64,000 nucleotides of DNA from Eledone cirrhosa (taxonomy: Eukaryota), in assembly GCA_964016885.1 (NCBI GenBank), contig OZ024742.1, positions 3,472,001-3,536,000 on the forward strand. Direction: 5' to 3'. Shown one piece after another: positions 1-64,000 of this stretch. Every line of letters starts with the position of its first letter. Position 1 is the first letter of the stretch. Under the pieces are notes generated by a model. The model worked only from the letters and a program-made list of their open reading frames with translations. It had not been told where the DNA came from and did no database searches. The translations under genes and the position numbers were made by a program.

Positions 1-1268
1 GTTCTGTACGCATCTTGGGCAGGTCCGTCTGACAGCACTTCCGTGCCTGTAGAGTTTATCCCGAACCGGCAGTGCCCCCCGGTAGCACTGCCAAGCGAGG
101 GATTTCTGGAAATTGTCCATCGTCCCCGGCTCAAAAGTCCTCCGGTACAGACTGGTCAGTTCGACTTCGTCGAGGACCAAAGCTTCTCCGAGTGCGTCAT
201 CGCACTTGCCCACCACTAATCCTCTATAGAACTCGAGAGTGGAAGTTCCACTGATCGCATTGTCCGCTTGGTAGAGGGCAGTGAGTACCTGGCAACATTC
301 CAGGTGCCAGTCAACCAGTCTCGGTCTGTTCTTGACCCAGGACTGCAGCTCAGTCAAAGAAATGAGCTGCGGAAAGGCCCGTCTGATAAACCGTGACCAC
401 ACCTGTTCACCGTTGAGGCAGAATATCTGGAGATGTCGCAGCCTCAACGCATTTCTGTGCATCATTAGCCACGGCATGCCCAGCCCTCCGCGTAGAGGGG
501 GCTGGCAGTAGAAGGAACGCCTCACCAACGGAACTTGTCCCCTCCACAAGAATTTGAAGAGGAGCCGTTCCAAATTGACGAGGCGCGGACGGGGGCAAGG
601 CACGACGGTCAGGCGGTAGTTGATGACGGACGCGATATACGCATTCGCCACCTCCGCGCGACCTTTCAGTGTAAGCTTCCTCCCAGCCCATTTTTGGGTG
701 AGACTGGCTACTCTGCTCGTTACCTCGTCCCAATTCTTTTCCACCTGGAGGTCTGGTCCGAACCAAACTCGAGCAACTTTGCCGGTCCGTCCGTCCAGCG
801 CCCTACGACGCTGTTGGACGGCATGGGCTTGCCTCTCCAGGTTCCGAGCTGCAAGCCCACCGACATTTCCGGGTTAAGTTTGGCTCCTGTCACCCTTTCA
901 TATTCCTTCAATAAGGTGCCGACCACCTCGATTTCTGAGGTGTTCGACACCATCATGGTGATGTTGTCCGCATAAGCCGACACCGCCTTTCCACGTCCCG
1001 GTTCGAGCGGGATGCCCTGCAACAGCTCCAGCTTCCGCAGTAAAGGCTCGAGAGTCAATACGTACAGAAGGGAAGAGAGAGGGCACCCTTGCCGGACCGA
1101 TCGGGAGAGCCGAAATGGTTCCGAGAGGTGGCCATTAACCTTGACCACCGAGCGTGTGCCGCTGTGCATTGCAGTGATCCAGCTTCTAAAGACAGGGGCG
1201 AAGCCAGCTGCTTTGAGGACAAACTCCAGATACCGATGGTCGACCCTATCGAATACTTTCGATTGAGA
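1..1268 (-). mobile_element. L1/Tx1-clade LINE fragment (RT and C-terminal part of ORF2), degenerate, runs off window start
   Basis: ORF 720-1286(-): QSKVFDRVDH...SVRQGCPLS...SAYADN; downstream DNFQKSLAWQCYRGALPVRDKLYRH matches the other Tx1 copies in the window. Confidence 0.9.
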
Positions 1269-2100
1269 GGTGTAAACGAGGCTCATATGGCTATAAGGAT
1301 CAGCTTTTGGTTAACAAAATGATACTGGAAGATTGTTATAATAGACACAAAAATCTATCAATTGCTTAGATAGATTATAAAAAAGCATTCGATAGTTTGC
1401 CACACAGTTGATTTTCAAAATATCTCCCGTTGTCATGAGGTTCTTGTCATCCAGTATGAAGACATGGAAAACGACACTCCTTTCGAACAGTGAAACAAAA
1501 TCAATGGAAGCTGGAGAAGTTAATATTAATTTTGGAATTTTTTCAGGGTGACTCTTTATCACCGCTTTTATTCTGCATCGCACTGTACCATTAAGTAAAT
1601 TGCTCAATGAAACAAAACATGGATATAAAGGCTATGACAAAACCATTAATCACTTGTTCTACATGGATGACCTGAATATATTTGCAAAAAATGATGAACA
1701 ATTGCAATAGACAAGAATGTATCTATAAAAACATTTGAAAAATTGAGCAAGTATAAGGACCTGGAGATAGAAATTGGAAAAATGTGGAAATTGAGAACTA
1801 AAACATACCAGTGGTTGTAGGCGTTCTAGGAATGATACCTAAGGGGTCTAATGATTACTTATCGCAAATCCCAGGAAACCCGCGTATAGGAGAAATACAA
1901 AAGATAGTACTAATGGGAACTGCCCATATACTAAGGAAGATTCTGTCAATAGAAGTACATCACAAGTCTAAACACCTAAAGATGCATGTGTGTGTATGTA
2001 TGTTCTTTCTTGAAAATGGCAGACCTTGTTGTCTCTTGAGGTCACTGGTTGTGACTTGGTGATAACTCGTATGAACATAAAGCAAGATAAATGCAGCTGT
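1266..2100 (+). mobile_element. R4/Dong-clade LINE family B, 5'-truncated with ~1.25-kb internal deletion
   Basis: Matches the 34413-39373 copy: GCKRGSYG.KDQLLVNKMILED, HLFYMDDL, then jumps at ~1708 to DKNVSIKTFEKLSKYKDLEIE; 3' end GATAAATGCAGCTG followed by (TAA)n. Confidence 0.9.
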
Positions 2101-2148
2101 AATAATAATAATAATAATATTAATAATAATAATAATAATAGTAATAAT
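2100..2148. repeat. (TAA)n microsatellite shared by tail-to-tail Dong-B and Tx1 3' ends
   Basis: Direct reading. Confidence 0.95.
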
Positions 2149-3620
2149 GATTTCTTTATTGGCCACAAGGGCTAACATCAAGGAAAACATTACAGACGGC
2201 ACAGGAGGGTACAGGACGGTACGATGTGGGTTTTGTGCGTGTAAATATTTTTATTATTTATATAAGAAAAAAAAAAGGACATAGAAACATATATATATAT
2301 AAACAATAAAAATGAAAATTGAAACAATGAAAAATTCCCCAATAGGGGGGAAACCTCCGAGGGTTACTCGTGGCGAAAACCACACAAAAGACAACGGCTA
2401 GCCTGACCACCAGGGCGAGCGCCCTCTCTCAATTTTTCCATCTCTCAAACTACAGACGTATATTCAGAGTGGTCCCGTTCACTCGGACCATTCTCGCTAC
2501 ATTCACCCACCTTTCAACAAACTTGCTAGAAAGCAGCACTTGCCTCTCCACCCTGATTTTCCTCTTCAAGTGAAACTTGAAAAAGTTAATTAGGGATTCG
2601 CCGGGGAGGAAAGTGTCTGTTTTAACACTTTTAACCTTGTCCACCACAAATCTCTTTCGCCATGGCCACCAGGCAGATGAAAACCGCTTGCCCTTCCTCC
2701 TCGAAGGAAGACGGCGAGATCATCTGCACAATGGACTCAGTCGACAACCGGATCAGTCCCACACGCGACTGCAACTGTTCGACATAGCTCCACAAGTCAG
2801 CAATGCTCGGACACTGAACGAGTGCGTGCACAACGGTTTCGTCGCTCTGCGCGCATCACGGACAGGCTCGGCTGACGGCACTTCCGTGCCTGTAGAGCTT
2901 ATCTCGAACCGGTAACGCTCCCCCGGTAGCACTGCCAGGCCAGGGATTTTTGGAAGTTATCCATAGGCCTCGGGCTGAAAGTTCTCCGGAAGAGAGCAAA
3001 CAGCTGATCTTCTTTGACGCCCAGGATCTCTCCGAGAATGTCGTCGCTCTTCCCCTCCACTAGTCCTCTATAGAACGCCGAGGTGGATGTTCCACCGATA
3101 CTGGTGCCCATCTGGGAGAGGGCAGTGAGCGCCTGGAGACATTCCAGTTTCCAAGCGCTAACCCTCGGTCTTTTTCTGACTCAGGACTGCAGCTCAGTCA
3201 AGGAGATTAGCTGTGGGAAACGTTCCTTGCGAACGGCGACCACAGCCGTTCACCATCAGGGAAGCACCAGAGATGTCGCAGCTTCAGCGCATGTTTGCGC
3301 ATCATCAGCCATGACATGCCCAGTCCTCCACGCAACGGGTGTTGACAGCAGATGGATCGTCTGACCATGAGAGCGCGTCCCTTCCACAAGAAGCGGAAGA
3401 GGAGGCGCTCCATTTTGGTGAGAGTTGGCTGGAGCAAGGGACGACGGTGAGGTGGTAGCAGATGACGGATGCGATGTACGCATTCGCCACCTCCGCCTGG
3501 CCTTTCAGGGACAGCTTCCTCTCAGCCCATTTCTGGGTGAGGGAGGCCACCCTGCTCGTCACCTCGTTCCAGTTTTTCTCCATCTGGAGGTCCGGTCCGA
3601 ACCAGACCCCGAGCAATTTA
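2149..3620 (-). mobile_element. Tx1-clade LINE 3' fragment (ATT-associated family)
   Basis: LLGVWFGPDLQMEKNW, C-terminus WVNVARMVRVNGTTLNIRL* (stop at 2450), 3' UTR with AATAAA at 2160-2155 then (ATT)n. Confidence 0.9.
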
Positions 3621-3625
3621 ATAAT

Positions 3626-4118
3626 AGTGGTATGAGCATACGCCAGAGTCGGTGATAGAAAACGATCAGGTGAAGGTGTTGTGGGATTTTAGGCTACAGA
3701 GGGACAAGAAACTGGAACACAATAGACCTGACCTGGTGGTTTTGGACAAGGAAAAAAGATCGTGCCTGATTGTGGATGTGGCCTGCCCATTCGACACGAG
3801 AGTGCAAGAGAAGGAGAGGGAGAAAATTAACCGAATCCAGGAATTAAAGTGGGCGGTAAAAAGGATTTGGAACTGCCATGAAGTCAAAGTGGTCCCGATT
3901 CTCATAGGTGCCCTAGGTACTATCTCAAAAAGTTTCCAGGGATGGTTACAGAAAATTGGCCCCGCCACGCTTTTTGGGACGCTCCAAAAGGCATGCTTGC
4001 TGGGAACAGCAAGAACCCTCCGATACGTCCTGAATATCTGAGGCTGCAGGTAGTGGCTTGATATTCATTTCAACAAAATTTCCAGTTAACTAACATCAAT
4101 AACTGAGACTCAAAGAAC
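3626..4118 (+). mobile_element. R4/Dong-clade LINE family A, 3' fragment (restriction-like endonuclease domain)
   Basis: ORF 3652-4041: VLWDFRLQRD..HNRPDLVV..VDVACP..EKINR..L; 3' end GAGACTCAAAGAAC then AATAATAAT; starts after a short TAATAATA. Confidence 0.9.
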
Positions 4119-4140
4119 AATAATAATATATTATTATTAT

Positions 4141-5314
4141 CTAGCTAGGGTTAGATCGTATAACGGAAATAAAAGACCATGTGACCTCTGCGCCGCTGAA
4201 GCCCTGGAAATAGTCTACGCCACAGACCACATCTTAAGCAAAAAATCTGAGGCAATTTCGGCTTGTAAACATAAATTGCACAAAACTTTCCTGTATTACA
4301 GCCCCACATTATACCCTAACGGATAGTACGATCTATACGCGGATATTTTACGTCTTGATGTGGTAGCTAAGTATATGTTATGTTTATACCATTACTTATT
4401 TGCATAGGTAAGTATATATTATCTGTATGTTTTGTGAAGGTACGTATACTTTCTCGTACGTATATTTGATTGTATATGTTATGGCGTATATTTTACATAT
4501 TCTTGTACATATGCTTTTGGTTATGTGTATACGTGAGTTTGGCGTCTGTGTGAGTATGCGGATTCATACGTATGTAGGGTGCGTGTATATGTGTACTTCG
4601 TGTTTTGGTTGACGTACGTCTCCGAACATTTGTGTATTTACATGTAGGTATGTGTGTGCGCGCATTATATACGTATTTATTTATTCATATACATTTATTT
4701 AATTATTTGTATACACGCACAGACACACATATTTATATGTCCGTGTATTTGTATACCTATGGCGAGTGTTTTCGCGTATGCTTGTGTATGTACGTATTTG
4801 GATGCGTGTATGTATTTATTTAATTTCAATTACCTCTGTATTTTATTTATTTTATTCTTAACTCTGAAGCTGAGAATCATTTGGTTTCCTAGTTAGAATT
4901 TTAGTCTACGACTTCAGCTATACCATTTACGTGGTTTTGTCTTTGCGTGCAATTGTTCTCCACGCTCCACATATGACGTATTATCTTCGTTTTTTTTTTC
5001 GTTCATTGCCAGAGAACGTCTCTATGAACCACATAAGAGAATATTAGCCTACGACTTCTTTTATACCATAAACGTGGTTCTGTCTTTGCGTGTAATTGTT
5101 TTTCACCGCTCCAAATAATGACGTATTATATTCGTTTTTTCCCGTTCTTTGCCAGGGAACGTTTCCACGAACCAAAGTATCGTCTTCCTGTCTTCCTCCG
5201 GTTGCAACGTTTTTTAAAATATCCAGTTCTGCGTTTACAGATTGACTTTGTTAGTTTCAGAAGATCCCATTAAGGGTGAAAGCAGCGATTCTTGGCTTAA
5301 ACTTTAATCTGTTA

Positions 5315-5320
<6 letters not shown>
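4141..5320 (+). mobile_element. Penelope-like element 3' fragment (GIY-YIG C-terminus plus 3' UTR)
   Basis: 4141-4326 translates as LARVRSYNGNKRPCDLCAAEALEI..ILSKKSEAISACKH, the same motif series as the C-terminus of the 21.8-23.4 kb element; ~143-bp direct repeat (4906/5049); decayed hammerhead-like core at 5258-5281; ends in (TA)n. Confidence 0.7.

Positions 5321-5404
<84 letters not shown>
5320..5404. repeat. (TA)n microsatellite
   Basis: Direct reading. Confidence 0.95.
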
Positions 5405-5609
5405 AACACACACACATACGCATTTACACACGCATATATACATATACAAGCAAATATAAACAAGTACACACATATATATATACACACACTTTTATAGATA
5501 TACACACACACACTGACATATACATATAACCACACACACTCATATACACAGCCACTTTACAGTGAAACCTAATACGAATATATTTTCTTTCCCTCCAACA
5601 ATTATTTTG

Positions 5610-7000
5610 TTACTCTCTCTCAAAATTATACTCTCTCTCACTAAAACATTATAACTTTCTCTCCCTCTCTATATACCACTACATTTCTCACTCATTCTCA
5701 CTCTTTTAATTTCCCCTCTTTCATTAAAACAACAATCTCTCTGCCTCTCTCTCTATCCTAATACATATCCCTCCCTATCTCTCACTAGACCACCAAATTC
5801 ATTCCTCCTCTCTATCTCATTACATACCTCACTTTCACTAACAATCCCCCCCTCACTAAGTCAACCAAATCTCTGCGCCCTCACTCTATGCCACTACATA
5901 CCTCACTCTCAATCCCGCCTCTCTCACTAGAACACTAATCTATCTCCCCCTCTCTATTCCCCATTAAATACCTCACTCTCGCTCACAATTCTTCCTCTTT
6001 CACTAGACCACCAAATTCTCTCCCCCTCTTTATATTCCACTACATACCTCACTCCCTTTTACTCTCTTAACTGCTCCTCTCTCACTAGGCTAATAATCTA
6101 TCACTCCTTCTCTATATTCCACTACATACCGCAATCACTCTCTCAGTGCCCCCTCTCTCACTAGACCACCAAATTCTCTCCCACCTTTCTCTATTCCACC
6201 ATATAACTCATTCTTTCACTCTCTTAATTCCCTCTCTCCTACTAAAGCAAAAAATTCTCTCACGCTCTCTATATTCCACTACATACCTCACTCACTAACA
6301 CAATTCCCCCCCCCCTCTTACTAGACCACCACATTATTTCTCTCTCACTCTATACAACTACATACGTCACTCTCTCACATTAGACCAACAATCAATCTCC
6401 CCCTCTTTATATGCTACTACATACTTCACACTCTCTAACATCCCCTCTCTCACTAGATCACTAACCTATCTCATCCTCTCTATAACCCAATACATACGTC
6501 ACTCTCTCTCTCTCACAACTCCCCCTCTCTTAGTAGACCGCCAAATGCTATCCCCTCTTTATATTCCACTACATACCTAACTCCCTTTCACTCTCTTAAC
6601 TGCTCCTCTCTCACTAGGCTAATAAACTCTCACCCCTCTCTATATCCCACTACATACTTCATTCTCTCTCAGAATTCCCCCTCTCACTAAGCCAACAAAT
6701 TCTCTCCCCCTCTTTATATTCCACTGTATACCGCATCCTCTCTCCCTCTCTTTATTCCCCCTCTCTCACTAGACCAACAAATTCTCTCCCCCTCTCTATA
6801 TCCCACTATATGCCTCACTCTCTCCCTCACGATTCCCCCTCTCTCACTAAGCCAACAAACTCTTTCCCTCTCTAAACCACTAAATATTTCATTCTCTTAC
6901 AATTATCTCTCTCTCACTAGATCCCCACTTAATCTCCCCCTCTCTATATCCTAATACATACCTCACTCTCTCTAAATTCCCCCTCTCTCACTAAACCAAC
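5610..7000. repeat. C/T-rich, G-poor minisatellite, ~70-80-bp degenerate unit, roughly 18 copies
   Basis: Recurring CTCTCTCACTAGACCACCAAATTCTCTCCCCCTCTCTATATTCCACTACATACCTCACT. Confidence 0.9.
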
Positions 7001-7196
7001 ATAGACGTGTATTACTTCGCTCCGGATTTTTACGGATTATTGTTAAAAAAAATGTGAGTTCATTGTTCAATTTATTAACATTGTTTAGCTTAACCCCTTG
7101 CCTGGGCCTTCAGACGTTGAGTCAACTAATTTTCGCCCCTTTCTGGGGCGAAATTTTAATTTTCATCTCAAAACTGTGTAGACTTGGTAGTCAACA

Positions 7197-8989
7197 ATGG
7201 ATGCCATTTCAACATCGCACACTGTCGTGAGTACCACGTTCACTAAGAAAAGTGGTGGAGGGAAGCTAGGAGTACAAAGCTTGCAGCCTTCCCCCCACGC
7301 ATTATCGGAAAACGTTGAAAATATTGAAACCACGGAACCAAACCCGGTAAATAATACCAGCACCAACAACAAGAATAATGACAATAACACCACAACCAAC
7401 AACTGCAACAATAACAACACCAAGGAAAACATGAACAATATCACCAACAGTGACAGCAACAAAAAAGACAACAACACCTAAACGACGTTCGCACAGACTG
7501 TAAAAAAAAACGAACTATACACGCCAATTGACATAACAAATGCTAAACAACTACTACAAGACGCAAAACAATTCGTGACTTTTGGCGAAAACGGTGCTTT
7601 TAGTATTACGTAGAGAGGCTGTCCTGAAAACTGTGGTTTTCAGGACAATATAGAACGAAACAAGAAAACCAGCTCAATTATCACAAAATGAAATTGATGG
7701 TTCGAAAAGATGCAATGAAGGACATAACCTTCATCCAAAAAGGAAAACTGTTTGGTAGCATTTAGGTGCTAATGAATAACCAGCCAACAGCACAAAAATA
7801 CTCTGTATCACCCATTGTGTCCCCCCCCCGCTTCACCTATTCCCCCACATACAGGGGAAAAAGAACACAAAGAATAAAAATAATGAGTATCACACCAAAT
7901 GTAAATATTTGGTGGATACTATGTGGATTCATTAACTTTGATGAAGACAGGATAATTTCAGTAGGAAAGTCCTCCGGAGGTGTATTTGGTGGGACCAGCG
8001 TAGAAGTTCTGGTGCAAATGAGCACAGAACGAATAGCGAATATCCCACAATGCGTGCCTCTGGACGGGCTAACTTATATAAACATTTCAGTGGAGGGAAG
8101 GCGGCCGTCATGTTACCACTGCTTAAGCAGGGGTCATCTGAGGGCTGCCTGTCCTCAATTAACGAGTAAAAAAAAAAGGCTCTTTTGCCAACCCCGAACA
8201 CAACAACACAACGACCACCACCACCACAACAACAACAACAACAACAACAACAACCACAACAACACGGAAAAATAACAACACAAGACACTGTTCCACCCAA
8301 CCCCTCCCCACCTAAAACAAATACAAAAGCAACCACAACAAAACCGCAAAATATACCCCTCCCCAACAACACGGAATCGGACTCCGTATCAACGTCACCC
8401 ATTGACGACGAGGGAGAAAACTTTCAACAGGAGAAAAGGAAAAAAAAAGGCACCACATTAACAAAAATGCAACAAACACACAACCACCAGCACAAACAGG
8501 ACAAACATCACAACCCCCCCCCCCCCCGAAAACATAACACATACTACAAAACCCAAACACGCACAAGAACAACAAACAAAAACAAAAACAAACACAACAC
8601 AACAAAAACTCTATACATACATTAACAAGAACAATAAAACTTTGATGAAAGCAATAGACAATAACCCTTCGGTGGAAACCGAAGGGATCACTTTCACCTA
8701 CGCAGCGGACAAACCGCACCTAATGATGATTAGGGTCCCAACGGAAACCTATGTAACTCTGAAAAAGAACCATCCAATGCATGTGGGGACCACCTGCACC
8801 AAACCACTTAACAGCGTCCTATTGAGATGTTTCCCCACCCTCACACCAGATACCAGCACCCCACCAAACACCCCAATCCCACCACACACTGATGTCCTCA
8901 CCCCACCACAAACCACCACCCCACCAAACAACCCCTCCAACACCCCCATGGAAATTGTGCAGCCTGGTCCCCAGGAGACGAAGAGGTAA
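7197..8989 (+). pseudogene. Tx1 ORF1 (CCHC zinc knuckle, Pro/Thr/Asn-rich), frameshifted
   Basis: INISVEGRRPSCYHCLSRGHLRAAC; split over several ORF-track pieces. Confidence 0.85.
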
Positions 8990-9030
8990 GTAATTTCCTT
9001 TCTTCTTCCTTTTAACTCTTCAGCACCAAC

Positions 9031-12000
9031 ATGGCCAATATAAGAGTTGGATGTGTGAATGCACGCGGCCTGGGGATGTCCTGGAAACAGGGGAAAATCT
9101 TAAATGACCTCAGGTCGCACAGAGTGGATGTAATGGTTATTTGCGAGTCCAGGATCAGCAGCGAGCGCCAACTGGCCCCCATCTTCGACGACTTTGAGAT
9201 CTACGCATCTCTCTGTCAGCCGAGGGGTGGGGGTGGGGTTGTCGTTCTGCTGCGAAAATACCTGCGTATTGCCACACAGAAGATACACCTGTACCCGGAG
9301 GGTCGACTGGTGGTTTTAGACGTCGGCAGTAGTGAAGGTGGAGCTTTCAGGCTGGTGGCAGCGTATGCCCCATCTGGGACACCGCGACCGGACTTCTTCC
9401 GACGCCTTGAGAATTTCCTGAGAACGTCTTGCTCCTTGCTTTTAGTGGGGGACTGGAATGGTATCCTGGATGCACGTTGGGACTATGTAGGGGCATGTCC
9501 CGATAGAGGGGGGTGTAACAGCCTCAAACGATTAATCGGCCGATTTGATCTGGCCGATAGATATCGACTAGATTTTCCGACTGTGCCACTGTGGACGTGT
9601 ACTAATCGTAGCGGAACATCTAGGTCGTACCTAGATAGGTTCCTAGTTAGAAATAAGGATAGAGACATATTAAGCTGTCCACGAATGTTCATGGTTGACT
9701 ATTCGGATCACAAGTTGCTGACTGGAGTGGTCAACCTCGATAGAACTCATAGACAGGGACCCGGTTACTGGAAGCTAAACTTGTCTTTACCGACAAACAA
9801 AGCTTACAGTAAGCGGATTAGCACACTAGTTAAGCAGCGGTTGACGGGGGCAATTGTCAACAGCAGGTGGTGGGGCTCTCTCAAGAGAGAAATTAGAATA
9901 GAATCGATAGGTTTTAGTCAGAAATTAGCATCAGATAGGAATAGAACTGAAAGTGAATTAATAGATAGAGTAGAAGAGGTGATTAGGAGTGGCTACGTGG
10001 CCGGCGTGCTGGCGTCAAGAACTGCCCTAGACCAGTTCTTTGATGCGAAGCACGAGGGCTGCGTTGTCAGGAGTAAAATACGTGTTCTGGGTAACGAGGG
10101 AGCCAAAGCTGTTAGCTGGGCCCGATTGACAGAGGAAAAAAGTGGAAACAAGCCCACAATTCGGTCTTTGAAGGACCAGGATGAACGCGTGATCCTTGAA
10201 CCTGAGCGGATAAGCGCGGCCTTTCAACGGCGCTTTGCACGACTGTTCGGGAGGGGCGGCGGGCCGGGTGGGGCCATGTATTTCGGTCCATACCTAGACG
10301 GTTTGGCGCGGCCTCGGACGGGGAGGCGAAGTCCTGTGAGAGACCGATTTCAGCCGCTGAAATAGGGGAAGCGCTGAGCCAATGCAGCAAACGCGAATCT
10401 CCGTGTCTCGATGGTCTACCATACGAACTTTATGTAGCGATGCCGGGCTTGTTCTCCGGTCTCCTCGAGGCGGTCTACTGCAACTGGCAACAGAACGGGA
10501 GAATTCCCAGTTCTGTGACCAAGGGCGTAGTCACGCTGGTGAGGAAGGATGAGAACAAGGGGGATGACATAGATAACTTCAGGCCCATAACTCTGCTAAA
10601 CACAGAGTTAAAGATTTTGGCCAAGGTGTTAGCGAAGAGGTTGGCGCTTGTCGTCGGGAACCTGGTGGGAGATGCGCATACATGCGCAATCCCGTCCAGG
10701 TCTATACACGAAAACCTCCACCTCATGCGATACATTGTAGAGAGTGTAGGGAACGAACCCGGCTTTGGTGGGGCCCTGATCAACTTGGATCAATCTAAGG
10801 CGTTCGATAGGGTCGACCATCGATACCTGGATGCGGTGCTCGCGGCGGCAGGCTTCGGACCCGTTTTCAGGGGCTGGATTGCTGCAATGCACAGCAGCAA
10901 CACCTGCTCGAGCGTCAAGGTGAACGGCTATCTCTCGAAGCCGTTCCAAATCACGCGATCCATCCGACAGGGATGCCCCCTCTCCTCCCTTCTGTATGTG
11001 CTGGCTCTTGAGCCACTACTGCGGAAGCTGGAGCTGTTGCAGGGCATCCCCTTGGAACCGGGATTGCGGAAAGCGGTGTCGGCCTGCGCCGATGACGTGA
11101 CAGTAATGGTTTCGTGCGCCTCTGAAATCGGGCAGACCGGCACCTTACTGGAGGAATATGAAAGGTTCACAGGAGCTAAGCTGAACCGGGACAAGTCCGT
11201 CGGTTTGCAACTTGGGACGTGGAGGGGCAAACCGATGCCCTCCGACGACATCGTCGGTAGCTGGACGGAGGGACCGGTGAAGCTGCTCGGGGTCTGGTTC
11301 GGACCGGACCTCCAGGTGGAGAAAAACTGGGACGAGGTAACGGGCAAGGTGTTTGCACTCGCCCAGAAGTGGGCCCAGTGCAAACTATCCCTGAAAGGTC
11401 GAGCGGAGGTGGCGAACGCTTATATAGCGTCTGTCATCTACTACCGCTTGACCGCCGTGCCTTGCCCAGAGAAAACACTCGTCAAAATGGAGCGCGCGCT
11501 CTTCCGATTTTTTTGGAAGAAGCGGGCTCATTTGGTGAGAAGATCCATCTGCTGTCAACACCCTTCGAACGGAGGGCTGGGGATGCCGTGGCTGACGATG
11601 CGTAGACACGCATTAAGGCTACGGTACCTCCAGGTATTCCTCACCGGTCAGCCGGTGTGGGCCCTGTTTGTGGAGACTCAACCTCAACATTCTATAGAGG
11701 GTTGGTGCGAAGTAAGTGTGACGACGCTCTCGGAGAGGCTCTGGGCATGGAGGAAGATGAGCTAGCCAGTCTGTTCGGTAGGACGTTTGGCCCGGGACCG
11801 ATGGACAACTTCCAAAAGTCCCTGGCTTGGCAATGTTACCGGGGAGCTCTACCCGTTCGGGACAAGCTCTATAGACACGGGCGCCCGGGTAGGGATCCTC
11901 GAAGAAGATCTGTCCGAGATGCGTGCGTGACGAGGAAACCGTCGCACACGCATTCGTACACTGCCCGGGCGTTGCTGACCTGTGGGGCTATGTGGAACGA

Positions 12001-12243
12001 CTACTGTCGCGGGTGGGACCAATCCGGTTGACCACCGAGAACATTGTCACGATCAAACAGCCTCCCCCTTTCAAAAACGAAGGAGAGGCGGTTTTCCTCT
12101 GTGTGATAGCTATGGCGAAAGAGATTGTATGGTGGACAAGGTTGAAAGGGTTGAGGTCAGACACCTTTCTCTCCGGCCAACAACTGGTCCTTTTTTTCAA
12201 GTACCACTTTAGAAGAAGGATCAGAATGGAGAGAGAGGTGCTC
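9031..12243 (+). pseudogene. Tx1 ORF2 (APE endonuclease, RT, zinc finger), disrupted
   Basis: NARG, ICES, VGDWNG, YLDRFL, YSDH (APE); FRPITLLN, DQSKAFDRVDH, RQGCPLS, CADD (RT). Confidence 0.92.
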
Positions 12244-12537
12244 TACCTCTTTATTTATTTTGAATCTATCTATCTATTTATCTATCTATCTATATACTAC
12301 TACTTAATCTAGCTGTCGTCTGTTCTACAGTGTGGATGTAATTCACTTCGCGCAGAAGTTTTGTTCAAATTTATTGCGGAAATTTTGTGAGTTCAAATTT
12401 AATTTTGATACTATTGTGTAGCTTGACCCCCCGTCTGAACTGTCAGGCGGTGGGTCAGCTCATCTTTACCCCTCCTAGAGGTGAAAAACCTGTTTTAAAA
12501 AATTTTGTGGCAAAAAAATTTCAATCGTCTGACAGAA

Positions 12538-14440
12538 ATGTTAAACGAAGCGAACGAAAATAGTGGTGGGGGGACAGCGGTAAGAGTTGTAAGCTCGCAC
12601 GCTTTAGTCCCCCCTTCCTTCCCAACTAACGTCATAGAGAAGGAAGGAAAAATTAAAATAAAAACAGACGAATCTGCGGAGAAAAATGACGAAAACACAA
12701 ATCTGGACATGGATTCCAACAACGAAAAAAAAAAATTTGAAAAATTGCATGACAATACTAATACCACAAACAAAGACACAACAAACACAAAAATAACATT
12801 TGAAAATAACACCATAACAGAAAGCAAAGCAGACGACAGAGTCAAGATTTCATTTGCACAAACAACAAAGAAATCTTTGACATATATACCCGAAAATATT
12901 TCAGATGTGGCACGAAGAATCACAGACGCCAAACAATACATAAGTGAAGGAGAGAATGGTATTTTATCGGTAAAAATGCCTCAAGAATTCACCAAAGACA
13001 TTGAAAGTCGAACGGTCGTGTTCGGCACCATCAATAACACTTCAAAAAAAACCTGAACAGCCTTCTCAAGCAGATATCAAAACAGTACTCACAGAAGTAC
13101 TTAATGAAACCACTTTCATAAGAAAAGACAGACTGTATGGAAGCCTAGCAATTATCATGAAGAACGAATCGGCGGCAAAAAAATGTGCTTTGTCACAGAT
13201 TCGTTCGAAACATTTTACCTTTTATCCATCTTATATGGGTAAAAGAACTCAACGCATATGGCTGGATGCAATGATGCCAGATGTGGACTACTGCTGGCTC
13301 ATAGCTGGCTTCATCGATCCAGTGAATGACAACGTGATTTCCATTGGGAAAACCACAGGCAATGCGTTCAGTGGAACAGGTATAGAGCTGGTAGTGCAAA
13401 TGAAGCCTGAACGCATCGCCCAAATACCCGACAGAATCCTATTAGAGGGCCACGGGTATATAAACATTAGCGTGGAAGGGAGAAGGCCATCCTGTCATAT
13501 CTGTGCAGGCAGATTGCACCTGAAGGCCGCTTGTCCCCAACTCAACAAAAAGAAAACCCTGCTACCAACACCAGCTCCACCACCACCACCACAACAGATA
13601 AACAAACAACAAAACTCAGTCCCACCCAACCCGTCCCTCAGTAAAACTACACCACCACCACAACACAAACAGTCACAACACATTACCCCAAAACAAAATA
13701 CAGGCCCACCCAACCCCTCACTCAATAAAACAACACAACCACCGCAGACACAACACACAACACAGTCTAACATAGTGACATCCATCTCCCCCACAAAGAA
13801 AACCAACACGGAAACATTACCAGCAAACGTACCTCTTCGCTCCAACACTGAAGATAACCCAACGAATTCGGAGGAAGAAACGGAGTCCTTCAGACAGATT
13901 AAAAGGAAAAAAAGAAAACATGTGCAAAACACACAAGGCCAAACAACCCCCATCCAAATGTCAACACAATCCAACAAAACAGAAAACACCCCTCTAGCAA
14001 CAAACAAAACCAAACCTGCTCCTCCCCTCTTCGAAACACTCACACCATCCGAAAAAAAGACATTACACTATACTTACATCAACAGAAACAATAATAAATT
14101 AAATGAACTCATAAACAATAATCCTTCGGTACAAACCGAAGGTGTAAACTTTGTTTCTTCAGAAAACTACCCACATTTAAAATTAATAAAGGTCCCAATG
14201 AACCTCTACCAAAAACTAAAAAAGAATTTTAAGGAAGACGTAGGACCACCCTCTGTCAAACCCATAAACCGCGTCCTACTAAAAAGCTTTCCCCCTCCCC
14301 TTCCCCTCCCCAACACAACTCCAAACACCCCAACCCCACCACACACTGACGACCCCACACCACCAAAAGACACCCCTTCACCCAACACCCCCGACCCCAT
14401 GGAAGTCGTGCGACCCGAACCCCGGGAAGCGGAAAGGTAG
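12538..14440 (+). pseudogene. Tx1 ORF1, one frameshift near the A-run at ~13050
   Basis: ORFs 12505-13056 and 13001-14440; CHICAGRLHLKAAC knuckle. Confidence 0.88.
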
Positions 14441-14473
14441 GTCTCTACACTCTCCTTTGGCTCTGCCGCCCAC

Positions 14474-17400
14474 ATGGATGTGTTAAGAGTAGGATGTTTG
14501 AATGCACGTGGCCTGGGCTCAACTTGGAAGCAAGCAAAGCTTCTAAATGACCTCAGGTCATGTGGTATAAATGTAATGGTTATCTGTGAGACTCGAATCA
14601 GCGTCGTGCGGCAGCTGGCCCCTACCTTCGATGACTTTGAGGTGCATGCATCTCTCTGTCAACCTGGAGGTGGGGGTGGGGTTGTCGTACTGCTGCAAAA
14701 ACACCTGGGTCTTGCCGTACAGGTTGTGCACTCGGACCCGGAGGGTCGTTTGTTGGTGCTAGACGTTGGCAGTAGTGAAGATGCGGCCTTGAGACTGGTC
14801 GCCGTCTACTCCCCTTTCGGAGCTGAACGGCCCGACTTCTTCCAGCGTTTGGAGACTTTTCTGGGAACGTCGCATTCCCAGCTTCTAGCAGGGGATTGGA
14901 ATGACATCCTAGATGCACGTTGGGACTATGCAGGAGCATGTCCTAATAGAGGGGGGTGTAACAGCCTCAAGGGGTTACTCGACCGTTTTAACTTCGTCGA
15001 TAGATATCGACTAGATTTTCCAACTGTGTCTACCTGGACTTGGAGAAACCACAGTGGTCAATCTAGATCGTACTTAGATAGATTCTTAGTTAGAAGTAAG
15101 GATAGGGACATATTAAGCTGTCCAGAAATGCGCACGGTTGGCTACACGGATCACAAATTAGTGACCTGAGTAGTCAATCTCGAGAAAACACATAAACAGG
15201 GTCCCGGTTACTGGAAACTTAATTTGTCTTTACCGGCAAAAGAGACTTACAGAAACCGGATTAGCAGATTAGTTAAGGAGAGGTTGACGGGTGCAATCGT
15301 CAACAACCGATGGTGGGCATCTCTCAAAAGAGAGATTAGAACAGAATCAATAAGTTATAGCAAGATGTTAGCTGCCGATAGGAATAGAAACGAGAAAGAA
15401 TTAACAGGTAAATTAGAAGAGGCAATCAAGAACGAAGATGTGGCCAGAGTGCTGGCATCGAGGACGGCCTTCGAAGTCATTCGAAGTAAAATACGTGCTC
15501 TAGGTAATGAGGGGGCCAAAGCCGTTGGCTGGGCCCGCGTGACAGAAGCTAAGAGTGGAAATCGATCCACCATCCGGTCGTTGCAAGACGAAGATGGACG
15601 GGTGATCCGGGAGTCTAAGCAGATGTGCGAGGCCTTTCAAAGGCACTTTGCCCGATTGTTCGGGGGAGGCGAGGGTCCGGGCGGGGGCGTGTATTTCGGT
15701 CCATACCTTGACGGCCTGCCGCGTCTCTCGAGCGAAGAGGCAGAGTCCTGCGAGGGACCAATCTCGGCTGATGAGATCGGAGATGCTCTGAGCCAATGCA
15801 GCAGACGCAAATCTCCAGGTCTCGATGGTATACCTTACGAACTTTATTTAGCAATGCCGGTCTTCTTCTCCGAACTCCTCGAAGCGGTCTACTGCAATTG
15901 GCAGCAGAACGGGAGAATTCCTTGTTCTGTAGCCAAGGGCGTAGTCACGCTGGTGAGGAAGGACGAGAACAAGGGAGATAGTATAAATAATTTTCGGCCC
16001 ATAACCCTGCTAAACACAGAGTTAAAGATTTTGGCCAAGGTGTTAGCAAAGAGGTTGGCGCTTGTCGTGGGTGGCCTGGTGGGAGATGTGCAGACATGTG
16101 CTATCCCATCTAGGTCCATTCACGATAACCTCCACCTCATGCGATACATCATAGAGAGGGTTGGCAACAAATCCGGCTTCGGTGGGGCCCTGATCAACTT
16201 GGATCAGTCTAAGGCCTTCGATATGGTCGACCATGGTTACCTGGATGCGGTGCTAGCGGCGGCTGGGTCCGGTCCTGTTTTCAGAGGCTGGATCACTGCC
16301 TTACATAGCAACCACATCTGTTCTAGGATCAAGGTGAACGGCTACCTTTCGAAGCCGTTCGAAATCACATGATCCATTCGACAGGGGGTGCCCTCTGTCC
16401 TCCCTTCTGTACGTATTGACTCTCGAGCCTTTACTGAGGAAGTTGGAGTTGTTGCAGGGTATCCCCCTGGAACCAGGATTGAGCAAAGCGGTGTCGGCCT
16501 ACGCCGATGACGTAACAGTAATGGTATCGACCGACTCGGAGATCGAGGCGATCGGTACCTTACTGGAGGATTACGAAAGGTTGTCAGGAGCGAAACTGAA
16601 CCGGGAAAAATCCATCGGGCTGCAACTCGGAACGTGGAGAGGCAGACCGATGCCTCCCGACGGTGTCGTCGGACACTGGACGGAGGGCCCGGTAAAGTTG
16701 CTTGGGGTCTGGTTTGGACCGGACCTCCAGGTGGAAAAGAACTGGAACGAGGTTACGAACAAGGTGTTTGCACTAACCCAGAAGTGGGCCAAGTGTAAGC
16801 TGTTCCTAAAAGGGCGGGCGGAGGTGGCGAACATTTACATAGCGTCCGTCACTTACTACCGCCTGACTGTCGTGCCTTGCCCTAAGGAAACACTCACGAC
16901 CATGGAACGCATGCTCTTCCAATTTCTTTGGAAGAAGCGCCCTCCTATGGTGAGAAGGTCCATCTGCTGTGAACAACCTTCGAAAGGAGGGCTGGGGATG
17001 CCGTGGTTGATGATGCGTAGGCACGCATTAAGGCTACGGCACCTACAGGTATTCCTCACTGGTCAACCGGTGTGGGCTCCGTTCGTGAAACGAGCCTTTC
17101 CGAGACTCGTCTCGCTCACCGAGCTGCAGTCCTGGGGCAAGCAATGATCCGGAAAACTGGGAGACTGGCACACTGAGTGTGCTCAGGCGCTCAGGGCTCT
17201 CTGGCAAGCGGGCCAGGCCGTCGGTGGAGAATCCACCTCATCATTCTATAGAGGGTTTGTGGCTAGCAGGTGCGATGACACCCTTGGAGAGTCGCTGGAC
17301 ATGGAAGAGAACGAACTGGCCAGCCTGTTCGGTAGGACTTTCGGCCCGGGACCAATGGACAACTTCCAGAAGTCACTAGCCTGGCAGTGCTACCGGGGGT

Positions 17401-17882
17401 CTCTACCCGTTCGAGAGAGGCTCTACAGACACGGGCGCCCGGGCAGGGATCCCTCAAAAAAGATTTGCCCTAGATGCGTGCGTCACGAAGAAACCGTTGT
17501 GCACGCATTGGTGCAATGTCCAGGCGTGGCTGATCTGTGGGGCTACGCCGAACGACTGCTGTCGCGGGTGGCGCCGATTCAATTGACCGCCGAGTCCGTG
17601 ATGACAATCAAACCGCTTCCCCTCTTCACAAAGGAAGCAAAGGCGGTTTTTCTGTGCGTAATAGCCATGCTGAAAGAGGTTGTTTGGTGGACACGATTGA
17701 AAGGTCTGAGGTCAGGCAACTTCCTCTCTGGCCATAGTCTGGTCTACTTCTTCCGATATCACTTCGGAAGAAGGATAAGAATGGAGAGAGAGGTCCTTGG
17801 CCACAGGCAGTTTTATGAAAGGTGGGTGATAGTGGCGAGAATGGCTCGTGTAAATGGGCCTTCTCTGTATACCATCCTGTAG
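14474..17882 (+). pseudogene. Tx1 ORF2 (APE, RT, zinc finger) with premature stops/frameshifts
   Basis: ORFs 14474-15169, 15224-16372, 16416-17147, 17259-17882; YADD; CPRC..EETVVHALVQC. Confidence 0.92.
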
Positions 17883-18101
17883 GTAAAGAAGTAAAGGAGA
17901 GGGGAACACCTTCTCCATGTGCTCCCCGGGCAAAGGATTGCACACTTTTTCGGAGGTGTGTGCAACCCCCATCACGTCCCCTCCGTTTTGAGGTTATTTT
18001 CGATTATTTTCATTTTATACCCTTTTTACTCGATTGTATGTAAACTCCCCCTTTGTATTTATCCCTGCTTTTTATGCCTTTATGGTAAATAAAGAAATAT
18101 A

Positions 18102-18245
18102 TCTATATACTACTAAAACTGTGATTTTGTGCTTGTCTGTAATGTAATACAGCCCAAACGGGGCATGATGGGAAAATAGATTGAAAGGGAAGTTCACCCA
18201 AATGGAATAAAATAAGTGTCACGTAAATGGGGGTTTTTCCTAGTA
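18102..18245 (+). mobile_element. Possible Helitron 5' terminus
   Basis: A/TCTATATACTACTAAAACTGTGATTTTGTGCTTGTCTGT resembles the TC-TATA...AAAA starts of animal Helitrons; no RepHel coding sequence seen. Confidence 0.4.
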
Positions 18246-18458
18246 CCTTCATAAATAGAGAGAGAGAAAGCGAAAGATAGAGAGAAAGAGACAGTGGTTG
18301 TGAGAGAGTAGATTCAAAGAGAGAAATAGGGAGGGGAACAGAGAAGGAAAATGGAAGCGAGAGTTGCTGAATGTGATATCACACACACGCAGACACACAC
18401 ACACACACATACATACACACACGCGCGCGCACACGCACACATACACACACACATATAT

Positions 18459-19260
18459 TAGGGTGGCACGTAGCAATAACTAATTTGAAAATTCCTCAAA
18501 TAACATGAAAAACTTACGAAATATTACGTTTTCTTAATAAAGCACACAACTTCTATAAGAGAAACGTATTTTTATTTACAATAATTTCTATAGAATCAAA
18601 AATATAATGTGAACACTGAACACTGAATATTTAACATTATTTTTGCATAAGATTGCACAATGTGCATAAGATTGCATAATGTGCGGTGGATTGGCAGTAT
18701 CGGTAGAGGGTCGGACGCCCTGCTTTGACGCATAGAGTTACGGCCCTTTCCATTCTGAGTTCAAATCCGACCAATGTTAACTTTGTCTTTCATCCTTACG
18801 GGGTTGATAAAATAAAGTAACAGTAATCGACTGGGTAATTGCTGGCCTTGTGGCAAAAGTAGAAACAATTATTTTTTCATAAGAGAGGATTTAGTGGCAG
18901 TTGGGTGTGTTTTACGGGTTTTGGTAATGATCTGTAAAACAAATTGTTTCTCAGTTTCATCTTTTAGGAGAATGTTATTGTGATCCTGAATGAGTTTGAC
19001 ATCTCTTTCATCATTCATAACAACTGTCTTCTCATGTTTTTCAAGACCAATTTTGTAATCAGGACCATCCTTCCATGTTGAAGGGTCTTGTTGAGGAAAT
19101 CGGTGCTGATAGAAAATCTCGTGAAGAATGTTTTTGTACCAGGAGTTACAAAAGACGAAAACTCGATGTCTGTAAAGGAAAAAAAGTCATTTTGGTGGAG
19201 AATGTACCTGTTCAGTTGAATTTTTTTCTGCTTCCTTTCCACCTTTATCTGCTTCCAGCA
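18459..19260 (-). mobile_element. hAT-superfamily (hATm-like) DNA transposon 3' relic, interrupted by a SINE
   Basis: Terminus TAGGGTG at 18459; minus strand ~19140-18880 with one frameshift reads FLN/DPSTWKDGPDYK..VVMNDERDVKLIQDHNNILLKDETEKQFVLQIITKTRKTHP, like the ND.AERGVKL..LTKDE..Q..LQ C-terminus of such transposases (recalled motif). Confidence 0.65.
18683..18871 (+). mobile_element. tRNA-derived SINE
   Basis: A-box-like TGGCAGTATCGG, B-box-like GAGTTCAAATCC, central CTTTCATCCTTACGGGGTTGATAAAATAAAGTA, ATT tail; 17-bp flanking duplication with 1 mismatch (18636, 18868). Confidence 0.9.
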
Positions 19261-19719
19261 TAACTTGAGAAATATTTGCCTTAACCTCTCCTTGTTCTCC
19301 TTTTCTCATTGCTCACCTTTTCTCATTGAGCTCCTTGCTCTCCTTTTATCCCTGTTCTCCTCGCTCTCTTTTTCTCACTGCTCTCCTTTTCTCCTTCCTC
19401 TCCTGTTCTCCTGCTCTCCTTGCTCTCCTTTTCTCCTTGCTCTCCCTTTTCCCTTGTATCTATGTACTTGTTTGTATACAAATATAACGAGAAAAGAGGA
19501 GGAAGTAGAGTATACATATATACTTATCATATATATGTATATATGTGTATATATATATATATTAGAATCGGTGCTCTGAAATAGCGATATATATATGAAT
19601 GTATATATAGTGTAATTGGTAATACACTGTATGCTTAATTAAAAGCATTTTGAAGACTTTACGCTATTATTTTAAAGTAGTGACTATGTAACTTCTATTT
19701 TCAGCAAACAAGGGGAGAT

Positions 19720-19765
19720 AATCTGACAGAGCTCTGTTTCGTACTGTTGGTACTTATCAAAGCCG
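19720..19765 (-). ncRNA. Type I hammerhead ribozyme motif, U3-A8 core variant (unit 1)
   Basis: Minus strand: GGCT TTGATAA GTAC-CAACA-GTAC GAAA CAGAGCTCTG TC AGATT. Confidence 0.7.
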
Positions 19766-20032
19766 AGCAGTCCTCCTGTTTGGTGAAAATCATGAATGTT
19801 GGATTCTTATAGAATTCCAGTAATAATCAGGAACTGATTATACAGAGCGGTTGCTAGTCCAGCAGAAATTGAAAATTAGAATTGGTGCTCTGAAATAGCG
19901 ATATATATATGAATGTATGTATAGTGTATTTTGTACTGTATACTTAATTGAAAGCATTTTGAAGACCTTACGCTATTGTTTTAAAGTAATGACTATGTCA
20001 CTTACTTCTATTTTCAGCAAACAAGGGGAGAT

Positions 20033-20078
20033 AAGCTGACAGACCTCTGTTTCGTACTGTTGCTACTTATCAAAGCTT
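20033..20078 (-). ncRNA. Type I hammerhead ribozyme motif, U3-A8 core variant (unit 2)
   Basis: Minus strand: AAGCT TTGATAA GTAG-CAACA-GTAC GAAA CAGAGGTCTG TC AGCTT; perfect 5-bp helix I. Confidence 0.7.
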
Positions 20079-20280
20079 AGCACTCCTCCTGTTTGCTGAA
20101 AATTATGGATGTTGGATTCTTATAGAATTCCAGTAATAATCAGGAACTGATTATACAGAGCGGTTACATTTTGAAGTCACTACTTTAAAACAATAGCGTA
20201 AGGTCTTCAAAATGCTTTTAATTAAGCATACAGTGTATTGCAAAATACACTATATAGAGATATGTCCATATACGTATGTC

Positions 20281-20345
<65 letters not shown>

Positions 20346-20532
20346 TAAACATTGATGCAATTCAATTCAATTTGGATTGCCTCGGAAACATAACCTTATT
20401 ATGTAACAAGCTGTCTGACGATGTCGCGAAACTGGCACACAGAACAGTGTGGCCACTTTCGCCATTGAAATATATATCACAGCATTATTATTAAAGAACT
20501 TGAACATCTGAAACTACTTCGCTTTTCTTTAT

Positions 20533-20573
<41 letters not shown>

Positions 20574-20581
<8 letters not shown>

Positions 20582-20793
20582 ATGCTTTTGGAGGGTCATG
20601 TTGCCAATAAGAAAGACACGCACCAGTTGCTTTCACTTCAATTTATTATAAATTTAATTTATAATAAATTGAAGTGAAAGCAACTGATGCGTGTCTTTCT
20701 TATTGGCAACATGATCCTCCAAAAGCATAACAATATCGGTTCCAACACACGTTTTCAGATAAAGAATCTTGCTAAACAAATTCAGAAACGAAA
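20574..20793 (+). mobile_element. Short fold-back element, same family as 30482-31085
   Basis: ~80-bp inverted arms centred at 20655 plus a ~58-bp unpaired 3' tail; (TA)n on both sides. Confidence 0.75.
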
Positions 20794-20945
<152 letters not shown>

Positions 20946-21069
20946 TTCATCAGAAGAAAGAATGAGAAATAAGATAGATTGAGGGGACGGGCGTGTTGGA
21001 ATTGGAAAAAATGTCTTTAGATAAAAATAACAGGTCCATTCATGTTGACATCTCTTATATATATGTATA

Positions 21070-21683
<614 letters not shown>

Positions 21684-21767
21684 TATATATATACAGTATT
21701 AATAAATGGAAACTATATTTATAAAACCATATCTATTTTATTATATATATTTCAAGGATACCAAGTC

Positions 21768-23390
21768 AGATTAATTGCACCATCTAAATCTGACCTGGGC
21801 AGACTTAGCAAAAATATTCTAGATAGAATAATACAATAAATTAAGAATTTACCTAATTTATCTTACTTAAAATTATGGAAAGGGACTAGTGAGGTTATCG
21901 GTTGGTTTAAAGAAATTAAATATAACTATAATAATAAGTTTATTCAGTTGGATATTGCTAACTACTACTCATCTATCACTCCTAATCTACTGAATAAGGC
22001 ACTAACTTACGCATTTAAACATACAGACCTAACTAGCAATGAAATGCACATTATATTATCGGCAAGAAAAACATTAATAGAATTTAATAACCAACTCTGG
22101 ACTAGGGCAGATAGAAATAATAATTTCGACATAACTATGGGATCTTCAGACTCAGCTCAGGTAACGGACCTTGTGGGCCTTTTTATGATTAATTCTCTAC
22201 ATAGAAAAATACCAGGGGTAACTGGAGGATTATATCGTGACGACATGCTTTTTCTTATAGAAAATAATAGCTGTGAACTAAATAGAATAAGAAAACAAAT
22301 TATACAATTTTTTAATTACCTTAATCTAAAAGTAGAAATAGAGAATAACCATAAAATAGTCAATTTTCTAGATGTAACACTAAATCTAAACACATGTCTT
22401 CATTATCCATTTCACAAACTAAATGATAACTTAAATTATGTCAATTTTAACTCTAATCACCCCAGATCCGTTAAAAATACTATAGTGAACTCGGTTCAAG
22501 AACGAATCTCAAGAATTTCATCTAATAAGAATATATTTTATGAAAAAGCGCATTATTACAACGAAGCGTTAGGTAGAGCTGGGTATAGAAATAAAATTAA
22601 ATACATCGATAATAATAATAATATACAAAATAACCAAAATAATAAAAACTTTAATTATGGTAACAATTTCAACAACTATAATAGAAAATATTACAATAAC
22701 TTCAAAAGCCGAAAAAGAAATAGAACTAGGAATATATTATGGTTCGCTCCTCCTTTCTCACTAAATATTAAAACCCCTATTGCTAAACTATTCTTTAAAG
22801 CTCTTGACAAACGATTCCCTAGAACACATAAATATTACTCAATTTTTAATAGACATACTATAAAATTAACTTACTCTTCCACCAAAAATTTAGCGCAAAA
22901 TATTAATAGAATTAATAATAGAAATTTAAAACCTAACCAAAATACCAATAATAATCCAAGCAATATTCAATCGAATAACTGTAACTGTAGAAATAAATCA
23001 AACTGTCCGTTAAATAACAACTGCTTAGCTAAAAATCTAGTTTATAATTGTAATGTTAAAACTAATTTAAATTCATTTAACTATGTCGGTTCTACCTCTA
23101 CAGAATTTAAATCCCGCTTCAATAATCATAAAAATTCTTTTACAGATCCAAACAAAAAATCTTCAACTTCGCTATCTAGCCTATTATGGGACCTAAAACG
23201 AGATAATGTTGAATATTCGTTGATTTGGAATATTATTTCATAAGCTACTCCTTTTAATTCCTCTTCTGAAAATTGTGATCTTTGTATAGAGGAAATATTT
23301 TTATATTAAAGACCAAAAATTCCCTTAATTTAAGAAATAATTTATTCAGTTGCTGCAGACATAGATTGAACTCAACGTTTAAATATAAAT
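21768..23390 (+). pseudogene. Penelope-like RT plus GIY-YIG endonuclease (motifs recall the Naiad group), disrupted
   Basis: ORF 21948-23243: DIANYYSSI, ITMGSSDSAQVTDLVG, LYRDD, NFLDVTL, CNCRNKSNCPLNNNCL, LVYNC..YVGST..FKSRFNNH; continues past a TAA as CDLCIEE..SCCRHR. Confidence 0.9.
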
Positions 23391-23689
23391 ATAAATTTAA
23401 AATGTAGTTTAATTAATTAAATAATTTAGTTAATATAAGAAACCTGTCGATAAATCATTAGATTCCTTCACCTTTTTCGTTTCCTTTGGTTAAGTACCCA
23501 AGTATAAATTTTCTTCATAAATATAATTATAAATATAATAAACTATTCTAGAAAAGTTTATCCTTTCAATATCTGGAATAAAATATACGTAAGATAAATT
23601 TCTATACTAGACATATTATTTTAGCTTTGATTCATTTTATTTATATTTTTTTATTAGATTCATATTTTTTATTAGATTCATTTTTTTTA

Positions 23690-24052
23690 TTATTCATTTT
23701 ATTTTTATTTTTTATTTTATATTTTTTATTTTTTATTTTTTATTTTTTATTTTTTATTTTTTATTTTTTATTTTTTATTTTTTATTTTTTATTTTTTATT
23801 TTTTATTTATTTTTTATCTTTTATTTTTTATTTTTTATTTTTTATTTTTTATTTTTTATTTTTTATTTTTTATTTATTTTTTATTTTTTATTTTTTATTT
23901 TTTATTTTTTTTTTTTTATTTTTTATTTTTTATTTTTTATTTTTTATTTTTTATTTTTTATTTTTTATTTTTTATTTTTTTTTTTTATTTTATTTTTTTT
24001 TTTTTTAATTTTTTTTTTTTTATTTTTTTTTTTTTATTTTTTTTTTTTTATT
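23690..24052. repeat. (TTTTTTA)n-like low-complexity tract within the Penelope 3' UTR
   Basis: Direct reading. Confidence 0.9.
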
Positions 24053-25318
24053 AGATTTGTTTGTATTCTGAGAGCTCATAATTGTTATTAGATTTATTTA
24101 TTAAATTCTGTTTAGCTTCTCATAATTTTCAAAAGTTTGTCCTCTCAATGTCTTGATTAAAATATACGTAATATAAATTTCTATGCTAAATATATTAAAC
24201 ATATTATTTTAACTTGAAATATTCTATAGTATTTTGGGATATTTTATTATTTTGATGTTTGTAGAATTCGTTTGCCTTTTAAGTTATATTGATATAATTA
24301 TAATCCTTTTCTATTTTATATACTCAATTGTACTATGTTATATGTTGATGTATACTTATGTCTATGTACGGCTTATATATCTATATGTGTGGGTTGACAT
24401 ACATATACATTTTATAGGTTTTGTGTGATTATATGTCTGTCTGTATATATGCATGAGTGACGCGTGTATACCAATTGAAGATGCACACACATATCTATTC
24501 ATGTATAGCTAAGAATTATGGGTGTGAATATACATGCTTACACATGCAGTTTTTGATTGCAGATATACATAACTTAACAGCCATAAATGCAGAAAAGTTA
24601 ATCCTATATATTTGTAGATATATACTAAATTTTTTTAATTAATAACACAAGGAGTGTATAGCAATAAATAAAAAATCACTTATGCTTTGTATGTATACAT
24701 TGTGTGCGGGAGTAGATATAATGTGTATCTCTGAGTGAGTGAGTATATATATATATATTGATGTACCTTTGTCTATGTATATGTGATATACGATAGATAA
24801 TTTCTCTAGCAATATATTTATTTTGTAGTGTTTAAATTCCAATTTTTAATATATTGATCTCAATTTTAAACTAAATATATAATCATAATTAAACAATGTG
24901 TAATTTCTCATATTATATATCTATATTCCATTCACGAATATTAATATTTCTAATTTTATTTATTAATTTCATCTCAATTGTTAACTCAACTTAATATAAC
25001 ATAACTTAAGGTTTTCGTTCTCTCCCCCTCTCTCTATCTATGCATATCTCTCTCTTGAGCCCTTTCTCTGTCTGATGTTTTGATATCTCCCCGTTATTTT
25101 TCCTCTGTTCTCTTTGCTTTCTTCTTTTTCTCTAGCTATCTTTCCCTCTCTTTTTTCCACGTTTCTCTCTCTCTCTCTCTCTCCATCTTTTTACTTACTC
25201 TTAACAAAATGACTTACTAAAGTAAACAAACCACTATCCGGATGGCCTCCAAAAACAACGGTCACCTTTTTGAAAGGGTATGTCAATTATCTATTTGTAA
25301 AACTGTTATATATTGTAC

Positions 25319-25378
25319 TTTGTCTGATGAAGGCATACCATGATTTAACTTGGTATCCTTGAAATATATATAATAAAA
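25319..25378 (+). ncRNA. Type I hammerhead ribozyme motif in the Penelope 3' end
   Basis: TTTGT CTGATGA AGGCATACCA-loop-TGGTATCCTT GAAA TATATA TA ATAAA. Confidence 0.7.
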
Positions 25379-25469
25379 TAGATATGGTTTTATAAATATA
25401 GTTTCCATTTATTAATACTGTATATCTACTCCAAATATTTGTCGGGTGCTTTATATCAGTTATAATAAT

Positions 25470-25659
25470 TGTTTCTACTTTAGGCACAAGGCCAGCAATT
25501 ACCCAGTTCATTACTGGTACTTTATTTTATCGACCCCGTAAGGATGAAAGGCAAAGTCAACCTCGGCGGGATTTGAACTCAGATCGTAAAGGGACGTAAC
25601 TATGCTGGAAAGCATGGCGTCCGACCCTCTACCGATACTGCCAATCCACCCCCGTTCAG
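25470..25659 (-). mobile_element. tRNA-derived SINE nested in the Penelope tail, 18-bp TSD
   Basis: TATATCAGTTATAATAAT at 25452-25469 and 25660-25677; same family as 18683. Confidence 0.92.
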
Positions 25660-26607
25660 TATATCAGTTATAATAATATTTGCTTGTTGTATCCCAACAA
25701 TTTAAATTGAACTTTTGCATATATATATATATATATAGTCTTATTTTCTTACCTGAATCCCATAACTGGATTCCTCATAGATAACAGATACGTAAGTCCA
25801 GTTAAACATTTTCACCAACTCAACCATCACTTGGGCCTGGTATCGATCCGATGGTATTGTTCGAAAGAAATATGGGAATCGATCCACATTGCTCAGGTCT
25901 GTACTGGTTGAATAGAAACTTATCTGAAATCACAAGAAATACATTAACAATTAAATATTTCATTGAAGTAGATATATATTTGAAATAAACTATACACATT
26001 TTTGCACTCAATGATTATATATATACATATTTTCGCCAGTTAATCACAGATTCGCCAAACAAGAACTATTGAGTAGCAAGACTCATTATTTAGCCTTAAT
26101 AAATTGCATATTAGAACGCTACTTCGTTATTGAGTACTCTTTTATCTTAGTTGTCAACCACATACGTATATATACATACACACACACACACATATATATA
26201 TATACATATATGATGGAGTCTCTTGTCATATCAACATGTAGGGTTTTAACAGTTTTCTCAATTCATTTATATAGTTATACTTGAAATGTCACTTTAGTCC
26301 AGTTGCTGATTTACACAGCAAGCCACATTTAGTGGAGATGACAGACTTTTGAGCGGAGCAGATCGGAATATTTGATCCAGAAGATGAACCATACGAAATT
26401 CTTCAAAATTCTTTTTAGCGTCACAGCAGGCAGTTTATTATTTTTCCACGATCAGCAGCTAGGGCTTCACAAGAGTAAGAAGTATATTCACAAATGTTTA
26501 GATTGTACTTCAGTTTGTCTTTATATCTGAGTAATGGTCTGCCTACATTGTATACAAAATATTGAATTAGAAGATGTCGCAGTAAACTTGACTAAATACA
26601 ATAGTCT

Positions 26608-26743
26608 AATAATTGTTTCTACTTTTGGCACAAGGCCAGCAATTATCCAGTGTATTACTGGTACTTTATTTTATCGACCCCGTAAGGATGAAAGGCAAAG
26701 TTAACCTCGGCGGGATTTGAACTCAGAATGGAAAGGGCCGTAA
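26608..26743 (-). mobile_element. tRNA-derived SINE, 5'-truncated
   Basis: Same central domain, B box and tail as the other copies. Confidence 0.85.
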
Positions 26744-26867
26744 CAATAAGAGGGGAGGAGGTATTAGCTCACGGAGTGGAAAATACATCAACACACCATC
26801 CCCTCTCCAGGACAGAAAAGAGACGATTTCTTCGAGAGCGAGAGAGTGAGAGAGCTAGAGTGTATGT

Positions 26868-26900
<33 letters not shown>

Positions 26901-27270
26901 GTAAATATAATAGAAGAATCAAACCGAGTACTGGGCTGGTACTTTAATTTTTTGACTTGGAAAGGATGAAAGTTTGCCAATATACAAGATGGAGTTAAGG
27001 AGCAGAAAGCTGGGAAGAATAAAGGAAAGCATTGTATCCGATGTTCTAATGTTTCAGCTAATTCCTCCCCTTAATCCCCCCCCACACACACACATATACA
27101 CAAACACACACAAACACACACGTATATACAAACACGCATACACACACAAATACACAAAAACACATATACACAAGCACACACGCACACACACAAGCACACT
27201 GTTTTTATTTATGGCTCTGCAGAATTTCAATTATATGTATAAGCTTCGCTTCCTTAGAAAGAAGATTGCC

Positions 27271-27530
<260 letters not shown>

Positions 27531-27532
<2 letters not shown>

Positions 27533-27614
27533 GTCAGGTCACCAGTTGGTGCTACTGGTAACATGTATCCCAGTACAACCTGTCTCATGGTCGGGTCGTT
27601 GGCGACTAAACTGG
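27531..27614 (+). ncRNA. Degenerate HDV-like ribozyme candidate
   Basis: P2 CCAGT(27570-74)/ACTGG(27610-14); P3 ACC/GGT around L3 TGTCTCAT; GG-CGA-CTAA; J1/2 hairpin; P1 pairs poorly. Confidence 0.45.
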
Positions 27615-28138
27615 CAACCCCACCAAGGTTTCTTGGTGAGGAGGGTGACTTTGGACATCCTGCAGGACTTAAAACAAAACCTGTCAAAGGGCAAAGGAGC
27701 TCTTAAGAGTCAATGGCCATCCAAAATCACCGGGAGAGATGATCCCTTAGCCTTTGTCAAGGCAGAATTATAGGAGAAGGAAAACTCTGATATAACACCT
27801 TCAACCCTGATGGTATCCAATGATGTTGACTTGTTCTTCTTGTTGGTAAATATCGTCTTGGTTAAGAGAGTGGGACTGGCTTTGTGCAGTGCCTTTGCTC
27901 ACTATAAAAGCTTCACAGCACAGGCATTGCTTTATATCTGGAGATCTCTTTGCACTTGTCGTCACATGGTACCATGGGCCCAGCACTATGTGTCAATAAT
28001 TGTTACAAGTGTAGTGTTTGTACCAGAGTTTTCAAGTCTCTGGCTGGACTAAAAAGTCACACTCGTCCAGCGCATCGGTAGGGGTTCTCCTACATGGATA
28101 CACAGTAGTGGCCGTACTCGAAAACGAGTTGGCAGCCA

Positions 28139-28140
<2 letters not shown>
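27531..28140 (+). mobile_element. Non-autonomous RTE-like element between (TA)n tracts
   Basis: GC-richer 610-bp insert; TAGGAGAAGGAAAACTCTGA resembles a motif recalled from RTE-clade 5' UTRs; HDV-like fold at its 5' end; no RT ORF. Confidence 0.55.
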
Positions 28141-28184
<44 letters not shown>

Positions 28185-28289
28185 TTAAGGATACTATTTA
28201 TGGTTATGTATATAATAAAACCTTTTATGGTTATATATTTTTTATATACAAACCCCAAATAGTGAAAGATAGTCATTCATTACTATCTT

Positions 28290-28808
28290 ATTACCAGTAA
28301 GATAAGCAGCTCAATGTAATAACATCAGTTGTTTTACAGAGCAGTTATATAGAGATTACAATAATCAAAGTTCAGTTTAAATCATTTATTTGCTTACAAT
28401 TGTTTCCTCCAAACCGAGGTTTGGATTCTTCGGAGCAACTATTTAGTGATCTATAACATACTATAACACAAAAGACATATAAAAACATATGCATATATTG
28501 ACGCACAGTGGGTTGACATCCATCATAATGATATAGCATGGCAATTTACATATAAAGGTTAAAGGATTAAAATAAAAATTAAAATTAAAATAAATAAAAA
28601 TTAAAATTAAAATAAAACATTGGCAGTTTATGAAGATAAAGCAAGAGGAAAGTTTAGAGTAGTCAGTGTATGAAACAATCTCACGTGTAGCATGCACGCG
28701 TGTCTTATTTATACAGGATTAGAGTGCGGCAGAATCCAAACCTCGGTTTGGAGGAAACAATTGTAAGCAAATAAATGATTTAAACTGAACTTTGATTATT
28801 GTAATCTC
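28290..28808 (-). mobile_element. Non-autonomous Penelope-type element with inverted 5' piece
   Basis: 28351-28429 is the reverse complement of 28731-28808; hammerhead in the left arm; left boundary approximate. Confidence 0.7.
28390..28438 (-). ncRNA. Type I hammerhead ribozyme motif (U4C)
   Basis: Minus strand: TTGCT CCGAAGA A-TCCAAAC-CTCG-GTTTGGA-G GAAA CAATTG TA AGCAA. Confidence 0.75.
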
Positions 28809-30087
28809 TCTCTCTCTCTATATATATATATTTGTGAAATGGGTGGTGGTTGAAATTCAGTTGTGCACGGTTAAATGGTAGTAGACGTGGTCGGACGGGC
28901 ATGAAAATTTACACACCTATGTAAAAAGTGCCAAGGAAGCAAATAAACGTGGGTTCAAATCTCTAACTTGAAAAATGTGGTCCCTGCGGCCCCAAAACGG
29001 TCTATTTACTATCGCGTTCGGTGAGTTATTTCCCCCTGTTCTAATACTTTCAATATTCATTGTCTTATTTCATTCAATATTCATTGTCTTATTTCATACA
29101 CATTTTTAAACTCATCAATTTCTTTCGCTGCGTTCTTCGCAGCGTTCTTTTGCTGTTAACATACAGTACCGTTTTATGAAATCGATTCTGCAGTACCATT
29201 TTACGGAATGCCAAACCGAAAACGGTCACTGTTTTCCATCAAAAGAAATAAAATCCTTAAATTGCGAAGAAGGGAGGTATGTTCTCAAGTATGTTTTTTC
29301 CGATATCATTTTCATTTTAATTCTAATACACGTTAACTACCACTAACAGTAAGTAGTATTTTTCAAAGTCAAATGAATAGTTTAAAGTTTACATTTTTCA
29401 ATTACAGTTGCTCTATTTTAAATTTAAATACTTCTATAATGATCATACCGTTTTATGAACTTAATGAATGGGATATATAAGCCCTTTGGTTGTCGAGTTA
29501 ATTAATTCAGTTTGTTTTAAAATATCCATTGTCTTATTTAAAATAACATATCAAAGACAACGTTATTTCGCTGTTAATAAACTGTTGCCTTCTAGAGTAC
29601 GTTTCATTTTCATTTTTCAATTACAGTTGCTATATATATTAAATTTAAATACTTCTATAACGATCATACAGTACCGTTTTATGAAATCGATTCTGCAGTA
29701 GAATTTTACGAAATGCCAAACCGAAAAAGGTCAGTTTTCTAACAAAAGAAATAAAACCCTTACATTGCGAACCCCCTGTTCTAATACTGGGGTTAGTTAT
29801 TTCCCCCTCTTCTAATAAAGGTCTAATATATATAGCCCCTCCCCCCTTGCTGACCAGGGCAATCAAAGTGTAAACTATCATACAAACCTTCATAATCTGC
29901 ATTTTCAAACTTGCATATCATCGACATTGCTATTTCACTGTTAATAAACAACGCTTTTCACGTCGCCCCACTTCCATTTGTACGCCGTCCAGCCCCAAGT
30001 GCATATTTCTATTTTTTTTTCCTGATACTGCTTCTTCATAATAAACTTTCAATAATATTTTTCAAATTATTAACTTAATAAAAAGTG

Positions 30088-30118
30088 GCCCCGGGCTCAA
30101 CCGGGCTCAGCTGCTAGT
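30088..30118 (+). mobile_element. Helitron-like 3' terminus (GC hairpin plus CTAG/T)
   Basis: CCCGG-GCTCAA-CCGGG hairpin, then CTCAGCTG CTAG(30114-30117) T. Confidence 0.6.
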
Positions 30119-30448
30119 ATATATATATATACAAGAAAGTACGTCCATAGAATCATTTGACAAAATATAAACAGTATTTCCTCTCCCAATCAGCATAATC
30201 AACCACACACAAAAATCAATTGAACAAAGCTATAATTTTAAAAAGCATCTATGAAGAAACAATAGATAAATAAACGATGCTTTTTAAACTTATAGCCTTG
30301 TTTAATTGATTTTTGATTATTTAATTAATTAATTCGTCATTGAGCCACACCGTGAATGGTTGCCAAAAACACATATATATCTATATCTATATCTATATCT
30401 ATATATCTATGGCTCTGTCTAGTTTATGTATATGTAAATCTCTCTCTA

Positions 30449-30481
<33 letters not shown>

Positions 30482-30483
<2 letters not shown>

Positions 30484-31077
30484 TTCGTTTCTGAATTTGT
30501 TTAGCAAGATTCTTTATCTGAAATCGTGTGTTGAAACCGATATTGTTATACTTTGGGAGGGTCATGTTGCCAATAAGAAACACACGCACCAGTTGCGTTC
30601 ACTTCAATTTATTATATATTTATGAATTTATAAATTTACAAATTTACAAACTTATAAATTTCTGGTTGGTTGGTTGGTTCCACAACCAGATAGTTGTTTA
30701 TATATAGTCATAGTCCTTTCGTCACACACTCTGTGACCTCTTCAGTGACTGGGATTCCTTTCTTCGTTTCTGTGCCTTTCCTTTCTTCTATCCTACGCCA
30801 TTTTGTTTCTGTGACACACAGAAACAAAATGGCGTAGGATAGAAGAAAGGAAAGGCACAGAAACGAAGAAAGGAATCCCAGTCACTGAAGAGGTCACAGA
30901 GTGTGTGACGAAAGGACTATGACTATATATAAACAACTATCTGGTTGTGGAACCAACCAACCAACCAACCAGAAATTTATAAGTTTGTAAATTTGTAAAT
31001 TTATAAATATATAATAAATTGAAGTGAAAGCACTGGTGCGTGTGTTTCTTATTGGCAACATGACCCTCCCAAAGTAT

Positions 31078-31085
<8 letters not shown>
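30482..31085 (-). mobile_element. Long palindromic Penelope-type terminal element with hammerhead
   Basis: ~270-bp arms (30540-30813 / 30817-31085), 3-nt loop, ~58-bp extra tail at left; (TA)n flanks. Confidence 0.8.
30880..30924 (+). ncRNA. Type I hammerhead ribozyme motif (mirror copy at 30706-30750, minus strand)
   Basis: AGTCA CTGAAGA G GTCACA-GAGTG-TGTGAC GAAA GGAC TA TGACT. Confidence 0.7.
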
Positions 31086-31129
<44 letters not shown>

Positions 31130-32450
31130 TAGCGAGAATCGCATTTCGGCTATTGGAAATTAGCGAAAAACAACTTCCGAGATGTGGTAAGCGCTCCATA
31201 GAAACTAGTGAACGAGAGCAACAACGTAAGTTAAAAGGCCAAACACACTGAGACGATGGTTAAACCATTATCCCCAAAGCCATAGAAACGACCAAGCTAT
31301 TCGGGTCAAACAGATAATAAAATATGATTGAAAATTATACCCGGACCACTGGAAACGGTGGTAAGATCCAATATGGGGTTTCTGAAACTCCTAAATCAGG
31401 TACTGTCTGCTTAAACAAATAGTGTTAACCTTTTGGTATATATATATATATTACGGTAGTTATCTTTTACATAGATTTCTCCTTATTACAAACAATAGAT
31501 GACATTAATTTATGTTGTTTTATCTTCTACAAATACTTACACAGTTCGCTGGTACTTTCCATTTATTCATACCACGTTTTAGCAGGCATCATTTAAAGAT
31601 GGCGAAATATTTACTTGAATACTGCACAGAATTATGAATACCTACACACACACATATATATATATATATAAATATATATGCATATACATATATATAGAGA
31701 TATACACATATATATATGTATATGTGTATATGTAAGTGTTTAACGTCTTTGGCAGATAAAGAGATGCATTTAAATGTTGTAGTACTTTGACACGTTTATA
31801 TTTTTATGTATAAGTTTCATGACTAATATCGGAACTGGGATGTTGCTATATCATATTTAAATATATATGTAGATCTCTCGGATTCTTTGTTGTTAGTGTA
31901 AGGAAATATATTTGTTTTAATACATTAAACCTACGAACGTTTCTTGTCCCATATATACTTTGTGCTGGTTCTTTCTTTATCCTTTATCACTTTCGTGTGT
32001 GATCAATTATGAGAAATACTATTTTATTCTCATCGTTTCAATAACAGAATTTTAAGATTGCAACTTTCAGCTAAATATGATCGTGTTGGGAAGACACTCC
32101 TTTCTTGCCATGTGATTCTGCATAAAATGTGCGTGTATTGTAAATCATACTTTCGCAAGGAGTCCCGTAGTTCTAAATATGGACACGCATAGATTTGAAC
32201 CCGAAACTGCGTTGTTTTGAATCCCCGACAGCATAATTTAAAAAAATCAAGACCACGTTCATATGAATTAAAATATTTAACTAAACCGCTATGCCTGCGT
32301 TAATCATGATACAAGTTAGTGTTCATACGTATTTAGATATACTATGAAGCGAGGGCTATGTATAGATGTAAGAATGTTCTAAGTTTAAAACCAGATTGTC
32401 CAGGTATATTTCTCAAATAAACCCGCCAAGGGTTAATGCATACATATTAA

Positions 32451-32708
32451 ACCTTTCATTACTATATTTCTGTTGAAATAAACGTTGTAATTTTCAAGTA
32501 ATTTTGAAACTAATTCAAAATGTTTGCTGGTGTGGTTGGTGATGTAATGATATAACTAACCTTCTCTTATATGGCAGTGGTTGGAACATACAAAAAATAT
32601 CTTAGATAAAACTTTGACGTAAGGTATTTATATAAATATAAACATTTAGAGTAAACATTCTCATTATGTAAACCAGGGTCGTCTACAGGCGATTACGTAT
32701 CAAAAGGG
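32451..32708. mobile_element. piggyBac-like MITE (degenerate)
   Basis: TTAA flanks at 32447-50 and 32709-12; imperfect inverted termini ACCTTTCATTAC / GTATCAAAAGGG. Confidence 0.45.
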
Positions 32709-33357
32709 TTAAGTACATCATTTCTTTCCAATTCAACTAGTATACTATTTGGTACATAATGTGACTTTAGAGGAGAATCGAACCCGGTCTCATGGCACTG
32801 TATTTCATTGCTTATTGGGCTACTTATAGTTGTTTTTGCTTAAATGTAGCATGATTCAATGGATGAGAAGTTGGCCTGTATTTAAAAGATTCTGTGTTTG
32901 ATCAGACTGTGTAGAACGAAGCATTATGAGTGAAATTGTGTAGACAGAAATTAGTTAGAAACCATTGCGACAGGTTGCACCTGTAATTGAAAGGGACAAA
33001 CATATCAATAAGTAGAGATCATTAGAACCTCTCAAATTTGTTGTCTTATACTTATGTTATAAATCTGTATTAGCGCAACGCAACCCTAAATTATCAATGC
33101 ATTGAAAGAAAATTGCTAGCATGAATGGAAAAGTTATTGACATGAATGGGAAACATTCAACAATCGCCAGATATTATAATTGCTTGAATGCGTTAATGAT
33201 GTTCAAATGTAGAAGTTCCTAAGATCTCCTCCTCCAAGCATTTTAATTTTGTTGCAGTATGTGAAGTGTCAATAATTGTTAGCACTGGATTTTGTATAAA
33301 GTTTGCTGAAGCTTTTAATTTTAAGGAAGGAATTGAAATGTCAAGCATTATTACCCA

Positions 33358-33549
33358 AGGCGGTGGATTGGCAGTATCGGTAGAAGGTCGGACGCCATGC
33401 TTTCCAGCATAGCTACGTCCCTTTACGATCTGAGTTCAAATCCCGCCGAGGTTGACTTTGCCTTTCATCCTTACGGGGTCGATAAAATAAAGTACCAGTA
33501 ATGCACTGAGTAATTGTTGGCCTTGTGCCTAAAGTAGAAACAATTATTA
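33358..33549 (+). mobile_element. tRNA-derived SINE
   Basis: Full A/B-box head, central domain, ATT tail; ATTATTACC(C/A)AAG duplication at 33347 and 33543. Confidence 0.92.
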
Positions 33550-34025
33550 CCAAAGAATATATATAATAATACTTAAAGCTCTCCCAACTTATTAATTTTG
33601 TCGTCTTCTTACCATAAGTAGATCAGGTATTAAGAGATTCTGACAATGTCTGCTATAGGGTTAAGTATATACAAAGGAAACGGTAGAATTGGTAAAAGTG
33701 AGCATTTTATGCCTTTTCCTATTGTTAAAGAACCAAAGCAAGTATCAGACACCAACATTTGGAGACGCTATCGATCTTCACTTGTTGATCGGTACTAATA
33801 ATATATTTTATCGACTGCAGAGGGGAAGAAAGGTGAGGTCGACCTGGATACGATTTAGAATCAGCGTTTTATTCAATTTACACAGAGTATGGTTGCTTTA
33901 TCATTCCCTGACACCTTTTCTGGTGTGTACCTGTAACATTTATTTTCTCATGGTATTTCAGTGTTGGCATAACTTCCAGTGTATGTAAATCCCAACTCTA
34001 TATTATTATTATTATTGTTATTATT

Positions 34026-34348
34026 GAAAGGTGACTGAAAGTGGCGAGTCTGGTCCGGGTGGACGGGCTCGCTCTGAGTATGCGCCTGTAGACTGAGGAG
34101 TGGTAAAACTGAGTGAGGGCGCTTGTCCTGGTGGTCAGGATGGCCGTGGTCTTTTGTGTGGTTTTCGCCACGAGTGACCCTCGGAGGTTTCCCCCTTTTT
34201 GGGGAAATTTCGTTGTTTGAATTGTTTTGATTTCTATCCTGTTATAACCTTTTTACACAGCCAAAACCCACTTTGTAACGTCTTGTACCGTTCTATACCG
34301 CCTGTAATGTGTTTCTTCATGTGAGCTCTTGTGGCCAATAGAGAATCC
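34026..34348 (+). mobile_element. Tx1 3' fragment flanked by (ATT)n on both sides
   Basis: Encodes a decayed KVASLVRVDGLALSMRL*; 3' UTR homologous to 2149-2450 and 63085-63337. Confidence 0.85.
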
Positions 34349-34367
34349 ATTATTAATATTATTATTA

Positions 34368-34412
<45 letters not shown>

Positions 34413-34413
<1 letters not shown>

Positions 34414-37400
34414 AGCTGCATTTATCTTGCTTTATCTTCATACGAGTTATCACCAAGTCACAACCAGTGACCTCAAGAGACAACAAGGTCCGCCATGTTC
34501 AAGAAAGAACATACATACTCACACATGCATCTTTAGGTGTTTTCACTTGTGATGTACTTATATTGACAGAATCTTCCTTAGTATATGGGCAGTTTCCATT
34601 AGTACTATCTTTTGTATTTCTTCTATACGCGGGTTTCCTGGGATTTGCGATAAGTAATCATTAGATCCCTTAGGTATCATTCCTAGAGCGCCTACAACCA
34701 CTGGTATTGTTTTAGTTCTCAATTTCCACATTTTTCCAATTTCTATCTCCAGGTCCTTATACTTGCTCAATTTTTCAAATGTTTTTATAGATACATTCTT
34801 GTCTATTGGAACGGACATATCAATTAACATGCATACCCTCTTTTTAAAGCCCTCAGTATTATATCAGGTCTATTTGCATCTATTTTTCGGTCTGTTTGGA
34901 TGCTAAAGTTCCACAAGATTGAGATGTGATCTTTTTCAAGTATGGGAGGTGGTTGATGCTCCCACCAATTCTTTTGATGGAGCAGGTCAAAATGCTTACA
35001 CATTATCCAATGTATGTATTGTGCAGCTCTGTCATGCCTGTTTAGGTATTCGGTTGGAGCTATAGGACTGCACATTGAAATTATATGATCAATGGTCTCT
35101 GGTTGTTTTTTACATACACGGCATAATGGGCTGCATCCATTTTTTATTATGTCGGCTTGGTAATTTTTTGTTGGCAGACACTGATCTTGTGCTGATATAA
35201 TCAGTCCTTCATTCTCCGATTTCAGTCCAGAGGATGCCAATCACTGATGGGTTAAAGTTTTGTCAACATCAGGATTGTTAGCTCGTTCTGGGTATTTTCC
35301 ATACAAAGACTTTTCTTGCCATTTCTTAGCCAGTTTGTGTAGCAGTTCTTTCTTTGCAGTTACTTTTACCTGATTTTCTTTTTCTGTGTTTTCCATTTCA
35401 GCAGTAAATGGGACTTCTGAAATTTGTAGTCCATTACTGTATCTTTGTGCATCTTTTGTAATGGAGTATGATCTTTTGATGCTTTCGTGTTTCAAAACGA
35501 GTTTGATCATCCAATCATGTGATTCCCTTAGATATGTAGATAATCCAATTGTTGCAGTTTTCAACGCAATGTCTAACTGGATTAACCCACGTCCTCCTTC
35601 TTTCCTAGGGAGATATATTCTATCTGTATCTGCCTTAGGGTGATGCATTCTGTGCATGGTTATGAATTTTCGAATTTTTGTATCGAGCCTACGGATCTCT
35701 GTGCTTGACCAGTTGATGACATTGTAACTGTAGGTTACTACTGGTATGGCAAGCGTGTTTATGGCATCGATCCTATTCCTTGCATTCAATTCCGTTCTTA
35801 AGATTGCTCTTACTCTGCGGTAACATTCCTTCCTTATCCTTTCCCTCATTGTCGAGTGCTTGATTCCGTCTCCTTCACAAATACCTAGATATTTGTAAGT
35901 TTCCTCTTGATCAAGTTCTCTTATCACATTCCCCCGATCAAGATTAATGTCTGAACTTTTCAGCAGCTTTCCTCTGGTGAACGTTGCTTTGGCGCATTTA
36001 TCTAGTCCAAACTCCATTTTAATGTCATCACTGAACTGCTCCACAGTGGATAATAGCCCTTGCAATTGTTCATCATTTTTTGCAAATAGTTTCAGGTCAT
36101 CCATGTAGAACAAGTGATTAATGGTTTTGTCATAGACTTTATATCCATGTTTTGTTTCATTGAGCATTTTACTTAATGGTATAAGCGCGATGCAGAATAA
36201 AAGCGGTTATAAAGAGTCACCCTGAAAAATTCCACAATTAATATTAACTTCTCCAGCTTCCAGCGATTTTGTTTCACTATTCAAAAGGAGTGTCGTTTTC
36301 CATGTCTTCATACTGAATGAAAAAAACCTCCTGACAAAGGGAGATATTTTGAAAATCTCTAAACATTTTTCAATCCAACTGTGTGGCAAACTATCGAATG
36401 CTATTTTATAATCTATCCAACCAATTGATAGATTTTTGTGTCTATTATGACAATCTTCCAGTATCATTTTGTTAACCAAAAGCTGATCCTTACAGCCATA
36501 TGAGCCTCGTTTACACCCTTTCTGCTCAATGGGAAATAGGTCATTTGTTATCAGGTGGTCATATGTATATTCAGTTAGGACTGATGTTAACATTTTATAC
36601 ATTGTGGTCAAGCAACTTATCGGTCTGCAATTTGGGGGATTGTTTGTCTCATCATTCTTCGGAAGCAGGAATGTAATGCCGTTAAGTAGCCATGATGGTA
36701 TCTTTTCTGGCTCCTTAACTATTTCATTGTAAAGTTAGGCTAACATCTCATGAGACTCTGTGAAGGCATTTATACAAAAATTTTGTATTTTGTCTTTTCC
36801 TGGGGATTTCCATTTGCTGGTTTTTCTAAGAGCCAAACGCAACTGTTCAACTGTTATATTTTCCCATATTTGTTCCTCAAGGTGAGCTGTATCTTTCATT
36901 TGTCTGTCTATCCATGGGGCATGTATATTATGAACTTTTTCTTCGGCCCAGATCTTTTCCCAGAATTCATGCACTTCCTCCTTGGGTGGTATTGATTTAG
37001 CAGTTATTGTTGACTTACCAATTTTTCTGTAGAAGTTTCTTTGGTCGTTTTTGAACATATTATTGTCCTTATAGAATCTAGATCGTTTTTCAAAGCGCCT
37101 TATACGAGCAGCTTTGGCCGACACTTTTTGCTTGATTATTTCTATCAGCATGTCTATGTCACTTGTTGATTTTATACTGTACTTTCTTTTCAATTTTCTA
37201 AGTTTAGTTTGTTTAACATGTTCACCTACTTTATAGTTTGTTAAAATTTCTATGTCAGATCGGAGAAGGTTTATTTGGCGATTGATGTTCTCTTGCCAAG
37301 TAGATTTCTTGTGGGAATTCCTTTGTTTTTTCATTTTCACTCCACATAAGTGAGTGGTGACTTTAGCCGATGCATAATAGAGATGATTTAAATCAGTAAT

Positions 37401-39373
37401 GTTTAGTTTGTTTGTGATGATAATGTTTTTGAGGATTATGTTAGTCTTGTGTACTATATTTTGGTTCTGTTTGGAGTTCTGGATCTTAGGGAGGGTGTCT
37501 CGTTCCTCCATGTCAGATTCTTTCATGTTCATCCATTCGATCATAATTTCATCCTTCAAGTTGGCAAGTTCATTGTCATTCATTTCTTTATCATTTACGA
37601 TCTCATTGTTTTCATTTTGAGTTTCATCTTGAGCATGCACTCCCTCCACTTTTTCGATCCTTTCTTTAATTTGTTCTGTTGTCAGTGATTCCGCCCCAAC
37701 CCTGGGATTCGAAGTGTTACAGTTTACCTCGTTTTCACTGACACATGTTTCATTTTCCCTTCGCTGACTTTGTGCTAATAGCTTGATCTGAACAATTTCT
37801 ATATCAGTTAGTAACTTTTTTTTACAATATTTTTTCGTATATTGGCTAGTTTGTTACTGTCAATATAGCCTCTGTTTTCGGGATGTTTCTTTTTCCAATT
37901 GATATATGTCTGTTCTGTATTCGATGTATTTGATGGGTAGTACATGGCAGTGTAGAAAGCCTCAATGACTTCTTTATTATCTTCCCTTGACCATTTTTCT
38001 CTTTTTTTCTTTGGATTTCTTGGTGGTGAGCATGGAGGGCCAACAGTAGGAGTATTCCGGTTATGGGAGGTCTCCAGCTCCGAAGTGATGGGAAGGTTTG
38101 AACCATTAGCTGATTTTTCGACCCCAGTTTGGTTCCTCTCTGAGGGAAGCGGCCCTTTTTGACCCGGGTGACGGCCGATCCAGTATGAGATTTTATCATT
38201 AGACATTTACTTTATTTTGTCGCGTTTTATCCTTATCCGCCAAGGGGTAATCATTTCGTGTTACCACTTCTAGGACGAGTGTCAACCAAGACTAGAGTGG
38301 TCGTCCCCTAGAGGCACGGCTATTCCCCGCCGGCCACCATCCCGGTATTTCTTGGTCACGGGTTTTCTTTTTTGTTGTTTGTTTTAAATTGTTATTATAA
38401 TGAGTGGTTCCTTAATGTGAGCATTGCGTGGCTTAAGAATGAAATTATTAATAATATAATTTACTTTTTGCTGAAGTTGCCTGTTATTGTTGTTGGCTAT
38501 GTCGGTGGTGGTGCTGGGGTTTTTTCTATTGTTGGGGGGAAGGGGGAGCCAGCAGTGCCATAGTCGTTGGCGTTTGGCCGGTGGCCGGGTCACTAAGTCA
38601 ATCTATTTATATCTTTTGCTAGCCTCTCCTTTGTCTAGTGATACCGCCACCTTCCCCTTTCTTAAGTTAACAGAAGGTAATGGGGGAATAGTGGTGGTAG
38701 CAATGAAGGAGTGGTGGCGGCGGTGATGGGATAGTGGTAGCAATGATGGATGAAGTGGTGGCGGCGGTGACTATAGCGATGGCGTTGTCGTTACTGAGTT
38801 TTGTTGAATAGACTGTAGTTTGTTTGATCTGAGTATCTATGCGGTTTGTCGCGTATGTTTAATATATATGTTGACATATTTTTCTTAATATTGGCATTAA
38901 ACATTTTGTGAAAACTTGAGACAATAATAATAGTAATTATTATTATTATGCTGGGATTGGTGGTGGTGAAATTGCCGTTATCTGGCTGTTCTATTTAGTG
39001 TACACAGAGGGGTGATGGGGTAGGTGGTGTATCTAGTTTGTGGTGTTGGTTAAATTGCTGTTATTTGACTGTTCTATATAGTGTAGACAGAGGGGTTTTT
39101 TTCTTCCATTTTAGTGTAGACAGAGGGGTTTTTTTCTTCCATTTATAACCGTTTGCTTTTTGGAATATAAAATTTATAATACAAAATTGAATATTTGAGC
39201 GATATAACAGGATATGATGGATCCGAATTTTCTGAGAGTTGAGTCTGGTGCTTTATGTATCATTTGTACTAAGAATTGTTATTTCACGATTGATTTAAAT
39301 ATGTTAAAAATCAAATACTTATGGGAGAGATTTCATGATCTTCTATCAACCACGTGCGTCTTCTTCTTCTTCC
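34413..39373 (-). mobile_element. R4/Dong-clade LINE family B, full-length
   Basis: Single long ORF, ~1.17-kb 5' UTR, (ATT)n on both sides. Confidence 0.93.
34558..38206 (-). pseudogene. Dong-B ORF: RT, CCHC finger, restriction-like endonuclease; disrupted
   Basis: WKSPGKD, GIFQGDSL, HLFYMDDLKLF, CRVCKKQPETIDHIISMC, RHD, RPDII, EKLSKYKDL. Confidence 0.92.
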
Positions 39374-39455
<82 letters not shown>

Positions 39456-39484
39456 CATTATTATTATTATTATTATTATTATTA

Positions 39485-40970
39485 CAGCTGCATTTATCTT
39501 GCTTTATGTTCATACGAGTTATCACCAAGTCACAACCAGTGACCCCAAGAGACAACAAGGTCCGCCATGTTCAAGAAAGAACATACATATTCACACATGC
39601 ATCTTTAGTGTTTAGACTTGTGATGTACTTATATTGACAGAATCTTCCTTAGTATATGGGCAGTTCCCATTAGTACTATCTTTTGTATTTCTCCTATACG
39701 CGGGTTTCCTGGGATTTGCGATATGTAATCATTAGACCCCTTAGGTATCATTCCTAGAGCGCCTACAACCACTGGTATTGTTTTAGTTCTCAATTTCCAC
39801 ATTTTTCCAATTTCTATCTCCAGGTCCTTATACTTGCTCAATTTTTCAAATGTTTTTATAGATACATTCTTGTCTATTGGAACAGACATATCAATTAGCA
39901 GGCATATATCTTTTGAAAGTCTTTCAATATTATATCAGGTCTGTTTGCATCTATTTTTCGGTCTGTTTGGATGCTAAAGTTCCACAAGATTGAGATGTGA
40001 TCTTTTTCAAGTATGGGAGGTGGTTGATGCTCCCACCAATTCTTTTGATGGGGCAGGTCAAAATGCTTACACATTATCCAATGTATGTATTGTGCAGCTC
40101 TGTCATGCCTGTTTAGGTATTCGGTTGGAGCTATAGGACTGCACATTGAAATTATATAGTCAATGGTCTCTGGTTGTTTTTTGCATACACGGCATAATGG
40201 GCTGCATCCATTTTTTATTATGTTCGCTTGGTAATTTTTTTGTTGGCAGACACTGATCTTGTGCCGATATAATCAGTCCTTCATTCTCCGATTTCAGTCC
40301 AGAGGATGCCAACCACTGATGGGTTAAAGTTTTGTCAACATCAGGATTGTTAGCTCGCTCTGGGTATTTTCCATACAGAGGCTTTTCTTACCATTTCTTA
40401 GCCAGTTTCTGTAGCAGTTCTTTCTTTGCAGTTACTTTTACCTGCTTTGCTTTTTCTGTGTTTTCCATTTCAGCAGTAAATGGGACTTCTGAAATTTGTA
40501 GTCCATTACTGTATCTTTGTGCATCTTTTGTAATGGAATATGATCTTTTGATGCTTTCGTGTTTCAAAACGAGTTTGATCATCCAATCATGTGATTCCCT
40601 TAGATATGTAGATAATCCAATTGTTGCAGTTTTCAACGCAATGTCTAACTGGATTAACCCACGTCCTCCTTCTTTCCTAGGGAGATATATTCTATCTATA
40701 TCTGCCTTAGGGTGATGCATTCTGTGCATGGTTAAGAATTTTCGAATTTTTGTATCGAGCCTACGGATCTCTGTGCTTGACCAGTTGATGACATTGTAAC
40801 TGTAGGTTACTACTGGTATGGCAAGCGTGTTTATGGCATCGATCCTATTCCTTGCATTCAATTCCGTTTTTAAGATTGCTCTCACTCTGCGGTAACATTC
40901 CTTCCTTATCCTTTCCCTCATTGTCGAGTGCTTGATTCCGTCTCCTTCACAAACACCTAGATATTTGTAA

Positions 40971-40973
<3 letters not shown>
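39485..40973 (-). mobile_element. Dong-B, 5'-truncated
   Basis: Starts at TYKYLG; near-identical to 34413-35900; (ATT)n flanks. Confidence 0.92.
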
Positions 40974-41024
<51 letters not shown>

Positions 41025-41107
41025 GTTATTACTCTTTGAGTCTCAGTCATTGATGTTGGTTAACTGGAAAGTTTGTTGAAATGAATATCAAGCCACTACC
41101 TGCAGCC

Positions 41108-44100
41108 TCAGATATTCAGGACGTATCGGAGGGTTCTTGCTGTTCCCAGCAAGCATGCCTTTTGAAGCGTTCCAAAAAGCGTGAAGGGGCCAATTTTCTT
41201 TAACCATCTCTGGAAACTTTTTGAGATAGTCCCTAGTGCGCCTATGACAATCGGGATCACTTTGACTTCATGGCAGTTCCAAATCCTTTTTACCTCCCAT
41301 TTTAAGTCCTGGTATCGGTTAATTTTCTCCCTCTCCTTCTCTTGCACTCTCGTGTCGAATGGGCAGGCCACATCCACAATGAGGCACGATCTTTATTCTT
41401 TGTCCACAACCACCAGGTCAGGTCTATTGTGTTCCAGTTTCTTGTCCGTCTGTATCCTGAAATCCCACAGATCCTTCAGCTGATCGTTTTCTATCACCGC
41501 CTCTGGCTTATGCTCATACCACTTCTCAGAATGTGGTAAATTGTTTACTTTGCATAGGTGCCAGTGGTTCACCCTGCCCATCACATCATGTCTCCAGCCC
41601 TTATAGTGAGTCTGGGCTAGGTGTTTACACTCGGATACAATGTGAGCCACAGTCTCCTCTCTCTCTCCACAGATCCTGCACAGTGGGCTAGCCTCCTCCT
41701 TGTAAATATGGTGTTTCAACCACTTCGTTTTGAGGGCCTGTTACTGCGCAGCCATTAACATTCCTTCTGTAGCCTTTTTAAGGTCTCCTCTTTTCAACCA
41801 GTTCCATGTCTGTGGATCTCTAAATTCAGTTTTCTCAAAGAAGGTACTATGAAGGGATTTTTCCTGAAGGCTGCTCTTTCTCCTTGATGTTATTTCCTCC
41901 TTGGACAACCCCTGGCCTATTGTCCCCTCCTTCAGTACAGTTCTGAGCATTGGCTCCTTACTATCGGTCACGTATTTGTGTAGGTTATTTTTCTCCATCT
42001 GAACACAGTCCTCTATGCTGATAAGACCTCTTCCACCCTCAGATCTCCTTAAGTAGAGTATATCGACATCACTCCTCTTGTGGAACATGTTGTAGATAGT
42101 CAATAGCTTCCTAGTCTTCCTATCCATTTCTTTCTGTTCAGCAACATTCCATCTCAGAATTCCCGCACTGTACCTAATAATAGACACAGCTCGGGAATTT
42201 ACTGCACTTATGGCATTCCTACTGTTCAGATGTGACTTTAATACGCTCCTTACTCTCCGAATGTATTCAGTTCTTATCAATTCCTTCATTTTTTTGTTCT
42301 TGATGTCATCAGCCTCCAGAACGCCCAAAAACTTGTATCCTTCTTCAGAGTCAATTTTCTTTATCATCTCACCCGTTGGTACCTGGATTCCGTTACTTCT
42401 GCTCAACTTACCCCTCTTCATCACAATGACTCCACACTTACTAATACCAAATTGCATACATATATCATTGCTGAAAATACGGACAGTGTCAACAAGCACA
42501 TCCAACTCCTTCTCACTCTTCCCGAAGAGCTTAAGATCGTCCATGAAGAGGAGGTGATTGATGGTAAGCCCCCTCCCCTTTCCCAACCTGTATCCTGCTC
42601 TCACCTTTCGAAGTACACTGGTCAGGGGCATCAGGGCAAGGACAAACAACAGAGGGGACAGACTATCTACCTGGAACATACCTCTCTTGATCTTCACGCT
42701 TCCCAAGGATTCTCCAGTTGATGTTAACTGTGTTTACCAGGACTTCATACTTTTGCCCAACAACTGTCTGAATTTATCTGCCACCTTGAAGATCTCCAGG
42801 CTTTTGGTGATCCAAGAATGAGGCACCATGTCAAATGCCTTTTTGTAGTCTATCCATCCCATGGCAAGACCAGTGTGTCTCCTCTTGCAATTCCTCATTA
42901 CCATCTTATCAATAAGTAACTGGTCCTTTGTACCACGTGACTTCTTTCGGCATCCTTTCTGTTCGTCCGGTAACAAGTTGTTTGTGTGGAGGTGATGGTA
43001 GATTTCCTCAGACATAATGCTTGTCAACAGTTTCCACATTACGGACAGACATGTGATAGGTCTATAGTTGGTAACATCATTACCCTTGATTCGGTCTTTC
43101 ATTATCAGAACTGTGGTACCTTTTTTCAACCACTCTGGTACCTCACCTGGCATCAAGCACTCATTGAACATGGTTGTCAGTTTCGGGTGGAGGGATCTTA
43201 TATTTTTAATCCAATACCCCTGCACACCATCTGGGCCTGGTGATTTCCAGTTGGTTAGTTTTTTGGCCTGCCCCTTAAGAGTTTCAACTATGATACTCAA
43301 ATCAGTTTGTTGGTGTGCCTGTTCACTAATCTCCTTCTGTACTGTCTCAATCCACACTGCCTGGTCATTATGTTTAACATCCTGCTCCCATATTCCTCTC
43401 CAGAATGTTTTAGTTTGTTCCGCCCCAGGGATCAAGTCGTTGCCTCTTTCTTTCCCTTCAAGCTGTCCAAACAACAGCTTCTGGTTGTTGTCAAACATGC
43501 GGTTCTGTCTATACTGGCTGACTCTGTTCTCGTATCGCCTGATTTTTGAACTCTTTGCTACAATGCGTTGCTTCAGTTCCTCTATGATAATATTTAGCTT
43601 TTTCCTCCTAGTTTTGTACTTTATTTCCAGTCTATTTTTAGTGTCTATATGTTTTAGTGTCCCATTCAGTAGGAACTCAAGCTTTCCAATGTCATTTCTC
43701 ATTTCCCTGATTTGACCATTCAGTCGTTTCTTCCACCAAGGCTCTGCTCTTTCTTGTCTGTTGTTTCTTCTCGCTTTTATACCAAGTAGTTTCCTCACCG
43801 CATTTGCTGTTGCTTTGATGATATTGTTGCACTGGTGAAGGCTCCTCGCCTCATGGTATGGGATGACTTTGTTTACCTTAGCTGTTGTTACTTTAACTTT
43901 TTCCTGTCTACAAATCTTAGGTTCATAGGTCTCCCACTATCATTGTTCAATTCATCTACCACTAAGTTTAGGATATCAACCAAATCTTTTCCTAGCTCGT
44001 CAGCATTCATCTCCTCAGTGGCCGTAACTCTGTTCCAGGTATTATTTATCTCAGCATTCAGATCATTGTCTGCTTCGGGTGGTTCCTCCGTTCTCTCGAC

Positions 44101-44535
44101 TTCTTCACCTTCATTTCCCACTGGCTCGTTTGCCTGGCATACTCCACTCTCCATCTCCAAGCTAATCTCTCTGCTCAGTTCCTCCAGTTCCAGCTCGCTT
44201 ATCCACCCATTAGTTCTTATTACCCGAGCCTGCCCGGCCAATTTTTGTTCATCTAATTTAAATAGACCAATCTCGTTCCAGATGTTATACATCCGTTTCC
44301 TATTGCCTTTCTCCTTGGGGTTACTCTTCAGGTAACATTGCATAACAGTTCTATTCAATTCTTTCGTCCAGTTGGTTCTGGTCCCTTTCCTTCTTCTTCT
44401 TCCTCCCACACCAGCAGTATTTGGTTCAGAGCCAGGTCCCTGCTGCTGAGCCAGGGAGCACCTGTTGGGTGAGAGTCTGTCACATGACATTCTAGTCTCC
44501 ATTTCACCGTTATTCGAACTGTTTAGGTTCGACAT
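41108..44535 (-). pseudogene. Dong-A ORF: RT, CCHC finger, restriction-like endonuclease; disrupted
   Basis: WKSPGPDGV, YRPITCL, WIDYKKAFDMVPH, HLLFMDDLKLF, CRICGEREETVAHIVSEC, RHD, RPDLVV. Confidence 0.92.
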
Positions 44536-44868
44536 TTAAACACTCTTATCGAGGATTGGCGAACGTATGGTTACATAACCACCGGTGAATTCATCGTCTC
44601 CGGTGGTTCCGTCACTCCACGTGATTTTTGTGTGGCATTATCACGCTGTAGATGAACATAAATAAACAAACAAACAAACAGGCAAAAAAAAAAACACCCC
44701 AAAAAATGAATAAGCATAAGTTTCATTGTAATGTAGTGTTTGAATGTCTGACTTAGTTTTTCCCTTCCCTTCTCTGTCCGTCTGTTTGTTTTTCTCTTCA
44801 TTCTTATTTTATTTACGTTTTACGTTGTTGCTGTGCTGCTTTGATTTTGATTTTTGTTTTTTTGATTT

Positions 44869-44898
44869 TGACCGGGTCATCAATTCAGTCTATTTATA
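44869..44898 (-). promoter_or_regulatory. TATA box plus initiator-like core promoter in the Dong 5' UTR (also 38582-38611, 50063-50092, 54869-54898, 55266-55295)
   Basis: TATAAATAGA-N10-(G/A)ACYCGG-YCA with the final A 29 nt after the first T in all five copies. Confidence 0.6.
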
Positions 44899-45997
44899 TA
44901 TGTTGATGCCTTCCTCTTTTAGTGGGGATTCTACGATGTAGCAGGGGGTAGCGGGAGAGAATAGCGGCGGTAGTGATAATGAGGCAGTGGTGGTGGTGGT
45001 GGTGGTGGCGGTGCTGTGCTAGCAGCAACTAGCAGGAGGTCGTGGGAGAGAATAGCGGCGGTACGATAAATCCTTATTAGGCAGTGGTGGTGGTGAGGTG
45101 GTCGTATTACTGTAGTGATGGTGTTGAAGTTGGAGTAGAAATAGCGGTTGAGTCGACTTAACCAGAGTTTTCATCGTGGTAGTGTTGGTGGTGTTGGTGG
45201 TGAAATTATCTTTAGTTATTTAGTCATTTTGTCATTTTCCTCCTTTTCGACTCTAACATTCCTGATCCAAAATTAAATATTAATCTTGTTTATTAATATT
45301 GTCTAGTGATACCGCCATCTTCCCCTTTCGTAAGTTAACAGAAGGTAATGGGGGGATAGCGGTGGTAGCAATGAAGGAGTGGTGGCGGCGGTGATGGGAT
45401 AGTGGTAGTAATGATTGACCGGGGGCCGTTGGTGGTGACTGTAGTGATGGCATTGTCGTTACTGAGTTTTGTTGAATGAACTGTATTTTTGTTTGATCGG
45501 TGAATCTATGGGGTTAGTCGCGTATATGTGTTGACATATTTTCTTAATATTGGCATTAAACATTTTGTTAAACCTTGAGACAATAATAATAGTAATTACT
45601 ATTATTATGCTGAGATTGGTGGTGGTGGTGGTGAAATTGCCGTTATCTGGCTGATCTGTTTAGTGTACACAGAGGGGTGATGGGGTAGGTGGTGTATCTA
45701 GTTTCTGGTGTTGGTGAAATTGCTGTTATTTGGCTGTTCTATATAGTGTAGACAGAGGGGGTTTTCTTCCATTTATAACCATTTTCTTTTTTGAATATAA
45801 AATGCATAATACAAAATTGAATATTTGAGCGATATAACAATATATTATGGATCCGAATTTTTTGGGGACACAAGCCGGATGTTTTATGTATCATTTGTAA
45901 TAAGAATTGTTATTTCACAATTGATTTAAATATGTTAAAAATCAAAACTTACGGGAGCGATTTCACGACCTCTATCCACCATGTGTGTCTTCTTCCC

Positions 45998-46055
<58 letters not shown>

Positions 46056-46061
46056 GTTATT

Positions 46062-49000
46062 GTTCTTTGAGTCTCAGTCAATGATGTTGGTTAACTGGAA
46101 AGTTTGTTGAAATGAATATCAAGCCACTACCTGCAGCCTCAGATATTCAGGACGTATCGGAGGGTTCTTGCTGTTCCCAGCAAGCATGCCTTTTGAAGCG
46201 TTCCAAGAAGCGTGGCGGGATCAATTTTCTTTAACCATCCCTGGAAAATTTTTGAGATAGTACCTAGTGCGCCTATGACAATCGGGACCACTTTGACTTC
46301 ATGGCAGTTCCAAATCCTTTTTACCTCCCACTTTAAGTCCTGGTATCGGTTAATTTTCTCACTCTCCTTCTCTTGCACTCGCGTGTCGAATGGGCAGGCC
46401 ACATCCACAATCAGGCACGATGTTTTTTCCTTGTCTAAAACCACCAGGTCAGGTCTATTGTGTTCCAGTTTCTTGTCCGTCTGTATCCTAAAATCCCACA
46501 GCACCTTCACCTGATCGTTTTCTATCACCGACTCTGGCTTATGCTCATATCACTTCTCAGAATGTGGTAAATTGTTTACTTTGCATAGGAGCCAGTGGAT
46601 CACCCTGCCCATCACATCATGTCTCCAGCCCTTATAGTGAGTCTGGGCTAGGTGTTTGCACTCGGATACAATGTGAGCTGCAGTCTCCTCTCTCACTCCA
46701 CAGATCCTGCACAGTGGGCTAGCCTCCTCCTTGCAAATATGGTGTTTCAGCCACTTCGTTTTGAGGGCCTGCTCTTGCGCAGCCATTAGCATTCCTTCTG
46801 TAGCCTTCTATAAGGTCTCCTCTTTTCAACCAGTTCCATGTCTGTGGATCTCTAAATTCAGTTTTCTCAAAAGAGGGTACTATGAAGGGATTTTTCATGA
46901 AGGTTGCTCTTTCTCCTTGTTCTTATTTCCTCCTTGGACAACCCCTGGTCTATTGTCCTCTCCTTCAGTACAATGTTGGGCATTGGCTCCCTACTATCAG
47001 TCACGTATTTGTGTGGGTTGTTTTTCTCCATCTGAACACAGTCCTCTATGCTGATAAGACCTCTTCCACCTTCAGATCTCTTTAAGTATAGTCTATCGAC
47101 ATCACTCCCCTTGTGGAACATGTTGTTGATAGTCAATAGCTTCCTAGTCTTCCTATCCATTTCTTTTTGTTCAGCAACATTCCATCTCAGAATTCCCGCA
47201 CTGTACCTAATAATAGACACAGCTCGGGAATTTACTGCACTTATGGCATTCCTACTGTTCAGATGTGACTTTAATACGCTCCTTAATCTCCGAATGTTTT
47301 CAGACCGTATCAATTCCTTAATTTTTTGGTTCTTGATGTCATCAGCCTCCAGAACACCCAAATACTTGTATCCTTCTTCAGTATCAATTACCTTTATCCT
47401 CTCACCTGTTGGTACCTGGATTCCATTGCTTCTGCTCAATTTACCCCTCTTCACCACAAGGTCTCCACACTTACTAATACCAAATTGCATACATATATCA
47501 TTGCTGAAAATACGGACAGTGTCAACAAGCACATCCAACTCCTCACTATTCCCGAAGTGCTTAAGATCGTCCATGAAGAGGAGGTGATTGATGATAAGCT
47601 CTCCCTTTCCCAACTTGTATCCTGCTCTCACTTTTCGCAGTATAATGGTCAGGGGGGATCAGGGCAAGGACAAGCAACAGGGGGGACAAACTATCTCCCT
47701 GGAAGATACCTCTCATGATCTTCACGCTTCCCAAGGATTCTCCAGCTGATGTTAACTCTGTTTACCAGGACTTCATACTTTTGCCCAACAACTGTCTGAT
47801 GTTATCTGGCACCTTGAAGATCTCTAGACTTTTGGTTATACAAGAATGAGGTACCATGTCAAATGCCTTTTTGTAGTCTATCCATCCCATGGCAAGACCA
47901 GTGTGTCTCCTCTTGCAATTCCTCATTATCATCTTATCAATACGTAACTGGTCCTTTGTACCACGGGACTTCTTTCGATATCCTTTCTGTTCGTAGGGTA
48001 ACAAGTTGTTTATGTGGAGGTGATGGTAGATTTCCTCAGACACAATACTTGTTAACAGTTTCCACATTACGGGCAGACATGTGATAGGTCTATAGTTGGT
48101 AACATCATTACCCTTAGTTTGGTCTTTCATTACCAGAACTGTGGTACCTTTTGTCAACCACTCTGGTACCTCACCTGACATCAAGCACTCATTGAACATG
48201 GTTGTCAGTTTCGGGTGGAGGGATGTTATATTTTTAATCTAATAGCCCTGCACACCATCTGGGCCTGGTGATTTCCAGTTGGTTAGTTTTCTGGCCTGCC
48301 CCTTAAGAGTTTTAACTGTGATACTCAAATCAGTTTGTTGGTGTGCCTGTTCACTAATCTCCTTTTGAACTGTCTCAATCCACACTGCCTGATCATTATG
48401 TTTAACATCCTGCTCCCATATTCCTCTCCAGAATGTCTTAGTTTGTTCCGCCTCGGGGATCAAGTCGTTGCCTCTTTCTTTCCCTTCAAGCTGTCCAAAC
48501 AACATCTTCTGGTTGTTGTCAAACATGCGGTTCTGTCTATACTGACTGACTCTGGTCTCGTATCGCCTAATCTTTGCGCACTTTGCTACAATGCGTTGCT
48601 TCAGTTCCTCTATGATAATATTTAGCTTTTTCCTCCTAGTTTTGTACTTTATTTCCAGTCTATTTTTAGTGTCTATGTTTTGTAGTGTCCCATTCAGTCG
48701 GGACTCAAGCTTTCCAATGTCATTTCTCATTTCCCTGATTTGACCATTCAGTCGTTTCTTCCACCAAGGTTCTGATCTTTCTTGTTTGCTGTTTCCTCTC
48801 GATTTTATGCCAAGTAATTTCCTCACCGCATTTGCTGTTGCTTTGAGGATATTGTTGCACTGGTGAAGGCTCCTCACCTCAAGGTATGGGATGACTTTGT
48901 TTACCTTAGCTGTTGTTTCTTTTAACTTTTTCCTCTCTACAAATCTTAGGTTCATAGGTTTCCCACTATCATTGTTCCTTTCATCTACCACTAAGTTTAG

Positions 49001-50673
49001 GATATCGACCAAATCTTGTCCTAGCTCGTCAGCATTCATTTCCTCAATGGCCGTATCTTTGTTCCAGGTATTAATTATTTCAGCATTTTAGGGCGGTGGA
49101 TTGGCAGTATCGGTAGAGAGTCGGACGCCATGCTTTGAAGCATAGAGTTACGTCCCTTTATGATCTGAGTTCAAATACCGCCGAGGTTAACTTTGGCTTT
49201 CATCCTTACGGGGTCGTTAAAATAAAGTACCAGTAATGTACTGTGTAATTGCTGGCCTTGTGCCTAAAATAGAAACAATTATTTATTTCAGCATTCAGAT
49301 CATTGTCTGCTTCGGATGGTTCCTCCGTTCTCTCAACCACTTCACCTTCATTTCCCACTGGCTCGTTTGCCTGGCATACTCCACTCTCCATTTCCAACCT
49401 AATCTCTCTGCTCAGTTCCTCCAGTTCCAGCTCGCTTATCCACCCATTAGTTCTTATTACCCGAGCCTGCCCGGCCAATTTTTGTTCATCTAATTTAAAT
49501 AGACCAATCTCGTTCCAGATGTTATACATCCGTTTCCTATTGCCTTTTTCCTTGGGGTTACTCTTCAGGTAACATTGCATAACAGTTCTATTCAATTCTT
49601 TCGTCCAGTTGGTTCTGGTCCCTTTCCTTCTTCTTCTTCCTCCAACACCAGCAGTATTTGGATGACAGCCAGGTCCCTGCTGCTGGGCCAGGGAGCACTG
49701 CTGGGTGAGAGTCTGTCACATGACATTCCAGTCACCACTTCACCGTTCTTCGAACTGTTTAGGTTCGACATTTAAACATTCATATCGAGGATTGGTGAAT
49801 GTATGGTTACATAACCACCGGTGATTTCATCACCCCCGGTGATTTCAGCGTGGCACTATCTCGCTGTAGACGAACATAAATAAATAAACAAATAAATAGG
49901 TAAAAACTTTAAAAAATAAGCATAAGTTTCATTTTAACGTAATGTTTGAATGTCTGATTTAGTTTTTTTTTGTTTGTTTGTTTGTTTGTTCGTTTTTCTT
50001 TTCTTTACGTTTTTCGTTGCTGCTGTGCTGTTTTGATTTTGATATTTGATTTTTTGATTTTTTGACCGGGTCATCAAATCAGTCTATTTATATCTTTTGA
50101 TACCTTCCTCACTTTGTGGGAATACTACTATCCCTCAGTCTTAGCAGGAGGTAGTGGGAGAGAATAGCAGCGGTAGCGATAATGAGGCAGTGGTGGTGGT
50201 GATGTGGTAGTAGTAGTATTTAACAGGAGGTAGTGGGAGAGATTAGCGGCGGAAGCGATAATGAGGCAGTGGTGGTGGTGGTGATGAGATAGTAGTACTG
50301 TAGTGATGGTGTTGAAGTTGAAGCAGAAATAGAAGTTGAAGTAACAGTTGGATTGGCTAGATTTTTTTGTGTGGTAGTGGTGATGGTGGCGGCGGCGGTG
50401 GTGGTGTTGGTGGTGAAATTATTTGCCTGTCTGTCCACGTAGCGATTTTACTGTTTTTTTTCGCTATAACATTTCTGATCCAAAATTAAATATTAACTAT
50501 TGAGGCCCTATTCCACAATGTGATGGTTTGTCGCTTGCTGAGAGTCAAAAATGTAATCTTATGTTTCATTTGTAATAAGAATTATTCTATCACAGTTGTT
50601 TTAAATATGTAAAAATCAAAAACTTACGGGTGCGATTCCATAACAGTATATGCACCATGTGCGTCCCCTTCCC
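46062..50673 (-). mobile_element. Dong-A, full-length (A2), disrupted by a SINE
   Basis: ORF from ATG 49771 to stop 46139 in pieces; (ATT)n flanks. Confidence 0.93.
49091..49280 (+). mobile_element. tRNA-derived SINE inserted in the Dong-A2 ORF
   Basis: TTATTTCAGCATT duplicated at 49075-49087 and 49283-49295; the site is empty in copy A3 (~53755). Confidence 0.95.
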
Positions 50674-50764
<91 letters not shown>

Positions 50765-50767
50765 GTT

Positions 50768-53700
50768 GTTCTTTGAGTTTCAGTGATTGATGTTGGTTAA
50801 CTGGAAAGTTTGTTGAAATGAATATCAAGCCACTACCTGCAGCCTCAGATATTCAGGACGTATCGGAGGGTTCTTGCTGTTCCCAGCAAGCATGCCTTTT
50901 GAAGTGTTCCAAAAAGCGGGGCGGGGCCAATTTTATTTAACCATCCTGGAATCTCTTTGAGATAGTACCTAGTGCGCCTTTGACAATCGGGACCACTTTG
51001 ACTTCATGGCAGTTCCAAATCCTTTTTACCTCCCACTTTAAGTCCTGGTATCGGTTAATTTTCTCCCTCTCCTTCTCTTGCACTCTCGTGTCGAATGGGC
51101 AGGCCACATCCACAATCAGGCACGATCTTTTTTCCTTGTCCAAAACCACCAGGTCAGGTTTATTGTGTTCCAGTTTCTTGTCCGTCTGTATCCTAAAATC
51201 CCACAGCACCTTCACCTGATCGTTTTCTATCACCGACTCTGGTTTATGCTCATACCACTTCTCAGAATGTGGTAAATTGTTTACTTTGCATAGGTGCCAG
51301 TGGATCATCCTTCCAATCGCATCATGTCTCCAGCTTTTATAGTGAGTCTGGGCTAGGTGTTTACACTGGGATACAATGTGAGCTACAGTCTCCTCTCTCT
51401 CTCCACAGATCCTGCACAGTGGGCTAGCCTCCTCCTTGTAAATATGGTGTTTCAGCCACTTCGTTTTGAGGGCCTGCTCTTGCGCAGCCATTAGCATTCC
51501 TTCTGTAGCCTTCTATAAGCTCTCCTCTTTTCAACCAGTTCCATGTCTGTGGATCTCTGAATTCAGATTTCTCAAAGAAGGTACTATGAAGGGATTTTTC
51601 ATGAAGGTTGTTCTTTCTCCTTGTTATTTCCACCTTAGACATCCCCTGGTCTATTGTCCTCTCCTTCAGTACAATTCTGAGCATTGGCTCCCTACTATCA
51701 GTCAGGTATTTGTGTAGGTTGTTTTTCTCCATCTGAACAAAGTCCTCTATGCTGATAAGACCTCTTCCACCTTAAGAGCTCCTTAAGTTGATTCTATCGA
51801 CATCACTCCTCTTGTGGAACATATTGTAGATAGTCAATAGCTTCCTAGTCTTCCTATCCATTTCTTTTTGTTCAGCAACATTCCATCTCAGAATTCCCGC
51901 ACTGTACCTAATAATAGACACAGCTCGGGAATTTACTGCATTTATGGCATTCCTACTGTTCAGATGTGACTTTAATACGCTCCTTACACTCCGAAAGTTT
52001 TCAGATCTTATCAATTCCTTCATTTTTTTTGTTCTTGATGTCATCAGCCTCCAGAACACCCAAATAGTTGTATCCTTCTTCAGTCTCAATTTCATTTATC
52101 ATCTCACCTGTTTTGTTCAATTTACCCCTCTTCATCACTAGGACTCCACACTTATTAATACCAAATTCTATACATATATCATTGCTGAAAATACGGACAG
52201 TGTCAACAAGCACATCCAACTCCTTCTCACTCTTCCCGAAGAGCTTAAGATCGTCCATGAAGAGGAGGTGATTGATGGTAGGCTCTCCCTTTCCCAACTT
52301 GTATCCTTCTCTCACTTTTCGCAGTATAATGGTCAGGGGGATCAGGGCAAGGACAAACAACAGAGGGGACAGACTATCTCCCTGGAAGATACCTCTCTTG
52401 ATCTTCACGCCCCCCAAGGATTCTCCAGCTGATGTTAACTCTGTTTACCAGGACTTCATACTTTTGCCCAACAACTGTCTGATGTTATCTGCCACCTTGA
52501 AGATCTCCAGGCTTTTGGTGATCCAAGAATGAGGCACCATGTCAAATGCCTTTTTGTAGTCTATCCATCCCATGGCAAGACCAGTGTGTCTCCTCTTGCA
52601 ATTCCTCATTACCATCTTATCAATAAATAACTGGTCCTTTGTACCATGGGACTTCTTTCGGCATCCTTTTTGTTCGTCCGGTAACAAGTTGTTTGTGTGG
52701 AGGTGATGGTAGATTTCCTCAGACACAATGCTTGTCAACAGTTTCCACATTACGGGCAGACATGTGATAGGTCTATAGTTGGTAACATCATTACCCTTGA
52801 TTCGGTCTTTCATTACCAGAACTGTGGTACCTTTTGTCAACCACTCTGGTACCTCACCTGACCTCAAGCAGTCATTGAACATGGCTGTCAGTTTCGAGTG
52901 GAGGGATGTTATATCTTTAATCCAATACCCCTGCACACCATCCGGGACTGGTGATTTCCAGTTGGTTAGTTTTTTGGCCTGCCCCTTAAGAGTTTCAACT
53001 GTGATACTCAAATCAGTTTGTTGGTGTGCCTGTTCACTAATCTCCTTTTGTACTTTCTCAATCCACACTGCCTGGTCATTATGTTTAACATCCTGATCCA
53101 ATATTCCTCTCCAGAATGTCTTAGTTTGTTCCGCCTCAGGGATCAAGTCGTTGCCTCTTTCTTTCCCTTCAAGCTGTCCAAAAAACATCTTCTGGTTGTT
53201 GTCAAACATGCGGTTCTGTCTATACTGACTGACTCTGGTCTCGTATCGCCTAATCTTTGCGCACTTGCTACAATGCGTTGCTTCAGTTCCTCTATGATAA
53301 TATTTAGCTTTTTCCTCCTAGTTTTGTACTTTATTTCCAGTCTATTTTTAGTGTCTATGTTTTGTAGTGTTCCATTCAGTCGGGACTCAAGCTTTCCAAT
53401 GTCATTTCTCATTTCCCTGATTTGACCATTCAGTCGTTTCTTCCGCCAAGGTTCTGATCTTTCTTGTTTGTTGTTTCCTCTCGCTTTCATGCCAAGTAAT
53501 TTCCTCACCGCATTTGCTGTTGCTTTGAGGATATTATTGCACCGGTGAAGGCTCCTCCCCTCAGGGTATGGGATGACTTTGTTTACCTTAGCTGTTGTTT
53601 CTTTAACTTTTTTCTGTCTACAAATCTTAGGTTCATAGGTTTCCCACTATCCTTGTTCCTTTCATCTACCACTAAGTTTAGGATATCAACCAAATCTTGT

Positions 53701-55763
53701 CCTAGCTCGTCAGCATTCATTTCCTCAATGGCCGTATCTTTGTTCCAGGTATTATTTATTTCAGCATTCAGATCATTGTCTGCTTCGGATGGTTCCTCCG
53801 TTCTCTCAACCATTTCACCTTCATTTCCCACTGGCTCGTTTGCCTGGCATACTCCACTCTCCATTTCCAACCTAATCTCTCTGCTCAGTTCCTCCAGTTC
53901 CAGCTCGCTTATCCACCCATTAGTTCTTATTACCCGAGCCTGCCCGGCCAATTTTTGTTCATCTAATTTAAATAGACCAATCTCGTTCCAGATGTTATAC
54001 ATCCGTTTCCTATAGTCTTTTTCCTTGGGGTTACTCTTCAGATAACATTGCATAACAGCTCTATTCATTTCTTTCGTCCAATTGGTTCTGGTCCCTTTCC
54101 TTCTTCCTCTTCCTCCAATACCAGCAGTATTTGGATGACAGCCAGGTCCCTGCTGCTGGGCCAGGGAGCACCTCCTGGTTGAGAGTCTGTCACATGACAT
54201 TCCAGTCACCACTTCACCGTTCTTCGAACTGTTTAGGTTCGACATTTAAGCACTCATATCGAGGATTGGTGAATGTATGGTTACATAACTACCGGTGTTT
54301 TCATCACCCCCGGTGATTTTAGCGTGGCACCGTCACGCTGTAGACGAACATAAATGAACAAACAAATAGATAAAAACCTAAAAACAAAAACAAAAAAACA
54401 AACACAAGTTTCATTGTAATGTTTGAATGTCTGACTTAGCTTTTCTTCCCTTTTACTCTCTCCCTTTTTTGTTTGTTTTTCTCCTTTGCGTTTTTCGTTT
54501 TACAAGGACAGTAACATCGGTTACTAGTATTGTTGTTGCTGCTGCTGCTGCTGCTGCTAAGGGAAGTAGGGGTTGTAGTGTTCAAAACTTTTGAAACCCG
54601 TGTCCGTTGTTGCGTTTGCCTCTGTTTGTGCTCTGTTCTCTAATTTTTCGACTATAATTTTTTCAATAATTTTTTTCTCCTACATCCCTACGTTGCCGAC
54701 ACCACAAGGCACCTGCAACACACCGGGACAATTGCTGGCCTCGTGCCAAAAGCAGAAGCACTTATTATTATTATATTATAGTTTAGATTTGACATTGTTT
54801 AAACTAAACATTTTGAGAGAGTTTAGAGATACAACATAACTATTTTGGTGTTGTTGTTGTTAGCTGCTTGACCGAGTCACTAACCCAGTCTATTTATAAC
54901 TGTTGATACCTTCAACGCTTCTTTTCATGTGTAGCAGCATCACTCTTAAGTAGTGAGGGAATAGTGGCTGTAGCGATGATGCAGTGGCGACGGTGGCGAT
55001 GGGGCAGCAGTACTATAGGGATGGTGCCGGTCTGTATTTGGCTAGATTTTTTTGTGGTAGTGGTGATGGTGATGGTGGCGGCGGCGGCGGTGATGCTGGC
55101 GGTGCGTTATTTGGCTGTTATTTTCTAGCCATTTTGTTTCTGACTACAAAAGCAATTATTATTATTATATTGTAGTTTAGATTTGACAGCGTTTAAAGTA
55201 AACATTTTGAGAGAGTTTAGAGATACAACAACATAATTATTTTGGTGTTGTTGTTGTTAGCTGTTTGACCGAGTTACTAACCCAGTCTATTTATATCTTT
55301 TGATACCTTGCTCGCTTCCCTTCATGCATAGCGGCATCACCACCCCTATCTCAAGCAGTGAGGGAACAGTGGCGGCAGCGACGATGCAGCGGCGGCGGTG
55401 GTGATGGGACAGCAGCACCATAGGTATTGTGCTGGTCTGTATTTGGCTAGATTTGTTGTGGTAGTGGTGATGGTGATGGTGGCGGCGGCGGCGGTGGTGA
55501 AGTTATTTGGCTTTTATTTTCTAGCCATTTTCTTTTCTGACTATAAGATTTCTGGTACAAAATTAAATATTAAATTAAATATTACATATTGGAGCCCTAT
55601 GCTGCAATGTGATGCGTTGCCACTTCCTGGGAGTAGATACTGATATCTTACGTTTCACTTGTAATAAGAATTATTCTATCACAATTGTTTTAAATATGTA
55701 AAAAATCAAAAACTTACGGGAGCGATTCAATAATACCCTATCCACCATGTGCATATCTTCCCC
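50768..55763 (-). mobile_element. Dong-A, full-length (A3)
   Basis: ORF pieces 54245-50845; 5' UTR with a ~395-bp internal tandem duplication (~54765-55155 / ~55158-55545). Confidence 0.93.
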
Positions 55764-56480
55764 TACGGAAGTGCTGTCAGACGGACCTGTCCAAGATGCG
55801 CACAGAACGACGAAACTGTTCTGAACGCACTTGTCCAATGTCCGTGCATTACTGACTTGTGGAGTTATGTCGAACAGCTACTGTCGCGTGTGGAACGAAT
55901 CTGGCTATCGGCCGAGTCCATAGTGAAGATCGAGCCGTCACATTCCTTAGGTCAGGAAGAGCAGGAAATTTTCCTCTGTCTGGTGGCAGTTGCGAAAGAG
56001 ATTATATGGTGGACCAGGTTGAAAGGACTAAAGACAGACACTTTTCTCTTCGGCCAATCCCTCATCAACTTCTTCAAGTTTCACCTGGAAAGGAGGGTGA
56101 GGGTGGAGAGAGAAGTGCTGCCCCCTAGTACATTTTCTAAAAGGTGGGTGAATGTGGCGAGAATGGCTCGTGTGAATGGGCCTACTCTGACCATGCGCCT
56201 ATAGGCTAGCTAACTTGAGGAGAGGGGTGCTCTCCCTGGGTGCCCTAGAAGTGCAGTGTGGTTCAGGATTGGTGGGGTACCCGAATCACCCCAGGGTCGT
56301 CCACCCCTATCGGGGAATTTATTTTGTTATATTTTGGCATAGTTTATTTTATATTTTTATATTTTCATTGTTAAATTAGTCTTGCCATTGTGCACTTTTA
56401 CTCGACCTTATTGTAAACCCCCACTCTCCCCGTCTTTGTATTGTCCCCTACATGTCGGCCCTTGTGGCTAATAAATGAAA

Positions 56481-56482
<2 letters not shown>
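55764..56482 (+). mobile_element. Tx1 3' fragment
   Basis: ORF ending 56204: CPRCAQNDETVLNALVQC...NGPTLTMRL*; AATAAA at 56470-75, then (ATT)n. Confidence 0.9.
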
Positions 56483-56542
<60 letters not shown>

Positions 56543-57628
56543 TGCATTTATCTTGCTTTATGTTTATACGAGTTATCACCAAGTCACAACCAGTGACCTC
56601 AAGAGACAACAAGGTCCGCCATGTTCAAGAAAGAACATACATATTCACACATGCATCCTTAGTGTTTAGACTTGTGATGTACTTATATTGACAGGATCTT
56701 CCTTAGTATATGGGCAGTTCCCATTAGTACTATCTTTTGTATTTCTCCTATACGCGGGTTTCCTGGGATTTGCGATAAGTAGTCGTTAGACCCCTTAGGT
56801 ATCATTCCCAGAGCGCCTACAACCACTGGTATTGTTTTAGTTCTCAATTTCCACATTTTTCCAATTTCTATCTCCAGGTCCTTATACTTGCTCAATTTTT
56901 CAAATGTTTTTATAGATACATTCTTGTCTATTGGAACAGACATATCAATTAGCAGGCATACCCTCCTTTGAAAGTCCTTCAATATTATATCAGGTCTATT
57001 TGCATCTATTTTTCGGTCTGTTTGGATGCTAAAGTTCCACAAGATTGAGATGTGATCTTTTTCAAGTATGGGAGGTGGTTGATGCTCCCACCAATTCTTT
57101 TGATGGGGCAGGTCAAAATGCTTACACATTATCCAATGTATGTATTGTGCAGCTCTGTCATGCCTGTTTAGGTATTCGGTTGGAGCTATAGGACTGCACA
57201 TTGAAATTATATGGTCAATGGTCTCTGGTTGTTTTTTGCATACACGGCATAATGGGCTGCACCCATTTTTTATTATGTTGGCTTGGTAATTTTTTGTTGG
57301 CAGACACTGATCTTGTGCGGATATAATCAGTCCTTCAGTCTCCGATTTCAGTCCAGAGGATGCCAACCACTGATGGGTTAAAGTTTTGTCAACATCAGGA
57401 TTGTTAGCTCGCTCTGGGTATTTTCCATACAGAGGCTTTTCTTGCCATTTCTTAGCCAGTTTCTGTAGCAGTTCTTTCTTTGCAGTTACTTTTACCTGCT
57501 TTGCTTTTTCTGTGTTTTCCATTTCAGCAGTAAATGGGACTTCTGAAATTTGTAGTCCATTACTGTATCTTTGTGCATCTTTTGTAATGGAATATGATCT
57601 TTTGCATCTTTTGTAATGGAATATGATC

Positions 57629-57632
<4 letters not shown>
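56543..57632 (-). mobile_element. Dong-B, 5'-truncated, CCHC/endonuclease frame still open
   Basis: ORF 56683-57702(-); 29-bp tandem duplication at the truncation point; (ATT)n flanks. Confidence 0.92.
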
Positions 57633-57668
<36 letters not shown>

Positions 57669-57908
57669 CATTATTATTATTATTATTATTATTGAATGCC
57701 ATGGTTGACGGAGGCTCGGCTCTGTAAGGTATAGTAATTTTTAATCGTTATAACAATTGTAAATTGTTTAAAACTTGAACCAAATTGTAGCTAAAGACAC
57801 CCTCCTCCTCGTGGGAGGGGTCTTTCTGCCCGTTATTTGGCCCTTCGGGGTTAAATAACCGCTTATTGGGGTTTTGTGCGCAATATTCATTTTAACCCCC
57901 CAAAAAAC

Positions 57909-59710
57909 ATGGCTAGAAGAAGTAATTTTCACAAGTCACCCCCACTCATTCCGTCTTCTTCTTCCTCAATCGTCACTACATCAGAGAGAAGATTGTCTCT
58001 CTCCCTCCCTTCTCTTTCGCAAGCGACGCCATTAAAGAAAAAGAAAAATATAGTTTCTGATAGCTTTCACTAAGAGCACGTGCATAACGTGGAACATTTC
58101 TCCACGACAACGACAACGACGAAAAATGTGTGCGGTAAACACGGAAAGCCATTTCATTCGTCTGACGTCATGAAGAATAGCAGCAGCAGCAGCAGCCGTA
58201 ATAACAGCAGCAACAGCAACAGTGAAAAGGAAAACACTAGTAGCAGCCGCAACAACATCAGCAGCAGTATAAACAACAACAACAGCAACAGCGGCGGCGG
58301 CGGTCGTAGTACCAGCAGCAACAACAAAAGTAACAGCAGCTCTGACGACAAAAACAACAACAACAACAAGAAAGAAAAACCAATCTCGTTTGCAGGTATC
58401 GCAAAGAACCTGGGAACCATCATTATAACAAATGAGGAATTACAGGAAGCAAAGAAGATGGTGACGAAAACTGGACACCGAGCAATCTGCAAGGCAGCCG
58501 AAACATTTGTCGAAACCCAACAGCACTGTACGGTCATGGACCTTACAGTAAGCACAAAATCCCGTAGGGTTGAAAGAGCCACAGAGGCTCAAATACAAAA
58601 AGCCTTAGGGTCTGTGTGGCAGCGGAAAACGCATATCACCAGAGGCAAGAAATATGCCACCGTGGACGTGCTTTTTGCCACACCCCAGGAGGCAAAGGCT
58701 CAACTGCCCATAAGTGTTGAGGGCAAATGCCCGAAATGCTTTCGCTGTGGATCGAAGACTCACCTCAGGGCCTTCTGCAATGAGACAACCATGAGAAAGG
58801 AGAAAACCCCCTCCTTCTGAAACCGGCTCAACTGCTACCAGCGACAGGACAAGCGGCAACCAGGAAGGATAGGTCTGTGGCACCCATACCCACGCCACGG
58901 AAATCAATAACAGCAGCAGCAGCAGTGGAAGTATTAACAACAACAACAGTAATACCAACTGCAGCTGCAACAGAGACTCCACTGCAAACACCACCAACAA
59001 CAACAAGTGAAAGAGTGGAGCTGGTACCCCTCCCGACCTCACAGAATCGGACATGGAGTGTGAGGTGGGAGAGGGATGGCAAAAGGTCGCAAGAAGGCAC
59101 AAACGCAGAAGCAGCGCATCGTCGCCTTCGAAAAGGGAGGAAAGAAATGAAAAAAGGATAAAGGCTACTGCAAAGAGACTTACAGCAGCAACACCACCAA
59201 CACCATCACCACCCACACTACCACCACCATCACCACCGGCGGCAACCCCACCGCCAACAACAACAACACCTTCAACACCACCACCACATCGCAAACACAA
59301 CAACAAAACACACACACCCAGCAACAACGGCAAGAAAATAGCAGAACCACACCACACCCCAGAAAAACAAATGCACAGCAATAAATACACACAAGAAACT
59401 AATGACTTACATAATTGAACACAGAGACATTTCACAGCACGACTACATAATACCAGCACCAATCAAAACACCAACGAACATAAGACTGTTAAGAATAGCG
59501 CAGAAACGATACACAAACATTAAAACGAAATTCCCCAACGCAGTTGGTGATTTCAGAGACCTAGGAGGGACACTCAACCGGAGAGTATATTCGGATATAC
59601 TCACAGAAGAGCCGACGACCAGCCGAAGGGACGATTCAACGGTCCCTTCACCAGACGATCAAGTGAAAAGGGATGGAGAAACCATCCTTCCTCTACGAGA
59701 ATTAAGGTAA
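57909..59710 (+). pseudogene. Tx1 ORF1, frameshifted, apparently lacking ~80 codons before the knuckle
   Basis: ISFAGIAK, ISVEGKCPKCFRCGSKTHLRAFC; start approximate. Confidence 0.75.
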
Positions 59711-59744
59711 GTGGTCTTTCCCATCTTTTCCACTCCATTTCAAC

Positions 59745-62700
59745 ATGACCTCACTCAGAATAGGCAACATAAATGCGCGTGGCTTGGGGTCGTCATGGAA
59801 GCAGGGCCACCTGCCCAACGACCTCAGGTTACTAAACATAGATGTAGTGGCCATCAGCGAGACCAGAATCTCCGAAGCACGGGCCTTCGCACCGATCTTC
59901 GGCGGCTACGATGTGTACGCATCTCCCAGCCGTCCTGGATCGGGGGGAGGAGTTTCTGTGCTTTTTCGGAGAGGTTTGGATCTCGCCATACGGGTCATCT
60001 TCCTGGACCCAGAAATTGGTGGTGCTGGACGTAATCAGCAGAGAAGGGCAAGTTTTCAGGCTAGTGGCCGTCTATGCCCCGACAGGAGCAGTGCGGCCTG
60101 ATTTCTTCCGGCGTCTGGAGACCTTTCTAGGAACGTCCCGCTCTTTAGTGTTAGTGGGCGACTGGAACGGGATCTTAGATGCACGCTGGAACTGCGTGGG
60201 ATTAACGGATAGGGGAGGAGGGTGCAAGAGCCTCGCCAAACTGCTCAGGCGTTTTGGACTGTCTGACAGGTACCGATTGGATTTCCCGAATGTGCCAATG
60301 TGGATTTGGACAAATCGCATCGGGTCATCCAGATCATATCTAGATAGAGTATTTTGTAGAGAAATAGATAGGTCTGGCATAAGCTGTCCACAATTCAAGA
60401 TAGTCAGCTACACGGACCACAAATTCGTGATTTGTGTGCTTGACTTAGGCTTCATAGACGAGTACCCGGCTACTGGAAGCTAAACGCATCCTTACCAGCG
60501 CGCAAGGCCTACAGAGACCGGATTAGCGAACTAGTTAAGCGAGAGTTGACGGGGGCCATCGTCAACAACAAGTGGTGGTTTGCTCTGAAAAGAGCGATTA
60601 GAATAGAGTCCATTAGGTTTAGAGTCCATTTAGCTATAGAGAAAAATAGAGCAGAGGGAGAACTAGTTAGAAAATTAGACGAGGCGCTTAGCAAAGGCAT
60701 CGCCACCGACGTACTTGCGGCGAAATTGACCCTTGACCAATTCTTCAATGCAAAGCCCGAAGGCTGCGTTTTAAGAGCTAGGGTGCGTGCTCTCAGACAC
60801 GTGGGGAAGAAAGCCGTTCAATGGGCCCGAGTGGCGGAGGCGCGTCGTGGCAACAAAGCCACGATCCGGCTTTTGGTGGACCACGACGGGCGCATGCTAC
60901 TCGATCCCGGGAAAATGTGTGAAGCTTTTCAGCGACACTTCGCTCAGCTGATCGGGGGCAGCGGCGGGCCGGATCGAGGGATGGACTTTAGTGTCTACCT
61001 CGACGAACTGCTACGGCTCTCGGCCACTGAGGCGGAGTGTTGCGAAAAACCGATAACAGCCGCTGAAGTACGGGAGGCAATGACTGGCTGCACAAGGGGT
61101 AAATCGCCTGGTTCGGATGGTCTGCCCTATGAACTTTACGTACAGATGCCAGACTTGTTCGGAGGCCTCTTAGCGGACGTCTACTGCAACTGGCAACAGA
61201 ATGGGAGAATTCCCAGCTCTGTGAGCCGAGGAGCGGTGGCGCTGCTGAGAAAGGAACCGAACAAGGGCGATAACAGATAATTTCAGGCCCATAACTCTGC
61301 TAAAACAGAGTTCAAGATTTTGGCCAAGGTGCTAGCTTAGAGGTTGGCGCTTGTCGTTCGTGGTCTGGTGGGAGAGGCGCAAACATGCGCCATTCCCGAC
61401 AGATCCATCCACGACAACCTCCACCTCATGCAATACATCGTAGAGAGGGTAGCTAGGGAACCTGGCACGGGTGGGTCTTTTATCAATTTAGATCAGTCGA
61501 AAGCTTTCGATAGGGTCGACCATCGTTACATGGCGGCAGTCCTGAAGGCAGCTGGCTTTGGGCCCGTCTTCAGAGGCTGGATCGCTGCCATGCACAGCGA
61601 CATCTGCTCTGTGGTGAGAGAGAACGGTCACCTTTCGGAACCGTTCAACATCATGCGCTCGGTCCACCAAGGATGTCCCCTCTCGTCCCTCTTGTACGTA
61701 TTGACTCTCGAGCCATTACTGCACAAACTGGAGACGGTGAGGGGCGTCCCGCGCGAAATAGGATGCGGAAGTTCCGTGTCAGTATATGCGGACGATGTCA
61801 ACGTAGTGGTGTCGAACGCCAAACACATCGAGGCGATCGGCACTACACTAAGAGAATACGAAGCGGTGACAGGAGCAATGATCAACCAGGAAAAGTCAGT
61901 GGGCCTGCAGCTGGGCACCTGGAGAGGCAGGTCCATGCCGTCCAACACCGTCGTCGGGTGTTGGACAGACGGACCGGTTAAATTGCTAGGGGTCTGGTTC
62001 AGTCCGGACCTCCAGACGGACAAAAACTGGGACGAGGTGACGAGCAGGGTGGCTTCTCTAACACAGAAATAGGCGGAGAGGAAGCTATCCCTGAAAGGTC
62101 GAGCGGAGGTGGCTAACGCGTACATCGCGTCCGTCATCTGCTACCGCCTGACCGTCGTACCTTGTCCCAAGCCCCGCCTGACTGCGCTGGAGCGTTTGCT
62201 CTTTCGCTTTATGTGGAAGGGACGCGCTCCGATGGTCAGGCGGTCCATCTGCTGTCAACACCCGCTACGTGGAGGGCTGGGCATGCCGTGGCTGATGATG
62301 CGCAGACACGCGCTCAGGCTACGACATCTCCCCCTCTTCCTCGACGGTGAACAGTTGTGGTCGCCGTTTGCTAGACGCGTCTTTCCCCAGCTCGTCTCCT
62401 TGACGGAGCTGCAGTCCTGGGTCAAGCGAAGACCGAGAGGGAGCGCCTGGAGACTGGAATGTCTTCAGGCGCTCACAGCCTTCGACCAATCGGGCATTGT
62501 GATCGGTGGAAACTCCACCTCGGCGTTCTATAGAGGATTAGTGGAGGGGAAGAGCGACGACGTACTTGGGGAAACTCTAGGCGTCGACGAAAATCAACTA
62601 GCCAATCTCTTCGGGGCCTATGGACAACTTCCAGAAATCTCTGGCCTGGCAGTGCTACCGAGGAGCCTTGCCAGTTCGAGATAAACTGTACAGGCATGGT

Positions 62701-63084
62701 GGTGCCGTCAGCCGGGCATGTCTGAAAATTGCTGACTCGTGGGTTTATGTCGAATACCTACTGTCGCGTGTAGGACGGATCCGGCTATCATCTGAGTCCA
62801 TCGTGAGGATTGCCCCGCTCTCTTCCTTTAGCCGGGAAGTGCAGGTAGTTTTTATCTGTCTGGTGGCCATGGCGAAAGAGATAGTATGGTGGACACGTTT
62901 GAAAGGGCTGAAGACGAGCACTTACCTCTTCGGCGATGCCCTGATTGACTTTTTCAAATTTCATTTGAAAAGGAAAATCAGAGTAGAGAGGGAAGTGCTC
63001 TCTTCCCAGCATTTTGTTGAAAGATGGGTGAGAGAAGCAAGAATGGCCCGAGTGAATGGGCCTACTCTGAGTATGTATCTGTAA
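59745..63084 (+). pseudogene. Tx1 ORF2 (APE, RT), disrupted
   Basis: NINARG, VGDWNG, YTDH, KSPGSDG, DQSKAFDRVDH, QGCPLS, YADD. Confidence 0.92.
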
Positions 63085-63336
63085 ATTAAAGGTGGAAAAC
63101 TGGGAGAGGGCCCTTGCCTTGGTGGTCAGGGTCACTGTAGCCTTTTACTGGGCTTTCTCCACAAATGTCCCTCGGAAGTCTCCTCCCTATTGGGGAATTT
63201 TTCATTGTTATTTTTTTATTACATCCTCTGTTGTTTTACACGCAGAAATGCCCATTTGTACCGTCCTGTATTGTCTACTTTAATGTACTGTCCTTAATGT
63301 CTACTTTATGTAAACCCTTGTGGTTAATAAAGCAAA

Positions 63337-63373
<37 letters not shown>

Positions 63374-63386
63374 GTTGTTGTTGTTG

Positions 63387-64000
63387 GTGAAGCCACGCTT
63401 CTTATCGCCTCCAGTTTTTTTCAACGTTTTACCGCGTTTTCAACCTTTCTAAACCTTTTATTCAAGTTTTAAATTTGATAAAAGTTTAGAAGAAGTGACC
63501 CACCTAATACAAGGGCTCACTAGTAAATAAGAGGGCCCCCTTTTAAGGGGCGCCGTATTCGTATTTGTGTAAAAATAGACTATTTGAGGAAAATAGAGTA
63601 GAGGGAGAGCTAGTCAGAAAGCTAGAAGAGGCGTTTAGGACAAGCATCGAAACCGACGTGCTTGCGGCGAGATTGGCACTCGACCAATTCTTCAACGCAA
63701 AACACGAAGGCTGCGTTGTCAGAGCTAGAGCGCGTGCTCTGAAACACGAGGGGACAAAAGCCGTCCAAAGGGACCGGGTGGCAGAGGCGCGACGTGGCAA
63801 CAAAGCCACAATTCGGTCTTTGTCTGACCAAAACGGGTGCGTGATGCTCGAACCCGAGCGGATGTGTGAATCTTTTCAGCAGTACTTTGCTGAACTCTTC
63901 GGGAGCGGCGGCAGCCCGGGTCGGGACATGGACTTCAGTGCATACCTCGACGCACTGCCTCCGCTCTCGACGACCGCAGCACAGTGTTGCGAAAAGCCAA
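63387..64000 (+). mobile_element. Tx1 copy: putative 5' UTR joined directly to mid-ORF2, runs off window end
   Basis: ~200 bp non-coding with two hairpins, then from ~63590 ENRVEGELVRKLEEA..LDQFFNAKHEGCVVRAR, equivalent to ~60640. Confidence 0.8.

Follow-up and report, generated by a model that had tools for sequence, protein, structure and literature searches.

A splice-donor motif conserved at the ORF1 stop of a Tx1-like LINE, and its possible role with a predicted RNA helix in separating an ORF1 messenger from genomic RNA

LINEs are thought to express both of their proteins from a single bicistronic RNA that is not spliced; the splicing known from L1 is mostly damage. In Drosophila copia, splicing removes the enzyme-coding region and leaves a 2.1-kb gag RNA that serves as structural-protein mRNA; this spliced RNA is about 10 times as abundant as the full-length form, yet no genomic read matched it, according to the available part of that report (bioRxiv 10.1101/2023.05.27.542554). 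The shGAG RNA of Arabidopsis EVD (Ty1/copia) has a conserved U1 site, a donor better conserved than its acceptor, and a splice that supplies the stop of the structural protein, combined with a short intron and early termination (PMC5580714, in part). Human L1 SpIREs are spliced LINE RNAs whose ORF2-keeping forms were retroposed; their introns lie in the 5'UTR or at the ORF1 start and they are described as dead ends (PMC5860796, in part). HAL1 (half-L1) is an ORF1-only LINE derivative, the form expected of a retroposed spliced RNA (PMC5753468, in part). Finally, the Tx1 elements Kibi and Koshi carry two ORFs, with an APE-RT-zinc finger ORF2, and insert into microsatellites (PMC4494074, in part).

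Here we describe a family of Tx1-like LINEs from a 64,000-nucleotide stretch of Eledone cirrhosa DNA (the window), in which copy a2 served as the reference:

12303..18106, + strand: copy a2, a Tx1-like LINE, near full length and defective, inside (TATC)n-like DNA
12499..14440, + strand: a2 ORF1 with a CCHC knuckle; frameshift near 13040, stop TAG at 14438-14440
14474..17882, + strand: a2 ORF2 (APE endonuclease, RT, zf-RVT), broken; the proposed intron body
18088..18093, + strand: a2 poly(A) signal AATAAA, read in the sequence

We assign the element to the Tx1-like group from its APE-RT-zinc finger ORF2, its separate CCHC ORF1 and its target preference. ORF2 matches PF03372, PF00078 and PF13966 in Pfam (APE endonuclease, RT and C-terminal zinc finger), and its only named protein match is 'Transposon TX1' at 25% identity; ORF1 gave no match in Pfam, and its knuckle (C-X2-C-X4-H-X4-C) is visible in the translation. 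The ends of a2 copies are flanked by (TATC)n-like DNA in 20 of the 20 that were read, which indicates a target-sequence preference and rules out a Helitron target. Copy a2 has one frameshift in ORF1 and two stops plus one frameshift in ORF2; intact relatives exist, with an ORF2 of 1145 aa. Copies of the a2 type also occur in tandem arrays with a period of about 5.8 kb, and the whole family exceeds 11,000 copies in this single genome. All subfamilies descend from one ancestor; they are 69-86% alike in ORF2 DNA, and most are only about 63-73% alike in ORF1.

Like copia, this element would have its enzyme-coding region spliced out to leave a structural-protein mRNA. Unlike copia, an LTR element with a polyprotein, it is a bicistronic non-LTR LINE with the donor on the ORF1 stop and a predicted helix linking the start of the intron to the exon downstream, and its splicing is proposed from sequence; with no LTR and no gag-pol polyprotein, it at most works like copia-type elements and is not one of them. 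The resemblance to EVD lies in the conserved U1 site, the donor better conserved than the acceptor and a stop that splicing may supply. The intron proposed here, however, would take in the whole 3.4-kb ORF2, and transcripts would still end at the normal poly(A) site. In contrast to SpIREs, the sites are conserved. The target (TATC)n distinguishes the family from Kibi and Koshi, for which the available part of the description mentions neither splice sites nor a helix.

The initial annotation of the window had placed a splice donor on the ORF1 stop in all three copies with an ORF1/ORF2 junction, and re-reading confirmed AG/GTAAGT at 8986, AG/GTAGGT at 14437 and AG/GTAAGT at 59707:

14434..14442, + strand: a2 5' splice-site motif AAG/GTAGGT on the ORF1 stop, cut before 14437
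8983..8991, + strand: donor GAG/GTAAGT of a1, a tandem upstream copy truncated at its 3' end, cut before 8986
59704..59712, + strand: donor AAG/GTAAGT of copy c (F2 family), cut before 59707

Among 122 fetched copies, a non-random set chosen by family, 115 carry GGTRRGT in the 70 nt before the ORF2 ATG, compared with 50 of 2,305 control ORF2 windows. Scored with a weight matrix, the donor is the best GT of the whole element in 17 of 19 subfamily representatives (tied in 3 of these). It is kept across the 19 subfamilies whether the ORF1 stop falls at +2, +6 or +28, while the flanking columns vary; for comparison, of 388 four-fold sites in ORF2 only 62 stay unchanged among 12 lineages. Conservation of the donor, which the annotation had proposed to examine, is thus borne out: the motif stays constant in all three reading frames and beside TAA, TAG or TGA stops, a pattern that supports selection on the donor at the nucleotide level.

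The sequence evidence for an acceptor at the ORF2 stop is weaker than that for the donor. The relevant sites in the window are as follows:

17860..17884, + strand: a2 candidate 3' splice site: coding sequence with a pyrimidine bias, then TAG/GT overlapping the ORF2 stop
2450..2452, - strand: ORF2 stop TAG (CTGTAG) of an F9-type copy, read in the sequence
34089..34091, + strand: ORF2 stop TAG (CTGTAG) of a 5'-truncated F9b-type copy
56202..56204, + strand: ORF2 stop TAG (CTATAG) of a 5'-truncated F5-type copy

As annotated, ORF2 ends in CT(G/A)TAG in four of the five window copies, the fifth (63084) reading CTGTAA. The stop is TAG in 17 of 19 subfamilies, with G at +1 in 15/19 and T at +2 in 15/19. 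The F2 family, to which about a third of the listed copies belong (31 among the first 100 that are not a2), ends ORF2 in TAA and so has no AG at the stop; it likely lost the acceptor and kept the donor and helix. The pyrimidine content before the stop (0.60-0.80) is protein-coded, and a competing AG lies at -7 in 11/19 subfamilies. A branch-like CTCTGA, annotated for most copies, is present at four of the five ORF2 ends and missing from a2 itself (CTCTGT), and only 6/19 subfamilies have it, with CTGA at -18; branch points are often degenerate. Synonymous conservation at this site, suggested as a further check, turned out to be unexceptional, since 13.6% of windows reach the level of four-fold conservation seen at the end of ORF2.

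Next, we considered the virtual splice product. Joining 14436 to 17883 in a2 does rebuild the E-R-stop end of ORF1, with AATAAA 205 nt further on. The wider proposal of a precisely excisable ORF2 with an identical ORF1 end applies to a2, F1, F3, F12, F11 and F13 only; five subfamilies need the AG 7 nt upstream, and F2 has none at the stop. When F2a and F2b are excluded for lack of this AG, 12 of the 17 subfamilies have a frame-matched stop within three codons past it, against a permutation mean of 7.0 (p=0.003), and counted by lineage 8 of 10 do (p=0.017), the rows being related by descent; in the remaining five subfamilies the product from the AG at -7 ends at ORF2's own stop. Only four frame changes occurred on the tree, one of which (F2) is mismatched. 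The frame between the ORF1 stop and the ORF2 ATG takes all three values, which rules out stop readthrough or a fixed fusion frame.

A closer look revealed a feature absent from the initial annotation: the RNA just past the ORF2 stop is complementary to the inter-ORF spacer, whose length ranges from 25 to 45 nt across subfamilies:

14441..14473, + strand: a2 spacer between the two ORFs, rich in pyrimidines; it supplies the 5' strand of the predicted long-range helix
17881..17907, + strand: a2 purine tract able to pair with the spacer, the 3' strand of this predicted helix, which is weakest in a2
63082..63113, + strand: ORF2 stop of copy c, a TAA without AG, and 3' strand of a strong predicted helix

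In 12 of 17 representatives the spacer pairs better with its own 3'UTR window than with any window of ORF2. When F2a, whose representative has a deletion there, is left out, its energy with its own partner is -25.5 kcal/mol compared with -21.5 kcal/mol for shuffled partners. The complementarity tracks lineage. In 13 of 19 cofolds the helix closes onto the start context of ORF2 and onto its stop. It is weak in a2, F1 and F14; folding of the whole element produced it for F2a and not for a2. As predicted, it would mask both the donor and the acceptor in unspliced RNA. Most predicted helices pair the G of TAG and the +1/+2 bases, whose conservation could thus come from the helix without any splicing, and the complementarity alone could account for part of the acceptor's appearance. 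Pairing does not explain the donor, because its +1/+2 bases are invariant even where unpaired in the helix and donor/anti-donor covariation, again with F2a left out, is not significant (p=0.13). The 5' truncation points were also considered as a footprint of the helix, but the 21 available are too few.

We found two hybrid ORF1 ends, in the F2b family (including copy c of the window) and in copy L067, in which one ORF1 is joined exactly at its donor to the tail of another ORF1 just past an AG:

59654..59672, + strand: splice-like footprint in copy c; the F9-type ORF1 end stops at donor position 59663 and the F2a-type tail runs from 59664, right after an AG

Neither junction used the AG at the ORF2 stop of the element itself. 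Of 12 ordinary deletions in ORF2, none has GT..AG ends, and 80 more ORF1 ends gave no hybrid other than F2b. Judged by their boundaries, the two junctions look like real splicing and suggest that the donor can complete it, in a way comparable to the retroposed SpIREs; a template switch at the 2-nt AG match may instead have made them.

Retroposed copies lacking ORF2, for which the annotation had suggested a search, were found among neither 594 a2 copies nor about 1,800 copies of F1 and the F3 group, nor among the five F2a matches and one F9 match listed. This differs from HAL1 and is shared with copia, where the spliced form likewise has no genomic match. Contigs of run X4, whose kind is not on record and which may represent DNA or passive transcription, showed no a2 donor-to-ORF2-stop joint among the 15 of 145 joints listed, with sensitivity lowered by window variants near both sites, and none for an F1 copy among all three joints inspected. 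Single X4 contigs bridge the donor and the ORF2 stop of F1 as well as the ORF2 stop of a2. Given what X4 may be, these contigs weigh neither for nor against splicing. One joint, 14346>14615, ends at an AG and probably reflects a sister family, not splicing.

The motif conservation, the complementarity, the two junctions with donor and AG boundaries and the frame-matched stops are direct observations. Our main reading, to which we give a probability of about 0.5, is that these LINEs use the donor and helix as a switch. The transcript would be spliced from the donor to an AG on the ORF2 stop, or to one lying 7 nt ahead of it, to give a short ORF1-only mRNA; alternatively, the predicted helix would fold, hide both sites and leave an unspliced genomic RNA. 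What the element would gain is an ORF1 messenger with a 200-nt 3'UTR and a junction beside the stop, for which evasion of nonsense-mediated decay is predicted. Use of the donor by U1 in vivo, the acceptor at the ORF2 stop, helix formation and this benefit are the parts we infer. Bicistronic LINE RNA already gives ORF1 in excess, so the need for splicing is weaker than in copia. The lack of ORF2-less copies counts against the switch; Tx1 machinery probably mobilises other RNAs in trans (PMC4494074, in part).

That lack, next to a conserved donor, would be expected if the donor were a rarely spliced U1 docking site. Bound U1 would then shield the full-length RNA, for instance through silencing of poly(A) signals within the A-rich ORF1, while the helix would stop this binding from ending in splicing. 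The donor kept by F2 without an AG at the ORF2 stop agrees with this, as do the repression of termination by U1 in EVD (PMC5580714, in part) and an A(A/T)TAAA 130-570 nt upstream of the donor in 16 of 19 subfamilies. However, these hexamers sit in coding DNA that is rich in A, 3/19 lack them, and 12/19 have none between the donor and the ORF2 stop, which leaves U1 little to suppress downstream. Docking also leaves the frame-matched stops unexplained, and the hybrids suggest completed splicing; we regard it as unlikely. We find it more doubtful still that the helix controls translation, covering the spacer and ORF2 start context with an intact 3'UTR needed for ORF2 reinitiation, the acceptor's look being a by-product of pairing and the donor's role minor or separate. 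The closure of the helix on the ORF2 start context and stop and its specificity for its partner speak for this, and the varying ORF1-stop/ORF2-ATG frame fits reinitiation, not readthrough; against it stand the weak helices of a2, F1 and F14 and a donor that pairing leaves unexplained.

That the motifs have no function and merely descend from the single ancestor of a young radiation is very improbable. Besides the single ancestor, this reading could draw on distant relatives: a first metagenome scan found none, and a second yielded 14 of 48 examined loci with a readable ORF1/ORF2 junction, only 22-30% alike, of which 0/14 have a donor scoring at least 9 and 0/8 a helix. A motif-based search for more distant families returned mutated copies and one unrelated repeat. 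Yet the motif outlasted three frame shifts and the changes in spacer length while its flanks varied, and the complementarity follows lineage. A fuller version of the switch, which we hold only tentatively, makes ORF2 as a whole a regulated intron, with the helix, present only in unspliced RNA, marking it for retrotransposition, and the donor splicing tandem neighbours into families such as F2b.

If true, splicing and an RNA helix would separate messenger from genomic RNA in a LINE, a non-LTR counterpart to what copia and retroviruses do, and would open a route to ORF1-only (HAL1-like) elements. ORF1 could also be swapped between families via splicing; F2b, one of the two spliced-looking hybrids, became an abundant family, unlike the dead-end SpIREs.

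The initial annotation proposed that ORF2 of a Tx1-like LINE is a precisely excisable intron, with its donor on the ORF1 stop and its acceptor on the ORF2 stop. The copy concerned, a2, is near full-length and defective, with a CCHC-type ORF1 and APE, RT and zf-RVT domains in ORF2. The features of the window referred to here are the following.

About 12303-18106: a2, LINE copy
14432-17886: ORF2 of a2, the feature under study
12270-12302 and 18094-18112: (TATC)n microsatellite at the a2 insertion
8986-9023: spacer segment of a1, the 3'-truncated tandem copy upstream of a2
59663: end of the F9-like ORF1 in copy c, an F2-family copy
35241-37853, 41741-44535, 45884-49087, 50709-54483 and 56448-57747, minus strand: other RT-encoding LINE copies, only about 27% like a2 ORF2

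The genome harbouring the window measures 3.0 Gb. In it, a 20-mer of the a2 ORF1 end has 594 exact matches, and a degenerate ORF2-start motif retrieved 10,834 further copies. We fetched 180 stretches and manually delimited 19 subfamilies; between lineages, ORF2 is 69-86% identical at the DNA level. The copies are embedded in (TATC)n repeats (a2 insertions also in L101-L120), and tandem arrays with a period of about 5.8-6.2 kb are common. Microsatellite-targeting Tx1 elements behave likewise (PMC4494074). We also observed mosaic elements in which ORF1 bodies or 3' ends were exchanged between subfamilies (L096 of F12; L072, L073 and L099 of F13), and a copy (G000:C2:350646002) whose 1851-aa open frame spanning the ORF2 start is probably an ORF1-ORF2 fusion.

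The annotated coordinates and motifs matched the sequence except for the branch-like CTCTGA, said to precede most ORF2 ends and missing from a2. Of 122 copies, 115 carry the donor motif GGTRRGT no more than 70 nt from the ORF2 ATG, vs 50 of 2,305 control windows; the seven copies without it comprise six decayed single copies and one variant donor. It was also present in 72 of 80 additional copies, half of them picked for an intact exon end. Measured from the donor, most subfamilies place the ORF1 stop at +2, four (F7a, F4, F5a and F9) at +6 and one (F5c) at +28, and the codon may be TAA, TAG or TGA; since position, frame and codon type all vary, neither an amino acid nor a stop codon explains the motif. 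Because the subfamily representatives were found through the motif, its invariance among them is circular on its own, a circularity absent from the copy counts and frame shifts. By weight-matrix score, the donor is the best GT of the whole element in 17/19 representatives, and a score of at least 9 was reached in none of 14 distant relatives. Judged from sequence, the donor is real, under selection and lineage-specific. One distant relative, L193, has GGG/GTGAGT 74 nt upstream of the ORF2 start, scoring 8.7 and with its ORF1 stop at +6; one such case among 14 loci is no more than chance would allow. The clade I representatives of F2, F4, F5 and F9 have another strong donor-like site within ORF2, at donor +270 to +320. 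The spacer of a1 and the F7/F13 types holds a branch-like TTTAAC together with a pyrimidine run and a CAG 38 nt past the donor; other subfamilies do not conserve this arrangement, and copies without the segment were not seen.

The putative acceptor is plausible and weaker than the donor. The ORF2 stop is TAG in 17/19 subfamilies, followed by G in 15/19 and then T in 15/19. The preceding tract is 0.60-0.80 pyrimidine but codes for a conserved protein end, a branch-like CTGA occurs at the ORF2 end in 6/19 subfamilies, and the expected synonymous constraint did not stand out, the four-fold conservation of the ORF2 end being equalled by 13.6% of ORF2 windows. The best argument for the acceptor is frame matching: in 12/17 subfamilies a stop in the subfamily's own donor phase follows within three codons of the TAG (permutation mean 7.0, p=0.003), as it does in 8/10 lineages (p=0.017), with related rows in both tests. 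Donor phase changed only four times on the tree; three changes match and one, in F2, lost the AG. In the five subfamilies without a match, an AG at -7 would let ORF1 terminate at the stop of ORF2 itself. F2 accounts for 31 of the first 100 copies listed; a successful family therefore does without the ORF2-stop acceptor.

Genomic copies lacking ORF2, which the intron proposal had led one to look for, did not turn up among the 594 a2 matches, about 1,800 copies of F1 and the F3 group, or the matches listed for F2a (5) and F9 (1). Their absence is evidence less against splicing than against mobilisation of a spliced RNA in trans: copia spliced RNA is about ten times as abundant as full-length RNA with 0 genomic reads matching the spliced form (bioRxiv 2023.05.27.542554), and L1 proteins favour their own RNA (PMC5860796). 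Splice-like junctions of another kind were found. In F2b, which includes copy c, an F9-like ORF1 stops exactly at the F9 donor position, and past 59663 the F2a tail begins directly after an AG. In L067, the one copy flagged among 104 queries, an F7/F13-like ORF1 end is cut exactly at the donor and continues into an F3/F12 tail beginning after CAG. This is the pattern that splicing of a tandem read-through transcript, followed by retrotransposition, would be expected to leave. The L067 junction formed at donor/CAG although 17-nt homology lies nearby, and GT..AG ends occur in 0/12 ordinary ORF2 deletions; template switching where 2 nt match may also account for the junctions. In L124 (1493-1518), 24-26 nt of the F2a ORF1 end are followed by unrelated DNA starting exactly at the donor; the transcript behind this copy may have been spliced into its flanks and then retroposed in truncated form.

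Overlooked initially was the complementarity of the pyrimidine spacer to a purine tract directly past the ORF2 stop. In 12/17 representatives the spacer pairs better with its own 3'UTR window than with all ~335 ORF2 windows; a2 is weakest, with 38/334 ORF2 windows as good. Mean pairing is -25.5 kcal/mol vs -21.5 for shuffled partners (p<0.0001 across 18 subfamilies, p=0.0007 across 8 lineages). In 13/19 cofolds the helix closes on the start context and the stop of ORF2, and it often covers the donor; whole-element folds contain it for F2a and lack it for a2, and it is absent from 8/8 distant relatives. As modelled, it would join the intron start to the downstream exon, an arrangement that would be expected to prevent splicing, not to bridge it. 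It could explain the TAG and the next two bases; it does not explain the donor, which shows no significant covariation with its partner (p=0.13).

We give a probability of about 0.5 to a switch between a spliced ORF1 mRNA and genomic RNA. U1 would likely bind the donor while the RNA is being transcribed. Once the 3' end has appeared, 3.4 kb further on, two outcomes are envisaged: the spliceosome would join the donor to an AG that lies on the ORF2 stop or shortly ahead of it, yielding an ORF1 mRNA that has a 3'UTR of 200 nt and a junction next to its stop, or it would be outcompeted by the helix, which would keep the bicistronic genomic RNA. This proposed ORF1-only mRNA seems the likeliest use of the donor and predicted helix together. 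U1 docking without productive splicing, a rather unlikely reading, needs the conserved donor and no acceptor, as F2 illustrates, and does not explain frame matching. Translation control by the helix, somewhat less likely again, suits its closure on the ORF2 start context and would leave the donor a minor or separate part. These three are not mutually exclusive. That the signals have no function is improbable.

Such an mRNA would work like the 2.1-kb copia RNA (bioRxiv 2023.05.27.542554) and EVD shGAG (PMC5580714); the present element lies outside that group. A literature search over titles and abstract openings of mainly open-access papers turned up no LINE whose ORF2 serves as an intron and none with such a helix. 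A repeat annotation of an octopus (PMC13282606) includes active L1-Tx1 families, and "splic" is absent from its main text. Downstream of an F1 copy lies a repeat of tandem or MITE-like type and very high abundance (L183:6200-6400, L171-L175), with a huge summed contig depth in sequencing run X4.
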